Of a DNA stretch of 64,000 nucleotides, positions 1 through 64,000 are shown in pieces (positions within the stretch are counted from its first letter, which is position 1; every line of letters begins with the position of its first letter). The DNA is from a virus. The translations under genes and the position numbers were made by a program. The stretch is taken from UHGV virus genome UHGV-1430452; one strand, given 5' to 3'. The notes beneath the pieces are model-generated. The model ran no database searches. It was not told the origin of the DNA and saw nothing but the letters and a program-made list of their open reading frames with translations.

Positions 1-41
1 TGCAGGAGGGGGTGCATTTTTGCAGAGCCCCTCCCCCGGTC

Positions 42-302
42 TTAGAAAATAAATGGAATATCCTTTTTTACTTTTTTATAAATTCCTAAAGGATTCAACT
101 CAATTATTTCGTCAATCGCTCTTTCAATCTCTTCATCTTCTTCTTTCTGAGACATATCATCTGTAAGAACAGCAATACGTGCCAGATAGCCACATGTGTT
201 ATAACCTTTCTCTTCATCGAATCTTCTCCAAGAAGTGAAGTCATCGATCGGATCGAAAGGATTGTCCATTGTAGTCAACATGACTTTACTTTCTGTCATC
301 AC
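42..302 (-). CDS. hypothetical protein, 86 aa, acidic
   Basis: Uninterrupted ORF. Its start lies 3 nt downstream of the stop of the 1056-aa gene (coupled). No family recognised. Confidence 0.6.
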   Translation of the reverse strand: MMTESKVMLTTMDNPFDPIDDFTSWRRFDEEKGYNTCGYLARIAVLTDDMSQKEEDEEIERAIDEIIELNPLGIYKKVKKDIPFIF

Positions 303-304
303 TC

Positions 305-3300
305 TTACTTCACTCCTTTCAAATACTTAGATACTGTCGATGTAGAAACTCCCATCTTCTTAGCAATCTGTTCAAGTGTATAGTTAGATGCAGCCATTGC
401 TTTAGCTCTACTAACTTGTGCACTGCTTAGACTGTTGGTTAGTCTAGGAGTTGCTCGTTCTCTAAGGTTATCGATGTCTGTTGTGTTAAGGATTCTCTTA
501 AGCTGATTCTCACTAACAGCACCAGCTTGTATAGCTTCCCATTCTTTGTCACTGATCTCTATGTTACGATCTCTTCTAGAGATAGAGCCAACCTCTTGTC
601 TATACTTATTCAACGCCTGTTGGCTAAGCTTTCTCAACGGTTCTCCTTTAAGCTCTTCACCATGTTCTTCAAGGTAAGCCTTCTTCTTAGCTGCTATCTC
701 GGAATTAGCTTTTCGTTGAGCAGTTCTTTCTTTAATCTTATTGAGATCTGACTTATCGACTCTCTCCATTAAAGACTTAACCTCATCTCTATACGCAGCC
801 TTAGCACTTGCTGTTGTTTCGATCTTTCCTGTGTTAGCCATAGCTAATCTAGCTTTGTTACCAAGAGCTTTCATCTCATTAGCGTAGTCCGCATAGATAA
901 GTTCCATAGGATGTCTAGCTTTAGATACTAATTTATAAGCATCATCAGTCTCAGCCATCTTAGTACTTTGCTGCATACGGGTTTTAGTACGATATGTAAT
1001 ATCACCAGCGGCATTAGTATAGGTTACTTTCCCAGTGACGGGGTCTTTTTTCTCAATAGGGTTATACCTTTCGTAAGCTGCCTTATCTTTGGGATCATAT
1101 TCAATCTTCTTGCCATCAGCTGTTCGCACGGTAATAAGACCGGTCTTCTTATCTCGTTTTCTATCGACATAATATAGATCGTCGGCCTTCTTCCAAAGCT
1201 TGGCTCCATCTGGTTTGGTGGGGTCATAATCTTTACTACCTGGGATGTTTATTTTATATGAGCCTTGTCTTTTCTCAACTGAATATTGTCCCTTTGATCT
1301 TGATAAAATGGTAGAAGCTCCACCTGATCTTTCATTTCCGTCATCGTCAATACGAACCTGATACTTCTTTTTAAGTGCAGCAATATTGTTATCTATCTCA
1401 CTTTGTTTGTAATCAAGATGATGTTTCTCAGCATCAATAACAACCATGCTATGCTTAACTGCTCTTGCCAATTCTTTTTCATCAGCTCCAGCTAAAGTCA
1501 TATCAGTAATAAGATTGGATACAACACCCATCTGAGTTCCAGTGTTTTTCATGATGGGATATGCTTTTCCATTACGATAATAACGAACATTACCATCTGC
1601 ATCCTTCTTAGCAACACCACCATATTCAACCTTAGGATCAAATCCTTCAAGATCTTCAAGAGGTCGCTTATTAAGAATTTTTACCTTTCCACCTGGATCA
1701 TTGGTAGGAATACACATAACAGTATCGCCATCAAAGTCTGCACCTGAAAGCTGATCAGCAATCTTATGATTAATGCCGACTGCATCGATACTTTGTTTGC
1801 CAATTATTTTATCTCCCAGTGGATTCTTATTGTTAACTGTTAAGATAGGAATTTCAAATCGTCCGCCATGAGGATAACGAATAAGAGCGAGCTTAGTTCC
1901 ACTCTCGTAGTTTGGAGCATATACTTCATTGTCTTTTAAAGAGTTTATTGGAATAATAACGTGGTACTTCTGTCCAGGTAACGCTGCTGCTTTTAAATGT
2001 ACAGCCGCTGCATCGCAGCTATCTGCAAATTTCTCAAGCATATGTTTCTTAATAGTAGGATTAGTAATAGACATATACTCATCAAACTCAGCAAACTTAT
2101 CTTTCTTAGCAAGATCTAACTGTTTCTTAGCTAGAGTCTGTGACTGTTTAGCCAGGAACTGAGATGGTAATGCGTCCTGCCAATCATCCCAATCTCCTTC
2201 ATCGGATCTCTTATTAATGAGACCTAATTTCTTCTTACCGGTCTTAGGATCGTCATACCAATACTGTCCACCCTTGTCAGCATCTTTTATAAGAGAGCCA
2301 AATGGATTGTCTGGATCATCTTTCTTAATATTTTTAAGAACCGTACTTGTTTTATCGCCTAAAGCTGGAGTACCTTTTTTCTTATTCGTATTAAATATGA
2401 CATCTACTCCATCAGGCATGTTGTCAGAATATACTGCCATACCTTTAAGATAATGAGTTCCATCTACAAGAATACGAACCTGTGAATATCGTGAATCACC
2501 GAGATCAAGATCTTTACATCCTCTGCGAAGTTCAATGATACCGTCCTTATCAATACCCTTAAATCCATCAGCACCGACATCGTCTGCATATCGAACCATT
2601 AAACGTTTTGAATCAAGACTTGCAGGATATGTAAACTTCTTCTGGAATGTATCTCCTCCGTCTATTGATTCATAATCGTTAATTGTCTTTACTCTATCGT
2701 AGTCGTAGATTTCTTTATGTGCCGTTCCTGGTTTACAAAGAACTTTCTGGATGGTCTGTTGTCCTTTTGTATTTATCTGAGGAATACCACCAGTATACAC
2801 AGGATAACCTTCTGCTTTCTGTAAGTAATCAAGAGCAGTATTCAATCGTTCTTTGGATATGCCAAGAGATTTTTCAACACCAGCTGTTACATCGATCATA
2901 CCTTTTTGATCAACATGCTCTCGCAGAAAATCTACAGTCTCCATTGCCTGATGCATACGGTCTTCAGACTTAGGATTAAGAAGAGACCTTACTGTGGACT
3001 CTGGAATACCCATTTCTCTACCGATGGCAGTTGCTCCAAGTCCATCTTCTTTTAAAGATTTAGCTCTAGCTACCTGTTGTAATCTTTCTTCATAACCAGC
3101 CCAACTAATCTGCCTTCTATATTCTGTAGTTGTTAAGTCCATGGATTTAGCTATCGCATTATCTCCGGTCCAGGTCTTACCATTATCATCAGTGTAAGTA
3201 AAACCGGCTTTCTTAAGCTCTTTAACTCTTGCGAGGAAATCGGAACCATGTTGGTATCTATCTTTTCCACTTCCATAAGGATACCTACCGCTGCGGCGAG

Positions 3301-3475
3301 GCATACCATAATGCATAAGTTCATCTTCATTCGCGCTGTCTAAGCGATCAGACCAACCAAAATAAGAAAGGATCTCGTCAGCAACGGTGAACTCTTCATC
3401 GCTGTGCTCAAGATCCTCTTCTCCAAATATAGATTCTACAAGTTCGTTCAACGGAGGTTTCTCTAAGAACTCCAT
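305..3475 (-). CDS. single-chain two-barrel RNA polymerase homolog (YonO/RdRP-like) with N- and C-terminal HTH modules
   Basis: Beta-like DPBB signature YLKGMAVYSDNMPDGVDVIFNTN. Beta-prime-like signature LIRYPHGG...LSGADFDGDTVMCIP (DFDGD encoded ~1723-1740). HTH-like segments LGATAIGREMGIPESTVRSLLNP and YTLEQIAKKMGVSTSTVSKYLKG. Confidence 0.65.
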   Translation of the reverse strand: MEFLEKPPLNELVESIFGEEDLEHSDEEFTVADEILSYFGWSDRLDSANEDELMHYGMPRRSGRYPYGSGKDRYQHGSDFLARVKELKKAGFTYTDDNGKTWTGDNAIAKSMDLTTTEYRRQISWAGYEERLQQVARAKSLKEDGLGATAIGREMGIPESTVRSLLNPKSEDRMHQAMETVDFLREHVDQKGMIDVTAGVEKSLGISKERLNTALDYLQKAEGYPVYTGGIPQINTKGQQTIQKVLCKPGTAHKEIYDYDRVKTINDYESIDGGDTFQKKFTYPASLDSKRLMVRYADDVGADGFKGIDKDGIIELRRGCKDLDLGDSRYSQVRILVDGTHYLKGMAVYSDNMPDGVDVIFNTNKKKGTPALGDKTSTVLKNIKKDDPDNPFGSLIKDADKGGQYWYDDPKTGKKKLGLINKRSDEGDWDDWQDALPSQFLAKQSQTLAKKQLDLAKKDKFAEFDEYMSITNPTIKKHMLEKFADSCDAAAVHLKAAALPGQKYHVIIPINSLKDNEVYAPNYESGTKLALIRYPHGGRFEIPILTVNNKNPLGDKIIGKQSIDAVGINHKIADQLSGADFDGDTVMCIPTNDPGGKVKILNKRPLEDLEGFDPKVEYGGVAKKDADGNVRYYRNGKAYPIMKNTGTQMGVVSNLITDMTLAGADEKELARAVKHSMVVIDAEKHHLDYKQSEIDNNIAALKKKYQVRIDDDGNERSGGASTILSRSKGQYSVEKRQGSYKINIPGSKDYDPTKPDGAKLWKKADDLYYVDRKRDKKTGLITVRTADGKKIEYDPKDKAAYERYNPIEKKDPVTGKVTYTNAAGDITYRTKTRMQQSTKMAETDDAYKLVSKARHPMELIYADYANEMKALGNKARLAMANTGKIETTASAKAAYRDEVKSLMERVDKSDLNKIKERTAQRKANSEIAAKKKAYLEEHGEELKGEPLRKLSQQALNKYRQEVGSISRRDRNIEISDKEWEAIQAGAVSENQLKRILNTTDIDNLRERATPRLTNSLSSAQVSRAKAMAASNYTLEQIAKKMGVSTSTVSKYLKGVK

Positions 3476-3478
3476 TCA

Positions 3479-4105
3479 TCACACCTCCTCGTTCATTCGC
3501 TCCAATGTTTTGCTATGCTGAATAATCGCATCCATTACAGGAAGGATTTCTTCTGCTGTAGGATTGTGGAATATAACTTCGTCGTTCTGGTAGATTCGCA
3601 ATTCAGTTTCAATCTCTCCAGGTTTGACTTTATACTCCAAACAAAAAAGAGCCGCATACACAAGTAGCTGCTCCATCTTCGCCGGAATTATACCGGACTT
3701 ATAATCATGTATTCTTAAGAAATTATTTCGGAATGAAATGGCATCTGCTGTACCGAAACAGTAATCAGAGTAATATAAGATCTGTTCCGGTGTTAACTTA
3801 AACCCAATTGCGTCATTAACGTAGGTCATAAAGTTACTGTAAATACGATCCATGTCTATAACATTTCTTGGGATACCGTCATTAAGTAGATGGGACAGTA
3901 CAGTTAACTTATCACCTTTCTTGAGTTTTAAGTTGTTGGATATTAATGTTTCAGCCAACTCGTGAAGCGATGTTCCCATGCTCTGCGCATAACCGCTAGC
4001 ATATTTCTGATAAAGCTGCTCTTCGGTATATCGCAACCAGTGAGGTTGGCTAGGAGCCAGGAAAGCATGTTTACCTCGCAGATTCAAATGCTTTTCGAAA
4101 ATCAT
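3479..4105 (-). CDS. PD-(D/E)XK superfamily nuclease (RecB/Cas4-like fold)
   Basis: GTADAISF...LRIHDYKSG gives a D...D-x-K nuclease core. It sits beside a second nuclease in the replication/recombination context. Confidence 0.55.
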   Translation of the reverse strand: MIFEKHLNLRGKHAFLAPSQPHWLRYTEEQLYQKYASGYAQSMGTSLHELAETLISNNLKLKKGDKLTVLSHLLNDGIPRNVIDMDRIYSNFMTYVNDAIGFKLTPEQILYYSDYCFGTADAISFRNNFLRIHDYKSGIIPAKMEQLLVYAALFCLEYKVKPGEIETELRIYQNDEVIFHNPTAEEILPVMDAIIQHSKTLERMNEEV

Positions 4106-4119
4106 TTAATGGTTCCTCC

Positions 4120-4410
4120 TTATTTGTTAAATGTTTTTCTGAGATCGTCCAGGACTTGGTCCTTGTTCTCAGGAAATATAAATGCTGAGTGTGACATCTC
4201 ATTCATTTTATCTACATAGTAATCCTGATTTGGCTGATGTTTTGCCGTAGCGCTCTTCTTCACTTCTAATGCGCACCATTTATCTTTGTAGAGAACTAAT
4301 AAGTCCGGAACTCCCTGTAAATATGTTGGATCATTTTTCAGGACCATACATCCTGGGAATTCTTTCTTAAGCTCTTTGATAAGTTTTGCTTGAAATTTGT
4401 TCTCTAACAT
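4120..4410 (-). CDS. VRR-NUC domain nuclease
   Basis: GVPDLLVLYKDKWCALEVKK is the PD...ExK motif typical of small VRR-NUC proteins. The 96-aa size fits. Confidence 0.7.
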   Translation of the reverse strand: MLENKFQAKLIKELKKEFPGCMVLKNDPTYLQGVPDLLVLYKDKWCALEVKKSATAKHQPNQDYYVDKMNEMSHSAFIFPENKDQVLDDLRKTFNK

Positions 4411-4437
4411 ATGTATTGCCTCCTCACGTAAATCACA

Positions 4438-4511
4438 TGGACCCTCTGGGATTCGAACCCAGGACCGTCCGGTTATGAGCCGGATGCTCTAACCAACTGA
4501 ACTAAAGGTCC
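4438..4511 (-). tRNA. tRNA with CAU anticodon (Met or lysidine-modified Ile2)
   Basis: Reverse complement GGACCTTTAGTTCAGTTGGTTAGAGCATCCGGCTCATAACCGGACGGTCCTGGGTTCGAATCCCAGAGGGTCCA folds as a canonical cloverleaf. 7-bp acceptor, GTTCGAATC T-loop, anticodon loop CTCATAA. Confidence 0.88.
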
Positions 4512-4547
4512 GCCTATTATAAAGAAAAGAGAAAAATAGACTTTTCT

Positions 4548-4577
4548 CTCATAAAAGGGCAAGAAAATTTCGTGAAT
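4548..4577 (-). promoter_or_regulatory. phage promoter-like motif (variant TTCACGAAAATTTTC...CCCTTTTATGAG) upstream of the tRNA
   Basis: Member of the ~35-copy motif family. It is part of a ~60-bp direct repeat with 4678-4740. Confidence 0.55.
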
Positions 4578-4677
4578 AGGGTGTGTACTTTTATATGTAA
4601 ATTTAGATAAGACCGGGAGCCATGAAGGACATCCCGGTACGTTCCAAAAATATAAATAGAAAGAAAATAGACCATCT

Positions 4678-4707
4678 CTCTATAAAAGGGTCAGAAATTT
4701 TCGTGAA
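4678..4707 (-). promoter_or_regulatory. phage promoter-like motif, duplicate of 4548-4577
   Basis: Near-identical repeat copy. It is followed on the minus strand by hairpin ACCGGGA/TCCCGGT (about 4611-4640). Confidence 0.5.
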
Positions 4708-4757
4708 TAGGGTGTGTACTTTTTATATGTAAATATCAATAAATGAGATCGTATGTA

Positions 4758-5195
4758 TTAATCTATAGCTTCAAAGTGTAGACCTTTCGTATTGTTGTAG
4801 AAATCGTAGTTACAGCATTTACTTATTGTGGCTTCGTTCATTCCTATAGCTTTACTGCATTCCCTGATAGATTCATAAACTTCTCCAGTTTCCACAATAC
4901 GAATCTTTTTATTGCATCGCCTCCTTTCCAAATTATCAATTCTATTGTTACGTTTGTTACCATCGATATAACCGACACATGGTTTTCCTGGTTCTTCATC
5001 AAGAAATGCGTCAGCCACTAGTCGACCAACGCGCTTTGTTATTCTTCTGCCGTTCTCCTTGACCTTCACTGTTTCGTAACCCTTGTTATCAAGGCATGGA
5101 GTAAGTATTCTTCCAGTCTTTGAGTTCCTAACTCTTCCTTCGCTGCTTACCTCATATCCTTCAGCAATATTACTATCGATCCATTGTTCTTCCAT
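4758..5195 (-). CDS. NUMOD4/HNH-like homing endonuclease paralog with degenerate HNH motif
   Basis: N-terminal W..I..GYEVSSEGRVRN (NUMOD4). Central VGYIDGNKRNNRIDNLE, where Tyr replaces the first His of the HNH_3 motif. C-terminal ETGEVYESIRECSKAIGMNEATISKC (NUMOD1-like HTH). Confidence 0.7.
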   Translation of the reverse strand: MEEQWIDSNIAEGYEVSSEGRVRNSKTGRILTPCLDNKGYETVKVKENGRRITKRVGRLVADAFLDEEPGKPCVGYIDGNKRNNRIDNLERRRCNKKIRIVETGEVYESIRECSKAIGMNEATISKCCNYDFYNNTKGLHFEAID

Positions 5196-5206
5196 CGATA
5201 ACCTCC

Positions 5207-5713
5207 TTATTCTACTTTCTCAAACGTGTAACCTCCGCAAGTTCTCAATCTTCCTCGTAAATACTGTGACAACATACTTTGACTTATCCCAAGCGTTTTA
5301 GCACATTCGTTCAAAGATTCATATACCTCTCCGTTCTCTTTACATCTAACTTTTATTCGATTACTTCTACCACCACCATATGGTTTCATCAATCCATCTC
5401 GTATGGCGTATTGCACATTTTCTTTTCTTGTACACCATTCAAGATTATCTGCGTGGTTATTTGTTTTATCTCCATCTTTGTGATGAACATCTAGACCTGG
5501 ATAAGGTCCGCCTAGAAATGCTTCGGCCACGAGAATATTAACTCTCTTTTGAAACCCATATCCGCATCTAGATAATGTTACAGTTTTATAACCTTTGCTG
5601 TCAGTTCCTTGTTTTAGAATTCTTCTAGTATCGATATTCCTAACCTTGCCAGTATTACTAACTTCATATTGCGAACCAAAATCATGCACCGCCTCCCATT
5701 CTTCAACTTTCAT
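5207..5713 (-). CDS. HNH homing endonuclease (NUMOD4 + HNH + NUMOD1-like HTH)
   Basis: QYEVSNTGKVRN, then VHHKDGDKTNNHADNLEW (intact HNH), then ENGEVYESLNECAKTLGISQSMLSQYL. Confidence 0.8.
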   Translation of the reverse strand: MKVEEWEAVHDFGSQYEVSNTGKVRNIDTRRILKQGTDSKGYKTVTLSRCGYGFQKRVNILVAEAFLGGPYPGLDVHHKDGDKTNNHADNLEWCTRKENVQYAIRDGLMKPYGGGRSNRIKVRCKENGEVYESLNECAKTLGISQSMLSQYLRGRLRTCGGYTFEKVE

Positions 5714-5920
5714 ATAGCCGTTCTCTTCTAACCATTGACAATAATCATAAAATCATCCTTCTTTCTTATACTCTTTCCATTGCTCCAATGGACTCTTTTC
5801 TTCGAAATCATCAAACTCGTCGTACTCGTCATACATAAACGCATTCTCCTTTCTAAATTTGTTTTAATATAAGTTCGAAAACAAAAGAAGAGGTTGAAAA
5901 TATCAATCTCATCTTTCTTT

Positions 5921-5948
5921 CTATAATAGGGCGTGTAATTTTCGCGAG
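5921..5948 (-). promoter_or_regulatory. phage promoter-like motif copy
   Basis: Plus strand ctataatagggcgtgtaattttcgcgag. It lies between a terminator (5979-6016) and a short leader/mini-ORF that precedes the HNH gene. Confidence 0.55.
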
Positions 5949-5978
5949 CCGACTTATCTTATATCAAGATTCGTAGAC

Positions 5979-6016
5979 AAAAAGAAGAGGCCGGGAATCA
6001 ATCCCGAAACCTCCTC
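5979..6016 (-). terminator. intrinsic terminator
   Basis: Minus strand: GAGG..CGGGATTGATTCCCG..CCTC hairpin followed by TTCTTTTT. It sits directly after the stop of 6023..6406. Confidence 0.7.
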
Positions 6017-6022
6017 ATTCTG

Positions 6023-6406
6023 TTAAACTTCTTCGTTTACTCCGATAGATACTACTCCTCCGATCAACTGATCTGGCTTCCAATCGTAAGCATCACATAA
6101 TTCTTTTCCAAAGTTACCGAGTTCTGATAATGGAACTCCGTCTGTCCAAATATCAAACCATTTATCTGGATTGTGACTCGATACTTCTGTTACCCCTTTC
6201 TGTAATAAAGTTTCTGGTACTTCCAGTTTCTTTAGTTTTGGATCAGGAATACTCGGAAGTTTATCCCAGTCAAAATCCTCAAATTTAGGTTTCTTTTTGG
6301 TTACAACGAATATAACTCCACCAGCTATCACTAGCCCGGTTCCAATAAGAATTTCCTTCTTGTGTTCCTTTACAAATATTTTTGCTTTCTCAAGTTTTTC
6401 TTTCAT
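6023..6406 (-). CDS. membrane-anchored protein, 127 aa
   Basis: N-terminal KAKIFVKEHKKEILIGTGLVIAGGVIFVV (TM). The N-terminus is paralogous to that of 21042..21398. Confidence 0.65.
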   Translation of the reverse strand: MKEKLEKAKIFVKEHKKEILIGTGLVIAGGVIFVVTKKKPKFEDFDWDKLPSIPDPKLKKLEVPETLLQKGVTEVSSHNPDKWFDIWTDGVPLSELGNFGKELCDAYDWKPDQLIGGVVSIGVNEEV

Positions 6407-6473
6407 AGTTTTGTTCTCCTTTCGACTTAAACAATTTTGTTTATTTGCATAATAGGAGTTGTTTATTTAGCGT

Positions 6474-6513
6474 AAAAAAAAGGAAAGCCCAAGTCGTTTT
6501 GACCTGGGTCTTT
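6474..6513 (-). terminator. intrinsic terminator
   Basis: Minus strand AAAGACCCAGGTCAAAACGACTTGGGCTTT hairpin followed by a T8 run. Confidence 0.7.
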
Positions 6514-6529
6514 GCCTTTAGATAATAGT

Positions 6530-7027
6530 TTAAATGATATCTTTATGTTCACCTTTAAACCATAAAGAACCATCCTCGAAACCTTCAATCAGTACACAAG
6601 TTCCGACAATATCGGTTTCGTGCTTATTATGTTCCACAACCAAACGATTACCTACTGTTTTCCATGACGATAAAGCTCGTTCGTATTTTACTTTTGTATT
6701 ATACGCAGACACATATCTCTTTTCGTAACCGTCCAATCTCTGTTTTAATTTCTTTACCTCATCACCATCCGGTTTCTCTTTTTCAGTTTGCTCTTTCAAT
6801 CTGTCAAGAGTTTCCGTGATATTGTAAGGTAATTCCTTCAATCTGTTCTTGGAAGTACTCAAGTTTTTTGCTGCTTGCTTATGTAAATAATTCTCAAGCT
6901 TATCGATCTTGTCGATAATGTTCTTTGCGGTATCAATCACGATCCAATTAGAACCAAGTTTTGTACCTAAATAAATAATTTCGTTTTCTTCCTGTTTCTT
7001 TAAAAAGTTGATAAATGTTGTTTTCAT
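6530..7027 (-). CDS. hypothetical protein, 165 aa
   Basis: Uninterrupted ORF preceded by a promoter motif (7061-7088). No family recognised. Confidence 0.65.
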   Translation of the reverse strand: MKTTFINFLKKQEENEIIYLGTKLGSNWIVIDTAKNIIDKIDKLENYLHKQAAKNLSTSKNRLKELPYNITETLDRLKEQTEKEKPDGDEVKKLKQRLDGYEKRYVSAYNTKVKYERALSSWKTVGNRLVVEHNKHETDIVGTCVLIEGFEDGSLWFKGEHKDII

Positions 7028-7088
7028 AAATATACCCCTTTCTTTAAATAAACTATTTTTCTATAAAGGGAGATGTTTATTTAGCGAG

Positions 7089-7529
7089 TTAATCCATGTT
7101 CACTAATTCGTGAATTGAACATTTCAATGCTCTCGCCATTTTTATCAGATTACGAGAATTCGGAGTGGCTAGACCGTTTGTGTATTTACTTATCGTAACC
7201 TGAGTGACACCTATCTTTTCAGCTAATCGATCTTGTGTCATAGCTACGTTTCTCATTTTCCGATTTAGATTACGAGCAAATATCTTTCTCCATTCTTCTT
7301 CTGAAATGTCAATTGAATCTTCGTTGCCTGGATCATGAATCAGATAGGCTTGTCTATTAAGAAAATCATAAGCATACTTTTTACCGCCTTTGATCTTTAC
7401 CGTGATCTCTAATTGTGCACTAGGATACCAATCTAACATTTCTTCCGCTAGATTAGGATAATCCTGACAAAATGCTTCATATACGGGTTTCCAATATTTT
7501 TTACCGTCATTCATCTTAAGTCCCTCCAT
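7089..7529 (-). CDS. XRE-family HTH DNA-binding protein
   Basis: C-terminal MTQDRLAEKIGVTQVTISKYTNGLATPNSRNLIKMARALKCSIHELV. It sits directly beside the iteron array. Confidence 0.75.
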   Translation of the reverse strand: MEGLKMNDGKKYWKPVYEAFCQDYPNLAEEMLDWYPSAQLEITVKIKGGKKYAYDFLNRQAYLIHDPGNEDSIDISEEEWRKIFARNLNRKMRNVAMTQDRLAEKIGVTQVTISKYTNGLATPNSRNLIKMARALKCSIHELVNMD

Positions 7530-7542
7530 TTCTTAAAGATTG

Positions 7543-7969
7543 AATTATGTGCAGACCGAAATTCGTGAAAAATAAAAAAAATACATTTTTAAATTAATAT
7601 ACAACTACTTTATACTTTGGTTATATAACTAAAGTATAAAGTTACCTTACAACAATATATAAAGAAAAAATTATTTTTTACGAATTATGTGCAGACCGAA
7701 ATTCATTTTTACCGTTTTTAGGGCCAAAATGACCGAAAATAGCCAATTTAGCCCCATTTTTGACGAAAAGTGCCGAATTATTAGCAGACCAAAAATAATT
7801 ATTAGCAGACCAAAATTCTATTTTACCATCATTTTCTTATTTATTAGCAGACCAAAAATACCATTTTCCTATTTATTAGCAGACCGAAATTCGGAATTAT
7901 TAGCAGACCAAAAATAGCAAAAACTGAATTATTAGCAGACCAAAAATAATTATTAGCAGACCAAAATTC
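7543..7969. repeat. iteron array: 9 copies of ~21-bp unit (A/T)ATTATTAGCAGACC(A/G)AAA(A/T)T
   Basis: Copies at 7543, 7683 (TGTGCAGACCGAAATTC variant), 7776, 7798, 7839, 7871, 7894, 7926 and 7948. All are direct, and the region is non-coding and AT-rich. Confidence 0.85.
7607..7642. promoter_or_regulatory. 36-bp near-perfect palindrome inside the iteron region
   Basis: ACTTTATACTTTGGTTATATAACTAAAGTATAAAGT with one mismatched pair. It is flanked by A/T runs between iteron copies 1 and 2. Confidence 0.8.
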
Positions 7970-7977
7970 GGCATATC

Positions 7978-8262
7978 TTACACATAATCGTCCTCATCTA
8001 TGTCGTCTTCATACTCAAATTCATCATTATAATCGTCACTACCAGATCCATATAACTCTTTTAAAGCTTCTTGACGTTTGTTAATACTATCGATAGATGC
8101 TTTATATGTACTGATTCTGATAAACTCCGACATAGACATTCCGCTAAGTCTAGCTGCCCTCTCTATAGACGAATACTCCTCGTCATTGCATTTAGAGAAA
8201 ATAGGTTTTCTTCTCGCTCCAAACTTCAACGGCCTCCCACGTTTCTTTTTAACTTCTTCCAT
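7978..8262 (-). CDS. ribbon-helix-helix-like DNA-binding protein with acidic tail
   Basis: KKKRGRPLKFG...SKCNDEEYSSIERAARLSGMSMSEFIRIS. Paralogous to 9504..9674 and 12151..12354. Confidence 0.6.
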   Translation of the reverse strand: MEEVKKKRGRPLKFGARRKPIFSKCNDEEYSSIERAARLSGMSMSEFIRISTYKASIDSINKRQEALKELYGSGSDDYNDEFEYEDDIDEDDYV

Positions 8263-8268
8263 AAAATA

Positions 8269-8430
8269 TCAATCCTCCTCGCGAGCACTAGACGAACCAT
8301 AACGATCTAATTCAATATCTACACCCTGCAAATTATCATAATTATGTATGGTAAGATCTGTCGATACCGTACCACCAAGCAATAAATCACCGATATCCTC
8401 AATACTAAGTTTTACAATAATTCTACTCAT
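8269..8430 (-). CDS. hypothetical small protein, 53 aa
   Basis: Hand-translated MSRIIVKLSIEDIGDLLLGG...SSSAREED. GGAGG RBS. The stop TGA lies inside the next gene's RBS cassette. Confidence 0.5.
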   Translation of the reverse strand: MSRIIVKLSIEDIGDLLLGGTVSTDLTIHNYDNLQGVDIELDRYGSSSAREED

Positions 8431-8445
8431 AAATATCAATCCTCC

Positions 8446-8820
8446 TTACCACTCATCAAACTCATGATAATCTTCGTCCTTGCAGCCACCCTTAGCCCAC
8501 AACAACACCTGTATCAGACGGTCAATATCATACTCTTCAAATATCAAGAATTGTTTGTAACCAAGGTAGTCATTAGTATCGCCATCATAAATCTCAAATG
8601 TCGCCTTAACAGATTCCTCATCGAACACGCTATCCAGATTCCACGGTTCCAACGGCATAACCCCATTAAAAACCCAATCGAAAATATAAAACATAGGATT
8701 TAATTCTCTACCATGATCGACCTTAATCGCTAATCTCTCTTCCAAAACACACGGAGTATACGGAGCAAATATAGTACCAGCTGGCATACGATTAAATGTT
8801 TTAAAATCTACTATCTTCAT
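8446..8820 (-). CDS. hypothetical protein, 124 aa
   Basis: Uninterrupted ORF in the co-directional gene train. No family recognised. Confidence 0.65.
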   Translation of the reverse strand: MKIVDFKTFNRMPAGTIFAPYTPCVLEERLAIKVDHGRELNPMFYIFDWVFNGVMPLEPWNLDSVFDEESVKATFEIYDGDTNDYLGYKQFLIFEEYDIDRLIQVLLWAKGGCKDEDYHEFDEW

Positions 8821-8823
8821 AAT

Positions 8824-9207
8824 TTATTCCTCCTTATCTTTTTCACACCACATTCCAACAAGATCACTATACACTTCTAGCATTTTTACATCTGGTTTAT
8901 CGTGGGTTTTATTATATTCATCAAAATATTCATTGAATGCACAAATACACTTCCAAATATACATTTGTTTAGAATCATTTGTTTCATCCATTTCAGGTCT
9001 TTTTGCTTCCTCCTTGACATTCACTTTAGCCCAAGCGAAATAATGCTCCATATGCTCTCCAGGACCAAAGCCAACACAACGCGTGCTAACTGATAACGTA
9101 ACATCATCGGGTTTTACTTTGTAACCGTTTCGACAACAATAGTCTGCTATAATCTCACAGACATCATCTTCTGATAAATTAATAGTAATGTTCTTATTAA
9201 TATTCAT
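8824..9207 (-). CDS. hypothetical protein, 127 aa
   Basis: Uninterrupted ORF coupled to its neighbours. No family recognised. Confidence 0.65.
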   Translation of the reverse strand: MNINKNITINLSEDDVCEIIADYCCRNGYKVKPDDVTLSVSTRCVGFGPGEHMEHYFAWAKVNVKEEAKRPEMDETNDSKQMYIWKCICAFNEYFDEYNKTHDKPDVKMLEVYSDLVGMWCEKDKEE

Positions 9208-9221
9208 AACTCTAATCCTCC

Positions 9222-9482
9222 TTATCTCACATCAACGTTGCATCCAAAATTAATCAGATAATCGGTAGTACAACCCAACACATGAGACATTCTAGCGATA
9301 ACATCTATTCTAGGGGTACGTTTACATCTCATATAATTAGACATAGCCGACTCAGATATACCGATTAATTTAGCCAATTCTTTTTGATTAATGCCGCATA
9401 AGTCCATACGGTAATTAAGCTTTTCAACGAAGCGTTTTCGCCATTCAATTTCACTAATAGATTTTATAGGAGTCATTTCCAT
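9222..9482 (-). CDS. XRE-family HTH protein
   Basis: INQKELAKLIGISESAMSNYMRCKRTPRIDVIARMSHVLGCTTDYLI. Confidence 0.75.
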   Translation of the reverse strand: MEMTPIKSISEIEWRKRFVEKLNYRMDLCGINQKELAKLIGISESAMSNYMRCKRTPRIDVIARMSHVLGCTTDYLINFGCNVDVR

Positions 9483-9503
9483 AAAAATATCAATCCTCCT
9501 TAC

Positions 9504-9674
9504 TTACTTCTCTTCTTGGTACATTCTCTCTAAAGCAGTTCTAAATACATCAGCAGCACTCATACCTGTTGACTTACGAACCTTCTCTAAAATATCTAAT
9601 TCTTTCCTATTAACACGAACTAGATATCTTGTATCTCTAGGATCTGCTATCGGTTTTCTACCTCTCTTCGCCAT
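9504..9674 (-). CDS. ribbon-helix-helix-like small protein, 56 aa
   Basis: Hand-translated MAKRGRKPIADPRDTRYLVRVNRKELDILEKVRKSTGMSAADVFRTALERMYQEEK. Clear paralog of 12151..12354. Confidence 0.6.
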   Translation of the reverse strand: MAKRGRKPIADPRDTRYLVRVNRKELDILEKVRKSTGMSAADVFRTALERMYQEEK

Positions 9675-9713
9675 ACATATCGCCTCCCTTCTATGACAGA
9701 TACCATTAATACG

Positions 9714-9762
9714 AAAAACAAAAGAAGAGCCTCAACTAAATATCAATCTAGTCAAAGCTCTC
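9714..9762 (-). terminator. intrinsic terminator
   Basis: Minus strand GAGCTTTGACTAGATTGATATTTAGTTGAGGCTC hairpin followed by TTCTTTTGTTTTT. Confidence 0.7.
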
Positions 9763-9928
9763 CCACATCAATTAATCTTTAAGATAACCAACTTTATATA
9801 AGAATCTTCCTACAACTGCCCAAAACTTCTGTCTGAGTGTCATATAGATCCCTCCTTTCTATTTGGTTTCTTTTCATAATAGGCGTTGTTAATATCACGA
9901 AAGAAAAAGAGAGAAGAAGTATATCTCA

Positions 9929-10052
9929 GCTACACGTTTCTCTGCATCCATTTAAAGACACATTCACTGGTCAGTTCCAGTCCCACTAATATACTTTGAT
10001 GCTACACGTTTCTCCATACATAAGTATGTTCACTGGTCAGTTCCAGTCCCAC
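9929..10052. repeat. tandem direct repeat (58 + 52 bp) in a non-coding gap
   Basis: GCTACACGTTTCTC...TTCACTGGTCAGTTCCAGTCCCAC occurs twice (9929-9986 and 10001-10052). Each copy contains hairpin ACTGG/CCAGT. Confidence 0.8.
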
Positions 10053-10134
10053 ATCAACTTTTATTCTTCTCTCATAATATAAAATGTATTTTTCGCGAAT
10101 AAAAAGAAGAGGCTGTAAAAGCCCCTTACTTGTT

Positions 10135-10518
10135 TTACTTAATTTTAATTGAGTCGTATTCCTCCTTAAATTTATTAAGCTTTTCCGTAAGTTCTTTTAA
10201 CTCCTCTTCATATCTTTGTTTTACTATTAATGACACTTCGGAATTGTGTTTGTCACATCCTTCGATTTTAGAGACTCGATAAGCTATCTTTCTGTTCAGT
10301 GTTCCTATAGCTTCTTCAAGAGCACCTTCTTTTACCACATCTCTCACGAACTCTATAGTTTCAGTGTTATTCTTTATCTGTATATGATTCTTACATATAA
10401 AGAACGTTACCAATCCTATAGAAACACATGAGACACCGGCAATTATTTTGCCATTGTTGTCCATAACCACTTCTTTGAAAGACCTCTTTCCTTTCTCTTT
10501 AACATCGTGCTTCTTCAT
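10135..10518 (-). CDS. membrane-anchored coiled-coil protein, 127 aa
   Basis: TM segment IIAGVSCVSIGLVTFFIC followed by a charged helical C-terminus. Confidence 0.6.
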   Translation of the reverse strand: MKKHDVKEKGKRSFKEVVMDNNGKIIAGVSCVSIGLVTFFICKNHIQIKNNTETIEFVRDVVKEGALEEAIGTLNRKIAYRVSKIEGCDKHNSEVSLIVKQRYEEELKELTEKLNKFKEEYDSIKIK

Positions 10519-10595
10519 ATCAAATACCTCCTTTAGAAATTAATAGTTTTTCATAAAGGGGTATGTAATTTACGCGATCACAAAAACCTCAAATA

Positions 10596-10856
10596 TCAAT
10601 CCTCACTCTCTTTTTCTTCAAACATATCTGGTCTAGCGTATAAAGCTGCTTCAACCTCTTCTTCAGTCATTAGTGGTTTAATAGAACATCTGTCAAAATC
10701 CTGGTCATTAAATCTTACAACCATACCTTTTATCCCTTCATTCTGAGCGTGGATTGCTACAAGATCCATACAGGTTCTGAAAGTCCTCTTATCCACCGAC
10801 AATCCAGCTTTTACTTCTACGTTAACTTCTCCGATAATATTCTTTTTACTTTCCAT
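10596..10856 (-). CDS. hypothetical protein, 86 aa
   Basis: Uninterrupted ORF. Promoter motif at 10551-10577 lies downstream of its stop. No family recognised. Confidence 0.6.
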   Translation of the reverse strand: MESKKNIIGEVNVEVKAGLSVDKRTFRTCMDLVAIHAQNEGIKGMVVRFNDQDFDRCSIKPLMTEEEVEAALYARPDMFEEKESED

Positions 10857-10859
10857 AAT

Positions 10860-11150
10860 TCAATCCTCCTTCGTTTTATCTGCCATATCTCGAATAAGCA
10901 CAATCTCATTGATATCATCCTCAATACGACGATAAATGCTATCAAATTTTTCCTGATAACGATACATGTCTTGCAAATAGAAACTATGTATACGACTGTC
11001 TCGCTTACCGAAATTGACGATAACAGTTATGTATAAACCATCAAATTGGATATTAATTGGTATATCATTCGCGCACCCAAGATCTCGTAACATCATTAAT
11101 GCGGTAGTTACGTTAGTTATCATGTTGGTTTCATCGTTATAAAACTTCAT
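10860..11150 (-). CDS. hypothetical protein, 96 aa
   Basis: Uninterrupted ORF. C-terminal ...KED is encoded by the next gene's RBS cassette. Confidence 0.6.
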   Translation of the reverse strand: MKFYNDETNMITNVTTALMMLRDLGCANDIPINIQFDGLYITVIVNFGKRDSRIHSFYLQDMYRYQEKFDSIYRRIEDDINEIVLIRDMADKTKED

Positions 11151-11156
11151 AAAATA

Positions 11157-11417
11157 TCAATCCTCCAATGGCTTACCAGAACAATCCACCTCGATCATCT
11201 CTGGATTAGTATGTAACGTTTTCCCAAACTCCATTAATTCGGTAAGTAATTTGTTAAACTTAATAATAAATTCTTTAAGTGCCTCCTCACGAGTTTCGCC
11301 ATACCCTTCGATAGTATAAATAGTATAGTCATCAAAATCTGCGCTTACGGTATGAGACTGCCACCTACCTTTTCCATCGTCATTATGTGTTAACTTCATA
11401 AACTCAATCCTCCTCAC
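11157..11417 (-). CDS. hypothetical protein, 86 aa
   Basis: Uninterrupted coupled ORF. No family recognised. Confidence 0.6.
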   Translation of the reverse strand: MRRIEFMKLTHNDDGKGRWQSHTVSADFDDYTIYTIEGYGETREEALKEFIIKFNKLLTELMEFGKTLHTNPEMIEVDCSGKPLED

Positions 11418-11695
11418 AACATTTCATCAGCTAATTCCAAACAAATCTCTCTGGCCTGATCCCAAATATCAATCTCAAATGACACTCTCTTATATTCTTC
11501 CGAAAGAGATGTGTATCGGTCACTAAGCTCCATGTATTCACGGTAGCTTAATGATTCTTCACCATCTTTTAGTTTTCTATCAATCTCAATCATCTCTCTC
11601 GATACAGCACATTTCTTTTTAATACACTCTACGTACTTATCGCTCATGGCCTGCCTTACTGCGGTGTTGTATTTGGTGATACTTTCTTTACTCAT
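11414..11695 (-). CDS. hypothetical protein, 93 aa
   Basis: Uninterrupted ORF with a 4-nt overlap with the downstream gene. Confidence 0.6.
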   Translation of the reverse strand: MSKESITKYNTAVRQAMSDKYVECIKKKCAVSREMIEIDRKLKDGEESLSYREYMELSDRYTSLSEEYKRVSFEIDIWDQAREICLELADEML

Positions 11696-11701
11696 AAAAT
11701 A

Positions 11702-11959
11702 TCAATCCTCCTTCTTGATGACGTCTATGCTAGCCTGAGCTAAAACAAAACCATCCATGTAATCAGTATCGATATCAACTGTAATTTGTTGTTTCAACTG
11801 ATCGGTAAATAACCCTGCGATATCTTCTGAAATACTGTCGGCCGGTGTGTCTGATCTGTAAATTTTATTAACACGATACTTTATAATATCTTTTGTTGGT
11901 TCTTTAAGTCTTTTTAACTCTCTTTTTAACTTTTTATTCTTGATTTTAAGATTACTCAT
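11702..11959 (-). CDS. hypothetical protein, 85 aa
   Basis: Uninterrupted coupled ORF. No family recognised. Confidence 0.6.
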   Translation of the reverse strand: MSNLKIKNKKLKRELKRLKEPTKDIIKYRVNKIYRSDTPADSISEDIAGLFTDQLKQQITVDIDTDYMDGFVLAQASIDVIKKED

Positions 11960-11966
11960 AAAAACA

Positions 11967-12167
11967 TCATTCCTCCTTACTTCTTCTAACTTCCATTTCT
12001 AACCCAGATTGTATCCAACATCTTCTACATTTACTCTCATCATAGCCAGTAACACCACAGTTACAGCGCTCAGATGATTGTAAATCATAATCGTATGGAC
12101 AATTAAACTCGACTAATAAATCGAGCATCGTTTCTTTCTGATTTTCATTATCAAATATCATTTTCAT
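11967..12167 (-). CDS. small Cys-rich protein, 66 aa
   Basis: CPYD...CNCGVTGYDESKCRRC suggests a zinc-binding fold. Confidence 0.55.
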   Translation of the reverse strand: MKMIFDNENQKETMLDLLVEFNCPYDYDLQSSERCNCGVTGYDESKCRRCWIQSGLEMEVRRSKEE

Positions 12168-12354
12168 CGTTTAACACACCTCGCTCCGATTCCTTCTCAT
12201 ATAACTTCTCCAAAGCCACTCTAAAAACATCGGCCTGTCCCATACCAGTCATCTTGCAGCAATCCTCTAGCATTTTATTTTCTTTATCATTTATACGTAT
12301 CATGTAATGTTTCTTCCTCGGGTCTTTACTATAAGGTCTCCCTCGTCTGCCCAT
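12151..12354 (-). CDS. ribbon-helix-helix-like protein, 67 aa
   Basis: MGRRGRPYSKDPRKKHYMIRINDKENKMLEDCCKMTGMGQADVFRVALEKLY. Paralog of 9504..9674. Confidence 0.6.
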   Translation of the reverse strand: MGRRGRPYSKDPRKKHYMIRINDKENKMLEDCCKMTGMGQADVFRVALEKLYEKESERGVLNDENDI

Positions 12355-12394
12355 CGGTAATCACCTCCAATCAAATATGCTTAACTTTAAATGC

Positions 12395-12426
12395 AAAAAG
12401 AGAAGACCCACATCCGAGCCTTCTCC
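12395..12426 (-). terminator. intrinsic terminator
   Basis: Minus strand GAGAAGGCTCGGATGTGGGTCTTCTC hairpin followed by TTTTTG. Confidence 0.7.
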
Positions 12427-12433
12427 CATCAAT

Positions 12434-12643
12434 TTAACTATTATGTATTTTACCAGCGATAGCGTGTAGCAGATCCCTCTCATACTGTGTACGAAGCAGC
12501 ACGATTTTCTCGATAGCTAAATCACGAACTGCCTTTCTAGTACCAGGACTTTCAACCAAAGATTCGATAAATAAATCGTCTAAAATCTCTTCAAGGCCTT
12601 TCTTGAAATTCTCATTTCTTTCGGTAACACTGTAATCACTCAT
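12434..12643 (-). CDS. hypothetical protein, 69 aa
   Basis: Uninterrupted ORF upstream of the terminator. No family recognised. Confidence 0.55.
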   Translation of the reverse strand: MSDYSVTERNENFKKGLEEILDDLFIESLVESPGTRKAVRDLAIEKIVLLRTQYERDLLHAIAGKIHNS

Positions 12644-12698
12644 TTTATTATACTAACCTCTTTTCTTGTAACCTACATACGGCTTAATATATGATGCA

Positions 12699-13034
12699 TC
12701 AAATATCGCCTTCTTTTCTATGCTGACTCTTCTCACTGTCAAACCCATCAGGATACCTCTCCATAAGTTTGCATAAGTTAGTCTCCATAATAGTCTGAAG
12801 ATCATAACCGATAGCTTTAGCACTGATTGCCAAATACCAAGCAACATCTCCAAGCTCTTTTGCGATATGCTTTCTATCGAGTTCATGACCCTGAAACAAA
12901 TGCTTCTTGAGAATATCGATACACTCTCCGGCCTCTCCATTAAGACCCATAAGACCATTTTGAAGCTGCTCCATGTCTGTTAACTCCTGGTTTGCTGATC
13001 TCCATGCTCCATCCTGATATGCGTTAATTTCCAT
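12699..13034 (-). CDS. mazG: MazG-like nucleoside triphosphate pyrophosphohydrolase
   Basis: LNGEAGECIDILKKHLFQGHELDRKHIAKELGDVAWYLAISAKAIGYDLQTIMETNLCKLMERYP matches the EAGE...ELGDxxWY MazG core. Confidence 0.8.
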   Translation of the reverse strand: MEINAYQDGAWRSANQELTDMEQLQNGLMGLNGEAGECIDILKKHLFQGHELDRKHIAKELGDVAWYLAISAKAIGYDLQTIMETNLCKLMERYPDGFDSEKSQHRKEGDI

Positions 13035-13133
13035 TTCTTTCTTTCTCCTTTTCTTATGCTATAATTATTTCGGATAAATAGACAAAACCCCTAGAAACGC
13101 CGTATAAAGCGTCACAGGGGCATTCTTAGAGGG

Positions 13134-13625
13134 TTAATCGCACCACAACACAATCTGTCCAAGTTCTCTAGTTCTCTTTACATCTATAACTCTTTGATTT
13201 GAGCTTCCTCTCCATTTCAACTGTACATCTCTGAGTTTCTCGACATACGGTCCGTCTACCAAAACATCAATGTACTCCATAACCGGTAGATCTTTAACCG
13301 CTTCATATGTATATCCGGTGTAAAGCCAGATCGTTTTGTTTGGGAAAGATGCTTTTACTATTTCGCATAGTGTCAAAATATCCCATCGGTTTCCTTCAAA
13401 CAACGGATCTCCACCCGATAAAGTCAAACCGGAAATATAATCTTCATCGAGTAGATCTTCGAGTTCCTCCCAAGCATTTCCATCAAACAACAATCCATCA
13501 TCAGGGTTCCAAGTAACAGGATTCTGACATCCAGGGCATTCATGATCGCAGCCGGCAACCCATAGGACTACACGAAGACCGTCTCCGTTTTTCATATCGT
13601 CTTTCGTAATATCATGGTATCTCAT
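13134..13625 (-). CDS. nrdG: anaerobic ribonucleotide reductase activating protein (radical SAM)
   Basis: MKNGDGLRVVLWVAGCDHECPGCQNPVTW and SGGDPL motifs. The 163-aa size is typical of NrdG. Confidence 0.8.
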   Translation of the reverse strand: MRYHDITKDDMKNGDGLRVVLWVAGCDHECPGCQNPVTWNPDDGLLFDGNAWEELEDLLDEDYISGLTLSGGDPLFEGNRWDILTLCEIVKASFPNKTIWLYTGYTYEAVKDLPVMEYIDVLVDGPYVEKLRDVQLKWRGSSNQRVIDVKRTRELGQIVLWCD

Positions 13626-13660
13626 TTACTATCACCTCCATCATTCAGTTTCACATTTGT

Positions 13661-13900
13661 TTATATATTCCATTCGTCAAGATCATCCTCGTTATTATCA
13701 ATAGCTTTCTTTGCCTCAGCAGTTGATGCCTTGATATGACGATAAATAACTTTGCTAATAACCGCAACGACTAAAACTGGCCATATAGCTATGAGAATCA
13801 ATGATTTAGGCTCTTCTGGATCTTTCTTAGCGACCTCATCAATAAGAGAACCCATACAAAAATATAACAATGCAGCACAAAACCATTCAAAACCTGTCAT
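13661..13900 (-). CDS. small membrane protein, 79 aa (2 TM)
   Basis: Hydrophobic stretches FEWFCAALLYFCMGSLI and LILIAIWPVLVVAVISKVI. Confidence 0.55.
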   Translation of the reverse strand: MTGFEWFCAALLYFCMGSLIDEVAKKDPEEPKSLILIAIWPVLVVAVISKVIYRHIKASTAEAKKAIDNNEDDLDEWNI

Positions 13901-13913
13901 AATATCTCCTTTC

Positions 13914-14237
13914 TTAATCTACACATTTAACTTCGATGCCTGTCTCTTCTTCAAGTTCGCGGAAATAATCTTCCATTGTTTTACTTCCGTCTTCGATAGC
14001 GCCCATAAGCTCGTCAACGTACTCTAATGTCTTAGCGATACGCTTACTTCCGAATTTATGAATCCTATGTTCAGCCAGTGCGAAACAAGACATCAGGGCC
14101 TCCGTACTAAATGTGGAAGCCCTATCTGAAATATCTTTCTTGATCTTAGCAAGTTCATACTTGTCGATCACGACCTGATTTTTCTTGTTCTCAATCCTTT
14201 CTAATCGTTCGCGCATTCTCCTTTCAGCACGTCCCAT
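13914..14237 (-). CDS. hypothetical protein, 107 aa
   Basis: Uninterrupted ORF. No family recognised. Confidence 0.6.
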   Translation of the reverse strand: MGRAERRMRERLERIENKKNQVVIDKYELAKIKKDISDRASTFSTEALMSCFALAEHRIHKFGSKRIAKTLEYVDELMGAIEDGSKTMEDYFRELEEETGIEVKCVD

Positions 14238-14241
14238 ACTT

Positions 14242-14511
14242 TTAATCCTCCTTTAAAAACGTATCTTCAAACTCCAAATCAGGCATAAAATTAGCGCATA
14301 TACTATCGTAGCGATAATCATAAAACTCGATCTCACTAACGAATATGAATATGCGCCCATCTTTTAAATAAATTATTCGTTCGGATACGTGTAACTCAGC
14401 AATGTCTTGTGCAATGTCACTCTTAGTCATAAACCGTTCAAATATATTTTGTGCCATCCGGTTGGTTCTTGATATTATTATGTATAAATTAGTATTTGGT
14501 TTTTCTGACAT
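14242..14511 (-). CDS. hypothetical protein, 89 aa
   Basis: Uninterrupted ORF ending in ...LKED. No family recognised. Confidence 0.55.
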   Translation of the reverse strand: MSEKPNTNLYIIISRTNRMAQNIFERFMTKSDIAQDIAELHVSERIIYLKDGRIFIFVSEIEFYDYRYDSICANFMPDLEFEDTFLKED

Positions 14512-14674
14512 TATTTGATCCTTTCAATGCGTAGGGAGTACGATCAAACCATTTTCTAGCTTTCGAATAGTTTTCCTTTTCTCGCCCTAAACTTTCACAT
14601 CTAGAATATTCAGCGTGTTTATTGAAACCTATCACTTTCTTAGAATGGCTTTTGTCCACATCCACATATCTCAT
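14489..14674 (-). CDS. hypothetical basic protein, 61 aa
   Basis: Uninterrupted ORF with an ATGA overlap with the upstream small ORF. Confidence 0.5.
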   Translation of the reverse strand: MRYVDVDKSHSKKVIGFNKHAEYSRCESLGREKENYSKARKWFDRTPYALKGSNNVRKTKY

Positions 14675-14829
14675 TTCTTTTTCTCCTTGTAATATACAGG
14701 TTTATGAGAGTTAAGATTTGTCGGTTCATCGAGACAATCAAAACACGGATCTTCCCATTCTTCTTTATCCTCATGTCGGCACGATTTACAATACTCAAAA
14801 TAAACCTCTTTTTCATCATTTGGCCGCAT
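14671..14829 (-). CDS. small Cys-rich protein, 52 aa
   Basis: Hand-translated MRPNDEKEVYFEYCKSCRHEDKEEWEDPCFDCLDEPTNLNSHKPVYYKEKKK (CxxC...CxxC). AGGAG-type RBS. Confidence 0.5.
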   Translation of the reverse strand: MRPNDEKEVYFEYCKSCRHEDKEEWEDPCFDCLDEPTNLNSHKPVYYKEKKK

Positions 14830-14861
14830 CTCGGTTTCCTCCTTTCTAAAAAAGAGAAGCC

Positions 14862-15023
14862 CTAATTGGACTCCTTTTGAGTTACTTCATTCTTTTCGGT
14901 GCTATTCTTTTCTTCGTTTTTGTTACGTTTCCCGCTCGCCATATTCAACGCAAATATAACAGTGGAAACAATACCTGCAATGTAGCTCAGTACGATAATC
15001 GCTAAAATCTCTGTGAATGCCAT
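14862..15023 (-). CDS. small membrane protein, 53 aa
   Basis: Hand-translated MAFTEILAIIVLSYIAGIVSTVIFALNMASGKRNK... GGAGG RBS directly upstream. Confidence 0.5.
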   Translation of the reverse strand: MAFTEILAIIVLSYIAGIVSTVIFALNMASGKRNKNEEKNSTEKNEVTQKESN

Positions 15024-15026
15024 AAT

Positions 15027-15707
15027 TTAATCCTCCTTTTTAGATCCGGTGATAAGTTCTGAATATGGAAGAGTTTCGATCCATCTACAGAATTCTCTCC
15101 ACTCATCGAGCTTGTGGTTTTTTCTCTGGTGATACATGGCTGCCAGGACTTCATAATTGAGCATAACAGTACGTTTCTGGTTATAGCTGCTCGGAAGAAG
15201 CTGAATCATCTGCCACCAACAGCCTTTGTCTTTAGATTTTAAATAAGATTCACGGCACCAGTTTAACTGCTCTATTGTGGTATTAAGAACGGATAATGAT
15301 GCTTTGCATAAATGTTCACAACTAAAATCCTCCAGCGTAAATTCCTTCGCATGAATCTTGTGCATAGTTGAGCAAGAGTTAGCAACAGTACCGATTTTAT
15401 AAGTATCGAACTCCTTCCACCAATACAAAGGCGCTGTAATATCCACATACACAGTAATCATCCGCATAAATTTACGATGCTCTGTACCAGCGTTCCGAAG
15501 TCTTTTCATAAGGTCGAGGTCGTTTGGCCCGATTATAAAACGGCATGTATTACCGCACCAATCCGGTTTGAAACCACACGATTTACAAAGACCAGTATCG
15601 CATCCGTTACTACTATCACTCTTCTCCCAACTATTCATCGGATTCCGCATACCTCTAATGGCAGCTTCCCATCCCATAACTTCTACATTCTCAATTTTAA
15701 TACTCAT
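15027..15707 (-). CDS. divergent ThyX-like (flavin-dependent thymidylate synthase fold) protein
   Basis: GTEHRKFMRMITVYVDITAPLYWWKEFDTYKIGTVANSCSTMH aligns to ThyX [27 protein letters not shown].SGRY. The RHR and SxRY catalytic motifs are replaced. A Cys-rich insert NGCDTGLCKSCGFKPDWCGNTC is present. Confidence 0.5.
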   Translation of the reverse strand: MSIKIENVEVMGWEAAIRGMRNPMNSWEKSDSSNGCDTGLCKSCGFKPDWCGNTCRFIIGPNDLDLMKRLRNAGTEHRKFMRMITVYVDITAPLYWWKEFDTYKIGTVANSCSTMHKIHAKEFTLEDFSCEHLCKASLSVLNTTIEQLNWCRESYLKSKDKGCWWQMIQLLPSSYNQKRTVMLNYEVLAAMYHQRKNHKLDEWREFCRWIETLPYSELITGSKKED

Positions 15708-15719
15708 AATTTAATCCTC

Positions 15720-16463
15720 CTATTCAAGCCAATTGTTATCTAAATAATAAAATCCAATTACACAAGCGATAATTAACACAATCCATACTACCCAAAAGAA
15801 TATAAGCCACCCGTTTCCGTATTTTAATGTCTCGTACGTTTCATCAATGCTCATATTGTTATAGAAATTAGTGTTATCAGGTATGGTTCCGTCTTTTAAC
15901 CTGGCAAATATAGTTCCTTTGAATTTGGTTGGTGTACCATAATACTTATATCGAACGTCACTAGATTCCTTAAGGGTATCGATATAATCCGGTGATGGAA
16001 TATTGATTTTACTAGACGGAAAAGTAACACCACAAAATATCAATTCTTTGCAGGTCTTATCCTCGCTTCCAACCCTATCCCATGTCCAGTAGTACTCTGT
16101 TCTTGTATGTGTGGTTCTATTTTTGCCAGAACCGGTAGTATAAGTGACAATTCGAGTATGCATTGTATATCGCTCTTTCACTTTTTCGACATACATATAT
16201 TTTCCGTCTATTTCCGGATAAGTAACCGTGTCAACAGCTTTTAGATTTCCATTCACAAAAGCGTTTCCGACATTGGTCCTCATACCATACTCGAATATAT
16301 CGGACTCTTTGATTTTTACTGCTTTGTTGTAGATCTCATTCTTATCCATTTGGTGCTCCGAAATCTTACTAGAAATCAGAACACCAATAAGTAATAGAAT
16401 GGCTATAATAGAAATACTGGCTAACACTTCCCTTTTAGTTATTTCAATATCATAGTCTCCCAT
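15720..16463 (-). CDS. membrane protein with N- and C-terminal TM helices, 247 aa
   Basis: TM segments LASISIIAILLLIGVLI and WLIFFWVVWIVLIIACVIGFYY. It lies immediately downstream of lemA. Confidence 0.6.
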   Translation of the reverse strand: MGDYDIEITKREVLASISIIAILLLIGVLISSKISEHQMDKNEIYNKAVKIKESDIFEYGMRTNVGNAFVNGNLKAVDTVTYPEIDGKYMYVEKVKERYTMHTRIVTYTTGSGKNRTTHTRTEYYWTWDRVGSEDKTCKELIFCGVTFPSSKINIPSPDYIDTLKESSDVRYKYYGTPTKFKGTIFARLKDGTIPDNTNFYNNMSIDETYETLKYGNGWLIFFWVVWIVLIIACVIGFYYLDNNWLE

Positions 16464-16468
16464 ATTAT

Positions 16469-17023
16469 TTACTCCTTGAATAAATCCTGCGGTGCGTCAA
16501 CTGGAGCATCATAATCCAAATATGTATAATCTTGTGTCTCGTATCCTAATAAACTTAAAAATGTTCTTGTCGGGAATTTACGTACATAGCGATTGTATTC
16601 TTTTATCTGCTTATTATAGTTACTACGATATTCCGCGATAAGATTCTCTGTAATAGATAATTCATTCATTAGTTCTTTATAGTTTGAATCTGACTTCAAC
16701 TCAGGATATGCTTCAGATACTGCGGTAATAGCTGTCGTCACATTCTCAATGTCTCCTGTTTTACCTCGGCCTTCCACAATTGACTTAAGAGTCTCTGCTT
16801 CGTGTTTATCGTACTGCTTCACACAATCTGCCAGATTCATAACGAGATCTACTCTTCGTTTTTCCTGAACCTTGATATCAGAATCAGCACTGTTTACTTG
16901 TTCTTCTAGAGCAATTGCTTTGTTCTGAGAACTCTGGACTACAAATACACCTAATAAAATAACTGCCAGAATACCAGCAGCTACGATTAACATTACCTTC
17001 CAATTTTTATTATTTCCTTTCAT
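16469..17023 (-). CDS. lemA: LemA family protein
   Basis: N-terminal TM plus ALEEQVNSADSDIKVQEKRRVDLVMNL...AYPELKSDSNYKELMNELSITENLIAEYRSNYNKQIKEYNRYVRKFP. Start placed at MKGNN (GGAG RBS) rather than the ORF-track start at 17065. Confidence 0.8.
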   Translation of the reverse strand: MKGNNKNWKVMLIVAAGILAVILLGVFVVQSSQNKAIALEEQVNSADSDIKVQEKRRVDLVMNLADCVKQYDKHEAETLKSIVEGRGKTGDIENVTTAITAVSEAYPELKSDSNYKELMNELSITENLIAEYRSNYNKQIKEYNRYVRKFPTRTFLSLLGYETQDYTYLDYDAPVDAPQDLFKE

Positions 17024-17199
17024 TTTTTGATCTCCTTTTCTAAATATTTTTTGATTTCTTCGCAACGTTCTGCATGTTTACAAGTAATGTCTGTATTAGT
17101 GCAATATCTACCCATATCGCATTCCAATTCAGCTTTACTAACATACGGATCGAAGTCAGGACAATTATGACAATAATCCTCCACGAATAATTTGATCAT
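17020..17199 (-). CDS. small Cys-rich protein, 59 aa
   Basis: Hand-translated MIKLFVEDYCHNCPDFDPYVSKAELECDMGRYCTNTDITCKHAERCEEIKKYLEKEIKK. AGGAGG RBS. ATGA overlap with lemA. Confidence 0.55.
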   Translation of the reverse strand: MIKLFVEDYCHNCPDFDPYVSKAELECDMGRYCTNTDITCKHAERCEEIKKYLEKEIKK

Positions 17200-17268
17200 G
17201 TAATTCCTCCTTTCTTTAGTTTACTTATACAAAAAGAAAAAGAGCCCCACAATTGAGACTTTAATTCT

Positions 17269-17394
17269 CTAAAATATAAGTTCCAAAATTACATTGATGA
17301 TGCTCACACTGGTCCAAGCAATTGCTCCACCCGCATATAATGCTAATGCAAGTTTTCCTGCCTCAACCAAGTCTTTCTTAATATTTCTCAACAT
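17269..17394 (-). CDS. small membrane peptide, 41 aa
   Basis: Hand-translated MLRNIKKDLVEAGKLALALYAGGAIAWTSVSIINVILELIF. AAGGAGG RBS. Promoter motif at 17419-17446. Confidence 0.45.
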   Translation of the reverse strand: MLRNIKKDLVEAGKLALALYAGGAIAWTSVSIINVILELIF

Positions 17395-17573
17395 ACTTTT
17401 ATCCTCCTTAATATCTTTCTATAAAGAAGAATGTTTACTTCGCGAATACGGTCTTCTATAGAAACGTTCTTTCACTTTTTCTTCATGATCTTCATTTGCA
17501 AATTTGCTATATCGTATCGATTTGTTTTTAGATATATCTTCTCTCATGAAACGCTTATCTTTATATTCTTTTG

Positions 17574-17843
17574 TCACTGTTGACTATCCCCTTTCATCGC
17601 CGAACATATACGGCAATCATTGTTAGCTGCTCCGAAACAACCCTCACATTTATCGGTGTTTGTGCAGTCGAGTAATCCTAAGAAAATATAAAGTTTCTTC
17701 ATACAATCATTGCATAGATCAAGTTCGTCTATTACACTGCGGTTTTCTCTCAATATAGCCACCTTTGATGGAACTTCTCCATTTTTTATACTCACATTCT
17801 TGTCGTAATAGTTTCCGCATCTATCACATTTCTTAGCTTTCAT
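17574..17843 (-). CDS. zinc-ribbon protein, 89 aa
   Basis: CDRCGNYY...CNDC and CEGCFGAANNDCRIC cysteine pairs. Confidence 0.6.
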   Translation of the reverse strand: MKAKKCDRCGNYYDKNVSIKNGEVPSKVAILRENRSVIDELDLCNDCMKKLYIFLGLLDCTNTDKCEGCFGAANNDCRICSAMKGDSQQ

Positions 17844-17895
17844 TTAAACCTCCATTTCACTATAAATAATGAAAAACGAAAAGAGTAGCACCCGA

Positions 17896-18171
17896 TTATT
17901 GAGTGCCACCCTTGTCAATAAAGTACCTGTTAAATATAAATTTACGATACTTGGCTAATACTTCATAAGCTTCATAATCTGTAGAATATCCATGCAGTAT
18001 CCTGTCTGAGAAATTCTCAATAACAACTTTGAATGTCAAATCTTCGCTTTTTCTAACGATTAAGATCTCCAATTTATCATCATTAGTACTTCTCACAAAT
18101 ACACCAGCATGAACTTTTTCCTTCAGTTTTTCATGTAAAGCTTTGCTGAAAATATAACCATAATCTGTCAT
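17896..18171 (-). CDS. hypothetical protein, 91 aa
   Basis: Uninterrupted ORF preceded by promoter motif 18200-18227. No family recognised. Confidence 0.6.
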   Translation of the reverse strand: MTDYGYIFSKALHEKLKEKVHAGVFVRSTNDDKLEILIVRKSEDLTFKVVIENFSDRILHGYSTDYEAYEVLAKYRKFIFNRYFIDKGGTQ

Positions 18172-18254
18172 AAATTTGTTCTCCTTTTTACTGTATTTTC
18201 TATAAAGGAGTTTGTTTTATCCGCGAATATAACGCGAGCCGTGGAGAATGTTTC

Positions 18255-18422
18255 TTACGCGTACCATCTACTAACAGATTCATACACATCTACAAGTTCC
18301 TCGTAACCTAGTAGTCTAAGAAAATCACAAAGAATATCATCGGCATTCTCATGATCTTCTTCCGGATTCCCGGTAAAACAGTTGCATTTAATTCGCTCAA
18401 TTACTTCTGCTTCGTCAATCAC
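18255..18422 (-). CDS. hypothetical small protein, 55 aa (GTG start)
   Basis: AGGAGG RBS 7 nt upstream of GTG. Translation VIDEAEVIERIKCNCFTGNPEEDHENADDILCDFLRLLGYEELVDVYESVSRWYA. Confidence 0.45.
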   Translation of the reverse strand: MIDEAEVIERIKCNCFTGNPEEDHENADDILCDFLRLLGYEELVDVYESVSRWYA

Positions 18423-18437
18423 AGTAAGTCCTCCTTT

Positions 18438-18581
18438 CTATTCATCCAATTCAAAATCGTCACATGCAGACTGATCAGGTGATACGTCAGTATAAGATCT
18501 ACGGCAATAATGTTCGCCAGTAGCCATATTGTATCGACAGTGCTTGCAATCTAAGCATTCATAGTATTTTTCATCATTCAT
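18438..18581 (-). CDS. small Cys-rich protein, 47 aa
   Basis: MNDEKYYECLDCKHCRYNMATGEHYCRRSYTDVSPDQSACDDFELDE. ATGA overlap with the upstream gene. Confidence 0.5.
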   Translation of the reverse strand: MNDEKYYECLDCKHCRYNMATGEHYCRRSYTDVSPDQSACDDFELDE

Positions 18582-19231
18582 AACTCAACCTCAATAATTC
18601 TTTCTGGTTCAATGTCACTATCATCATCGATAAACACAGGCATAATCATACAAATACCAATACTTGTCTGAATAGTAATTGGTCTGCGTTTACCGTCAGG
18701 ATGATAAACCATAGCTTCTTTACCGTCATCGATAATTCCATAAGTCGCTTCCAACAATCCAATTTTGTAATAAGTACCGTCATAAAGCATTAGGTACTCA
18801 AACCCAGCTCCAACTTCTTTCTTAGTAAGTTTATAACCTCGACTCCTAGCCTCTGCAAATATCTTACTGAAATCTACTTTCCGTTTAATCCCCTCGAAAC
18901 TAATCAATCTAGTAACGTCAGGGTATTTCAAATTCTCCTTATCAAACAATTCGATTTCACCAATATCTTCGGTAGTTAATACCAAAGACCAAGAGTTAGT
19001 GAAAGAAATATAAGGTTTTCCTTCAAACTCAATTTCACAAGGCTTCTGGCAGCATTCTCTGGCATTGTTAGTATATGAGAAATACTTTTTCATAGCTGTG
19101 TAACGTTTCTTAGCATTCGGTTTAGACTTTAATGAATCTGCATAAATCTCGTCTTGTAATTTAGTCTTTAATTCATCAATCTTACCTTCATTAAGCATTT
19201 CCAATACTTTTACGCTTCTCATGGAAGTCAC
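18578..19231 (-). CDS. hypothetical protein, 217 aa (GTG start)
   Basis: Long uninterrupted ORF. No family recognised. Confidence 0.65.
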   Translation of the reverse strand: MTSMRSVKVLEMLNEGKIDELKTKLQDEIYADSLKSKPNAKKRYTAMKKYFSYTNNARECCQKPCEIEFEGKPYISFTNSWSLVLTTEDIGEIELFDKENLKYPDVTRLISFEGIKRKVDFSKIFAEARSRGYKLTKKEVGAGFEYLMLYDGTYYKIGLLEATYGIIDDGKEAMVYHPDGKRRPITIQTSIGICMIMPVFIDDDSDIEPERIIEVEL

Positions 19232-19274
19232 GTCCTTTAGTTATTTTGTCTCGGTCGTGCTAATAACTTATCGT

Positions 19275-19493
19275 TTATTGTTCTTTTCCTAATAAAATAC
19301 GCAATTCGCTAATTATCTGATCGCTCGTAACATCTCGATATGACCATGTACCAACCTCTTCTGGTAAAAATATAGTGGCCATAGTTGGACTTTTAATAAC
19401 GCCAAATAAGACGAGGATTTTATGGAGTTTACTGTTCATGCAGTTCTTTCTCCATAGATTCCATCGCCTTATATGCTTTATCAATTTATTCAT
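19275..19493 (-). CDS. hypothetical protein, 72 aa
   Basis: Start moved to MNKLIKH (AAAGGAGG RBS). The longer ORF-track version overlaps the upstream gene by 60 nt. Confidence 0.5.
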   Translation of the reverse strand: MNKLIKHIRRWNLWRKNCMNSKLHKILVLFGVIKSPTMATIFLPEEVGTWSYRDVTSDQIISELRILLGKEQ

Positions 19494-19507
19494 TAATCTC
19501 ACCTCCT

Positions 19508-19768
19508 TTATTTCGGAACCACAATCTTGTGTTTGCCTAACGAGTTCCTTAACACTTTCAATCCACAACTTTTAATTTGATCGAGTCCTTTGTTATACTC
19601 GACCAACTGAGCAGGATTTCCTCTCATATAAATAGCCCACATATCATCCAGGTTCTTCTCAAATTCCTGACGTCGAAACATGATTTCCATCATAAGGGTA
19701 TCCTTATATTCAGATGTGTTTTTATAAGCATCAAATACACCTCCAAAAATATCCTCAAACTGTCCCAT
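19508..19768 (-). CDS. hypothetical protein, 86 aa
   Basis: Uninterrupted coupled ORF. No family recognised. Confidence 0.6.
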   Translation of the reverse strand: MGQFEDIFGGVFDAYKNTSEYKDTLMMEIMFRRQEFEKNLDDMWAIYMRGNPAQLVEYNKGLDQIKSCGLKVLRNSLGKHKIVVPK

Positions 19769-19781
19769 TCACAGATCCTCC

Positions 19782-19997
19782 TTACACTCCATTAACAATC
19801 ATCGTATTAGGTCGTAAATACAAATCCCCATCCTCGGTTTCATCGAAGACAGGTTCACAACCGTTTTCAAAATGTGCTAGATTCAAATGTGATGGTAATA
19901 CCCAGTTACCGTTTTTCTCGTATACGATAACTCTGCCAGTCATACCGTCATAAATAACATTGGTGTGATCTTTGTCACTCATTTTTGCTCTCCTCAC
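19782..19997 (-). CDS. hypothetical protein, 71 aa
   Basis: Uninterrupted ORF. No family recognised. Confidence 0.55.
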   Translation of the reverse strand: MRRAKMSDKDHTNVIYDGMTGRVIVYEKNGNWVLPSHLNLAHFENGCEPVFDETEDGDLYLRPNTMIVNGV

Positions 19998-20379
19998 TAA
20001 CGAGTTTGATTTTGTAACCGAGCTTCTTTTCGATTTCTGCTATAGTCATCTCTTGAGGCTTTTCTTTTAGAGTATTAATGACATAAGCTGCTTTTTCGCA
20101 TTTGAGAGTCACACCATTTTTTCTAACAGCTACATCATCTCGCAATAAGTCAAAAGTATCAGAATCACGATTGATATAATAATCTAAAATAGCCATAGGA
20201 CCTACATGAAAGTCATGTTTAATAATCGGTAAATAGTCTGTTCGAATCTCTAAATCTAATTTAGGAATAATAAGCTCATATACACCACGTTCAGTTTCGT
20301 ACTCGTACACCAGTTTTAAATATAAACGATTATCCTCTTCAAACACTTTACGTTCCTTTAAAACTACATTTTTATTCAT
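19975..20379 (-). CDS. hypothetical protein, 134 aa
   Basis: Uninterrupted ORF abutting 20380..20592. No family recognised. Confidence 0.65.
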   Translation of the reverse strand: MNKNVVLKERKVFEEDNRLYLKLVYEYETERGVYELIIPKLDLEIRTDYLPIIKHDFHVGPMAILDYYINRDSDTFDLLRDDVAVRKNGVTLKCEKAAYVINTLKEKPQEMTIAEIEKKLGYKIKLVSEESKNE

Positions 20380-20592
20380 TTATTTCTCCTTTCTAGTCAG
20401 CACCTTTTCAAATATCAATCTGCCTTTAAATTGTTGTTTTGTCATACAACTTCCGTCATCGTTATCTATTGGATTCTCTATAGTTTCTTCACACTCTTTT
20501 CGGAATGCACAATAAAGACATTCTCGAAGTCTATCTTTATCTTCATCACTAAGAGCACGGATTGCTTTAATGACACTTATCACTTCACTCAT
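20380..20592 (-). CDS. hypothetical protein, 70 aa
   Basis: Uninterrupted ORF with an AGGAGG RBS embedded in the upstream gene's end. Confidence 0.55.
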   Translation of the reverse strand: MSEVISVIKAIRALSDEDKDRLRECLYCAFRKECEETIENPIDNDDGSCMTKQQFKGRLIFEKVLTRKEK

Positions 20593-20594
20593 CT

Positions 20595-20762
20595 CTACCT
20601 CCTATTTTTCATCATCCGTTCGAAGTCGTTAATAACTTCTTGCTGATGATTGATGATTCCGATCAACTCATTTACTTTTTGAACCAGAATCTTATCGGTA
20701 TGTCCGTATTCGTCTGATACATACCAAGGTTTATTAAGTCTGTTGATTTTCTTTTTAGGCAT
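20595..20762 (-). CDS. hypothetical small protein, 55 aa
   Basis: Hand-translated MPKKKINRLNKPWYVSDEYGHTDKILVQKVNELIGIINHQQEVINDFERMMKNRR. GGAGGG RBS. Confidence 0.5.
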   Translation of the reverse strand: MPKKKINRLNKPWYVSDEYGHTDKILVQKVNELIGIINHQQEVINDFERMMKNRR

Positions 20763-20805
20763 AATATCAACCCTCCTTTTTAAATCAGTCTCAGTTCCTT
20801 CAAAC

Positions 20806-20845
20806 AGAAAACAAAAAGAGTCCTAATCATTTCTGATTAAGACCC
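20806..20845 (-). terminator. intrinsic terminator (promoter-proximal)
   Basis: Minus strand GGGTCTTAATCAGAAATGATTAGGACTC hairpin followed by TTTTTGTTTTCT. It lies between promoter motif 20981-21009 and the next ATG at 20762. Confidence 0.75.
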
Positions 20846-20980
20846 TTTCCAAGAATAAGAATAGAGTTGCGCAAATCTAATGCCTTCGCGAGGGGGCGGC
20901 TTTTACACCGAGGACAGTCGCAACATTAGATATCTCTATCCTAAGCATAACTAATCCCTATCCATTTAATTATGCAGTTT
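20846..20980 (-). ncRNA. candidate structured leader / small RNA (~135 nt, locally GC-rich)
   Basis: It has its own promoter motif and terminator and no RBS-led ORF. Complementary segments ATCTAATG/CATTAGAT, GTTGCG/CGCAAC and CCTTCG/CGAGG. Confidence 0.45.
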
Positions 20981-21009
20981 CTCATAATAGGAATTGTATT
21001 TATCGCGAA
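20981..21009 (-). promoter_or_regulatory. phage promoter-like motif copy
   Basis: Plus strand ctcataataggaattgtatttatcgcgaa, preceded by terminator 21011-21036. Confidence 0.55.
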
Positions 21010-21041
21010 TAAAGAAAAGCCCCGGATAGAGGGCTTATCTA

Positions 21042-21398
21042 TTAAATCTTGTTTTTCTCTAAATAGAGTTCTTCAAGTTGTATAGTTAGTTCTTCTATCC
21101 GTGCTTGCCTTTCTGGAATTCTACTAAATTTATTAATGTTTATAGTATCATCCAATCTGCTTATAGATTCCTTTAACTCGTCAATTTCAAATATCACGCG
21201 CTTTATCTCTCTGTCGATACTTCTTTTTGCTACCGATGTAACCTTTCCTAGTCTAATGTCGATACTGTTCAGAATCTTAGTCTTATGATTCAACTTGCAT
21301 CCCATTATAACTAATCCAGTTCCGGCGACAGCTAATGATATCTCGATTTTATGCTCCTTGATATAGTCTTTAGCTTTGTTAAATTTTTCTTTCAGCAT
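21042..21398 (-). CDS. membrane-anchored coiled-coil protein, 118 aa
   Basis: KAKDYIKEHKIEISLAVAGTGLVIMGC N-terminus, paralogous to that of 6023..6406. Confidence 0.6.
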   Translation of the reverse strand: MLKEKFNKAKDYIKEHKIEISLAVAGTGLVIMGCKLNHKTKILNSIDIRLGKVTSVAKRSIDREIKRVIFEIDELKESISRLDDTININKFSRIPERQARIEELTIQLEELYLEKNKI

Positions 21399-21524
21399 AA
21401 TAAATACCTCCTTTAAATAACTTTAATGATTTCCATTAAAGGAGATGTTTACGACGCGAGATTAACACTTTTAGAAAAAGAAACAAAAAGAAAGACCCCA
21501 GCATTTCTGCCAGAGTCTATCTCT

Positions 21525-21971
21525 TTAAATATAGTCCAATATGTTTCCATCCACATTGAAGTCTAATAATGCCGTATTCTTATAACCATTGATAAAATCG
21601 AAATTACATTCATTCATTAAACCAAAATCTACGAAATTGTCTCCAATAGGATTCTCCTCGTCATAAACCCAGCCAACAACTGCTCCTGCTTTTGTTCTCG
21701 GAATGCCTAACGTATCGTAGACATCATTCAGAAATAAATGTCCTCTTGATCTCAGCAAAACATTACAATATTTCTGCTGATCTTTCAAAAAGTTCATATT
21801 ATACTCTGGATCTTTAATCCACCCAATACAGCTATCATCGAAAAACCTAGCATATTGACTAAAGTTTTCGGTTTTGTCAACCCTGTTTCCTGGATACTCT
21901 TCTTCTGATTTCAGATTGAATAATTTCTTTAATTCCTCATCATCAATTTCAATAGTTACATTAATCTTCAT
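21525..21971 (-). CDS. paralog-family protein (C-terminal domain shared with 44029..44967)
   Basis: FFDDSCIGWIKDPEYNMNFLKDQQKYCN...LNDVYDTLGIPRTKAGAVVGWVYDEENPIGDNFVDFG closely matches the 44029..44967 C-terminus. Start set at MKINV (AGGAG RBS). Confidence 0.65.
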   Translation of the reverse strand: MKINVTIEIDDEELKKLFNLKSEEEYPGNRVDKTENFSQYARFFDDSCIGWIKDPEYNMNFLKDQQKYCNVLLRSRGHLFLNDVYDTLGIPRTKAGAVVGWVYDEENPIGDNFVDFGLMNECNFDFINGYKNTALLDFNVDGNILDYI

Positions 21972-22032
21972 AATTATTCTCCTTTCAAATATAAACATAT
22001 TGTTTCATTAAAGGAGATGTTTACGACGCGAG

Positions 22033-22149
22033 TTATTTATGAAAGCCGATATCGCCGGCAATAGCAAATAAACCAGCAGCTATAATTAATGCAGGTTCAC
22101 TTGTCGCAAGATACAAAAATATTAATATTCCAGAAATTACCCATCCCAT
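22033..22149 (-). CDS. small membrane peptide, 38 aa
   Basis: Hand-translated MGWVISGILIFLYLATSEPALIIAAGLFAIAGDIGFHK. It overlaps the helicase stop. Confidence 0.4.
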   Translation of the reverse strand: MGWVISGILIFLYLATSEPALIIAAGLFAIAGDIGFHK

Positions 22150-23423
22150 TTACACCACCGCCTTTCATTAAATTTTCGCTTTTCATGCAGAGCTCTGGAT
22201 ATTGCTAGGTCAATACCACTCCTACTTTTTAGATGATAGTAATATAAATCTATGAATGGAGAATTAAGTCTATCGATCCTACCCTTTGCCTGGAGTAATG
22301 TCTTGTATGAATATGTTTGCGAATAAAATACGATACAGTTTGTTTTAATGCAATTGAAACCCTCGGCTCCTGCTGAATAATTTACCAGATAAATCCACTT
22401 CTCGCTTTCTGGTATAGCATCATGCTGGTGTCCGTTATATTCTGCAATAACCACATCTTCTCCATAATATAGATTCTTCAAGATATCCAGTTCGTAGTCG
22501 AATGAATAGAACACAATCATTCTTGGATGTTGTTCAAATATCTCTAATAGTTTTATCTGGCGTGATTCATCTGAATTAACGATTCTACGTAGAACATAGC
22601 AAAGCCCAGAAGCTTGTTGGATAGGTTCTTGTTTAAAAGGATCAAAACGAGTTCTAATAGCTTGCTTGTATTTATGGATGTCGTAAGTAGCCGAAATATC
22701 AATGTCATGAGGTACCGTATGTCTCTCGAAATCCATATCAATAAGAATCCGATCTCTTAAACGAATCAATCTCGTCTCATTACGATAACCTTCAACACTA
22801 GGATACTTTGTCCAACGAGAATATATAATGTGCTCTTGCCTGAATTCCGTTCTATTACGAAAGAATCCATTAGCCACAAATACCGTTTCGTAATCTGACC
22901 AATTATCACCTGGACTAGCTGATAGTATGATCCATTCGTTAAATTTAGCTATCTTTAAAAAAGCTTTACACCATGCGCCTTTACCAGTTAGCTTATCTTC
23001 GTCAAATATAAATACAGCATCTCGAACATCTGCATATTTCTTTATGCATTGCCAACTATCGATAAATATTTTGTTCCCATATCTAGTCTTTTTAGTATCT
23101 GGATCAGGATATAAAAGAAACGGCATCAATTCTTCTTCCCATTCAAGATCATTTTTTTTCTTTGCTGTGCTGATAATGTATAAATCTGGTGGATTAGGTT
23201 TCATTGGTTTGTACTCTTTATTACCTATGTATCCTCCGTTTTTAGAGAAATACCAATACAAAGCAGTTCTAGATTTCCCAGAACCTGTGCCACCGTTAAG
23301 AATGCAACCGCTGAACATACGATCTATAGCCTGCTGTTGATGTGGATAGAGAAAATCCGTTTTGGTTTGAGTTTTGTTGTAAGAAATAGTATGTCGATCT
23401 TTATAGCTCACTTCCAAAATCAC
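22137..23423 (-). CDS. SNF2/DEAD-like superfamily-2 helicase
   Basis: Walker A LNGGTGSGKS, motif II FIFDEDK, motif VI QAKGRIDR. Confidence 0.75.
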   Translation of the reverse strand: MILEVSYKDRHTISYNKTQTKTDFLYPHQQQAIDRMFSGCILNGGTGSGKSRTALYWYFSKNGGYIGNKEYKPMKPNPPDLYIISTAKKKNDLEWEEELMPFLLYPDPDTKKTRYGNKIFIDSWQCIKKYADVRDAVFIFDEDKLTGKGAWCKAFLKIAKFNEWIILSASPGDNWSDYETVFVANGFFRNRTEFRQEHIIYSRWTKYPSVEGYRNETRLIRLRDRILIDMDFERHTVPHDIDISATYDIHKYKQAIRTRFDPFKQEPIQQASGLCYVLRRIVNSDESRQIKLLEIFEQHPRMIVFYSFDYELDILKNLYYGEDVVIAEYNGHQHDAIPESEKWIYLVNYSAGAEGFNCIKTNCIVFYSQTYSYKTLLQAKGRIDRLNSPFIDLYYYHLKSRSGIDLAISRALHEKRKFNERRWCKWDG

Positions 23424-23605
23424 TCATCCTCCTTACCACTACCGGTCAACTTCCTATACAACTCCATGGCCTCTTCTCCCTGAAAAGCATTCAAAATATC
23501 GATAGTCTCGCCTTTCTTTTTCTTACCAACGACTAAAATAGCTGTATCAGGTCCGCCTTTCATATCAAAATCAACTGATACTAAAATAGAATCTGTTATT
23601 CTCAT
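23420..23605 (-). CDS. hypothetical protein, 61 aa
   Basis: Uninterrupted ORF with 4-nt overlaps on both sides. Confidence 0.55.
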   Translation of the reverse strand: MRITDSILVSVDFDMKGGPDTAILVVGKKKKGETIDILNAFQGEEAMELYRKLTGSGKEDE

Positions 23606-23865
23606 AATTCGTCCTCCAAATTTAATCTCGGAAAATGTTTATCTAATAGCTCCAAAAGTTTTTCTGCACATTCTGGACACATGTCTAGCCGTAAATGTTT
23701 GTGTCTATTATTTCTATCCTTGATAGTGAGCGATAACCAAGATTCATCATAAATAGGATCTAACGCAATTTTTTCGTCAATGACATGGTCAGCCTCAAAC
23801 CGTATCTTACACATATCGCAAGTATGTTTGATTTTTTTAAATTTTCTTCCTAAATCTGTCGCCAT
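23602..23865 (-). CDS. zinc-ribbon protein, 87 aa
   Basis: CDMCKIRF...CPECAEKL cysteine pairs. Confidence 0.6.
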   Translation of the reverse strand: MATDLGRKFKKIKHTCDMCKIRFEADHVIDEKIALDPIYDESWLSLTIKDRNNRHKHLRLDMCPECAEKLLELLDKHFPRLNLEDEL

Positions 23866-23937
23866 TTAAGTTACTCCCTTCTAAAATATAAACAAAAAGA
23901 AAGAGAGTCCAAATTAATGAACCCTCTCCTCCTGAAA

Positions 23938-24099
23938 CTATTCTTCAGTTTTGTTCTTCACGTTATGTCTCGTTTTCGTCACAGATCTCACTGTCTTGCA
24001 AACGTATCGTCCGATGCTCTCAACCACTACTCCCATTGCGAACATACCCCACACTGGAATATCAATTGTTTTGTCACCTTTCTTAATATGCATGTTCAT
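23938..24099 (-). CDS. small membrane protein, 53 aa
   Basis: Hand-translated MNMHIKKGDKTIDIPVWGMFAMGVVVESIGRYVCKTVRSVTKTRHNVKNKTEE. AGGAG RBS. Promoter motif at 24147-24174. Confidence 0.5.
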   Translation of the reverse strand: MNMHIKKGDKTIDIPVWGMFAMGVVVESIGRYVCKTVRSVTKTRHNVKNKTEE

Positions 24100-24215
24100 A
24101 ATCTGTTTCTCCTTTCATTGTTTGAATTTAACTTTTATGTATAGTTTCATAATAGCAAGTGCGAATATCGCGAATTTTTATGAGCGTGTATTTGATATGT
24201 ATTTTGCGCGAAATA

Positions 24216-24848
24216 TCAATATGGAATCTTCCACTTGCCTCCTACTTTCACAGCTCCTGGATGCAACCCCTGTCTACACTGTTTCTGAATTGTAGCTTTT
24301 GTACAACCTAATTTTTCAGCGAGTTCTTCTGCGGTAAGCATGATTACTTTTCTTTCTTCTGTATTGTCCTTGTTAACCGCGATCGAAAGTTTTGGTATAG
24401 TTAAATTATTAAGTGCTTGTTTTAATTCATCCAAAGCCGATAATTCTTCCTCCTCTTTTTCTTCCGGTAACCATTTCTTAAATACTTCATAATAGTTACC
24501 CTTATTTCCAAGAGCCTTCTTAGCAATTGCCATAGCCAGACCTTTCTCCGGATCGTAAATATCATCTTCTCCTGATTTTACGATAGTCTTAGTTCCATCT
24601 TCCCACAGAACTACAGTTACCGGATCATTGAAATATACTTTCTTAATTGTCATAGTGTTTTCTCTCCTCTCTGAACTTTCAACTCCAAACATTTTATTCA
24701 GAGCATGTTTAGCTAACATTTTCATTTCTTTATCAATATCCATAGCAAGTACCGGATTTATTAAAGTATTAGACTCGTAATGACTCCATCCGACACACCC
24801 CCTACATGCATAGGTGTTTTTATTTTTACATCCATAACAACTCAACAT
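24216..24848 (-). CDS. DNA-binding protein with C-terminal excisionase/MerR-type HTH
   Basis: C-terminal LTAEELAEKLGCTKATIQKQCRQGLHPGAVKVGGKWKIP. N-terminal Cys cluster CYGCKNKNTYACRGC. Confidence 0.6.
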   Translation of the reverse strand: MLSCYGCKNKNTYACRGCVGWSHYESNTLINPVLAMDIDKEMKMLAKHALNKMFGVESSERRENTMTIKKVYFNDPVTVVLWEDGTKTIVKSGEDDIYDPEKGLAMAIAKKALGNKGNYYEVFKKWLPEEKEEEELSALDELKQALNNLTIPKLSIAVNKDNTEERKVIMLTAEELAEKLGCTKATIQKQCRQGLHPGAVKVGGKWKIPY

Positions 24849-24988
24849 AATTTTATTTTCCTTTCTTAAATATCAATCTTTTACATAATGAAGACCCTCC
24901 CAAACTACGAGAGAGCCAAGTTACTCAAACGGATTATCTACCTTTGGCATTGTAAATCCCACTACGCATCACCTCACTTTGTTTTTTT

Positions 24989-25171
24989 TTATTCGTAAGC
25001 AGACATTTTTACAAAAGATTCGTCATGTTTGTTAAACTGTATGCTAGCATGACAATATGGTCCGTAAACTTCGATATATACATGTTTCGGATCAATACAT
25101 TCATAATAGCTATTTTCGTATTTGACACCCCATTTATTTAACCATTCTTTCCATTGTTCTAGATCTGTCAT
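24989..25171 (-). CDS. hypothetical protein, 60 aa
   Basis: Uninterrupted ORF. No family recognised. Confidence 0.5.
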   Translation of the reverse strand: MTDLEQWKEWLNKWGVKYENSYYECIDPKHVYIEVYGPYCHASIQFNKHDESFVKMSAYE

Positions 25172-25206
25172 AATATTATTCTCACTTTCTAAATATCAAC
25201 TCTAAC

Positions 25207-34236: not shown

Positions 34237-34851
34237 TTATTTCTCCTTTCTTACTACCCTAGCTCTCTCAAAAATATAATTGTTAATATTATCAGGACCG
34301 TTACCATAGCGTTGTACATATGGCACTCCTAAAACATTTCTACCATTTACAAATCTATGTTCTCCGATCCCGATAACTTCGTGTTTCTCATATCGTCCAC
34401 TACTATTCATAATGAACACAATATCACCGACTTTAATCTCATTTACTGGAGTTTCTACAGCATCTAGGAATTCTCCGAGCTGTTCTTTTAATGGTTGACG
34501 AATATCAATCTCTTTAAGGAATTCGTCTAGATCATAACCTTCATGATAGTCTTCACCACCAACATGTCTAACAATATCCCAGTCTTTTACGACATAAATA
34601 CCATTATCCAACCAGTAATCCTCGACTTCACTTTCCCTTACATCAGTCTCAATTCCGATAGATAAGTTTCCACCAAAGAAATTACCTACGACCTGACAGA
34701 ATCTAGCCATACCGTAGGAATCATCAAATCCTCTATGCTCTTTTAACTCACAGTATTTAAGAAATGCAGTAACGCTATCAATACCTCCATTCCAATGCAA
34801 ATATACTCCGATGTCTTTTCCTTCTGGTTTTACGATAGCTCTGTTACCCAT
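34237..34851 (-). CDS. hypothetical protein, 204 aa
   Basis: Long uninterrupted ORF. No family recognised. Confidence 0.65.
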   Translation of the reverse strand: MGNRAIVKPEGKDIGVYLHWNGGIDSVTAFLKYCELKEHRGFDDSYGMARFCQVVGNFFGGNLSIGIETDVRESEVEDYWLDNGIYVVKDWDIVRHVGGEDYHEGYDLDEFLKEIDIRQPLKEQLGEFLDAVETPVNEIKVGDIVFIMNSSGRYEKHEVIGIGEHRFVNGRNVLGVPYVQRYGNGPDNINNYIFERARVVRKEK

Positions 34852-34874
34852 GTTAAGTCAGCTCCTAAGTTGAT

Positions 34875-35075
34875 TTATTTTAAAATGCCTTTATGTCTAC
34901 ATAACTCTAGCAACATTTCATTCTCTTCTTGTAAAGCCTCTAATTTATCGGCAGCATTCTTACAGTAAATATGAATCGCATTAGACATTTTATCCGTTTC
35001 ATCCAACGGAACTTTCGTTAATGGAAACATATTTACAAGCCAACGTAGAGACTTAGCTTCTGGTACTTCTTTCAT
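34875..35075 (-). CDS. hypothetical protein, 66 aa
   Basis: Uninterrupted ORF. No family recognised. Confidence 0.55.
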   Translation of the reverse strand: MKEVPEAKSLRWLVNMFPLTKVPLDETDKMSNAIHIYCKNAADKLEALQEENEMLLELCRHKGILK

Positions 35076-35106
35076 TCGTTTCTCCTTTCAAATATCAGCT
35101 CCTAAT

Positions 35107-35256
35107 TTAGTCTATCTTTACTATTTGTTCTATGCCGCCATCCCTAAGCTCACGATTTACAACTTGTGCTCCGTAAATTTCAAAATAGTCTGATTCTACA
35201 ATTTGCAAATCCTTTGGCAATTGTTCTAAAATATCGATAAGTTCACCTACTGTCAT
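35107..35256 (-). CDS. hypothetical small protein, 49 aa
   Basis: Hand-translated MTVGELIDILEQLPKDLQIVESDYFEIYGAQVVNRELRDGGIEQIVKID. AGGAG RBS. Confidence 0.45.
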   Translation of the reverse strand: MTVGELIDILEQLPKDLQIVESDYFEIYGAQVVNRELRDGGIEQIVKID

Positions 35257-35281
35257 TTAGTTTCTCCTTTCAAATATCAAC

Positions 35282-35632
35282 TCACAAATCCTCATAGCTA
35301 TGAGCAATCAATGCGTAAATACTTTTATCTAAAACAAACGCATTATCGCCATCATTTCCGAAACCGATTACTCTATGATTCTTCAAGTTGTCACCGTGGA
35401 ATTTCGCATCAATACAACTTTCATCTTTGCTAGTCTGCATAACACAAAAAGTGACATAATTATCGTTAGGAAGTTTTATAGATATAGTGTTCATCCAGTC
35501 TTTAGATTTATGGTCCAAATGAGACATATCAACTGTATAGTGATTACATTTGTTGAATGTCGGATAACCTAATTTCTCAGCTTCCTCGATTGAACATTTA
35601 GTAAATATCAATTCTTTTTGTGTTGCTTCCAT
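35282..35632 (-). CDS. hypothetical protein, 116 aa
   Basis: Uninterrupted ORF. No family recognised. Confidence 0.6.
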   Translation of the reverse strand: MEATQKELIFTKCSIEEAEKLGYPTFNKCNHYTVDMSHLDHKSKDWMNTISIKLPNDNYVTFCVMQTSKDESCIDAKFHGDNLKNHRVIGFGNDGDNAFVLDKSIYALIAHSYEDL

Positions 35633-35721
35633 TGTTGGTCAGCTCCCTAAGTTAGTTTTAATGCTTAACATTAAATATAAAAAGAAGAAGCCCCAGCTAA
35701 ATATAGCCAGAGCTTCATACT

Positions 35722-35976
35722 TTACTTGCAATGAAATCCCATTACTACTTTTTCTTCAGATTCATTTTCCTTATTTTCTTCCGGTTCAACTTTGATTTTC
35801 GCTTTCTCGCATACCTCCTGTGCGATTTCGTTACCTTCTTTAGCAGCAAACTTCAATGTACCAAGGCCGATACCTGTAATAACTGCCTGAGCCATTTCCG
35901 CTGCAAACTTACCCATAGCAACTCCAAATGACACTGCAAATGCTGCTTTGCGTAAATCTTTAAATTGTCCATTCAT
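35722..35976 (-). CDS. small hydrophobic/amphipathic protein, 84 aa
   Basis: AAFAVSFGVAMGKFAAEMAQAVITGIGLGTLKFAA. Promoter motif at 36012-36037. Confidence 0.55.
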   Translation of the reverse strand: MNGQFKDLRKAAFAVSFGVAMGKFAAEMAQAVITGIGLGTLKFAAKEGNEIAQEVCEKAKIKVEPEENKENESEEKVVMGFHCK

Positions 35977-36039
35977 TTTAAGTTCCTCCTTTAAGAAATA
36001 TAGACTTCATTCCATTAAAGGCGATGTTTATGTCGCGTA

Positions 36040-36369
36040 TTATCTATTTTTCTTACCGTAAGCGGAATAATCCCTACGCTTTGGAGTTACTGGTGCTTCT
36101 GGTTTTTCCGGACTTTCTTCCACCACCTCAACAGCATCGACGGGAGTGTCTGGCTTCTCTTCTTTTTTGACTTCTCCGTATGCGCTGCTAGTCTCGACTT
36201 TCTTACCGTTAACTCTTTTCTTCCATTCACAATCAAACTCTTCATCGATGCCAGACTTGTAAGAAAACGTGCAAATATACTCCTGTCCTGTTTTTGAATC
36301 TGTGTAAATATCACCGATAGCTCCTTCTGTTCTTCTTGTTGGTGCTCCTACTCCTGTTAATTTAGCCAT
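36040..36369 (-). CDS. hypothetical protein, 109 aa
   Basis: Uninterrupted ORF. The nested ORF 36087..36314 was rejected. Confidence 0.6.
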   Translation of the reverse strand: MAKLTGVGAPTRRTEGAIGDIYTDSKTGQEYICTFSYKSGIDEEFDCEWKKRVNGKKVETSSAYGEVKKEEKPDTPVDAVEVVEESPEKPEAPVTPKRRDYSAYGKKNR

Positions 36370-36388
36370 TGATATTATCCTCCATAAT

Positions 36389-36607
36389 TTAAACTTTTTC
36401 TATTTTGCATTCATCACTGAGTAACCAGTTAAGACTTACTCCAGATAAACAAGGGTGTGGTGCAAAACCAGGTAATTTGATTAATGAACCCTGCTTACTA
36501 TCGAAATAATAAATATCGTTACTCTTCTGATTTGTAAATCTGAAGTATTCAGACGGCCCAATACCGAGCCGCCTTCTGATTAAAAATATAATTAATCTAT
36601 TTAACAT
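36389..36607 (-). CDS. hypothetical protein, 72 aa
   Basis: Uninterrupted ORF. No family recognised. Confidence 0.5.
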   Translation of the reverse strand: MLNRLIIFLIRRRLGIGPSEYFRFTNQKSNDIYYFDSKQGSLIKLPGFAPHPCLSGVSLNWLLSDECKIEKV

Positions 36608-36622
36608 ATCGCTCCTTTCTGA

Positions 36623-37120
36623 TTACTCTTCCGGATGTTCCTCCGCTGCAAATCTGGATGAGAATCTGTCAATATCCTGAGTTACACACATTGACTGCAA
36701 ATATGCTGCACGGAATGGTTTACCGTTAATCTCAGAATCATACGGTCTGATATCAAGATCGACACTTGCAATATCAATTTCGTCGAGCATGGATACTGTT
36801 TCTTCATCAAGTTTGACTCTATTTCTACCAGACTGAAGATATACAATAGGGCCTCTGTCGTTAAATTTGACTTTAACTGGAAGATAGATAAATGGTTCAT
36901 CTCCATCTTCTCTTGGCGGTTTGATCTTTACATTCCATCCTGCTCCAAACTTATTTACATCATTCTGCAAAGCTTCTGCCATTTCTTCGTTAGGGATAAT
37001 CAAAGCGAAGTTACGGTCTCCTTCTTTGTTGAATTTACCGCCTTCTCCTCTGAAGTTTCTGAAAATGATTCTTGCGTCATCGATCTGTAATACTCCTCTT
37101 GGTGCGAATGTTAATTCCAT
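36623..37120 (-). CDS. putative ssDNA-binding protein (gp2.5-like)
   Basis: Beta-rich body with an acidic C-terminal tail (AAEEHPEE). It lies directly downstream of the replicase gene. Call based on context and composition only. Confidence 0.4.
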   Translation of the reverse strand: MELTFAPRGVLQIDDARIIFRNFRGEGGKFNKEGDRNFALIIPNEEMAEALQNDVNKFGAGWNVKIKPPREDGDEPFIYLPVKVKFNDRGPIVYLQSGRNRVKLDEETVSMLDEIDIASVDLDIRPYDSEINGKPFRAAYLQSMCVTQDIDRFSSRFAAEEHPEE

Positions 37121-37310
37121 AATGTTAATCTCCTTTTAAATAAATATAGTTTTTAATGGATTTGATTTAATTGCTGCGTTGGACTTTTGTTTAACTTCCT
37201 CGCATATGATTGCTCCTTTCTTGTGATAGAAAAACAAAAAGAGTCTCAACCATAATCGGTCAAGACTCCTTATCTCTTCATTAAAGCCGTTGTATTTTTC
37301 GCGATTCGTA

Positions 37311-37601
37311 CTATCGTAAAGATTTTGGGACAAGGCTTTTGATAATCTTTTTCTGATGCTCGTCCAGATCGTGATATAGAGTGAAACCCGTTGCCCCATT
37401 ATACTCATCGCCAAACTGTTTGTAGTACATAGATTGTTTCCATAACTCCGGATACTCTTTTTTGTACTTTGCGAGTTCTTTTGCTTTCTTGTCATACTGT
37501 TTATCCGAAATTATATTATTATCTAACTCGTAATAAATATATGAATGAAGTATGATATATCTTTGCAAGTAATCTATGTATTCGAGGGTTGTTAGTTCCA
37601 T
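37311..37601 (-). CDS. stand-alone protein resembling NAD-ligase (LigA) N-terminal domain Ia
   Basis: LHSYIYYELDNNIISDKQYDKKAKELAKYKKEYPELWKQS follows the LigA pattern H.Y.YYV.D.P.ISD.EYD.L..EL..LE...PEL. Confidence 0.4.
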   Translation of the reverse strand: MELTTLEYIDYLQRYIILHSYIYYELDNNIISDKQYDKKAKELAKYKKEYPELWKQSMYYKQFGDEYNGATGFTLYHDLDEHQKKIIKSLVPKSLR

Positions 37602-40600
37602 GGCAGCTCTACATCTTCATCATCGAATGGAATTTCCTCAGGAGATCCTTCCGGTATGTTCATGAAGTCTGGTAAATGAGAATCTCTAAAAGGAGGTTCA
37701 TGCCGATCTGAAGCATCCCAAGGCGGAGTACCAACATATGGATCGTCTGATATGAACCACTCAGCGTCTCCGTATTGACCAATAGTTTCAAGAGCATCAT
37801 CCACAAGCTTTCGATAATATGAACGATCAATATTTTCTTCATTTCCCGGAGACATCATTAACTCGGATTCAAGCCAACGGAAACCAGTTGTTCCTGTAGC
37901 TGCATAATATTTACCGTTCTGTTCTCGCATCAATAGTCCTCCACCCTTTCCAGGCTTAACCGGACAAAATTGCCCAACTTTACCTACGAAATGATAGTCA
38001 TGACCTTCAGCTATTAAATCGTTTAATCTTCGACACTCACTTTCGAAAGTTGTGTCCGATAACTTACCTTTCCTGTACTTATCTTCAAGTTTGGATAGTT
38101 CTTTTTCATACTCGGATACATCTGGAAGTTTTTCGTTCATATCCAAATATAAAGCAGATTTTACTGAGAATGCTTCGCACATATCTTTCAACTCAATTGG
38201 TTCTTTACTGAACAGTGTTTTAAATACATACGGAACTGCAAACTGTTTTCCAGTAGCTGTCCATTCTCCGGCATTCTTTCCATCTTTAAACCTAGCCACG
38301 TACACAGCATCATTTACTAAACAGAATTTTTCAAAGTTAGCCTCTGTTTCAAATGTATATCCGTATTCTTTACCGAATTTGGTTACGAAATCAATAATAT
38401 CAGGAGTAGCATCGGGTATCTTTATGGAATCTGTCTTGATATGACAAACAGTAAATCCTCGTTTCTGAACTTCTCTTTTCAATAATGTCATGAAGAGAGC
38501 TCCTCTTTTGGCAACAATGTTATCCTTATTTCTAGGATCTCTAAATTCATTTACGAAGCCAGCTGATGTCAAACCATAAATGGAATTGATAACAATCTTA
38601 AGTGCCTGCGCTAAATCAGCAGCCTGTTCTTCATTTAAGTATGGTTTCAACGCTCCACCTAATAATTGTCCAGCTGTTTCAAAGTCTTTATGCTTAATTG
38701 CAACACGAGCTTTTACAATATCCTCAAACCGTTTTGTATATTCTGGTCCAAATAGACATTCGAATATAATACTGTGAGGATGCTGAGAAGCAATGTCTCC
38801 ATCCCATACATTACCGTAATGCCCAGGTTCAGAGTAAACCCGACCGCCTTCTCCAATGGCTTCGCCTAAATATGTTGATTTACCAAACTCAAAAGTATAG
38901 CCTTTAAAGAATGGAAGAATGCTATAACCTTCTGGAAGCTTTTCGCCAGGAACGTAAGATCGATATAATGGAAGACCCTCAGAATCAAATACTCTGAAAT
39001 CATAATCATCTCCGAATTTAATTCTATATTCATCATAACGATCTGAGCTAACCGGTTCCGCCAAGTATCTATAGTTGAATACATTCTGCGGTTTTTTATT
39101 ATTTCCAAATATAATTCTTTTAGAAAGAGTATTTGTCGTATCATTAACTGTAACGTTTGTAATATCATGTAAGAGTTTTACAAGATCAACCTGAATCTGT
39201 CTAGCAACAAAGTCTGCTTTTCTTGCATTGAATACAGCTTCCGTCGCAATGACATCATTATCGCAATACTCAGCAACCTTTGCCCATAATTCTTCTGGAA
39301 CTGGTTGATCCCAAGGAAGACCAAGCTCTTGATGATGAATACCCAGTTCAATCTCCCATTTCTTTAAACTCTGTTTCACAGTTGACATATCATATACATC
39401 AATGTAACCAAGATTATATGCCTCACCAAACATGCCATTATCACGGCTTCCCTTTGGAGCATTAATAATTCTTTGAGATAACTTATATATTTCCTCATTT
39501 GTGTATCCCATAAGTCTAGCATAAATGATATGTCTGTCGTATTTACGTCCATTAAAATCAACAAGTTTAAACTTTAGAAGATTTTCTATTTCTGCTGGTG
39601 TAGGATTAATTAATCTAACTACTGTTTTTCCTTCTCCAGCAAACTTATAGTTTACCAAAAATAAATTTGGGAATACCTCACAATCATAGAATACAAGATC
39701 GTCAGTATCACCCTCATTACTTGTCTCTGAAGCCTCTTCACTCTTAAACGCCATCTGATTAACTAACTTCAAACACTCATCAGCCTGGTTACTACTACTC
39801 GCCGCCAAAGCAAATACAGCATTTTTCATATCAGACACATCATATCCAATACCACTCTCATAAGCCTCATCCAAAAGTTTCTTAATCATTTGAATACTTG
39901 GAGCTGTGTTACCCATAATTTCTTTATTCAGATGTTTCTTAAGAACGGATCTCAAATATTTCTCATTCTTAATACCATCAAAGTTAATCACATTTTTCAC
40001 CTCTTTCAACGGAAGACCTGAGCTAATTGTACGAATAACAAGATTGACACACTTAGTAAGTTTTCTTCTAAGAGATGTTTTACCGGTAAATACCTTAATC
40101 TCGATATCCTCATCAAATATACGACTTAATTCACTCACATCACCGTTATAAATATAATGAAGATGAATACCTCCACCACTTTTGCTTAACTCAGCATATG
40201 TTGGAGGCCATTTACTAGCTGCTTCAAGATTCTTCTCGAAACATTTATTACCATTCTCGTCCTTAATATCAAAGTCAATAACTACATGATTTTCAGGGAC
40301 CTTGACGTAATGAAGTTTTGATGTGTCAAGTTCTGATAGGGTAGTTGAAACTTCATCCCATGGCTTCGTCGGAGTTTCTTTTGAAGTAGCATATTGAGCT
40401 GGACAATCAGAACATTCTTTATCAAAAATAGACTCCTGTTCTTCAAATATAAGCCAGCTCTCAGTTTTCTCATCTCCAATAGGTTTCTCTGCTTTAACCT
40501 TTTTCTTCCCACCAATAGAGTCTTCGAAAATATCAGTCTTAAAACCGTCGTAATAACTCAGCAGCTTACTTCCATCTTCTTTCTCCACCTTCTCATCAAA

Positions 40601-41818
40601 TTCCAAAAAATAGTTTCTCAACTCGTCTTTGAATTTTGTCTTAGAAAATGGATACGGCACTTTTGCTTCCTCACAGTAGTTTTTATACATCTCCCATGCT
40701 GCTTTTAGCGTAGTACCATCTTCTTTCTTGAAGACACTGAATGAATCACATACGAAGTTATAAAAGTCATTAGAAGCCATAAGCATGTCCTTCGGAGCGT
40801 AAGTATCGTAATACTCTGGATCTTCTTTAAAGACTTGTAAACAATGATATGCGATTGCTCCCAACTCAAAATCAACCTGTTTGGTCAATCTACGATATTC
40901 TCGAATCGGTATCTTGTTTCCAGTAGGACGAACGTCAATCAAACGCCTTAGTAAACCAGACTTAGCATCAGTGATCTTAACAGGTGTGTTTGTACCCATA
41001 AATAAAAAACATTTGAATCTTGTTTCATATTGTCCTTTAAATTTTTCATTCATGGTCATTATCTCGTGTGAAATCACCGAGTTTAAGCGCGTATTATCTT
41101 CGATTTTTGATAAATCACCATCATGTTGTATCGCTACAAGAGGGTTATTCTTAAACGGTTCCAGAGCGAAAACATTATTCGGATTACCCAAAGCTTTTGC
41201 GTCAAAAGAACAACAATATCCTTCAAATAATTTCTCGATAATATTTATGATAGTTGATTTACCAGTACCACCAGCTCCGTAAAGCACCAGGAACTTTTGA
41301 AGTATTTTTGATTCCCCAGATACAACGGAGCCGATAGCCCATTCTATTTTACGTCGTTCTTCTTCGGAATATAGAGTACCGATGAGTTTATCCCATGCAG
41401 AAATATCGCCAGGTTCGAGAGGATACGGGAGTCTCTTGCTTGCGAAATTCTCTCTGCTTAATTCTGTGTTTGAAAATATAAGTTCATCATCGAGTACAGC
41501 AAAGTTATCACGCATCTGTTTCTGACAATATTTATGGAACTTATCGATTGAGCCACTGTCAGCATCCCACATATACTTAATTACAGGAGTACCTTCAAGA
41601 CGTCCTTCATTTTCAGCGACATATCTATCAAGTTCTCTATCTACAAGACGGGTTACATCGTCTTCATCTGTACTCCACATCTTTCGATCTTCATCCCAGA
41701 TAGCGTAAAAGTCCCTACCTCGAATCATGAGATCTTTAGATTTCAACATTTTGAACTTAGGAGAAACATCAACACTGCTTTTATTCGTCTTCGTTGATAC
41801 TGTCATGAAGTCCAACAT
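37592..41818 (-). CDS. fused SF3 helicase / AEP primase-polymerase / family-B DNA polymerase
   Basis: Walker A YGAGGTGKST. AEP motifs VVIDFDIKD and SGGGIHLHY. PolB ExoI FYDCEVF, ExoII YCDNDV, motif A DGDIASQHPHS, motif B KIVINSIYG, motif C HIKTDSI. Confidence 0.8.
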   Translation of the reverse strand: MLDFMTVSTKTNKSSVDVSPKFKMLKSKDLMIRGRDFYAIWDEDRKMWSTDEDDVTRLVDRELDRYVAENEGRLEGTPVIKYMWDADSGSIDKFHKYCQKQMRDNFAVLDDELIFSNTELSRENFASKRLPYPLEPGDISAWDKLIGTLYSEEERRKIEWAIGSVVSGESKILQKFLVLYGAGGTGKSTIINIIEKLFEGYCCSFDAKALGNPNNVFALEPFKNNPLVAIQHDGDLSKIEDNTRLNSVISHEIMTMNEKFKGQYETRFKCFLFMGTNTPVKITDAKSGLLRRLIDVRPTGNKIPIREYRRLTKQVDFELGAIAYHCLQVFKEDPEYYDTYAPKDMLMASNDFYNFVCDSFSVFKKEDGTTLKAAWEMYKNYCEEAKVPYPFSKTKFKDELRNYFLEFDEKVEKEDGSKLLSYYDGFKTDIFEDSIGGKKKVKAEKPIGDEKTESWLIFEEQESIFDKECSDCPAQYATSKETPTKPWDEVSTTLSELDTSKLHYVKVPENHVVIDFDIKDENGNKCFEKNLEAASKWPPTYAELSKSGGGIHLHYIYNGDVSELSRIFDEDIEIKVFTGKTSLRRKLTKCVNLVIRTISSGLPLKEVKNVINFDGIKNEKYLRSVLKKHLNKEIMGNTAPSIQMIKKLLDEAYESGIGYDVSDMKNAVFALAASSSNQADECLKLVNQMAFKSEEASETSNEGDTDDLVFYDCEVFPNLFLVNYKFAGEGKTVVRLINPTPAEIENLLKFKLVDFNGRKYDRHIIYARLMGYTNEEIYKLSQRIINAPKGSRDNGMFGEAYNLGYIDVYDMSTVKQSLKKWEIELGIHHQELGLPWDQPVPEELWAKVAEYCDNDVIATEAVFNARKADFVARQIQVDLVKLLHDITNVTVNDTTNTLSKRIIFGNNKKPQNVFNYRYLAEPVSSDRYDEYRIKFGDDYDFRVFDSEGLPLYRSYVPGEKLPEGYSILPFFKGYTFEFGKSTYLGEAIGEGGRVYSEPGHYGNVWDGDIASQHPHSIIFECLFGPEYTKRFEDIVKARVAIKHKDFETAGQLLGGALKPYLNEEQAADLAQALKIVINSIYGLTSAGFVNEFRDPRNKDNIVAKRGALFMTLLKREVQKRGFTVCHIKTDSIKIPDATPDIIDFVTKFGKEYGYTFETEANFEKFCLVNDAVYVARFKDGKNAGEWTATGKQFAVPYVFKTLFSKEPIELKDMCEAFSVKSALYLDMNEKLPDVSEYEKELSKLEDKYRKGKLSDTTFESECRRLNDLIAEGHDYHFVGKVGQFCPVKPGKGGGLLMREQNGKYYAATGTTGFRWLESELMMSPGNEENIDRSYYRKLVDDALETIGQYGDAEWFISDDPYVGTPPWDASDRHEPPFRDSHLPDFMNIPEGSPEEIPFDDEDVELPWN

Positions 41819-42029
41819 TCATCTTATGGCCTCCTTTCATTTTTTTAATATATGATTCTAATGTTTCATAGCACCAGTCATAAAAATTATGGTAAGTAAA
41901 AACAAAATCCGAGCCGCTTTTTATGCGAACTCGGACACTATCTTTACCGTTGGGGAACCAGTCTTCTACATGAATTGCAATTTCCGGAAATTGTTTGCTA
42001 AATTGTTTATATACATCTTCGTGCTTCAT
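41781..42029 (-). CDS. hypothetical protein, 82 aa
   Basis: Uninterrupted ORF overlapping the replicase start by 38 nt. Confidence 0.55.
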   Translation of the reverse strand: MKHEDVYKQFSKQFPEIAIHVEDWFPNGKDSVRVRIKSGSDFVFTYHNFYDWCYETLESYIKKMKGGHKMNVGLHDSINEDE

Positions 42030-42038
42030 ATCTTACCT

Positions 42039-42593
42039 CTAAACAAAAGTATCTAAATACCATAACATTTGAATCCAGATTTCAAATTTACGTAAGTCAT
42101 GATCGCAATTCTTAACTCTGAATAATCCACCGCGGCCGTCGGGTTCATATTCACGTTTGAGAAATGTGTTGATCACTTCTCTAACATACTTTTTATCAAA
42201 CCTGGAATCATACATACCGCCCAAACCGAGATTTACGATCATCTTCCAGAACCATTGTCCTGTTCTATCGCCGACACTCGGATCGTCCATAATATCTTCG
42301 CAACGAATTGCAAGAGCTATTATCATTTCTAGGATACTACATGGACGAGATAACATATCGACGATAACTTCTCGGCTTTCAGGGCTGTATATTTCATAAG
42401 CAAACCGACTTCTCAGATTTTCTCCGTCAGTTTCTCTGTTCTCATCTTTTGGGATGCTGTATCTGAATTCAATCTCATGTAAATATTCCAAAAGCTTTTT
42501 ATATGAATTTGCTTTGGCATATCTACCACTGCATACCAGATTATACATCCACTCGAAATATTCTATCTCAATTTCAGTCCTCGTCACCGCCAA
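42039..42593 (-). CDS. hypothetical protein, 184 aa
   Basis: Long uninterrupted ORF. No family recognised. Confidence 0.65.
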   Translation of the reverse strand: MAVTRTEIEIEYFEWMYNLVCSGRYAKANSYKKLLEYLHEIEFRYSIPKDENRETDGENLRSRFAYEIYSPESREVIVDMLSRPCSILEMIIALAIRCEDIMDDPSVGDRTGQWFWKMIVNLGLGGMYDSRFDKKYVREVINTFLKREYEPDGRGGLFRVKNCDHDLRKFEIWIQMLWYLDTFV

Positions 42594-43167
42594 CTACCTC
42601 GCTGTAACTTCCGTAATCTCTAAGGATTTCGTAATATGACTTAAAATTAGGATTTTTGATATACACAGTATCGTCTTCATACTCTCCGAAATGGGAAGCG
42701 AAATCCTCTCCTACCATCTCGTCAATATTACCAATTATTCTGTCACGTTCATCCGCGAGCACTCCATCACCTTCATAATATGTCAGAGTGATCATCGGAT
42801 AATCCTGCTCCCATGTCTCTTCTGGAGCAATTACTTCAGGTCCGCCCATGTCATCTGCTTCCTCCTTTTCTTTCTCTTTCATAGCCTGCTCGTTAATATA
42901 ACCGAGCTCCTGTACTTTATCTCTGATTTCCTGAACAGTAAGTTTATCCGGATTTTCAATACCATCTTTTAAACCTTCCGTTAAAGCCTCTCCAACTTTT
43001 TTACAAGCTTTGCTCTCAGAATAGCGATCCCTAAGGAATTCATTCTCTTCGGTTTTGTCAGCAATGATCTGCTCGTACTTGGTTTTAACTAACTTCCATG
43101 TTACTACCGAACCGATTGCACCTCCAGCTAAGAATATCATTCCTTTAATTAATAAATTCTTGTTCAT
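42574..43167 (-). CDS. membrane-anchored acidic protein, 197 aa
   Basis: N-terminal TM LLIKGMIFLAGGAIGSVVTW followed by an acidic ectodomain. Confidence 0.6.
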   Translation of the reverse strand: MNKNLLIKGMIFLAGGAIGSVVTWKLVKTKYEQIIADKTEENEFLRDRYSESKACKKVGEALTEGLKDGIENPDKLTVQEIRDKVQELGYINEQAMKEKEKEEADDMGGPEVIAPEETWEQDYPMITLTYYEGDGVLADERDRIIGNIDEMVGEDFASHFGEYEDDTVYIKNPNFKSYYEILRDYGSYSEVVGGDED

Positions 43168-43179
43168 TTGTTTCTCCTT

Positions 43180-43377
43180 TCACTCAGAGTATATAAGTTC
43201 GTACTCACCGCTATCATTTTGTTCCTCGTTTGGATCAGTCTTTACCGATAACACCGTCACTGCTAGTCCACCGAATAACAGTGAAATACTCATAAGAATC
43301 CCTCCTGCGATATGACGTCTTTTCTTTGTATTTAACGAATGGTCTATCATTGATAGAATTCTTCCGAGCTTCTCCAC
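43180..43377 (-). CDS. small membrane protein, 65 aa
   Basis: TM segment IAGGILMSISLLFGGLAVTVLSV. Confidence 0.55.
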   Translation of the reverse strand: MEKLGRILSMIDHSLNTKKRRHIAGGILMSISLLFGGLAVTVLSVKTDPNEEQNDSGEYELIYSE

Positions 43378-43396
43378 TTATATCTCTCCCTTTGTT

Positions 43397-43525
43397 TTAT
43401 TTAGTTGCTGTTGTAGTTTTTAAAATATGCGAATTCCCCTCAATAGGATGAGTAAGAATCATAAGTCCACTGACAAAACAAATCCCAGCAATAGTGGCAA
43501 ACGTAATTGATAACTTTTCTTTCAC
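43397..43525 (-). CDS. small membrane peptide, 42 aa (GTG start)
   Basis: Hand-translated VKEKLSITFATIAGICFVSGLMILTHPIEGNSHILKTTTATK. GTGA overlap with the upstream stop. Confidence 0.4.
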   Translation of the reverse strand: MKEKLSITFATIAGICFVSGLMILTHPIEGNSHILKTTTATK

Positions 43526-43773
43526 GTTAAGTCAGTCCTTTCATTCTTTTCGAACGGATTTGGTTGCAACGCTAAAACAAAGTAGTCATCGACGATTTTA
43601 GCACCTTTTACTTTGCCGATTTCAATCATTGCTTTAACTGTTGCAGTTCCACAATTCCATCTCACAGCTGCTTTTTCTGCTGAGATAAATAACGGCGTAA
43701 GATTCTGACTGAATAACTCTTTGTCTTCCAAACCGTTCTCCAAAATATAAATGATTAACTCTCTACCGGTCAT
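43522..43773 (-). CDS. possible HTH DNA-binding protein, 83 aa
   Basis: ISAEKAAVRWNCGTATVKAMIEIGKVKGAKI resembles an excisionase-type HTH. Weak call. Confidence 0.45.
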   Translation of the reverse strand: MTGRELIIYILENGLEDKELFSQNLTPLFISAEKAAVRWNCGTATVKAMIEIGKVKGAKIVDDYFVLALQPNPFEKNERTDLT

Positions 43774-43925
43774 AAATCTCTCTCCATTTTTGATATATAC
43801 TCTTCAGGAAATATGGAATCGATAGACTTCAAGATGTCATTTAGATCATCTTCATCCATCGGTTCACTTAGAGTACAGGCTACTGCAATTTTTAAGTTAT
43901 TGAGTCTTTCTCGTAAATCGGTCAT
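43770..43925 (-). CDS. hypothetical small protein, 51 aa
   Basis: Hand-translated MTDLRERLNNLKIAVACTLSEPMDEDDLNDILKSIDSIFPEEYISKMERDL. AAGGAG RBS. ATGA overlap. Confidence 0.5.
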   Translation of the reverse strand: MTDLRERLNNLKIAVACTLSEPMDEDDLNDILKSIDSIFPEEYISKMERDL

Positions 43926-44028
43926 TCAATTCTCCTTATACTTACCCTCAGCCTCATGCACGAAGCCAAGGGTAGTCAAACATATCTCTGTAGGGATTCC
44001 CAGACCCGAGATTATCGAGTCCTGACAT

Positions 44029-64000: not shown

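Follow-up and report, generated by a model that had tools for sequence, protein, structure and literature searches.

The window, that is, the whole stretch of 64,000 nt of the virus genome UHGV-1430452 that was analysed, begins with an operon on the minus strand in which a tRNA-Met gene is followed by genes for an endonuclease, an exonuclease, a polymerase-like protein, and a protein of 86 aa. Only the gene for the 86-aa protein lies between the polymerase gene and the genome end, with the structural module beyond. A sequence-only reading of this DNA had described an ORF of 1056 aa with RNA polymerase motifs at 305-3475; the ORF and its motifs were present there, and the strand, which had been left unstated, is the minus strand. 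The features of the operon and the adjoining genome end are given below.

4678-4710, minus strand: second, weaker copy of the promoter-like motif at the operon front (PWM 21.1 bits)
4547..4579, minus strand: promoter-like motif before the polymerase operon (PWM 30.6 bits)
4438..4511, minus strand: tRNA-Met, the first gene behind the operon promoter-like motif (ARAGORN)
4120-4410, minus strand: endonuclease (phrog_93 and phrog_3953 matches for the pair, 3479..4410)
3479-4105, minus strand: PD-(D/E)xK-type exonuclease, RecB-like (phrog_93 and phrog_3953 cover the endonuclease/exonuclease pair)
305..3475, minus strand: single-chain two-barrel RNA-polymerase-like protein, PHROG 4291 (1056-aa ORF, ATG start)
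42..302, minus strand: 86-aa conserved protein, always the next gene after the polymerase (phrog_4303, E=1.6e-32)
1..41, minus strand: conserved genome-end element (G-run, loop like the upstream half of the motif, CCCCCTCC, then TGCA)

The following segments were located within the 1056-aa protein.

3248..3319, minus strand: N-terminal motif LMHYGMPRRSGRYPYGSGKDRYQH, residues 53-76, in a disordered segment
3110..3238, minus strand: helix-turn-helix (HTH)-like module A, residues about 80-122 (model helices 80-90 and 104-111)
2966..3073, minus strand: HTH module B, the N-terminal HTH of the sequence-only reading, residues about 135-170 (model helices 148-155 and 159-165)
2972-3040, minus strand: N-terminal HTH peptide quoted in that reading, residues 146-168
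2141..2809, minus strand: first (beta-like) double-psi beta-barrel region, residues about 223-445, containing YLKGMAVYSDNMPDGVDVIFNTN
2384-2452, minus strand: beta-like peptide YLKGMAVYSDNMPDGVDVIFNTN, residues 342-364, in the first barrel region
1556..1978, minus strand: second (beta-prime-like) double-psi beta-barrel, residues about 500-640, with RYP and DFDGD
1862-1885, minus strand: LIRYPHGG, residues 531-538 (RYP at nt 1871-1879)
1724-1738, minus strand: metal-binding DFDGD, residues 580-584, the sole DxDxD within the protein
1361..1543, minus strand: helical segment after the second barrel, residues 645-705 (helices 645-662 and 666-685, pLDDT above 90)
314..424, minus strand: C-terminal HTH module C, residues 1018-1054 (Pfam matches above curated cut-offs)
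314-382, minus strand: C-terminal HTH peptide quoted in the reading, residues 1032-1054

The polymerase was aligned with 60 relatives of 42-60% identity. K344, G345, G356, and D358 of the beta-like peptide were invariant in the 61 sequences, as were R533, P535, S577, G578, A579, D580, D582, G583, and D584 of the second barrel, and R533, P535, and D580/D582/D584 were unchanged also in 5 phages of two phyla. Because these residues are invariant across the 61 aligned sequences, the alignment indicates that the polymerase motifs are not due to chance. It also places in the beta-prime-like barrel a DxDxD loop preceded by an invariant R-x-P, which is a defining feature of the two-barrel superfamily. 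R-x-P and the first Asp are spaced 47 residues apart, compared with 45 in QDE-1 (R962 to D1007, PMC2919709). The beta-like barrel of QDE-1 contains the invariant Asp D709 and the basic residues R738 and K743 (PMC2919709), of which D322, D358, R334, and K344 are candidate counterparts by invariance alone.

An AlphaFold2 model of the 1056-aa protein was obtained with pLDDT 84.4 and pTM 0.74. In a Foldseek search of the PDB, the top 13 matches of the model were QDE-1 and RDR2 (E 1.7e-7 to 2.8e-3), and the list continued with Pol II Rpb1 and vaccinia RNAP. The largest subunits of multisubunit cellular RNAPs were likewise among the structure matches, and the model also resembles P74-26 gp62 (a Thermus phage non-virion RNAP), PolD DP2, and isolated double-psi beta-barrel domains. 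The structure search that the sequence-only reading had proposed as a check thus recovered a double-psi beta-barrel polymerase fold, and the assertion that both barrel signatures reside in one chain was borne out by this match and by the invariant motif residues. The model confirms the two-barrel polymerase fold with the pair of double-psi beta-barrels that define the superfamily, in the order beta-like, then beta-prime-like. The protein is, as modelled, a polymerase related to cellular RNA polymerases, with predicted catalytic activity. In the helical segment of residues 645-705, D658, D681, K684, and H685 were invariant in the 61-sequence alignment. Judged by position only, in comparison with other two-barrel RNAPs (PMC10770324), these helices may occupy the place of the bridge helix.

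The two HTH segments proposed earlier are real and family-wide, whereas their count has to be raised to three. Each of the three HTH-like modules was found in 61/61 aligned relatives. Module A was assigned by pattern and model only, with no Pfam match recorded at E<=0.01; its pattern xxLxxxG...IAKxxGxSxxxxR is kept in 61/61 relatives, with an insertion in the present phage. Module B gave weak Pfam matches to HTH_IclR (residues 144-167) and CENP-B_N (residues 149-169). Module C scored above the cut-offs for HTH_23 (31.7 bits, E=1.2e-7), HTH_38 (29.2 bits, E=7.6e-7), and Sigma70_r4 (28.9 bits, E=8.1e-7, residues 1031-1050), and is sigma-4-like in shape. No Pfam match to sigma-70 region 2 was obtained by hmmscan anywhere in the protein. 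The polymerase was also considered as a sigma factor and rejected, since only a region-4-like HTH scored, equally well with the generic HTH_23 and HTH_38 models, and region 2 was without a match. The N-terminal motif LMHYGMPRRSGRYPYGSGKDRYQH, which precedes module A, was present in 61/61 relatives with G57, S62, G63, R64, G68, and G70 invariant; residues 40-78 have pLDDT below 50. This motif resembles DUF7211, the motif of the protein whose gene lies immediately upstream of the one for the large terminase.

The polymerase is not new: its profile match identifies it as a full-length member of a widespread, already annotated phage family, PHROG 4291 (E=0, 1140 bits, residues 46-1054 against positions 5-907 of 909). 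Relatives are present in 250 deposited phage records, and among clusters formed at 50% identity, 857 match with E<1e-30. PHROG 4291 and many GenBank records label the family "RNA-dependent RNA polymerase", and many SEA-PHAGES records give only "helix-turn-helix DNA-binding domain protein". The relation to Pfam RdRP PF05183 is remote and discernible only at the profile level; hmmscan gave no match to it at E<=1. The sequence-only reading knew of no described non-canonical RNAP with HTHs in cis. This novelty was not upheld, as a 2021 preprint by Koert et al. had reported the combination for the same family in silico, with an RdRP-like core, DxDGD, and HTHs at both ends (bioRxiv 10.1101/842583). 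From a family alignment, these authors obtained an HHpred match to Pfam RdRP with 95.7% probability over 286 columns (bioRxiv 10.1101/842583). No biochemical or transcript data on any PHROG 4291 family member were found in the searchable literature.

Members of PHROG 4291 include FP_oengus "putative RNA polymerase", Arthrobacter phage Mudcat gp94, Streptomyces phage Scap1 gp55, Lactococcus phage CHPC971 gp72, and proteins of the Rhodococcus phages ReqiPepy6 and ReqiPoco6, and like the present protein they carry HTH modules at both ends and the DxDGD motif. Identity to isolate-phage members is 38-46%, to MT835495 80% (79% by tblastn), and to a metagenomic protein up to 92%. The present copy differs from those of isolate phages by an N-terminal extension of 27-30 residues, an 11-residue insertion in HTH module A, and an insertion in a beta-rich domain. 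The present phage looks temperate, with a serine integrase and a repressor, and contigs of its relatives are 90-99 kb, whereas isolate PHROG 4291 phages are 43-78 kb. The endonuclease-exonuclease-polymerase order is common to CHPC971, Mudcat, and Scap1, and homologues of the 86-aa protein follow the polymerase gene in 3/3 isolate phages. This neighbourhood of endonuclease, exonuclease, polymerase, small gene, and right genome end agrees with Koert et al. The polymerase is the sole protein common to these phages with recognised DNA-binding modules, and here too the comparison agrees with theirs.

The YonO-like architecture claimed in the sequence-only reading holds in that both proteins are phage-encoded single polypeptides with two barrels whose RxPH...DxDGD segments align, but the present protein does not belong to the YonO family by sequence. 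In hhalign comparisons, the family profile gave no relevant match to the single YonO sequence (probability 0.2%) and matched a 26-sequence YonO profile only over 83 columns around RxPH...DxDGD (E=0.028, probability 1.8%). The second barrel is the sole region that aligns to the YonO family (RSPH...DNDGD, YonO residues 492-539), and AR9 beta-prime gave a weak profile match there as well. The only studied bacterial-phage relative is YonO, which Bacillus phage SPbeta encodes and which is a DNA-dependent RNAP of one chain (Forrest et al. 2017, PMC5467207); it transcribes the SPbeta late operon from a single promoter (PMC5467207), whereas the present phage has a many-copy motif spanning the early region. 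In YonO relatives, a cluster of four cysteines at the C-terminus is invariant, and the Pfam families recorded for these proteins include no HTH. The eukaryotic RNA-silencing polymerases QDE-1 and plant RDR2 have the same barrel order as the present protein, with sequence identity of 11-14% and a global TM-score of only about 0.25, and no HTH modules have been described in them. The comparison set also included the non-virion RNAP of Thermus phages (P23-45 gp64/P74-26 gp62), P23-45 gp96, and gp66 of crAss-like phage phi14:2, which have no detectable sequence similarity to the present protein. P23-45 gp96 and phi14:2 gp66 are virion proteins. Each of the P23-45 enzymes has its own conserved promoter motif, which follows the polymerase across relatives, and the promoter assignment was argued partly from a motif kept with the polymerase and absent without it (PMC10770324). 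The main text of that paper never uses the term "helix-turn-helix".

The abundant non-sigma-70 motif noted in the sequence-only reading was recovered in the window as 35 copies on the minus (coding) strand and 0 on the plus strand, with 0.37 expected for both strands together. The motif of about 30-33 nt consists of CGCG, an A-rich tract, ACA, N5, CTwTTATG, and a purine run (tTCGCGAaaawaACA-N5-CTwTTATGArA), and its exact core TTCGCGAA occurs 8 times compared with 0.89 expected. Many copies have a terminator-like hairpin directly upstream, and the motif also fronts the first unit, which adjoins the lysogeny switch (55011).

4547..55011, minus strand: set of 35 motif copies (PWM)
Minus strand, motif 5' ends, first part: 55011, 54482, 54209, 53553, 53069, 52603, 52005, 51763, 51570, 51257, 51031, 50678
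Minus strand, motif 5' ends, second part: 50248, 49144, 48331, 48065, 47041, 37308, 36042, 33982, 27789, 24177, 22035, 21463
Minus strand, motif 5' ends, third part: 21012, 18230, 17449, 10581, 10102, 9904, 7091, 6477, 5951, 4710, 4579

For a sigma-70 promoter, a gap of 16-18 nt between the -35 and -10 hexamers was expected, along with A at -11 and T at -7. The spacer between CGCG and the box is 14 nt, only 33% of 171 sites have A as the second base of the TATAAT-like box, and a conserved purine run immediately follows the box in these sites. Sigma-70-like matches were not enriched (21 compared with 22.4 expected, and 34 compared with 32.5 expected). On the grounds of spacer, box, and lack of enrichment, the motif was rejected as a sigma-70 promoter. 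The Mudcat box is a perfect TATAAT, which host sigma-A might use.

When the PWM built from the present window alone was applied to isolate phages, 7 same-strand sites were detected in Mudcat (0.2 expected) and 2 in Scap1 (0.07 expected). In Mudcat, the equivalent of the operon-front site lies upstream of gene 92. CHPC971 has a variant of the same geometry, TTTTACA-N5-CTATAGTAGA. Isolate phages have 2-8 copies compared with 35 in the present phage. In 80 IMG/VR metagenomic relatives, 193 matches were found on the gene strand compared with 7 on the opposite strand, and 193/193 gene-strand matches sit upstream of the polymerase gene. None occurred in the 374 kb downstream of the polymerase gene in these relatives, where structural genes lie in the record checked (MT835495). 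A site before the polymerase operon was present in 71/80 loci, 777-1297 nt upstream of the polymerase gene. The motif is co-inherited with the polymerase gene, and is strand- and position-biased, across phages of two bacterial phyla. In cluster AU phages, a 32-bp repeat, the sequence of which is not given in the source, has been read as a recombination boundary.

T7-type promoters are contiguous, about 25-30 bp long, and consist of an upstream duplex element, an AT-rich box before the start, and a purine-rich start. T7 CACTATAGGGAGA was compared with CTATAGTGAGA in Scap1 and CTATAGTAGA in CHPC971 as a functional analogy only. The fold of T7-type single-subunit RNAPs is entirely different from the two-barrel fold, and the resemblance in promoter sequence is probably convergent or coincidental.

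The element at 1..41 adjoins the physical genome end (cos) of relatives, as revealed when the window sequence GACCGGGGGAGGGGCTCTGCAAAAATGCACCCCCTCCTGCA was set beside the right genome ends in Mudcat, Scap1, CHPC971, and MT835495. It was present in 36/47 metagenomic loci, many of which stop there. The loops of the end elements gave a median half-site score of 5.3 bits compared with -10.9 for controls. No description of the promoter link or of the genome-end element was found in the searchable literature.

The motif comparisons lend strong support to the earlier proposal that linked the polymerase to the non-sigma-70 motif, and suggest that the polymerase is the best candidate for its reader. 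We consider it somewhat more probable than not that the protein is a DNA-dependent, promoter-specific two-barrel transcriptase that reads the motif via its HTHs. The HTH modules would bind the upstream half (CGCG, A-rich tract, and ACA) of the phage promoter of about 30 bp, the AT-rich CTwTTAT box would then be melted, and the RNA would begin in the purine run just downstream of the box. As a result, the early and replication region of about 55 kb would be transcribed as about 35 terminator-bounded units, including the operon of the polymerase itself. RNA synthesis, DNA dependence, the polymerase as motif reader, and the start-site position are parts of this model that we infer. Since the motif precedes both the polymerase operon and the first unit, and a hairpin-plus-T terminator precedes each unit, this transcriptase would have no obvious route to the first enzyme. 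For a strictly polymerase-dependent motif, the problem is sharpest on prophage induction. DUF6353 paralogues and conserved proteins of 202, 184, and 86 aa could be alternative motif readers or host-RNAP factors.

The first-enzyme problem would be solved if host RNAP, with or without a small phage factor, read the motif and expressed the early units and the polymerase operon, leaving the polymerase to act, like YonO, from another promoter on structural and lysis genes past the genome end. Since the motif is absent from the late region, another late promoter would be needed for those genes. In SPbeta, transcription by YonO is confined to the late operon (PMC5467207), and yonO, near an exonuclease gene, is placed just upstream of that operon much as the present gene is placed before the genome end and the structural module; the perfect TATAAT box at the Mudcat sites is also consistent with reading by host RNAP. 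However, the 14-nt spacing, the scarcity of A at the second box position, and the purine run do not suit sigma-70 promoters, and the same upstream element has persisted in phages whose hosts belong to Actinomycetota and to Bacillota, which requires a conserved phage-encoded reader rather than a host sigma factor. Inspection of four genomes, by eye only, revealed no second conserved motif at the start of the late region. We regard a late-gene role as unlikely, though deserving of attention. It is less probable still that the protein is a replication or recombination enzyme that binds DNA through its HTHs and makes RNA for primers, origin R-loops, or the genome end. In favour of this, a hairpin loop at the very end of the genome holds a copy of the motif's upstream half; against it, primase-like and DNA polymerase domains are already supplied by a 1408-aa fusion protein of the phage (phrog_4210 and primase PHROGs), and 35 strand-specific, gene-proximal, terminator-preceded sites resemble promoters and not origins.

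The metal-binding aspartates and RxP vary neither among the 61 sequences (42-60% identity) nor in phages of two phyla, as would be expected if the enzyme were active, and this makes it very improbable that an inactive polymerase fold has been kept as a DNA-binding regulator or as a genome-end binder for packaging, even though many SEA-PHAGES records name only the HTH domain, the half-site adjoins the genome end, and the relatives lack an annotated small terminase subunit. We give hardly any credence to the annotated function, an RNA-dependent RNA polymerase that copies or amplifies RNA, for instance against host defence or in the regulation of phage transcripts. The nearest solved structures are those of the RNA-silencing RdRPs QDE-1 and RDR2, the family name in PHROG and GenBank agrees with them, and QDE-1 accepts both RNA and DNA templates (PMC9508822). 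The annotation, however, was derived from the Pfam name and not from any test, YonO as the one tested bacterial-phage relative is DNA-dependent, and three dsDNA-type HTH modules together with a co-inherited DNA motif point to DNA templates.

For the promoter-specific transcriptase, the half-site in the end hairpin, which corresponds to the promoter half that does not melt, could anchor or load the polymerase on the DNA end, or deliver the polymerase with that end, and either route could explain how transcription starts. We tentatively suggest, at somewhat less than even confidence, that the PHROG 4291 polymerase may be a self-sufficient, promoter-specific RNAP in which three HTHs replace a sigma factor and whose bipartite promoter, about 30 bp long, would have remained recognisable across Actinomycetota and Bacillota phages, with loading at the genome end as an extension of this system.

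The open reading frame at 305-3475 on the minus strand starts with ATG and encodes 1056 amino acids, as had been read from the sequence. Each peptide quoted in that sequence-only reading was found in place in the product (hereafter the polymerase).

Residues 146-168, minus strand: N-terminal helix-turn-helix (HTH) peptide
Residues 342-364, nt 2384-2452, minus strand: beta-like peptide
Residues 531-538, minus strand: LIRYPHGG
Residues 580-584, nt 1724-1738, minus strand: DFDGD, the sole DxDxD in the polymerase
Residues 1032-1054, minus strand: C-terminal HTH peptide

The polymerase matched phrog_4291 ('RNA-dependent RNA polymerase') of the PHROG library over its full length (residues 46-1054, 1140 bits, E=0). 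Relatives with ~36-47% identity were detected by tblastn in 250 deposited phage genomes, the host genera including Arthrobacter (95), Gordonia (55), Streptomyces (54), Lactococcus (13), Rhodococcus (4), and Faecalibacterium (2), and these relatives are labelled either 'helix-turn-helix DNA-binding domain protein' or 'RNA-dependent RNA polymerase'. HMMER, run exhaustively over 1.84 billion representative proteins, gave 857 clusters (50% identity) at E<1e-30, and the best 150 of the 857 matches were mostly 900-1050 aa long. The nearest proteins are metagenomic, with up to 92% identity, and Blautia genomes hold one polymerase cluster at 79% identity. Hmmscan of the polymerase against Pfam assigned HTH families alone, with no RdRP or RNAP family, and a sequence search of PDB chains gave zero matches. 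The family-profile search returned HTH matches and a non-significant match of AR9 beta-prime at the DFDGD region.

The AlphaFold model of the polymerase showed a mean pLDDT of 84.4 and a pTM of 0.74, and disorder was confined to residues 1-78. In the Foldseek ranking against PDB, the first 13 matches were QDE-1 and plant RDR2 (E 1.7e-7 to 2.8e-3, probability 1.00), followed by Pol II Rpb1 and vaccinia RNAP.

Fold comparison of the polymerase model, with the value for each match
QDE-1 (439 residues aligned): 11.2
Thermus phage P74-26 gp62 non-virion RNAP: 10.5
RDR2: 10.3
Largest subunits of Pol I, Mycobacterium tuberculosis, vaccinia, ASFV, and AR9 RNAPs: about 9
Isolated DPBB domains: 8.6-8.8
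PolD DP2: 7.4
P23-45 gp96: 7.2
crAss phi14:2 gp66: 7.1

Since the model matches QDE-1, RDR2, gp62, and the largest subunits of RNAPs, a two-barrel polymerase fold is confirmed at the level of the predicted structure, by the AlphaFold and Foldseek comparison with QDE-1 and RNAPs that the sequence-only reading had proposed as a check. The top 50 matches listed from the BFVD viral fold library were metagenomic proteins named 'RNA-dependent RNA polymerase' only, and YonO was absent among them. In an alignment of the polymerase with 60 representatives of 42-60% identity (61 sequences), the invariant residues include D322, Q332, R334, K344, G345, and D358 in the first barrel and R533, P535, D580, D582, G583, and D584 in the second. 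These residues are identical across phages of Lachnospiraceae-type, Arthrobacter, Streptomyces, and Lactococcus hosts. The first Asp follows R-x-P at a distance of 47 residues in the polymerase, similar to the 45 residues between R962 and D1007 of QDE-1 (PMC2919709). In the first barrel, D322 or D358, R334, and K344 are candidates for the counterparts of D709, R738, and K743 of QDE-1.

The model and the alignment revealed three tri-helical HTH-like modules with one shared pattern, a helix with terminal G followed by 'EIAxxxG' and 'SxSTVxxxL'.

Residues 53-76, nt 3248-3319: N-terminal motif L-x-H-Y-G...SGRYPWGSG, invariant and disordered
Residues ~80-122: HTH module A
Residues ~135-170: HTH module B
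Residues 974-1008: conserved helical segment ITDKEWEAIQAGAIS
Residues 1018-1054: HTH module C

Modules A, B, and C and the segment ITDKEWEAIQAGAIS were each found in 61/61 sequences. The two HTH segments recognized from the sequence are both present as modules B (N-terminal) and C (C-terminal), but their count rises to three with the addition of module A. Taken with the predicted fold, these results indicate that the polymerase was correctly read as a single-chain two-barrel enzyme with HTH modules in the same chain. Since module C exceeded the Pfam cut-offs of HTH_23, HTH_38, and Sigma70_r4 alike, it is, as judged from these profiles, a generic sigma-4-like HTH and not evidence for a sigma factor. 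The N-terminal motif resembles DUF7211 (PF23847; ELYHYGVKGMKWGVRR), the start of a conserved protein whose gene, in these phages, directly precedes the large terminase gene. The likeness was listed in the comparison DNA sequences L004 (2820-3827), L003 (2503-3660), L005 (2256-2636), and L006 (7209, 7752, 11154), and hmmscan of the polymerase gave no match to the DUF7211 Pfam model. The N-terminal motif may be a targeting or interaction signal common to the polymerase and the DUF7211 protein.

Kinship with YonO, whose architecture had been named as a match from the sequence alone, was not borne out at the sequence level. The family profile gave nothing relevant with hhalign against YonO itself (SPbeta yonO, 9357-11876 of comparison sequence L008), and against a 26-sequence YonO profile it aligned over 83 columns only, around RxPH...DxDGD, with a probability of 1.8%. 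In an alignment of YonO relatives, an invariant four-cysteine cluster (C799, C802, C816, C819), presumably a zinc ribbon, lies at the C-terminal position where the polymerase family has an HTH, and no Pfam HTH family is on record for the YonO relatives. The cluster and the HTH may be alternative nucleic-acid-binding appendages on one core.

The polymerase family has been described as the signature gene of a supercluster comprising Arthrobacter, Gordonia, Rhodococcus, Microbacterium, and Streptomyces phages as well as the Lactococcus 1706-like phages and Faecalibacterium phage FP_oengus, and RNA polymerase activity was judged potentially possible (Koert et al., bioRxiv 10.1101/842583). Since this in silico account already contains both the family and the architecture, the statement that no such combination had been described was wrong. 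The polymerase is thus an added member of a family already annotated and described in silico, and its novelty is modest. Promoters are not mentioned by Koert et al. (bioRxiv 10.1101/842583), and our literature searches found no experimental work on any family member and no report of the family's promoter sequences, virion proteomics, or biochemistry.

The window, of which the G+C content is ~33-41%, carries nearly all genes between 55 kb and 1 on the minus strand. The TTCGCGAA core noticed in the sequence-only reading occurs in 8 copies versus 0.89 expected. A position weight matrix built from these core sites identified 35 sites above a cut-off of 10 bits, where 0.37 would be expected by chance on the two strands together; every one of the 35 is on the minus (coding) strand. 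The sites run from 55011 to 4579 (extents 4547-55011) and define a promoter-like motif of ~33 nt with the consensus tTCGCGAaaawaACA-N5-CTwTTATGArA, of which CTwTTAT is referred to as the box. Terminator-like hairpins on the same strand were four-fold enriched between 47500 and 55000 (20 versus 5.1 expected), and hairpins with T-runs lie directly upstream of many motif sites, as in the following examples.

53103-53069, minus strand: hairpin preceding the motif at 53069
51060-51043, minus strand: hairpin preceding the motif at 51031

This arrangement indicates that the region is a chain of insulated terminator-promoter units.

In the logo of 171 distinct sites, CGCG (84-96%) is followed by an A-rich tract, ACA with C at 100%, and the box C-T-[T 52% / A 33% / G 12%]-T-T-A-T-G leading into a purine run; the CGCG and ACA cores are nearly invariant. 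Only 14 nt separate CGCG from the box, the position equivalent to the essential A(-11) is A in just one third of the sites, and conservation extends into the purine run directly after the box. These features argue against a sigma-70 promoter. Matches of the sigma-70 type were not enriched (21 versus 22.4 and 34 versus 32.5 expected), and the only good host-type promoter lies in the lysogeny switch (55902-55873, minus strand). Promoters of T7-type single-subunit phage polymerases are contiguous, with an upstream duplex element, an AT-rich box, and a purine start, and the motif layout resembles them. Literature searches with the motif sequences themselves returned nothing pertinent; a preprint on cluster AU phages describes a 32-bp intergenic repeat, whose sequence is not given there, as a recombination boundary.

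The polymerase gene lies in a cluster whose order is conserved in Arthrobacter phage Mudcat (gp94), Streptomyces phage Scap1 (gp55), and Lactococcus phage CHPC971 (gp72), where the cluster forms the right end of the linear genome.

4438-4511, minus strand: tRNA-Met, first gene of the polymerase operon, directly behind a motif site
4120-4410, minus strand: small endonuclease, first in the conserved order
3479-4105, minus strand: PD-(D/E)xK exonuclease, second
305-3475, minus strand: polymerase gene, third
42-302, minus strand: gene of an 86-aa protein, fourth
1-41, minus orientation: genome-end element (G-run, 14-16-nt loop, CCCCCTCC, TGCA(TCGCG))

Other features of the window are as follows.

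56726-58312, plus strand: serine integrase
56053-56649, plus strand: repressor-like double-HTH protein
56053-58312 (plus) and 55618-55902 (minus): lysogeny module, including a divergent Cro-like gene
55057-55476: 139-aa protein (phrog_11237, function not known, no Pfam match)
47958-48031, minus strand: odd tRNA, without anticodon or amino-acid assignment by ARAGORN, directly behind a motif site
44029-44967, 47042-47869, 49330-50106, and 21525-21998, minus strand: DUF6353 / phrog_2152 copies, three full and one partial
37592-41818, minus strand: 1408-aa fusion of primase-like and DNA polymerase domains
36623-37120: ssDNA-binding/annealing protein
25967-27535, minus strand: 522-aa protein with DUF2828, DUF7788, and a weak vWA match (phrog_850, 'RNA-binding protein')
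22137-23423: helicase
4758-5195 and 5207-5713, minus strand: two adjoining homing-endonuclease-like ORFs just upstream of the polymerase operon

The phage looks temperate, since it encodes a repressor-like protein and a serine integrase on the opposite strand. No annotated integrase or repressor was found in Scap1 or, over positions 1-50,000 and the last 9 kb, in Mudcat and CHPC971; one Mudcat gene is annotated as a recombination directionality factor. A sigma-like factor in the first early operon, beside the repressor, was sought and rejected: the 139-aa protein is phrog_11237 with no Pfam match, and the 72-aa protein is a Cro-like HTH. No homologue of either was detected in Mudcat, Scap1, or CHPC971. 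The DUF6353 / phrog_2152 family is present in all related phages of both phyla. In the 1408-aa fusion, which is kept at 39-46% identity in all relatives, residues ~119-428 are primase-like and the remainder is DNA polymerase (phrog_4210). The tblastn counterparts of the two homing-endonuclease-like ORFs carry the annotation HNH endonuclease in Mudcat and Scap1; in CHPC971 the match falls in an intergenic stretch without annotation.

When the matrix built from the window sites alone was applied to the relatives, Mudcat contained seven sites versus 0.2 expected; they score 14-29 bits and share the coding strand. One of the seven precedes the endonuclease-exonuclease-polymerase operon, and the Mudcat box is a perfect TATAAT. 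Scap1 (61% G+C) contained two sites versus 0.07 expected. In CHPC971, a variant with identical geometry, TTTTACA-N5-CTATAGTAGAAAG, was found at six sites by pattern scan, with further variant copies in intergenic sequences; it was recognized by intergenic reading, whereas 8-mer enrichment failed to show it. Among 80 IMG/VR loci (1.19 Mb) of relatives with 48-79% identity, 193 motif matches were on the gene strand versus 7 on the other, and all 193 fell within the 593 kb upstream of the polymerase gene, leaving the gene itself (225 kb) and the 374 kb beyond it free of gene-strand matches. The motif was found in 73 of the 80 loci, in 71 of them at 777-1297 nt upstream of the polymerase gene, ahead of the operon, and the seven loci without any match each have <=968 nt of upstream sequence. 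The only two sites in MT835495, a related 69.8-kb contig, precede the polymerase operon, and none occurs in the 64 kb downstream, which include the structural genes. The 30-kb SPbeta control gave no match.

The genome-end element has TGCATCGCG after CCCCCTCC and adjoins cos. It was found ~250-600 nt past the polymerase gene in 36 of 47 metagenomic loci, at 8952-9005 of L002, at the right end of L005, and at 13398-13478 of L011, among others. Since it lies at the extreme right end of Mudcat, Scap1, and CHPC971 and many metagenomic contigs stop within a few bases of it, the element marks the physical genome end, and the window starts at the right end of the phage. Its loop reproduces the upstream half of the motif, e.g. 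TCGCGAAAACCACA. The loops had a median half-site score of 5.3 bits versus -10.9 for control windows, and 47% of them exceeded 6 bits versus 0.1% of the controls. The Scap1 loop starts with TCTCGCAA and so resembles Scap1's own promoter-like sites. By this likeness, the upstream half behaves as a separate putative binding module, which is placed at the DNA end without the melting box. Both the loop and the polymerase's N-terminal motif would fit a connection of the polymerase with the packaged DNA end or the capsid.

A conserved, phage-encoded reader is to be expected for the upstream element, because this element persists in phages of two bacterial phyla. Of the proteins common to the four genomes, the polymerase alone has recognized DNA-binding modules; the remainder comprises the DNA polymerase, the helicase, the ssDNA-binding protein, the nucleases, the DUF6353 paralogues, the 86-aa protein, and two further proteins of unknown function. 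There is thus good circumstantial support for the polymerase as the candidate reader, as the sequence-only reading proposed, and we lean somewhat towards the view that the polymerase would read the motif. The polymerase operon itself always lies behind a motif, as does the first unit past the lysogeny switch, and terminators separate the units. If the motif were usable by the polymerase alone, the first polymerase molecules would need another source. They may be delivered in the virion, for which crAss and P23-45 provide precedents (PMC10770324), or be made through weak use of motif sites by host RNAP, the Mudcat box being TATAAT, or through read-through from a host-type promoter.

This bootstrapping problem disappears if the motif is used by host RNAP, perhaps aided by a phage factor, and the polymerase transcribes late genes as YonO does (PMC5467207), but such a division of labour fits poorly with the promoter anatomy and its cross-phylum conservation, and we regard it as possible but rather unlikely. 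A role of the polymerase in replication or recombination is doubtful; a primase role was set aside because the phage encodes the primase-like/DNA polymerase fusion. It is very improbable that the polymerase is an inactive DNA-binding or packaging protein, and a true RNA-dependent polymerase, as the family label has it, seems least likely.

Two-barrel RNA polymerases perform all cellular transcription, and the cellular enzymes all need separate initiation factors. To our knowledge, studies of single-chain relatives are limited to a few enzymes (YonO, crAss gp66, two Thermus phage enzymes, and QDE-1), and we know little of how such enzymes find promoters. The polymerase family is well suited to this question, as it is large (857 clusters, 250 deposited phages), includes phages of the easily cultured hosts Arthrobacter, Gordonia, Streptomyces, and Lactococcus, and combines candidate DNA-reading domains in the same chain with a sharply defined, co-inherited DNA motif. 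With an exactly specified candidate promoter and a half-site at the genome end now at hand for this family, the recognition of promoters by a minimal two-barrel RNAP independently of sigma can be put to a direct test, for which a single protein and a single 33-bp oligonucleotide would suffice. As a practical gain, a function established by experiment could take the place of 'RNA-dependent RNA polymerase' and 'HTH DNA-binding protein' in the annotation of hundreds of phage genomes.

Follow-up and report, generated by a model that had tools for sequence, protein, structure and literature searches.

What is known about proteins that occupy arrays of short direct repeats? Arrays bound by ribbon-helix-helix (RHH) proteins are well known on plasmids, where they act as centromeres and operators. 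For the ParR/parC (type II; R1, pSK41 and the Clostridium perfringens pCW3-like plasmids) and ParG/parH (TP228) systems, two reports describe cooperative binding, about ten direct repeats in helical phase, a flanking or overlapping promoter, and, among related replicons, many protein/site classes of mutual specificity (PMC9426499, PMC3130281). ArtA of pSK41 is reported to be an RHH repressor acting through repeated sites (PMC2777438), and the three reports indicate that RHH proteins on promoter-flanking repeat arrays (ParR/parC, ParG/parH, ArtA) also regulate transcription (PMC3130281, PMC2777438, PMC9426499). The RHH fold and repeated sites are found again in the omega protein of pSM19035 and in Arc and Mnt of the P22 immI region. 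Omega is an RHH array binder around a promoter that uses 7-10 heptads and is also a transcriptional regulator, while immI is a secondary immunity region of a temperate phage, the specificity of which differs between relatives.

Other families offer further points of comparison. At ori-lambda, the SaPI ori, and pSC101 or P1 oriR-incA, phased bent repeats lie by meltable A/T-rich DNA and a palindrome; in the SaPI ori the iterons flank the A/T-rich stretch, and in P1 incA the array comes directly after the gene of its binder. The initiators of these replicons are winged-helix Rep/O proteins or helicases, and at iteron origins specificity is exchanged as a module made of the binder and its sites. 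Apl of phage 186 and Cox of P2 are small proteins that bind 6-7 direct repeats about one helical turn apart and serve as architectural repressors at a switch. NikA, MobC, and TraY bind repeats beside an inverted repeat at oriT, bend the DNA, and promote local melting.

Here we describe a locus that shares features with each of these systems and is identical to none. The window, meaning the whole stretch of DNA analyzed (64,000 nucleotides of the virus genome UHGV-1430452), comes from a temperate siphophage of the gut that encodes a serine integrase, a P4-primase/PolB fusion, and a YonO-like RNA polymerase. Like ParR/parC and ParG/parH, the locus pairs a small RHH protein with direct repeats. 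Unlike them, it belongs to an integrase-bearing phage in which no ParM or ParA was found among the window ORFs of at least 150 aa; its array lies between the RHH gene and an XRE-HTH gene, its RHH protein carries an N-terminal AT-hook, and its DNA includes a separate conserved dyad and an enclosed segment that is extremely A/T-rich. The RHH fold and repeated sites are shared with omega, ArtA, Arc, and Mnt, but the sites here are 21-23 bp long with a 7-11-bp core, are spread over ~430 bp, and are joined to a fixed, probably bent spacer and a bracket of ~135 bp. In addition, the predicted target is the XRE protein and not an antirepressor of known type. Phased bent repeats by meltable A/T-rich DNA and a palindrome recall the iteron origins; however, the binder here is a 94-aa RHH protein, the dyad recurs as a gene-proximal element, and whereas iteron origins lie in or next to replication genes, this array is 14-30 kb away from the helicase and polymerase genes. 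The Xis-like Apl and Cox have a winged-helix fold and also act at attP, whereas here the protein is RHH and the serine recombinase is 50 kb away. Finally, NikA, MobC, and TraY represent the best family match of the RHH protein, yet no relaxase was found among the neighboring and large ORFs, the NCBIfam scores are far under their cutoffs, and the context is that of a phage.

Results

The locus and the distant features that bear on it are as follows.

7089..7514, minus strand: XRE-HTH gene, 141 aa, downstream of the array; product predicted to bind the dyad
7542..7564, no strand assigned: proximal bracket site, directly upstream of the HTH ribosome-binding site
7565..7681, no strand assigned: A/T-rich segment between the bracket sites, 117 bp, 15.4% GC
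7607..7642, no strand assigned: 36-bp dyad in which 17 of 18 positions pair; conserved core AGTTATATAACY
7643..7665, minus strand: conserved block TTATATATTG..TGTAAGG, directly upstream of the dyad on the gene strand
7682..7704, no strand assigned: distal bracket site, variant GGTCTGCACATAA on the gene strand
7705..7774, no strand assigned: class-independent spacer, about six A/T tracts in 10-bp phase
7775..7969, no strand assigned: seven-site RHH-type array of direct repeats, each ATTTTTGGTCTGCTAATAAT on the gene strand
7978..8262, minus strand: RHH gene, 94 aa, upstream of the array; product the presumed binder of all nine sites
37592..41818, strand not given: P4-primase/PolB fusion, 30 kb from the array
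52372..52405, minus strand: second dyad cassette AGTTTAAACAAAAGTTATATAACTAAAGTTAAAG; the ribosome-binding site of the early gene 51991..52350 follows directly
56053..58312, strand not given: large serine integrase and repressor module, which points to integration

A repeat search returned nine direct repeats of 21-23 nt that span 7542-7969 and are absent from the rest of the 64 kb, in agreement with the nine copies counted in the first-pass annotation. The 23-nt units start at 7542, 7682, 7775, 7796, 7838, 7870, 7894, 7926, and 7947. The first two are the same variant, GAATTATGTGCAGACCGAAATTC; for the remaining seven the sequence is (G/T)A(A/T)TTATTAGCAGACC(A/G)AAA(A/T)T(A/C). When the 64 kb were searched with a 17-mer at up to three mismatches, just these nine sites were recovered, on a single strand, against 0.47 expected by chance, and the count of nine was reached in none of 100 shuffles. 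The motif does not precede any other operon of the window, which also holds the whole replication module and in which this is the sole iteron-like noncoding array. On the gene strand, each array site consists of a class-specific core, GGTCTGC(T)A, between A/T tracts. The start-to-start spacings within the array (21, 42, 32, 24, 32, and 21 bp) place the sites in helical register, mostly two, three, or four turns apart, and the same holds in relatives. The A/T tracts of the spacer, which read CGTCAAAAAT, GGGGCTAAAT, TGGCTATTTT, CGGTCATTTT, GGCCCTAAAAA, and CGGTAAAAAT on the gene strand, give an AA/TT periodicity with its power maximum at period 10, and the DNA at 7705-7774 is probably intrinsically bent. 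The sequence of the spacer is kept across repeat classes, and in most loci it sets a distance of 92-95 bp between the distal bracket site and the last array copy.

The two variant copies were earlier reported to bracket an A/T-rich stretch, and the base composition of the intervening DNA bears this out. They enclose 117 bp directly upstream of the HTH gene, and the core of the proximal site is 43 nt from the HTH ATG. By nearest-neighbor energy, 7568-7687 is the least stable duplex of the 64 kb, ranking first at 60-, 100-, and 120-bp windows (−122 kcal per 120 bp versus a mean of −150.5, sd 5.8), and none of the other promoter-bearing gaps of this phage comes near the enclosed DNA in A/T content or instability. 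The near-perfect palindrome annotated at 7607-7642 has no equal in the window: pairing at even 16 of 18 positions arose in just one of 200 shuffles, and 17 of 18 in none of 100 random 64-kb sequences with the composition of the gap. Like the spacer, the dyad is kept across repeat classes. In the adjoining block, TATAT and TAAG are invariant in nine loci; the block, a possible promoter element, recurs with the second dyad copy and in the distant relative FP_oengus. The second copy, 45 kb from the first, is surrounded by neither RHH sites nor an A/T-rich stretch. A copy that lies upstream of an early gene without the repeats fits an operator better than an origin palindrome, and the dyad is a probable candidate operator of the XRE-HTH protein, to which we predict that it binds.

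How is the HTH gene transcribed? A sigma-70 scan of the gap gave four matches versus 7.9 expected, no better than shuffles, and hence no credible promoter. The 30-nt promoter motif of the phage is absent as well from the gap and the repeats (best PWM score −2.5 bits versus at least 12.9 for 35 genuine sites), which rules out the repeats or the gap as a carrier of that motif. Thirty-five other transcription units are preceded by the phage-type motif; as the gap has none, the HTH gene appears to be controlled differently.

Pfam profiles confirm the XRE-HTH and RHH genes that the first-pass annotation placed on either side of the array; the orientation and one boundary require correction. Both genes are on the minus strand, so that the order on the gene strand is RHH gene, array, XRE-HTH gene, and the HTH gene most likely starts with the ATG at 7514, not at 7529, because its homologs are 139-144 aa long and a GGAGGG ribosome-binding site precedes this codon. 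The HTH protein is made up of a small alpha/beta N-terminal domain and a C-terminal Cro/C1-type HTH (Pfam HTH_3, E=4.6e-14) of the P22 C2/434/controller-protein type. Fold searches with its model matched the HTH domain only and returned nothing for the N-terminal alpha/beta domain. Likewise, a tblastn search of plasmids gave only generic HTH matches, among them one in Subdoligranulum that was set aside as an unrelated 60%-GC locus; a scan of GTDB genomes with the HTH alignment gave no match and hence no host, and an exact-protein look-up of the window's HTH protein returned no record.

The RHH protein comprises an N-terminal AT-hook (KKKRGRP), an RHH domain, a long second helix, and a disordered acidic/aromatic tail. 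It matches the Pfam NikA-like family (PF21983) with E=1.3e-8 and 35.3 bits versus a cutoff of 27, and RHH_1 and TacA more weakly, while its NCBIfam MobA, MbpA, and DDP1 scores of 17-21 bits are far under the cutoffs of 80-150. The AF2 monomer contains helices at 27-40 and 44-71 and a disordered tail; its strand region is unstructured, as expected without the dimer partner. Profile searches and the AF2 model revealed no Rep, helicase, loader, or other initiator domain.

Which of the two proteins recognizes the repeats? About 25 related metagenomic loci share the order RHH gene, array, spacer, site, A/T-rich dyad, site, HTH gene. Their repeat cores form at least 11 classes, and the RHH beta-strand changes along with the core. 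For example, PIFSKCN is paired with GGTCTGC, RIVFSCN with GGTATGC, RVVFRCD with GTATGACAA, and KFQLKMT with GGGCTGGACG; further pairs are TLHILVS with TATGTACAT, QLNVRVP with TGTATAGCA, and HISFRVT with TGTGTTACA. The AT-hook and the A/T flanks of the sites are constant through all classes. Locus L062 and the window are near-identical in the spacer, the dyad region, and the HTH gene, whereas their RHH proteins are 51% identical and all nine sites are switched, both bracket sites included; the differences fall at 11 of 36 bracket-site positions versus five of 230 positions elsewhere (Fisher p=1.7e-7). Similarly, the RHH gene, the array, and the core of the distal site are exchanged between L050 and L047 within flanks that are ~99% identical. 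In both comparisons the distal bracket site changes in its core alone, following the RHH class, within DNA that is otherwise the same, and in L062 the core of the proximal site follows the class too. The proximal site is inverted in place in L026, L044, and L047, and the natural mosaics L024 and L050 carry one or both bracket sites that mismatch their RHH class.

As the RHH protein and the sites change together, across classes and in L062, the RHH protein emerges as the binder of the repeats. The nine repeats are almost certainly its docking sites, and we infer physical binding from this covariation. The HTH protein was rejected as a repeat binder. Across the varying repeats its recognition helix (SQVTISKY) stays conserved, and so does the dyad; loci L028 and L029 have nearly identical recognition helices and different cores, and the HTH proteins of the window and L062 are 96% identical, again with different cores. 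Thus the earlier suggestion that a flanking protein binds the repeats holds for the RHH protein and not for the HTH protein. At the level of sequence comparison, the repeats and the dyad are non-random, the architecture and geometry are conserved, and the RHH protein covaries with the sites, whereas the HTH protein and the dyad do not.

The geometry is maintained across classes: spacings of 21, 32, and 42 bp recur within the arrays, 131-148 bp separate one bracket site from the other, and 38-57 nt lead to the ATG. The number of repeats ranges from 4 to 14 among relatives. The module is always found 3-4 kb upstream of an endonuclease-exonuclease-RNA polymerase block, in a group of 90-kb temperate gut siphophages related to Oengusvirus and to an actinophage supercluster with a YonO-like RNA polymerase. 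In FP_oengus, sites flank the A/T-rich stretch though the downstream gene differs. Contig L033, which is from the same phage and 100% identical elsewhere, has an array of two copies in place of seven and is missing the bracketed segment, a collapse that marks assemblies of this region as unreliable in detail. The ends of five contigs fall in or beside the dyad (L020, L032, L034, L028, and L042), and three contigs read through it (L021, L023, and L026). The nearest deposited record, MT835495, has only the RNA polymerase/exonuclease block in common and starts inside the HTH gene, which makes it uninformative for the array. Among 50,697 phage records, no DNA similarity to 7000-8400 was found. In IMG/VR, an exact-motif scan yielded 15 single chance matches and no arrays, and scans with the HTH or the RHH protein alone gave distant relatives only, or none. 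Literature searches returned no description of this element.

Discussion

We propose that the element is best read as a repressosome-like, specificity-swappable switch that controls the HTH gene. We give this proposal an even chance of being correct, and consider a gene switch more likely than a replication origin. The RHH beta-ribbon would read the 7-11-bp class-specific core of each site, and the A/T tracts beside the core would suit the conserved KRGRP of the AT-hook. The seven phased sites would be joined, via the phased A-tract spacer (~94 bp), to the two bracket sites, which would clamp the 117-bp, 15%-GC segment directly ahead of the HTH gene. RHH dimers would assemble cooperatively into a wrapped or looped "repressosome" controlling HTH expression, either by occlusion or by topological control of an enclosed promoter/operator. 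The HTH protein, for its part, may autoregulate through the dyad and may also act on the second dyad at 52.4 kb. We infer the cooperativity, the looping, the direction of regulation, and an immunity-like role. With regard to the last, near-identical phages swap the RHH protein and its sites as one block, and the module thus behaves like an immunity-type specificity determinant.

Several observations count against the proposed switch. The scans for sigma-70 and phage-type motifs found no promoter in the bracketed segment, and the extreme A/T-richness and instability of this DNA set it apart from the other promoter-bearing gaps. Seven extra in-phase sites and a bent spacer exceed the needs of a simple operator. 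The position of the RHH gene, upstream and in the same direction of transcription, is unusual for an autoregulated repressor/operator pair. Finally, the bracket sites of L024 and L050 do not match the RHH class. Phased sites, a bent spacer, and unstable A/T-rich DNA are classic features of origins.

A second reading, which we put forward tentatively, is that the locus is a specificity determinant in which the swappable AT-hook RHH protein and its nine sites license or block the opening of the unstable segment. It has two versions. In one, the RHH protein could be the specificity factor of an origin, which would make it a new class of initiator; in the other, the locus could confer a secondary hetero-immunity through which a resident prophage keeps out just those relatives that share its RHH class.

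A lytic replication origin is a serious, if less likely, rival to the switch. Here RHH-bound iterons and the bent spacer would strain or open the enclosed A/T-rich unwinding element, the P4-type primase/helicase-PolB fusion would be loaded there, the RHH protein would confer specificity for the origin, and the dyad would be a structural or control element. The resemblance to iteron origins to which the first-pass annotation drew attention is real: the repeats are phased, the A-tracts of the spacer are phased, the DNA is the least stable of the window, and a dyad is present, a layout that is analogous to ori-lambda (iterons, A/T-rich stretch, palindrome), the SaPI ori, and pSC101. The conserved geometry, the presence of the array as the only one of its kind alongside the whole replication module, and the retention of the sites around the A/T-rich stretch in FP_oengus despite a different downstream gene are consistent with an origin. 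Modular exchange of binder and sites is also typical of initiator/origin pairs, and local melting is promoted at oriT by RHH proteins of the NikA/MobC type. However, the covarying binder has no helicase-loading or Rep domain detectable by profile searches or in its AF2 model, and we know of no replication initiator with an RHH fold. The distance of the element from the helicase and polymerase genes, the variable copy number, the way in which the proximal site abuts the HTH ribosome-binding site, and the recurrence of the dyad cassette beside a second ribosome-binding site, without repeats or an A/T-rich stretch, likewise argue against an origin. If the deletion in L033 is real, then the element is not an essential origin. 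GC skew displays no shift at the site, a weak or uninformative test given that all genes are on one strand.

It is improbable that the locus is instead the site of another DNA transaction with the RHH protein as an accessory factor, such as an oriT-like nick site, a pac/cos region, or a promoter or enhancer of the YonO-like RNA polymerase. The best family matches of the RHH protein are to relaxosome accessory proteins (Pfam NikA-like and the sub-threshold NCBIfam MobA, DDP1, and MbpA), the contigs that stop at or by the dyad are independent of each other, and the distance to the endonuclease-exonuclease-RNA polymerase block is constant. But repeats and palindromes are expected to end contigs in de Bruijn assemblies, and other contigs run through. 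Moreover, neither a relaxase/HUH protein nor a terminase was found among the neighboring and large ORFs, record coordinates of the actinophage relatives place the physical genome end just after the RNA polymerase gene and not upstream of it, and the repeat motif is confined to this locus and not found ahead of other operons. An attP of the serine integrase, a telomere-resolution site, and a cos/pac site were rejected on three grounds: the integrase is distant, no protelomerase or terminase was found, and contigs read through the site.

The partition site that was first offered as an alternative to an origin fares worse, and we consider it very unlikely. The RHH protein would be of the ParR/ParG/omega type and would be coupled to a segregation NTPase, the array serving as the centromere of a plasmid-like prophage. 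An RHH binder with cognate direct-repeat arrays and many specificity classes does recall ParR/parC and ParG/parH, and the repeats around a promoter-like segment are analogous to parC of plasmid R1, in which repeats flank the promoter. Yet no ParA/ParM/TubZ-like NTPase was found by PHROGs and Pfam searches in the window ORFs of at least 150 aa (~30 kb of the genome is outside the window), or next to the module in any relative. The large serine integrase and repressor point to integration rather than extrachromosomal upkeep, and the array, rather than heading a par operon, follows the RHH gene and precedes the HTH gene. It is next to inconceivable that the repeats arose by chance, through misassembly, or as a non-functional tandem duplication: the collapsed array of L033 speaks for this, but the shuffles never gave nine copies, ~25 independent assemblies from different studies carry differing repeat sequences in the same geometry, and concerted substitutions restricted to the core track the RHH protein, such that conservation and covariation refute this reading.

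Finally, what would this element mean for the phages that carry it? We found no earlier description in the literature of a geometrically fixed, fast specificity-swapping equivalent of the plasmid arrays in a widespread gut phage family. The pairs of RHH beta-strand and DNA core, at least 11 in number, amount to a natural specificity code, and the window and L062 form a clean swap pair for studying the rules of RHH recognition. If the element is simply a regulated promoter, it is still a useful annotation in a phage group that has no mapped regulatory elements. Should it prove to be an origin or to determine immunity, it would explain how cross-talk is avoided between gut phages that are almost the same, and it would be a source of orthogonal protein/DNA parts.

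The repeats and the segment they bracket

What does the gap between the ribbon-helix-helix (RHH) and helix-turn-helix (HTH) genes contain? A repeat search of the window returned a 23-nt unit in nine plus-strand copies, starting at 7542, 7682, 7775, 7796, 7838, 7870, 7894, 7926, and 7947. The copies at 7542 and 7682 are identical to each other (GAATTATGTGCAGACCGAAATTC); the remaining seven carry TTATTAGCAGACC(A/G)AAA. A 17-mer search allowing up to three mismatches found just these nine sites in the 64 kb, on one strand only, against a chance expectation of 0.47, and none of 100 shuffles reached nine, so the nine direct copies reported by the first-pass annotation are borne out. The near-perfect palindrome that it described also holds: 17 of 18 positions pair, the element is unique within the window, and even a 16/18 palindrome was reached in only one of 200 shuffles. 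The two outlying copies do bracket an A/T-rich stretch, as claimed. The bracketed segment (7565-7681) has a GC content of 15.4% and the lowest duplex stability in the whole window at all window sizes tried (-122 kcal per 120 bp versus a mean of -150.5, sd 5.8). The gap as a whole shows high AA/TT periodicity close to 10-10.5 bp, with its maximum in the spacer. All genes at the locus are on the minus strand, and the order along transcription is RHH gene, array, HTH gene. The array lies between these genes as annotated, but the HTH start is most likely 7514 and not 7529, because homologs are 139-144 aa long and GGAGGG precedes that ATG.

7978-8262, minus: RHH gene
7775-7969, plus: array of seven repeats
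7705-7774: spacer
7682-7704, plus: distal bracket site
7607-7642: 36-bp palindrome (dyad)
7542-7564, plus: proximal bracket site
7089-7514, minus: HTH gene

The phage

The window holds most of the genome of a temperate siphophage from the human gut.

305-3475, minus: YonO-like two-barrel RNA polymerase, 1056 aa (PHROG 4291, 1140 bits)
37592-41818, within the 55-kb leftward block: P4-type primase/helicase fused to a B-family polymerase
47958-48031, minus: tRNA gene (Rfam, 62 bits)
52372-52405: second copy of the dyad cassette
56053-58312, plus: repressor and large serine integrase
61271-63703: tail fibre gene
4578-55010, minus: promoter-like motif, e.g. 5950, 6476, 7090, 9903, 10101, 21011, 27788, 37307, 48064, 50677, 51030, 51256, 54481

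The leftward block also encodes a helicase, a single-strand annealing protein and an anaerobic ribonucleotide reductase activase, and ends in an endonuclease, an exonuclease and the RNA polymerase. The RecB-like exonuclease and small endonuclease genes precede the polymerase gene, whose product carries a fused C-terminal HTH resembling sigma region 4. The Oengusvirus/actinophage supercluster has the endonuclease-exonuclease-RNA polymerase block as its signature. The polymerase ties the phage to Faecalibacterium phage FP_oengus and this supercluster (bioRxiv 10.1101/842583); no close relative was found among deposited phages. Four PHROG 2152 paralogs are scattered in the early region (minus; 21525-21998, 44029-44967, 47042-47869, 49330-50106), and two neighbouring free-standing NUMOD4/HNH/I-HmuI-like homing endonuclease genes lie at 4758-5713 (minus), relatives having one to two. 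ARAGORN reads the anticodon of the tRNA as two bases ('ta'), pointing to an unusual loop there. Tandem repeats of 9 and 18 nt in the tail fibre gene (62567-62689) encode a collagen-like Gly-X-Y stretch.

At scores above 12 bits, the gene strand has 35 copies of a ~30-nt phage-specific promoter-like motif, TTCGCGAAAATTACAnnnnCCTATTATGAGA, and the other strand has none. The motif is intergenic, is often preceded by a hairpin and T-run, and has two boxes spaced too closely for a sigma-70 promoter. Relatives and FP_oengus (CGCGATAAAAACATGCCCTTTTATGGGG) share it; the late-gene block of MT835495, the nearest deposited record, does not contain it. The motifs at 10101 and 9903 enclose a noncoding unit of ~175 nt (9900-10075, minus) that ends in a T-run and whose predicted fold has z=-2.45. 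It contains an internal duplication of 66 nt, and a 24-nt repeat (GTGGGACTGGAACTGACCAGTGAA) is present in exact copies at 9963 and 10029. A second RHH/HTH gene pair (9504-9674 and 9222-9482) lies directly downstream, and the unit is a candidate small RNA or set of binding sites for that pair.

A layout shared by relatives

From HTH-protein homologs and scans of metagenome and viral contigs we assembled ~25 loci, all of which share one layout without conservation of the sequence itself. First comes the gene for a small protein whose N-terminal AT-hook, K(K/R)RGRP, precedes an RHH domain. Directly after its stop codon lie 2-12 direct repeats. A spacer follows, in which some six A/T tracts recur in 10-bp phase and whose sequence is independent of repeat type; it leads to one further repeat. 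An A/T-rich stretch with the dyad and a conserved block, TATAT..TAAGG, precedes a final repeat, inverted in some loci, and then the ribosome-binding site and HTH gene. Repeats within arrays are spaced by ~21, 32 or 42 bp; the last array copy is 92-95 bp from the distal bracket site in most loci, the bracket sites are 131-148 bp apart, and the proximal core is 38-57 nt from the ATG. Site number ranges from 4 to 14.

FP_oengus (NC_047916.1) has an analogous gap, in which palindromic TTTGGCCAAAAACCCACTT sites flank an A/T-rich stretch. In this cultured phage the gap is 870 bp annotated as noncoding (26895-27765 of the record), upstream of the endonuclease-exonuclease-polymerase block, and includes an ORF that is missing from the annotation, encodes CxxC motifs and begins near 27217.

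Many independent contigs end within or near the gap (loci L020, L032, L034, L028, L042, and the start of MT835495). L020 and L034 start at the identical base, 18 nt before the dyad, where L034 has a Nextera adapter. These ends probably reflect assembler breakage at the repeats and palindrome; less probably, they mark a preferred DNA end. One metagenomic locus, L033 (OHES01000478.1), is 100% identical to the window across 4.4 kb and differs in 7564-7926. Its seven array copies are collapsed to two, with the junction at the 44-nt exact duplicates 7775/7926, and the entire bracketed segment is missing, the break falling at the 23-nt bracket repeats; either the assembly collapsed here or the contig represents a natural deletion variant mediated by the repeats.

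Repeat specificity

The repeat core varies by locus in at least 11 classes, each with its own beta-strand in the upstream RHH protein. Neither the AT-hook nor the A/T flanks around the sites change from class to class.

RHH beta-strand, repeat core, and loci (L0xx, related metagenomic or viral loci)
PIFSKCN; GGTCTGC; window, L021, L024
RIVFSCN; GGTATGC; L029, L031
RVVFRCD; GTATGACAA; L062
KFQLKMT; GGGCTGGACG; L026, L030
TLHILVS; TATGTACAT; L035, L048
QLNVRVP; TGTATAGCA; L036 group
HISFRVT; TGTGTTACA; L047, L049
RLELRLT; TGTACG(G)TAA; L050
VYVYLS; GCGCACCCAT; L052
ENFRTT; ATGTAACAC; L053
TVTFRLS; CGTATTACAA; L054 group

L062 and the window are near-identical from the spacer via the dyad to the HTH gene (HTH proteins 96% identical), whereas their RHH proteins share only 51% identity. 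All nine L062 sites read GTATGACAATAA, including both bracket sites inside identical flanks, and the two loci differ at 11 of 36 bracket-site positions versus 5 of 230 elsewhere (Fisher p=1.7e-7). Similarly, L050 and L047 are ~99% identical on either side of a region in which the RHH body, the array and the distal bracket-site core differ. As far as comparative analysis goes, these two comparisons show that the RHH protein recognises both array and bracket sites; they exclude physical linkage alone as the source of the covariation. The RHH protein is modelled with two confident helices (27-40, 44-71) and a disordered acidic/aromatic tail that is frequent across classes, not universal.

Relative to the near-identical L037/L036, L044 carries its proximal bracket site in inverted orientation at an unchanged position (TTTTTGTATAGCAGAAAAT versus TTTTCTGCTATACAAAAAA), an observation that extends to L026, L030, L047 and L050, and array sites occur in both orientations in some classes (L052, L054). 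Such inverted sites would fit binding by a two-fold symmetric dimer.

The HTH protein and the dyad

The HTH protein shows no covariation with the repeats: near-identical recognition helices accompany different cores (L028/L029; window/L062), and the helix SQVTISKY and the dyad are both kept across repeat classes. Its domain is of the P22 C2/434/controller-protein type, and proteins of this type bind dyad operators. The second dyad copy abuts the ribosome-binding site of an early gene (51991-52350) and has no repeats around it; an operator serving a small regulon would be expected to show this pattern, whereas a hairpin specific to an origin would not. Between it and a promoter motif sits a tRNA-like stretch (52443-52530, minus; GGAATAG...GGTTCGAATCCCGCGCTATTCCCA) with an acceptor and T-arm; ARAGORN made no call there, and Rfam gave weak tmRNA 3'-end and vault matches (E=0.02-0.16).

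Discussion

What is the function of this element? The comparative data support a putative higher-order RHH-DNA complex: RHH dimers would occupy the phased sites, the bent spacer would fold the array back, and two sites would clamp the highly meltable dyad-bearing segment directly ahead of the HTH gene. We favour a transcriptional, immunity-like switch, giving it an even chance of being right. To our knowledge, every characterised array-binding RHH family is a regulator or adaptor, not an initiator, which argues for a switch, as do the proximal site adjoining the HTH ribosome-binding site and the operator-like behaviour of the dyad, present at two genes. The gap is also the sole large intergenic region without the phage's promoter motif, so the HTH gene would be controlled differently. 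Finally, repeated exchange of a protein together with its sites between near-identical phages is a signature of hetero-immunity modules, and the RHH protein and its sites are exchanged in this way. Against a switch, no promoter was identified in the gap, and the architecture is more elaborate than a simple operator requires.

A replication origin is the strongest alternative, a serious though less likely one. Origin anatomy is matched very well by the phased iterons, the bend, the palindrome and the lowest duplex stability in the window, which contains the whole replication module and no second array of this kind. An origin is, however, harder to reconcile with a binder of the RHH type, a distance of 14-30 kb to the replication genes, a further dyad copy elsewhere, and a site number that varies from 4 to 14 among relatives. 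The loss of the bracketed segment from L033, otherwise 100% identical, also counts against an origin, with little weight because it may be assembly collapse. Relaxosome-like, packaging or polymerase-enhancer roles, improbable even when pooled, lack their required partner genes, and the contig ends at the gap look like the usual assembler effect of repeats and palindromes. The partition site suggested by the first-pass annotation is very improbable, since no NTPase was found among the window's ORFs of 150 aa or more and the phage carries an integrase. Chance or artefact is excluded by the conservation and covariation.

Functionally, the element most resembles ParR/parC, ParG/parH and omega, in which RHH proteins are combined with repeat arrays around a promoter and specificity classes are numerous; its anatomy comes closest to ori-lambda and the SaPI ori. 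The element is a demonstrable member of none of these, and the searchable literature yielded no account of the element, the AT-hook RHH family or the phage promoter motif. The proposed RHH binding is directly testable with the natural specificity code and the swap pair formed by the window and L062. An origin or immunity role, if true, would be a real surprise.

What the first reader, a model, noticed from the sequence alone, without database searches (positions are those of the whole stretch)
15027..15707. ThyX-fold protein with catalytic motifs replaced and a Cys-rich insertion
The segment GTEHRKFMRMITVYVDITAPLYWWKEFDTYKIGTVANSCSTMH aligns position by position with the ThyX core [39 protein letters not shown].

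Two catalytic signatures are replaced:
- The substrate and FAD-binding RHR becomes KEF/DTY.
- The SxRY signature becomes CSTMH.

An N-terminal insertion, NGCDTGLCKSCGFKPDWCGNTC, adds six cysteines.

The protein is therefore unlikely to be a standard thymidylate synthase. It could be a repurposed nucleotide- or nucleic-acid-modifying enzyme. MazG and NrdG lie nearby.
Basis: partly seen in the sequence, partly recalled or inferred. Interest (0 to 1): 0.5.

Follow-up and report, generated by a model that had tools for sequence, protein, structure and literature searches.

The report
Divergent ThyX-like enzyme of anaerobe phages
This phage gene encodes a protein with the fold of the flavin-dependent thymidylate synthase ThyX but a differently built, strongly conserved active-site pocket; it belongs to a very large uncharacterised family found in viruses of oxygen-intolerant (mostly gut) bacteria, so it may be an undescribed nucleotide-metabolism enzyme.

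Summary

ThyX's S88, R174, H53, N85 and E182 persist. RHR becomes T-Y-K. E86, R90, Y91, E144 and R147 become S, M, H, W and I, each nearly invariant in the family. That pattern suggests a remodelled working pocket rather than decay.

The Cys-rich insert has five cysteines, not six. It lies in a hypervariable loop; 71 of 151 representatives have no cysteine there.

The family is very large (4,868 clusters at 50% identity). It is found in phages and prophages of strict anaerobes, in replication and nucleotide modules, with no canonical ThyA or ThyX nearby in 167 loci.

Function is unproven. The best guess is a pyrimidine-nucleotide enzyme derived from ThyX.

The parts
15027..15707 (-). CDS of the 226-aa ThyX-fold protein (PHROG 6721 family)
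15715..15721 (-). Shine-Dalgarno sequence AGGAGGA, 7 nt upstream of the ATG
   Evidence: Read from the sequence.
15612..15653 (-). Family-specific N-terminal motif GMRNPMNSWEKSDS (residues 19-32); ThyX has A-A-R-V-S here
   Evidence: R21, N22, S26 and D31 are over 90% conserved in 151 representatives.
15540..15611 (-). Hypervariable insert (residues 33-56) with 5 Cys (CX4CX2CX6CX3C). It is possibly a small zinc-binding knuckle and is not conserved in the family.
   Evidence: Low pLDDT (about 55) in this stretch of the model.
15462..15479 (-). H77-R78-K79-F80-M81-R82. H77 aligns with ThyX H53; K79 and R82 replace T55 and E58.
   Evidence: hhalign register. Conservation: H 126/157, K 147/157, R 151/157.
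15354..15431 (-). Core motif PLYWWKEFDTYKIGTVANSCSTMHKI (residues 93-118), the counterpart of the ThyX motif region P69-S92. RHR becomes TYK and SGRY becomes STMH.
   Evidence: W97, Y103, S111, S113, M115 and H116 are invariant even in the most distant phage members.
15099..15158 (-). C-terminal motif NYEVLAAMYHQRKNHKLDEW (residues 184-203), the counterpart of ThyX N163-I183. R195=R174, H198=H178 and E202=E182 are retained.
12699..13034 (-). MazG-like NTP pyrophosphohydrolase (context gene)
   Evidence: Pfam MazG at 2.9e-8 and PHROG 229 at 5e-42. Co-located with the family in 36 of 87 viral loci but only 7 of 80 prophage loci.
13134..13625 (-). NrdG-like radical-SAM activase (context gene). 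No NrdD is present in the window.
   Evidence: Pfam Fer4_12 at 7.8e-44 and PHROG 626 at 5e-58. NrdD is absent from the window.

Best explanation
The gene encodes a member of a very large, unnamed, highly divergent clade of the Thy1/ThyX superfamily. ThyX is the flavin-dependent thymidylate synthase.

Shown:
- It has the ThyX fold.
- It is linked to Pfam Thy1 through intermediate sequences.
- It keeps the ThyX motif serine (S113=S88), R195=R174, H77=H53, N110=N85 and E202=E182. By prior knowledge, R174 is the arginine that grips and polarises the uracil ring.
- The RHR motif and E86, R90, Y91, E144 and R147 are replaced by T-Y-K and S, M, H, W and I, which are just as invariant within the family.
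- The gene is carried by phages and prophages of strict anaerobes, inside their replication/nucleotide-supply module, and never next to a canonical ThyA or ThyX.

Inferred:
- It is an active enzyme with a remodelled pocket, not a decayed copy.
- It still binds a uracil-type pyrimidine nucleotide stacked on a planar cofactor, and it performs ThyX-like chemistry at C5. The product would be dTMP made in an unusual way, or a C5-modified dUMP.
- It contributes to the phage's own dNTP pool alongside anaerobic RNR, a MazG/dUTPase-type pyrophosphatase and a dNMP kinase where these are present.
- The phosphate and cofactor contacts must differ from ThyX. The new invariant K79, R82, K98 and K104 are candidates for them.
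- The Cys-rich loop is an accessory, probably structural (zinc) element of this lineage only.
For: Fold:
- AF2 model pLDDT 84, pTM 0.79.
- Foldseek against the PDB returns only ThyX at the top.
- In BFVD, canonical THY1 proteins follow the family's own members.

Homology bridge:
- phiCTP1 gp68 matches the query at tblastn 2e-28, 35-37% identity.
- The same protein hits Pfam Thy1 at E 4.5e-5, 23.8 bits against a cutoff of 24.8, over profile positions 39-185 of 191.
- Fnu1 hits Thy1 weakly (0.13), and a home-made ThyX HMM hits the gp68 C-terminus.

Residue mapping and conservation:
-.
- The register agrees with the predicted secondary structure.

Selection and importance:
- More than 8,000 clusters at 90% identity.
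- 4,868 clusters at 50% identity with E<=1e-3.
- About 50 positions are over 90% conserved, most of them polar or aromatic.
- Some members carry in-frame HNH homing-endonuclease insertions.

Context:
- Helicase, primase-polymerase, ssDNA-binding protein, DUF2800 nuclease, NrdD/NrdG and MazG.
- In the T7-like phage ProddE the gene lies between DNA polymerase and exonuclease, followed by a DR2231-type NTP-PPase, NrdD and NrdG.
- In PMBT24 it lies two genes from a dNMP kinase. That genome has a dUTPase and anaerobic RNR, and its paper never mentions a thymidylate synthase.
- No ThyA or ThyX in the window, in the 87 viral loci or in the 80 prophage loci.
- The window holds the phage's whole non-structural module.

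Host range:
- All 28 INPHARED records are from phages of anaerobes.
- At least 595 GTDB species carry it, almost all gut Clostridia.
Against: - There are no biochemical data.
- The residue mapping rests on an alignment that is not significant by itself. I could not inspect model coordinates.
- R90 and R147 are lost, as are E86, E144 and the RHR motif. By prior knowledge, R90 and R147 are needed for dUMP binding and catalysis in T. maritima ThyX, and RHR is the FAD pyrophosphate clamp. Flavin and dUMP binding are therefore both in doubt.
- No folate, flavin-reductase or other redox-partner gene is a conserved neighbour.
- The link to MazG and NrdD is clade-specific: 7/80 each in prophage loci.
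- No modification-pathway genes, such as kinases or transferases acting on 5-hmdU, accompany it.
Confidence: 0.45

Rival explanations
1. It is a true thymidylate synthase (dUMP to dTMP) that has diverged beyond sequence recognition, and it supplies dTMP for phage replication in anaerobic hosts.
For: - It occupies the replication/nucleotide-supply module where other phages encode a thymidylate synthase, and no canonical ThyA or ThyX is ever nearby.
- S88, R174, H53 and N85 equivalents are retained.
- RHR is not universal even among recognisable viral ThyX homologues: it is K-H-V in 12-13 of the 16 used here.
Against: - R90, R147, E86, Y91 and E144 were invariant in all 16 reference ThyX sequences. 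Here they are replaced by non-equivalent residues (M, I, S, H, W) that are themselves invariant.
- Pfam Thy1 does not detect the protein.
Confidence: 0.2
2. It is a non-catalytic ThyX derivative. It could be a nucleotide or cofactor binder, or a regulator. It could also be a poison subunit that co-assembles with the host ThyX tetramer, whose active sites are shared between subunits, to redirect host nucleotide metabolism.
For: - Several catalytic arginines are lost.
- There is no obligatory partner gene.
- Many hosts of this kind, such as C. difficile, use ThyX (prior knowledge, not tested here).
Against: - About 50 positions are nearly invariant, most of them polar or aromatic. They include residues aligned to the ThyX active site (S113, R195, H77, H198) and replacement residues at other active-site positions. 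That pattern is typical of a working pocket.
- The family spans hosts in three phyla, whose ThyX proteins differ or are absent.
Confidence: 0.15
3. It modifies uracil or another base within a polynucleotide (phage DNA or tRNA) rather than a free nucleotide. The loss of the monophosphate-binding arginines would reflect a polymer substrate.
For: - R90 and R147 equivalents are lost, while many new invariant Lys and Arg residues appear: K79, R82, K98, K104, K117, R152, R179 and K199.
- The pI is 8.2.
- In Fnu1 the gene lies next to a DNA cytosine methyltransferase, and an N6 methyltransferase is a frequent neighbour.
Against: - No ThyX-fold enzyme is known to act on polymers (prior knowledge).
- No DNA-binding domain is detected.
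- The methyltransferase neighbours are ordinary phage genes and are not tightly linked.
Confidence: 0.1
4. The cysteine-rich insertion is a metal or Fe-S redox centre that defines a new mechanism for the family.
For: - The query has CX4CX2CX6CX3C.
- 37 of 151 representatives have four or more Cys in this loop, and 34 have a CxxC.
- The hosts are anaerobes.
Against: - 71 of 151 representatives have no Cys in the loop.
- Loop length varies from 0 to 112 residues.
- Distant members lack the loop altogether.
- It therefore cannot be essential to the family's function. At most it is a structural zinc knuckle in some lineages.
Confidence: 0.05

Closest known systems
Flavin-dependent thymidylate synthase ThyX (Pfam Thy1, PF02511; e.g. 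T. maritima TM0449 1O26, H. pylori 3AH5)
   Same: - Same order of secondary-structure elements.
- Retained equivalents of H53, N85, S88, N163, R174, H178 and E182.
- Conservative K, E and Y at R74, Q75 and H79.
- Same genomic niche, the phage nucleotide/replication module.
   Different: - Not detected by the Pfam Thy1 model.
- RHR becomes TYK.
- E86, R90, Y91, E144, R147 and Q180 become S, M, H, W, I and L.
- T55 and E58 become K and R.
- A new invariant N-terminal motif, GMRNPxNSWxKSDS.
- A hypervariable insert after helix 1.
- Flavin, folate and dUMP binding are all untested.
PolB, the ThyX-like UMP/dUMP C5-methylase of polyoxin biosynthesis (PDB 4P5A)
   Same: - It is the one precedent for a ThyX-fold enzyme recruited to a substrate other than dUMP.
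   Different: - PolB is readily recognised as ThyX by sequence: E 3.7e-34 to T. maritima ThyX.
- By prior knowledge it keeps the ThyX catalytic residues. The present family does not.
PHROG 6721 (phage protein family, unknown function)
   Same: The query is a full-length member: E 6.9e-86, profile positions 7-216 of 218.
   Different: Nothing differs, but the PHROG carries no annotation and no fold assignment.

Membership tests
ThyX / Pfam Thy1 (PF02511) | Scores above the Pfam Thy1 gathering cutoff (24.8 bits) | tested here: not met
   The query has no hit even at E<=10. The best relative, phiCTP1 gp68, reaches 23.8 bits at E 4.5e-5, just under the cutoff.
ThyX / Pfam Thy1 (PF02511) | ThyX three-dimensional fold | tested here: met
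   [not shown]
ThyX / Pfam Thy1 (PF02511) | ThyX motif R-H-R-x7-S | tested here: not met
   The aligned residues are T102-Y103-K104-x8-S113. Only the Ser and a basic third position are kept. Caveat: 12-13 of the 16 viral ThyX homologues used as reference have K-H-V at this motif.
ThyX / Pfam Thy1 (PF02511) | Invariant substrate-binding residues E86, R90, Y91 and R147 (T. maritima numbering) | tested here: not met
   They align to S111, M115, H116 and I168, each more than 92% conserved in the family. The alignment is low-confidence but agrees with the model's secondary structure.
ThyX / Pfam Thy1 (PF02511) | Uracil-contacting Arg (R174) and the H53 equivalent | tested here: met
   R195 is R in 148/157 sequences and invariant in the distant members. 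H77 is H in 126/157.
ThyX / Pfam Thy1 (PF02511) | Binds FAD, forms a homotetramer with shared active sites, and converts dUMP to dTMP with CH2-H4folate and NADPH | not testable with these tools
   This needs biochemistry or an experimental structure. Model coordinates could not be inspected, and no multimer or ligand modelling was available.
PHROG 6721 | Full-length match to the family profile | tested here: met
   E 6.9e-86, residues 2-221 on profile positions 7-216 of 218.
Known anti-phage defence proteins (PADLOC) | Match to any PADLOC model | tested here: not met
   No hit at E<=0.01.

The most novel reading that the evidence does not exclude
The family is a new enzymatic branch of the ThyX superfamily. 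It would be a ThyX-fold catalyst with a rebuilt active site (S-x-S-x-M-H and R-x-N-H-K motifs, and no RHR, R90 or R147). In phages of strict anaerobes it would do one of two things. It could make thymidylate by a cofactor or reductant regime different from both ThyA and ThyX. Or it could make a non-canonical C5-modified pyrimidine nucleotide that ends up in phage DNA.
Probability: 0.25. Interest if true: 0.8.

Novelty: new variant of a known kind. Interest (0 to 1): 0.58.

Why it matters
- ThyA and ThyX are the only two known ways to make thymidylate de novo, and ThyX is an antibacterial drug target.
- This family has thousands of members, the ThyX fold and a different but strictly conserved pocket. 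It is common in gut-bacterial prophages and invisible to Pfam and NCBIfam.
- It is either an unrecognised form of thymidylate synthesis, a new pyrimidine-modifying activity, or a viral device acting on host nucleotide metabolism.
- Isolated phages with cultivable hosts carry it (PMBT24 on Enterocloster bolteae, ProddE on Desulfovibrio, phiCTP1, Fnu1, XP41-N3). The question is therefore directly testable.
- At the least, the result supplies a fold and superfamily assignment for PHROG 6721 and for thousands of 'hypothetical proteins'.

Tried and rejected
- Pfam and NCBIfam scans of the query found nothing.
- PDB sequence searches with the single sequence and with a 26-sequence profile gave only chance hits.
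- hhalign of the family against a ThyX alignment was not significant in three settings. It was used only for the register.
- Pfam scan of members with long C-terminal extensions found no domains. Only HNH/NUMOD4 insertions turned up.
- A search for a conserved redox or folate partner among the neighbours found none. The nearest conserved neighbours are small Cys-rich proteins, or spurious antisense ORFs from my own simple ORF caller.
- The PADLOC defence scan was negative.
- The promoter/terminator scan was uninformative; sites were no more frequent than in shuffled sequence.
- Literature searches for a ThyX-like or ThyX-paralogue phage family, and for the phages that carry it, found no description.
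- A stop-codon-recoding explanation for the ORF-poor stretch 10.5-12.7 kb was rejected. The stretch is densely packed with 66-96-aa ORFs under the standard code.

Full report
**1. The observation**

The ORF at 15027-15707 on the minus strand is real. It is 226 aa long and starts with ATG 7 nt downstream of an AGGAGGA Shine-Dalgarno sequence.

The protein matches no Pfam or NCBIfam model, even at E<=10. It matches no PDB sequence, either alone or as a 26-sequence profile. It is a full-length member of PHROG 6721, 'unknown function' (E 6.9e-86).

**2. Is it a ThyX fold?**

Yes. An AlphaFold2 model built from 26 homologues has mean pLDDT 84 and pTM 0.79.

- Foldseek against the PDB returns only ThyX structures at the top, with TM up to 0.62-0.66.
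- In BFVD the closest structures are 'Uncharacterized protein' entries of the same family, followed by viral THY1 proteins.

- BLASTP against T. maritima ThyX gives E=2.1. I had recalled that ThyX sequence from memory; it matches PDB entry 1KQ4 exactly.
- hhalign of a 151-157-sequence family profile against a 9-16-sequence ThyX profile gives E 0.07-0.12 at under 1% probability.

Homology is nevertheless supported by an intermediate, Clostridium phage phiCTP1 gp68:

- It is 35-37% identical to the query over 95% of its length (tblastn 2e-28).
- It hits Pfam Thy1 at E 4.5e-5 across profile positions 39-185 of 191. The score is 23.8 bits, one bit under the gathering cutoff.

**3. Residue mapping**

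The hhalign register is the same one BLASTP picks. It agrees with the model's secondary structure: strand 85-93 and helix 94-103 correspond to ThyX strand 59-68 and helix 69-79.

| ThyX residue (T. maritima numbering) | This protein |
|---|---|
| H53 | H77 |
| T55 / E58 | K79 / R82 |
| R74 / Q75 | K98 / E99 |
| R78-H79-R80 | T102-Y103-K104 |
| N85 | N110 |
| E86 | S111 |
| S88 | S113 |
| R90 | M115 |
| Y91 | H116 |
| E144 | W165 |
| R147 | I168 |
| N163 | N184 |
| R174 | R195 |
| H178 | H198 |
| E182 | E202 |

Among residues invariant in my 16 reference ThyX sequences:

- Four are identical here: N85, S88, R174 and E182.
- Three are conservatively replaced: R74K, Q75E and H79Y.
- Six are replaced by unrelated residues: E86, R90, Y91, E144, R147 and Q180.

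The replacements are themselves nearly invariant in the family. W97, Y103, S111, S113, M115, H116, P172, R195 and H198 are invariant even in members only about 30% identical.

RHR corresponds to TYK, not KEF/DTY. The motif serine is kept (SGRY becomes STMH). One caveat: RHR is K-H-V in most of the viral ThyX homologues I used, so RHR alone is a poor discriminator. The loss of R90 and R147 is the stronger signal.

The roles I assign to the ThyX residues come from my knowledge of the ThyX literature, not from a test here. Those roles are: R174 and R90 contact uracil, R147 and R74 contact the phosphate, and RHR clamps the FAD pyrophosphate.

**4. The cysteine insert**

The segment has five cysteines (36, 41, 44, 51, 55), not six. 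It lies in a loop between helix 1 and helix 2 and is modelled at low confidence.

Across 151 representatives of 50%-identity clusters:

- Loop length varies from 0 to 112 residues.
- 71 representatives have no cysteine there.
- 37 have four or more.

Distant members lack the loop altogether. It is a lineage-specific accessory, plausibly a small zinc knuckle, and not a family-defining feature.

**5. The family and where it lives**

The family is very large:

- More than 8,000 clusters at 90% identity.
- 4,868 representatives of 50%-identity clusters at E<=1e-3, and 1,480 at E<=1e-30.
- No source gives a name other than 'hypothetical protein'.

It is tied to strict anaerobes. In the GenBank phage collection all 28 matching records are phages of strict anaerobes or gut metagenome phages. 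The named hosts are Clostridium, Enterocloster, Clostridioides, Fusobacterium and Desulfovibrio. In GTDB genomes at least 595 species carry it, almost all gut Clostridia and including cultured isolates, evidently as prophages.

Some members carry an in-frame HNH/NUMOD4 homing-endonuclease insertion after about residue 133. Such elements typically settle in conserved, important phage replication and nucleotide genes.

**6. Genomic context**

In 80 related viral loci the recurrent neighbours are as follows:

| Neighbour | Loci (of 80) |
|---|---|
| Helicase | 50 |
| DUF5906 primase-polymerase | 38 |
| MazG | 31 |
| Phage ssDNA-binding protein | 29 |
| DUF2800 nuclease | 28 |
| N6 methyltransferase | 28 |
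| DUF5662 | 27 |
| NrdD | 23 |

In isolated phages:

- PMBT24: the gene is two genes from a dNMP kinase.
- phiCD211 and phiCTP1: it lies near Pol III alpha.
- ProddE, a T7-like phage of Desulfovibrio: it lies between DNA polymerase and exonuclease. A DR2231-type NTP pyrophosphohydrolase, a polynucleotide kinase, NrdD and NrdG follow.

No canonical ThyA or ThyX occurs in the window, in the 87 viral or phage loci, or in the 80 prophage loci. The PMBT24 paper lists a dUTPase and anaerobic RNR and never mentions a thymidylate synthase.

The window contains this phage's whole non-structural module. The contig ends about 300 bp left of the window, and structural genes lie to the right.

The MazG and NrdD association is clade-specific. 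It holds in only 7 of 80 prophage loci each, so no partner is obligatory. No flavin-reductase, folate or redox-partner gene is a conserved neighbour. There is no match to known defence proteins.

**7. Interpretation**

The strict conservation of polar and aromatic residues argues for a working pocket rather than a decayed ThyX. Several of those residues sit at positions aligned to the ThyX active site.

Two lines of evidence suggest that it handles a uracil-type pyrimidine nucleotide and fills, or replaces, the thymidylate-synthase step:

- The uracil-contacting Arg and the motif Ser are retained.
- The gene sits in dNTP-supply and replication modules that lack any canonical thymidylate synthase.

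The loss of R90, R147, E86, E144 and RHR means it cannot work exactly like ThyX. The substrate's phosphate contacts, the cofactor, or the reaction outcome must differ.

I put 0.45 on 'active ThyX-derived pyrimidine-nucleotide enzyme, product dTMP or a C5-modified dUMP'. The rivals are:

- Plain but divergent thymidylate synthase: 0.2.
- Non-catalytic binder, or poison subunit of the host ThyX: 0.15.
- Polynucleotide-modifying enzyme: 0.1.
- Cys-loop redox centre as the defining feature: 0.05, essentially refuted by the loop's lack of conservation.

**8. Novelty**

I found no description of this family in the searchable literature or in Pfam, NCBIfam or PHROG annotations. I rate it a new variant of a known kind: a divergent, unnamed clade of the ThyX superfamily. 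The function is open, and experiments on cultivable phage-host pairs are feasible.

Noticed in passing
window 13134-13625 (-): The NrdG-like radical-SAM activase has no NrdD anywhere in the 64-kb window, which holds the whole non-structural module. Related phages carry NrdD and NrdG together. The activase may serve the host's NrdD or another glycyl-radical enzyme.
   Followed up: partly
window 47958-48031 (-): A tRNA gene scores 62 bits against the Rfam tRNA model, but ARAGORN cannot assign its anticodon. The minimum-energy fold has a 6-nt anticodon loop (CUUAUA) instead of 7.
   Followed up: partly
window 44029-44967, 47042-47869, 49330-50106 (-): Three paralogous DUF6353 proteins (Pfam E 1e-58 to 4e-89) lie within 6 kb of each other.
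   Followed up: no
window 4758-5195 and 5207-5713 (-); family members P0134, P0208, P0249: Free-standing HNH/NUMOD4 homing-endonuclease genes lie in the window. Separately, some ThyX-like family members carry an in-frame HNH_3/NUMOD4 (+HTH) insertion after about residue 133.
   Followed up: partly
window 56053-58312 (+): The lysogeny module is the only + strand block: an HTH repressor-like gene and a large serine recombinase. GC skew flips sign there. The phage is probably temperate.
   Followed up: no
window 25967-27535 (-): A 522-aa protein carries DUF2828 and DUF7788 domains and lies in the replication region.
   Followed up: no
window 15720-17065 (-): Directly upstream of the ThyX-like gene lie a 247-aa membrane protein (PHROG 3886, unknown function) and a LemA-family protein (PHROG 1383, annotated as a virion structural protein). 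They are an odd pair inside a replication module.
   Followed up: no
L094:7706-8554 (related IMG/VR contig): A homologue of the Thoeris inhibitor Tad3 (Pfam PF25185, E 2.4e-29) lies among the recurrent neighbours of the family.
   Followed up: no
L001-L017 (viral ThyX homologues used as reference): In 12-13 of 16 viral proteins about 40% identical to T. maritima ThyX, the textbook RHR motif reads K-H-V. R74, E86, S88, R90, Y91, R147 and R174 stay invariant.
   Followed up: partly
window 37592-41818 (-) and 305-3475 (-): Two giant early proteins are present. One is a 1408-aa DUF5906 primase-polymerase-like protein. The other is a 1056-aa protein with only a C-terminal HTH recognisable. Both are conserved in relatives (38 and 30 of 80 loci).
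   Followed up: no

Follow-up and report, generated by a model that had tools for sequence, protein, structure and literature searches.

What does a folded RNA do that lies between a promoter and an intrinsic terminator, immediately ahead of a train of promoterless genes? Such an arrangement is found on the minus strand of the window, the whole 64,000-nucleotide stretch of viral DNA that was analysed (UHGV virus genome UHGV-1430452). The original prediction read the locus as attenuation, possibly riboswitch-like, and left a stand-alone small RNA as an option. It is this last option that fits the comparative data on phages that carry the RNA and phages that do not. With moderate confidence, we regard the region as an optional, self-contained, moron-like small-RNA cassette of a human-gut siphophage, built as promoter, RNA and terminator (Table 1).

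Table 1. Features of the locus, listed in the direction of transcription.
Feature	Position	Strand	Description
Upstream 118-aa gene	21398-21042	minus	
Intrinsic terminator of the upstream 118-aa gene	21036-21017	minus	7 pairs, loop of 6, T-run
Promoter box TTCGCGATAAATACAATTCCTATTAT	21009-20984	minus	26 bp, strand-specific, phage-type
Predicted primary transcript (small RNA plus terminator)	20983-20806	minus	about 175 nt; predicted from box, terminator and fold
Hairpin 1	20975-20945	minus	10-bp AU-rich stem GCAUAAUUAA/UUAGUUAUGC; from the fold and inverted repeat I3
G-rich loop of hairpin 1, AUGGAUAGGGA	20965-20955	minus	invariant
23-codon ORF (MLRIEISNVATVLGVKAAPSRRH)	20948 (ATG) to 20877 (TAG)	minus	probably not a gene
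Domain 2	20942-20858	minus	MFE and centroid; inverted repeats I5 and I6
Domain 2, outer helix	20942-20934 / 20866-20858	minus	
Domain 2, inner helix	20931-20923 / 20883-20875	minus	
P3 helix UGCGA/UCGCG	20922-20918 / 20891-20887	minus	
Unpaired CUGUCCU	20917-20911	minus	
P4 hairpin CGGU-GUAAAA-GCCG	20910-20897	minus	GNRA-like
Unpaired CCCCC	20896-20892	minus	
Domain 2, internal loop UUGCGCAA	20874-20867	minus	
Intrinsic terminator	20851-20812	minus	18 pairs; core GGGUCUUAAUCA-GAAA-UGAUUAGGACUC; -19.7 kcal/mol
RBS AAGGAGGG	20778-20771	minus	
55-aa gene, first of the downstream train	20778-20595 (with RBS)	minus	ATG at 20762

The promoter that had been proposed ahead of the RNA is borne out as a 26-bp box. 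A weight matrix built from the copies of this box recovers, at a threshold of at least 12 bits, 34 matches on the minus strand of the window and none on the plus strand. The copy at this locus scores 41.9 bits and is among the five best of the 34. Its conserved upstream block is TTCGCG, and a TATTAT follows after a spacer of 14 nt; the pair of TTGACA-like and TATAAT-like hexamers 16-18 bp apart that defines a sigma-70 promoter is thus absent, and a sigma-70 consensus scan makes no call at the box. Being long, strand-specific and repeated ahead of genes at a fixed distance, the box has the properties of a repeated phage-specific promoter class. Transcription probably starts at the G after TATTAT, at about position 20983, because the bases that follow TATTAT (GAGAGAAGA) pair with the 3′ end (UCUUCUCU-UUUU) in several unrelated cassettes.

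The boxes of the window are embedded in a regular layout. The leader between box and RBS-ATG is bimodal in length: 17-49 nt for 23 of the 34 boxes, 90-399 nt for the remaining 11. Each of the short-leader boxes inspected lies directly after a terminator, and the box of the present locus directly follows the terminator of the 118-aa gene. Two tRNAs and a tRNA-like RNA lie in the long leaders, which otherwise contain further folded RNAs or only a hairpin with a U-run, and on related contigs the same box precedes tRNAs and other RNAs.

A candidate enzyme for these promoters is encoded at 305-3475. The 1056-aa product matches phrog_4291 (‘RNA-dependent RNA polymerase’) with E = 0, contains GADFDGD, the motif by which two-barrel RNA polymerases bind metal, and ends in a C-terminal HTH domain resembling sigma-70 region 4. 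Its relatives among 250 tblastn matches include FP_oengus, lactococcal phages and many actinophages. We infer that the 26-bp box is the promoter of the phage's own single-chain two-barrel RNA polymerase. Faecalibacterium phage FP_oengus is a relative of the window phage lineage, as are actinophages and lactococcal phages with the same polymerase.

Downstream of the RNA, the strong terminator described in the original prediction stands, with a G+C-containing stem, a GAAA loop and a following UUUUUGUUUU tract. Its stem is extended by pairing of the A-tract with the U-tract, and the U-rich tail runs to about 20806. The RBS and ATG ahead of the 55-aa gene are likewise confirmed, as is the lack of any other promoter before the gene train: scans of the window find neither a box nor a sigma-70-like site at 20806-20762, and the next boxes downstream, at 18227 and 17446, are weak. 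The train comprises six small genes without a promoter box of their own. Because no box separates the terminator from these six genes, the RNA unit is also an operon leader in contexts like that of the window, and a role in cis is possible. Homologues of the 55-aa gene (P0001-P0035) occur both with and without the element upstream.

A conserved folded RNA of about 125 nt occupies the space between box and terminator. The segment had been described as GC-rich, and it is: its 60-nt G+C peak is 56.7%, against 36.6% overall in the window, which places it in the top 0.2% of 60-nt windows (0.17% reach this value; they form 8 regions, a tRNA among them). The predicted MFE and centroid structures are the same. 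Folding energy is modestly unusual, with z = -2.2 for the core and -3.3 when the terminator is included. The G-rich loop of hairpin 1 is also predicted to be able to pair with the C-run, at -6.7 kcal/mol in the window form and -9.8 kcal/mol in a diverged form described below.

The complementary blocks on which the attenuation proposal was built fare unequally. ATCTAATG/CATTAGAT (A:A′, 20875-20882 / 20924-20931) pair at 8 of 8 positions and are part of the MFE fold. GTTGCG/CGCAAC (B:B′, 20866-20871 / 20919-20924) are present and match at 6 of 6 positions, but a 6-mer of this kind is expected by chance and the pairing is not kept in variants. The two pairings are mutually exclusive, as proposed: in the order A-B...A′-B′ they leave linkers of zero and three bases and could not coexist as a pseudoknot. 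The inner CCTTCG/CGAGG helix can be drawn only with a bulge and competes with the better-supported CGGU/GCCG hairpin and UGCGA/UCGCG helix. The same order A-B..A′-B′ was compared with an HDV-like nested pseudoknot, an idea that was dropped because a J4/2 with a catalytic C is missing, the linkers have zero or three nucleotides, and no Rfam ribozyme is matched.

Searches against known RNAs gave little. At gathering scores, Rfam 15 reports 2 tRNAs and nothing else over the whole window. A search of the region 47-53 kb likewise returns one tRNA and nothing else. Within a 401-nt region around the element, a search at E ≤ 10 returns two chance-level eukaryotic matches and no riboswitch or leader family. 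Neither an antisense site nor any other target or partner of the conserved RNA core is found within the 64-kb window.

The RNA is present in some related phages and absent from others. The window strain is represented on 13 metagenome contigs, which agree at 127 of 127 core positions, and no gene is called in the gap that holds the RNA on any of them. L001, L225-L234 and L242 carry the core at 98-99% identity; the helicase of these phages is only about 65% identical and their 55-aa gene about 78% identical to those of the window. The terminator does not travel with the RNA in the same way: the window and L242 share it, while an unrelated hairpin takes its place in L001 and L225-L234. Seven positions vary among these copies, four in stems, two in the internal loop and one in the 3′ tail; none falls in the loop of hairpin 1 or in the GC-rich core. 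Three of the four stem changes keep or improve pairing. U10C in hairpin 1 and U57C convert U·G to C-G pairs, the latter strengthening P3 in L233; also in hairpin 1, A27G yields a U·G pair and U25C opens the loop-closing pair. Among mosaic phages, however, the cassette may be nearly identical because it was exchanged recently and not because of purifying selection, and neighbouring segments at 95-97% identity also occur. The upstream 118-aa protein has no relatives in IMG/VR.

Other relatives do without the RNA at the same site. L003, L206 and L207 have the box, then a terminator hairpin, then the gene. L230 has neither box nor RNA, and the terminator of its upstream gene runs straight into the gene.

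A diverged form of the RNA occurs in L068/L083 and L120, here called B-type to distinguish it from the W-type of the window. With filters off, a covariance model built from W-type sequences alone finds it as the only other match in 162 kb, at 19.8 bits and E = 0.028; with default filters the W-type model (R1) misses it. The B-type RNA lies after the same promoter, at the same distance from it, and likewise downstream of a helicase. Three blocks recur in both types in the same order: the loop GGNUAGGGA, UGCGA...UCGCGA, and a GNRA-type hairpin with CCCCCUC. Hairpin 1 and the long helix keep their pairing although their sequences differ; in the B-type, hairpin 1 is built on a 9-bp stem that differs in sequence and has a loop containing GGGUAGGGA. 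The B-type is predicted to fold as a clean three-way junction, whose closing stem GAGAAGAU/AUCUUCU runs into a U-run. In L068 and L120 the order is box, B-type RNA, U-run, second box and gene, and the sister contigs L069, L073 and L080 have box and gene directly at this site. Presence and absence at one site thus recur for both types, and each type has its own promoter and its own terminator, the latter formed in the B-type by the closing stem and U-run.

Homology of the two types is suggested at an E-value of only about 0.03, together with these positional arguments. MAFFT and RNAalifold misaligned the helices of W and B, and a model-fitted alignment was used, in which 99.5% of cells are paired and 11 pairs are changed on both sides, a figure biased towards the model to which the alignment was fitted. 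The case for covariation rests on one comparison, because only two deeply different sequence types exist. Further members were sought widely. Model R2, built from W and B, finds no third type over 2.1 Mb of related loci, and none is found in IMG/VR, one JGI metagenome scan, GTDB genomes or GenBank phages; blastn of either type against GenBank phages gives no match. A pattern of promoter, TAGGGA and CCCCCTC, run over IMG/VR, JGI metagenomes and GTDB genomes, recovers only the two known types and chance matches. The pattern TAGGGA..CCGYCCCCCTC, whose form excludes the W-type, has 37 matches, all by chance except the known B-type of L083. The pattern GCCGCCCCCTCGCGAAGGC has 1 match, promoter plus GGNTAGGGA gives chance matches only, and a hairpin-loop motif scan of all loci returns the known copies only. 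The RNA family is apparently rare, with two sequence types found, and would be a new family of a known general kind.

In the attenuation reading, A:A′ and B:B′, or GGAUAGGG and GGAUAGAG in competition for CUCUAUUC, would sense a signal and decide whether the terminator forms. Both alternative pairings are present, the GC-rich core with its conserved unpaired nucleotides looks aptamer-like, and a terminator follows the RNA with no other promoter, but the RNA has no complementarity to the 5′ arm of that terminator. When transcripts of the window and of L001 are folded short of the terminator 3′ arm, no pairing is predicted between the 5′ arm and the conserved element; extra pairing with this arm is worth only -0.5 kcal/mol in the window, and L001 gains -5.7 kcal/mol from local pairing outside the conserved element. 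An antiterminator helix sharing bases with the terminator is found in neither. Moreover, the same RNA precedes swapped terminators in different phages, and the terminator occurs without the RNA in others. U57C of L233, while strengthening the competing P3, puts a C-A mismatch into B:B′, which has no B-type counterpart; the B-type also lacks a separate expression platform, and another promoter box comes directly after it. With no riboswitch or other Rfam match either, this part of the original prediction does not hold up, and a riboswitch or attenuator is extremely unlikely. The main rival is a processive antiterminator acting in cis, of the put or EAR kind, in which the nascent RNA would stay with the polymerase so that the next and later terminators are read through whatever their sequence. 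The two-domain architecture of the RNA would suit such a role. The element begins within about 10 nt of the predicted start, always lies upstream of a strong terminator and heads a promoterless gene train, and the same RNA stands ahead of two unrelated terminators, as for a terminator-independent device. Some antitermination or leakiness must exist, because promoter-proximal terminators are common in this phage (37280, 5923, 50220). Nevertheless, the four relatives L003, L206, L207 and L230 have the same genes without the element, the first three with a leader terminator, and tRNAs and unrelated RNAs fill equivalent slots. A stem and U-run of its own close the B-type, with a second promoter immediately after it, and no Rfam antiterminator family is matched. 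We consider a put-like role unlikely.

The functional unit might also be DNA rather than RNA, namely a cassette boundary, a recombination module or a binding site for a protein such as the HTH domain of the polymerase or a regulator, with the TCGCGA palindrome common to the promoter box, or the palindrome TTGCGCAA, as candidate sites. TCGCGA is certainly concentrated in this way: 15 of its 18 sites in the window are within promoter boxes, one of the other three is in the core of the element, and the only TCGCGA of L068 is in the B-type core. Mosaic exchange between repeated terminators and promoters is, in addition, concentrated in this region. Both types nevertheless conserve UGCGA, the 5′ partner of the UCGCGA strand, and U57C strengthens the pairing; an RNA helix would be expected to behave in this way, a DNA site would not. 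Pairing also persists in hairpin 1 and the long helix despite sequence change between types, and the element is bracketed by promoter and terminator; a DNA function is very unlikely. Nor is a small protein much favoured. The original prediction saw no RBS-led ORF, and no convincing one exists, but a 23-codon ORF is preceded, at 6 nt from its ATG, by a weak AGGGA and could in principle be translated as a micro-protein, a toxin or a leader that couples translation to termination. It holds one of the seven substitutions, a synonymous GTT>GTC in L233, yet the RNA core explains the low substitution rate equally well. Its start codon and SD-like bases are predicted to be locked in the 10-bp stem of hairpin 1, and a ribosome on it would free no structure that competes with the terminator. 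Gene callers leave it uncalled on every contig, and nothing like the ORF or its peptide is present in the B-type; the locus thus lacks an ORF that is both conserved among homologous copies and accessible at its start, and a coding function is hardly to be expected.

In the cassette reading, transcription would start at the 26-bp box, read by the phage's own single-chain two-barrel polymerase. The RNA would fold independently, forming a hairpin whose loop is G-rich (GGAUAGGGA) and a long two-part helix. This helix would enclose a GC-rich core made of the UGCGA/UCGCGA helix and the GNRA-like hairpin, flanked by unpaired UCCU and CCCCC. Most transcripts would stop at the strong intrinsic terminator, so that an RNA of about 175 nt is presumably made and ends there, and a read-through fraction would supply the six promoterless small genes. 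The terminator itself would be an ordinary leader terminator, not governed by alternative RNA folds. Leader terminator and gene-train expression appear independent of the RNA, since four relatives lack it, and terminator and RNA are separable, because relatives without the RNA keep the leader terminator. In W-type contexts, the cassette may have been inserted behind a promoter and in front of a leader terminator that was already there. The terminated RNA probably acts in trans, and its working surfaces would be the G-rich loop and the C-rich strands, which are invariant and predicted to be unpaired. These could pair with other RNAs, the CCUC motifs being anti-Shine-Dalgarno-like, or could bind protein.

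A bolder version, possible yet on the doubtful side, would make this RNA the first representative of a novel class of structured RNAs in phages. It would belong to a battery of at least seven RNA cassettes transcribed from the 26-bp promoter by the phage polymerase, made up of tRNAs, a tRNA-like RNA, tandem-repeat RNAs and the small RNA at 20983-20806. The UGCGA/UCGCGA helix, the G-rich loop and the C-run would then give it a specific job, which could be tuning the phage polymerase in cis by antitermination, or serving as a decoy or guide against a host system.

Phage small RNAs are still few, and almost all are known from model coliphages and prophages. The present RNA is unannotated, strongly conserved and structured, and comes from an uncultured human-gut phage lineage, in which it behaves as a mobile cassette within a genome that encodes its own RNA polymerase and arranges promoters and terminators by a very regular grammar. 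This grammar offers a handle for annotating transcription units and RNA genes in the lineage, and for studying how a YonO-like polymerase deals with hairpin terminators. Together with the battery of RNA cassettes, it is at least as interesting as the element itself. The locus also illustrates that a folded RNA and a terminator ahead of an operon are insufficient to call attenuation.

Several known systems resemble parts of this arrangement. The put RNAs of HK022 and the EAR element of the Bacillus eps operon are RNAs that mediate processive antitermination, put acting on the host polymerase. Like them, the window element has two stem-loop domains and lies after a promoter and ahead of terminators, and its action would be independent of terminator sequence. 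It differs in having no sequence relation to them, in being dispensable in relatives with the same leader terminators, in the fresh promoter that follows the B-type, and in the polymerase, which here is probably the single-chain phage enzyme. The C-rich small RNAs of Firmicutes of the RsaE/RoxS type use C-rich motifs to pair with Shine-Dalgarno regions. The window RNA likewise has unpaired UCCU and CCCCCUC flanking a small hairpin and ends at an intrinsic terminator; in contrast to these RNAs, with which it shares no homology, it has no target found in the window, and its C-run could pair with its own G-rich loop.

Y RNAs were considered as a further candidate and rejected. YrlA-like RNAs have a GNCGAA(N)G motif near the 5′ end and a tRNA-like domain, and lie within about 4 kb of a Ro60 (TROVE) gene (PMC4201824). 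The element has UGCGA and UCGCGAAGG and no GNCGAA hexamer, and neither ARAGORN nor Rfam gives a tRNA-like match at its position. The only candidate partner, a DUF2828/DUF7788 protein (25967-27535), is 5 kb away and has no PDB sequence match to Ro60; its close relatives are on other phage contigs and were not found on those that carry the element.

The SPbeta prophage provides a loose parallel, compared here in arrangement only: a non-coding RNA has been reported immediately after the YonO promoter and start site, and both phages have a single-chain two-barrel RNA polymerase (PMC5467207). The window polymerase is a distant relative, with no SPbeta among the 250 tblastn matches, and has an additional C-terminal HTH.

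StxS, the terminated by-product of the constitutively active late promoter of Stx phage, is a trans-acting small RNA (PMC7547250). It shares with the lambda ‘6S’ RNA (PR′-tR′) and with the present locus the order of phage promoter, short RNA, strong terminator and promoterless gene train (PMC7547250). Unlike in these systems, no Q-type antiterminator or qut site is identified in the window phage, and the promoter is a 26-bp non-sigma-70 box present in 34 copies rather than a single late promoter. The window RNA is, moreover, optional among relatives, and it has no sequence or structural similarity to StxS or 6S. Phage morons are independent units with their own promoter and terminator that are inserted between genes and exchanged horizontally (PMC3594210). 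The window cassette is likewise present or absent among related phages, as morons are (PMC3594210). It departs from them in its cargo, which is a structured RNA rather than a protein gene, and in that, in W-type contexts, the unit is also the only promoter for the genes that follow.

The window carries 34 copies of a 26-bp promoter-like box on the coding (minus) strand and none on the opposite strand, with the consensus TTCGCGAAAAATACAnnnCCTATTAT followed by GAGA. A typical copy is found directly 3′ of a terminator, and a start codon follows 17-49 nt further on. The box is probably a promoter used by a phage-encoded polymerase. Its hexamer TCGCGA is nearly restricted to these sites (15 of the 18 copies in the window), and also occurs within the core of both types of the small RNA under study, the W-type of the window and the diverged B-type, where it forms the 3′ strand of the inner helix P3. 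The copy in the B-type core of the related locus L068 is the sole TCGCGA of that 13-kb locus.

Features associated with the promoter box and its surroundings (coordinates in the window unless a related phage contig, L-number, is named)
Feature	Location	Strand	Remarks
26-bp box	34 sites, 55008 to 4551, e.g. 51254-51229, 50675-50650, 48062-48037, 10099-10074	minus	
TCGCGA in RNA core	20886-20891; L068 7345-7350		
Two phage tRNA genes	47958-48031 and 4438-4511	minus	each within promoter-box leader
RNA with tRNA-like 3′ half	52574-52440	minus	directly behind promoter box
Tandem-unit RNA	10073-9905; L068 7860-8030; L120 ~4330-4500	minus (window)	behind promoter box
Further tandem-unit RNAs	L071 12409; L001 10747		same promoter box
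Folded RNA, ~150 nt	50649-50500	minus	promoter-driven; GAGAGAAAGCAAUGGAUAGAUACUGGUGGAAAUCCAGU...CAUUGUAUUCUCUUUUU
216-nt leader of DUF2828/DUF7788 “RNA-binding protein” gene (25967-27535)	27760-27545	minus	
Box-proximal hairpin + U-run	37279-37230, 5922-5880, 50219-50130; L003 ~7520-7570; L206 ~2420-2470	minus (window)	
HNH/NUMOD homing-endonuclease genes	L225, L226, L229, L233, L211, L238		upstream of the candidate small-RNA cassette or of DUF6353 gene
Large serine recombinase	56726-58312	plus	phrog_95
Single-chain two-barrel RNA polymerase-like protein, 1056 aa	305-3475	minus	phrog_4291; GADFDGD motif

Several other structured RNAs lie behind boxes. The tRNA at 47958-48031 is a normal tRNA by Rfam (62 bits), and ARAGORN assigns it a two-base “anticodon (ta)”, that is, a 6-nt anticodon loop (CUUAUA). 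A second RNA, with a tRNA-like 3′ half (GUCGUGGGUUCGAAUCCCGCGCUAUUCC, acceptor-like GGAAUAG/CUAUUCC pairing), is called by neither ARAGORN nor Rfam; this RNA is closed by a purine/pyrimidine stem and a U-run. The tandem-unit RNA of the window, L068 and L120 consists of two copies of a ~75-nt unit (GUGGGACUGGAACUGACCAG...GAGAAACGUGUAGC), and its 5′ end pairs with its 3′ end (GAGAGAAGAAUA/UAUACUUCUUCUCU). An Rfam search at E <= 1 returned no match for the ~150-nt folded RNA. The DUF2828/DUF7788 leader folds into three hairpins, each containing UAACAGCAA (z = -5.2), the first of which is a standard cassette from box to U-run; this leader may be a protein-binding RNA tied to the gene that it precedes.

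Behind several boxes, a strong hairpin with a U-run comes within 10-15 nt, and the gene lies beyond it. Terminators placed this close to a promoter suggest that, in this phage lineage, termination is generally leaky or is countered by an antitermination system.

In several relatives, the helicase gene upstream of the small-RNA cassette or of the DUF6353 gene has a homing-endonuclease gene at its 3′ end, either as an insertion or as a fusion, and mosaic junctions are marked by repeated terminator sequences (e.g., L230 versus L225). Such insertions, or the repeated terminators at the junctions, may explain cassette exchange. The large serine recombinase, among the very few long plus-strand open reading frames of the window, suggests that the phage is temperate. 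A search of GTDB genomes found no prophage copy of the cassette.

The RNA polymerase-like protein of the window carries a C-terminal HTH/sigma-70 region 4-like domain. It has relatives in FP_oengus, lactococcal phages and ~200 actinophages, in which most of them bear the annotation “HTH DNA-binding protein”.

Follow-up and report, generated by a model that had tools for sequence, protein, structure and literature searches.

A putative ortholog of the GP55 four-in-one replicase encoded in a gut-clade phage genome

Introduction

[quoted passage not shown] Biochemical work later showed GP55 to be a 'four-in-one replicase', active as a helicase, an RNA primase, a polymerase and an exonuclease (Zhang et al., NAR 2025, PMC12205980). 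The protein performs de novo synthesis on ssM13 DNA and has a requirement for its alpha-helical accessory domain (aHD); de novo synthesis depends on NTPs and on D509 of the AEP domain, and F667 is essential for priming (PMC12205980). A polymerase-dead GP55 still makes RNA primers, which are extended by the PolB domain. Its helicase is fuelled by UTP or dTTP, is responsible for dimerisation and confers strand displacement, and mutation of K189 abolishes the helicase activity (PMC12205980).

Pas55 of Actinoplanes phage phiAsp2, a fusion of SF3 helicase, DnaG primase and PolA (PMC4889955), is by its description an analogous three-function polypeptide that differs in having an unrelated TOPRIM DnaG primase and a family A polymerase. 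The D5, P4-alpha and SaPI primase-helicases (PDB 7OLA) and the NrS-1 primase-polymerase-helicase carry the AEP domain N-terminally and lack a fused polymerase. Neither phage 1706 nor the fusion is mentioned in a paper on PolB diversity (PMC7544198) or in one on polymerase swapping (PMC11348598). Here we analyse a gene found in a 64,000-nucleotide stretch of virus genome UHGV-1430452 (the window).

Results and discussion

A single chain collinear with GP55

The features of the locus are collected in Table 1. By BLASTP the protein aligns collinearly with GP55 over residues 7-1374 (39% identity, E = 0), and phrog_4210 matches residues 2-1361 over profile positions 1-1290 of 1304 (E = 0). Like GP55 (phage 1706, Fremauxvirus), it contains an SF3 helicase, a PriS-like AEP domain and an aHD followed by PolB with its exonuclease, and the two proteins share both the motif C HxKTDS and a histidine in motif A. 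Residues K189, D509, D712/E714, D949 and Y655 of GP55 correspond to K187, D517, D712/E714, D1008 and Y659 here, and all of the latter are invariant or nearly so in a 14-member alignment. By analogy, the gene very probably encodes the phage's own replicative enzyme, an ortholog of GP55. The N-terminal D5/P4-type SF3 NTPase would unwind duplex DNA, AEP together with aHD would prime the unwound single strand with short stretches of RNA, and PolB would extend these with dNTPs and proofread with its DEDD 3'-5' exonuclease.

Table 1. Coordinates of the replicase gene, its predicted modules and the neighbouring SSB gene
Feature	Residues	Position	Strand	Evidence
Complete replicase gene (1408 codons + stop codon 37592-37594)		37592..41818	(-)	ORF list
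N-terminal region and D5/P4-type SF3 helicase	1-430	40529..41818	(-)	DUF5906, TIGR01613, PDB 7OLA
Lys/Glu-rich variable linker, helicase-primase	431-457	40448..40528	(-)	family alignment, AEP model
AEP (PriS-like) primase catalytic domain	~458-600	40019..40447	(-)	
Alpha-helical accessory domain (aHD) of primase	~615-690	39749..39976	(-)	
PolB 3'-5' proofreading exonuclease subdomain	~705-900	39119..39706	(-)	
Clade-specific ~48-residue insertion, exonuclease-palm	923-970	38909..39052	(-)	family alignment, BLASTP gap vs GP55
PolB palm, fingers, thumb	~971-1370	37709..38908	(-)	
Disordered acidic C-terminal tail, ...PDFMNIPEGSPEEIPFDDEDVELPWN	1371-1408	37595..37708	(-)	pLDDT, alignment
Phage ssDNA-binding protein (SSB) gene		36623..37120	(-)	Pfam PF24083, E = 5e-42

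Several differences from GP55 accompany this likeness. The window protein is longer by 91 residues; GP55 lacks the insertion between exonuclease and palm, a second, helical insertion of ~40 residues (~1233-1275) and the acidic tail. The likely host also differs from that of phage 1706, the closest records coming from human faecal samples. Where GP55 has F667, the BLASTP alignment shows L671 in the window protein, a conservative substitution; this difference, together with the two insertions and the C-terminal tail of the gut-phage clade, counts against a function of the GP55 type. The identity is only 39%, and the protein may differ from GP55 in the NTPs that it prefers, in its oligomeric state and in its primer specificity.

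The helicase and primase modules

A sequence-only reading of the window had proposed that helicase, primase and polymerase are joined in this order, and each motif that it quoted was found in its place. For the SF3/D5-type helicase, the proposal was borne out by matches to Pfam DUF5906 (residues 179-292, E = 7e-13), to TIGR01613, the NCBIfam P4-family primase C-terminal domain (161-396, E = 5e-17), and, at the level of the family profile, to the PDB 7OLA primase-helicase (E = 4.6e-7). Pox_D5 matched weakly (E = 0.09), with a Pox_D5-like C-terminal segment at 353-413. All of the elements that define membership of the D5/P4 type of SF3 helicases are present: Walker A (GAGGTGKST with K187, within YGAGGTGKST at residues 180-189, nt 41252-41281), the Walker B region (D233/D235), the sensor-1 asparagine (N277, within FLFMGTN at 271-277) and the arginine finger (R291/R292, within GLLRRL at 288-293). 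G184, G186, K187, T189, D233/D235, N277 and R291/R292 are invariant in the 14-member alignment.

What departs from D5/P4 proteins is the arrangement. Their AEP domain usually precedes the helicase, whereas here AEP (458-600) follows it (1-430), an inverted order common to GP55 and the window protein; in addition PolB comes next, and an aHD replaces the helix-bundle or PriL-type accessory domain. The intervening linker is poorly conserved, varies in length in the family alignment and, where the AEP model begins, has a pLDDT <50.

The AEP domain gave zero sequence-level matches among AEP Pfam or PDB entries; its proposed identity as a prim-pol was upheld by the predicted structure, which has the AEP catalytic fold, by its motifs and by homology to GP55. 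Motif I (DxD) is D515-F-D517, within VVIDFDIKD (residues 512-520, nt 40259-40285), and motif II (sxH) is S-G-x-G-x-H552-L-H554, within SGGGIHLHY (547-555, nt 40154-40180); D515/D517 and H552/H554 are invariant in the 14-member alignment. Motif III (acidic) can only be inferred, the invariant E573 being the candidate. The proposed order of modules stands; the sequence-only reading had overlooked the aHD between AEP and PolB.

The polymerase module and the mode of priming

The family-B assignment was likewise sustained. The family profile matches E. coli Pol II (E = 4e-6) and archaeal PolBs, while a single-sequence phmmer search of the PDB returned only a marginal Pol II match (E = 0.19). A predicted model of residues 687-1408 (pLDDT 84) has the DEDD exonuclease and the palm, fingers and thumb of the PolB fold, and its top 50 Foldseek matches are family-B polymerases only (probability 1.0). 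The exonuclease motifs are ExoI (DxE; D712/E714 within FYDCEVF, residues 710-716, nt 39671-39691), ExoII (Nx3YD; FNGRKYD, with N756, Y760 and D761 invariant) and ExoIII (Yx3D; YCDNDV, residues 851-856, with Y851 and D855 invariant). YCDNDV had previously been mislabelled as ExoII. In the palm, motif A (DxxSLYPS) reads D1008-I-A-S-Q-H1013-P-H-S, within DGDIASQHPHS (1006-1016, nt 38771-38803), motif B (KxxxNSxYG) is K1074-x3-N-S-x-Y-G, in KIVINSIYG (1074-1082, nt 38573-38599), and motif C is H-I-K1128-T-D1130-S, in HIKTDSI (1126-1132, nt 38423-38443). D712/E714, D1008, S1011, P1014, K1074, N1078, Y1081 and G1082 are invariant in the 14-member alignment.

Pfam, run on the whole protein, gave only DUF5906 apart from the weak Pox_D5 match and detected neither AEP nor PolB models, which counts against these two assignments. 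The expectation that domain searches would recover all three modules therefore fails for Pfam alone, which sees only the helicase, and holds for PHROGs, profile-versus-PDB comparison and structure prediction. The predicted AEP and PolB modules are supported by the structural models, the profile matches and homology to GP55. A practical consequence for annotation is that Pfam shows only DUF5906 in these proteins of 1300-1450 residues.

The polymerase might instead be protein-primed (phi29-type) or self-priming, with the AEP domain serving as a repair or translesion prim-pol. We consider this very improbable. De novo synthesis by GP55 depends on NTPs and on AEP D509, and its PolB domain extends RNA primers that the polymerase-dead protein still makes. 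Moreover, the Foldseek top 50 are archaeal, eukaryotic or bacterial PolBs, with phi29 at 0/50, and a terminal-protein gene was not identified within the scanned part of the neighbourhood.

KTDS is a signature of the family

The sequence-only reading had drawn attention to motif C, in which Lys takes the place of the leading Asp of the canonical DTDS. The substitution is real: a HMMER alignment pairs K1128 with that Asp in the YGDTDS of E. coli Pol II, and the second, catalytic Asp is kept as D1130. In addition, the usual Tyr of motif A is replaced by His (H1013). These departures, together with the lack of a match to Pfam PolB models, are what would favour a degenerate, inactive PolB, the protein then being a helicase-primase whose polymerase-like tail is only structural. 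Such a reading is extremely unlikely. GP55, with the motif C HVKTDS and the same motif A His, is an efficient proofreading DNA polymerase, and loses polymerase activity in the D949A mutant. Both universally required polymerase carboxylates, D1008 (motif A) and D1130 (motif C), are present, and these residues, motif B and ExoI-III are invariant in the family, which indicates selection on catalysis.

The motif is also not special to this gene. HxKTDS occurs in 120/120 close homologs and in 140/150 of the best representatives at 50% identity, and Asp occupies the first position in 0 of those 120 and 150 sequences. Because active GP55 and 140/150 representatives share it, KTDS is a clade signature and does not point to inactivity. 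Both this motif and the motif A His mark the family as a whole and occur in an active enzyme, and by analogy with GP55 the Lys should not prevent catalysis.

The nearest stand-alone PolB relative in phage records, that of the Queuovirinae coliphages (Seuratvirus Skure, 9g/JenK1-like), matches the PolB module with 24% pairwise identity (E = 1e-17). Its motif C (NTDG) is likewise without the first Asp, but it is a separate 661-aa protein without helicase or AEP and has the canonical Tyr in motif A (DVTSYYPS).

We tentatively raise, as a doubtful proposal, that the invariant motif C Lys and the invariant motif A His may create a mechanistically distinct PolB active site in this clade. The Lys amine could be a putative stand-in for the first Asp and its metal or water, helping to bind the triphosphate or to stabilise the leaving group. 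The His, at the steric-gate Tyr position, could loosen or shift the discrimination between sugars and so let the polymerase accept RNA primers in cis. The text of the GP55 paper (PMC12205980) discusses neither substitution, and nothing relevant was found in the literature on KTDS in polymerases.

Integrity and spread of the fused chain

The ORF listing of the window gives an ATG start and zero internal stops over 1408 codons, in agreement with the proposal of one polypeptide. With stops at 5.9% of codons over all six frames of the window, the probability of 1408 open codons by chance is ~4e-38. M1 is preferred over M5 as the start since D3 and F4 are invariant across the family alignment; the JGI call P0001, a 100%-identical protein of 1404 aa, begins at M5.

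That a frameshift, missed stop or misassembly joined separate helicase-primase and polymerase genes was considered since the gene is a metagenome-type sequence, but no supporting evidence was found, and it is effectively refuted by the same chain in 119 further protein clusters from metagenome assemblies (66-95% identity, each 1331-1441 aa), in 252 phage records matching over >=80% of the query, cultured phages among them, and, uninterrupted, in 125/150 best representatives (clusters at 50% identity), with linkers aligned without frame changes. A splitting frameshift or stop, named beforehand as what would undo the fusion, is thus contradicted by other assemblies and cultured phages. The single chain is, judged from these homologs, not a sequencing artefact.

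The metagenome homologs comprise at least 8000 clusters among the matches listed. Gut phages and phages of Faecalibacterium, Gordonia, Arthrobacter, Curtobacterium, Microbacterium and Streptomyces carry full-length matches with 44-64% identity, annotated as DNA primase/polymerase or helicase/polymerase. The 'DNA primase/polymerase' proteins of the actinobacteriophages (the last five of these host genera) and the 'helicase/polymerase' of Faecalibacterium phage FP_oengus are full length, 44-53% identical and carry identical motifs, and differ in that the gut-clade insertions and the long C-terminal tail are absent or partial. No biochemical characterisation of these homologs was found in the literature searched. 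A two-piece match in Streptomyces phage Bing does not represent a divided replicase: its gene 64 spans the full length, and the additional match is to a small 'AAA-ATPase' gene upstream. The window protein is a new, ordinary member of a replicase family that is both known and very common. The implied novelty of the fusion does not hold, as it was already reported (PMC4889955, 2016; PMC12205980, 2025), and its discovery value is little, since the fusion was catalogued in 2016, its biochemistry followed in 2025 and SEA-PHAGES routinely annotate DNA primase/polymerase.

Features of the gut-phage clade and the neighbourhood

When the 20 kb surrounding the gene were searched by megablast, the one match was an unannotated record of a faecal phage (14% covered, 72.6% identity). 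Because this sole match is so limited, a close DNA-level relative is absent from the phage collection. The gut-phage branch keeps every catalytic residue of the family, and in the alignment the clade differs from the rest only by the two insertions and the acidic disordered tail. The 923-970 insertion is absent from GP55 and the actinophage homologs, and the helical one lies inside the palm/fingers/thumb region. This map of insertions and tail may help in planning mutagenesis or in engineering such enzymes.

The gene is part of the replication module in a siphophage-like genome that belongs to the 1706 / FP_oengus / actinophage supercluster. Genes for a YonO-like RNA polymerase (phrog_4291, E = 0), for a tail fibre protein, for the SSB and for a serine integrase make up its phage context. 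ORF56 of phage 1706 has the size and position of the Nlig-Ia gene in the window but is not similar to it, and in 1706, FP_oengus, Petito and Mudcat Pfam found no Nlig-Ia adjoining the replicase.

GP55 has no counterpart of the tail (pLDDT <50), which occurs in the gut-phage clade; in the aligned tails of close relatives, [IL]P[FW] recurs with acidic residues after it. Separately from the active-site proposal, and held with the same reserve, the acidic tail with its IPF-like motif may be a putative tether of the replicase to the neighbouring SSB. The SSB itself is likely the partner of the replicase at the fork; a PF24083 SSB is also encoded downstream of the replicase in FP_oengus.

A single-chain replicase orthologous to GP55

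The replicase is encoded by a single unbroken ORF of 1408 aa with an ATG start (ORF listing of the window). Stops make up 5.9% of codons across the six frames of this AT-rich window, and the chance probability of an open frame this long is ~4e-38. A ribosome-binding site (GGAGG) lies 11 nt 5′ of the first ATG, and the family alignment (14 members, distant homologs included) shows no variation at D3 or F4. The public JGI call for the identical protein (1404 aa) starts four codons later, at M5. Based on the position of the GGAGG and the invariance of D3 and F4, translation begins at M1 rather than at M5. The start of the replicase shares 38 nt with the end of an upstream ORF.

A sequence-only reading had assigned helicase, primase and polymerase modules to this chain. 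The sole domain recognised by Pfam was DUF5906 (D5-like NTPase, residues 179-292), with Pox_D5 and papillomavirus E1 helicase matching below threshold, and NCBIfam assigned residues 161-396 to the P4-family primase C-terminal (helicase) domain (E = 5e-17). The 14-member family profile matched PDB 7OLA (molecule name "DNA primase"; E = 4.6e-7). The helicase residues of Walker A, Walker B, sensor-1 and the Arg finger are all invariant in the family alignment, as are the AEP motifs D515-x-D517 and H552-x-H554. The four-helix segment after AEP (~615-690) gave matches to generic helical repeats only. Every motif quoted in the sequence-only reading was located within a few bases of its coordinates, and the motif labels stand with one exception: YCDNDV (residues 851-856) follows the ExoIII pattern Y-x3-D and had been mislabelled ExoII, which is FNGRKYD (N756, Y760, D761).

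The functional precedent is GP55, the replicase of Lactococcus phage 1706. Purified GP55 displays DNA polymerase, 3′-5′ exonuclease, UTP/dTTP-dependent helicase and RNA primase activities, abolished by D949A, D712A/E714A, K189A and D509A, respectively (PMC12205980). Priming also needs a new alpha-helical domain (aHD), including its essential residues Y655 and F667; the protein dimerises via its helicase domain, replicates ssM13 DNA completely de novo and has >1000 homologs, chiefly in human-associated phages (PMC12205980). GP55 aligns with residues 7 to 1374 of the window protein (39% identity, E = 0). Residues K189, D509, D712/E714, D949 and Y655 correspond to the identical K187, D517, D712/E714, D1008 and Y659, which are invariant or nearly so in the family alignment, while F667 (here L671) is the only probed residue that differs. 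The window protein has intact catalytic motifs and the predicted folds and is a GP55 ortholog, and the three-module assignment is upheld. Architecture and function are already published (PMC4889955, PMC12205980), and the window protein is a new member of this known family. By analogy with GP55, the SF3 domain would unwind DNA and power strand displacement, AEP and aHD would synthesise RNA primers, and PolB would extend these and proofread, possibly as a dimer whose two subunits divide priming and extension between them.

The one-chain form is the rule among homologs

PHROG 4210 ('DNA polymerase') matches the window protein end to end (E = 0). By tblastn, 323 of 50,697 phage records matched, 252 of them covering at least 80% of the query. 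Identity was 64-65% for two unannotated human faecal phage records, 53% for Faecalibacterium phage FP_oengus ('helicase/polymerase'), 43-49% for many Gordonia, Arthrobacter, Curtobacterium, Microbacterium and Streptomyces phages ('DNA primase/polymerase') and 35-39% for Lactococcus phages 1706, P078 and P118. In Streptomyces phage Bing a second piece of the match (1483-1938), apart from the full-length replicase gene 64, covers gene 60, a small upstream gene (151 aa, annotated 'AAA-ATPase') that could represent an incomplete copy of a replicase segment.

A word-indexed search returned at least 8000 clusters at 90% identity (all E <= 1e-10), with lengths of 1331-1441 aa throughout the top 120 matches. 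Exhaustive phmmer with the PolB module gave 390 clusters at 50% identity (E <= 1e-30); 125 of the best 150 reach at least 1200 aa, and the shorter entries among these look mostly like truncated gene calls. In the tabulated full-length representatives the PolB match falls within the C-terminal half. Since long one-chain homologs with a C-terminal PolB prevail, the single chain is the rule, and an assembly artefact is ruled out. The proposal of one 1408-aa polypeptide was therefore borne out, both by the continuous ORF and by the same form across the family.

Substitutions in motifs C and A

Motif C had been read as KTDS, with Lys replacing the first Asp. The alignment agrees: K1128 stands opposite the first Asp of the E. 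coli Pol II motif YGDTDS, and the second Asp (D1130) is kept. The PolB catalytic pair comprises the second motif C Asp and the motif A Asp, here D1130 and D1008.

Sequence comparison indicates that the Lys is a conserved family signature rather than specific to this gene. GP55 carries HVKTDS, and HxKTDS is present in all 120 of the closest metagenomic homologs (the best 120 of at least 8000 clusters). Among the best 150 representatives at 50% identity in a library of 1.84 billion proteins, HxKTDS occurs in 140, HxSTDS in four, RTDS in one and DTDS in none. Pattern search did not recognise motif C in five of the 150 (P0124, P0199, P0204, P0258 and P0261, all full-length), whose polymerase modules could have diverged, been interrupted or lost activity. 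Seuratvirus PolB, the nearest stand-alone relative identified, has NTDG. Because GP55 is an efficient polymerase with the same Lys, this residue is compatible with catalysis.

At the motif A position usually holding the steric-gate Tyr (DxxSLYPS), the window protein has H1013. The form DxxSxHPxS is family-wide: GP55 has the His, as do 229 of 270 sequences under a loose pattern; the stand-alone Seuratvirus PolB retains Tyr. In its text the GP55 paper takes up neither the Lys nor the His substitution, with zero occurrences each of 'motif C' and 'DTD' (PMC12205980).

Additions in the gut-phage clade

The gut-phage clade, comprising the window protein and its metagenomic homologs, has three features beyond what GP55 and the actinophage proteins contain: two insertions and a C-terminal tail (see table). 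The tail carries a recurring [IL]P[FW] that is conserved in the clade, and is absent from GP55. Its IPF-plus-acidic pattern resembles the C-terminal tip of bacterial SSB; we speculate that the tail contacts the adjacent SSB.

Features of the replicase and its surroundings
Feature	Coordinates	Strand	Details
YonO/crAss-like 'RdRP' RNA polymerase, 1056 aa	305-3475	-	C-terminal HTH; phrog_4291, E = 0
tRNA-Met(CAT)	4438-4511	-	normal
Stand-alone Nlig-Ia protein, 96 aa	37311-37601	-	PF22745, E = 9e-22; phrog_6466 'DNA ligase'
Replicase	37592-41818	-	1408 aa
Acidic C-terminal tail, disordered	37595-37708	-	residues 1371-1408; ends …EEIPFDDEDVELPWN
~40-residue insertion			residues ~1233-1275; C-terminal (thumb) part; helical in model
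H1013	38780-38782	-	motif A
48-residue insertion			residues 923-970; between exonuclease and palm
Overlap with upstream ORF	41781-41818		38 nt
Upstream ORF, 82 aa	41781-42029		phrog_16983
DUF6353/phrog_2152 paralogs (three)	44029-44967, 47042-47869, 49330-50106	-	within 6 kb upstream of replicase
tRNA gene	47958-48031	-	Rfam RF00005, 62 bits
Serine integrase, 528 aa	within 56053-58312	+	phrog_95, E = 1e-91

Genomic context

The replicase stands within a run of minus-strand genes. Directly downstream, overlapping its stop, is the Nlig-Ia gene, whose product is confined to the NAD+-binding Ia domain that NAD-dependent DNA ligase carries; in 1706, FP_oengus, Petito and Mudcat no such gene was found adjoining the replicase. 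In the window it is followed by a phage ssDNA-binding protein (SSB) gene (36623-37120; PF24083, E = 5e-42). Upstream, besides the DUF6353 paralogs, are small conserved proteins without assigned function. The YonO-like RNA polymerase has been proposed in a preprint as the signature gene of the actinophage / 1706 / FP_oengus supercluster (10.1101/842583), which fits the phylogenetic neighbourhood of the replicase.

Elsewhere the window encodes an SF2 helicase and a tail fibre protein. Its sole plus-strand block (56053-58312), where GC and AT skew switch sign, contains the serine integrase, pointing to a temperate phage or a prophage. ARAGORN assigns no identity to the second tRNA gene ('tRNA-???', two-base anticodon); its anticodon stem is ACAGA/TCTGT, and its loop, CUUAUA, has 6 nt rather than the usual 7.
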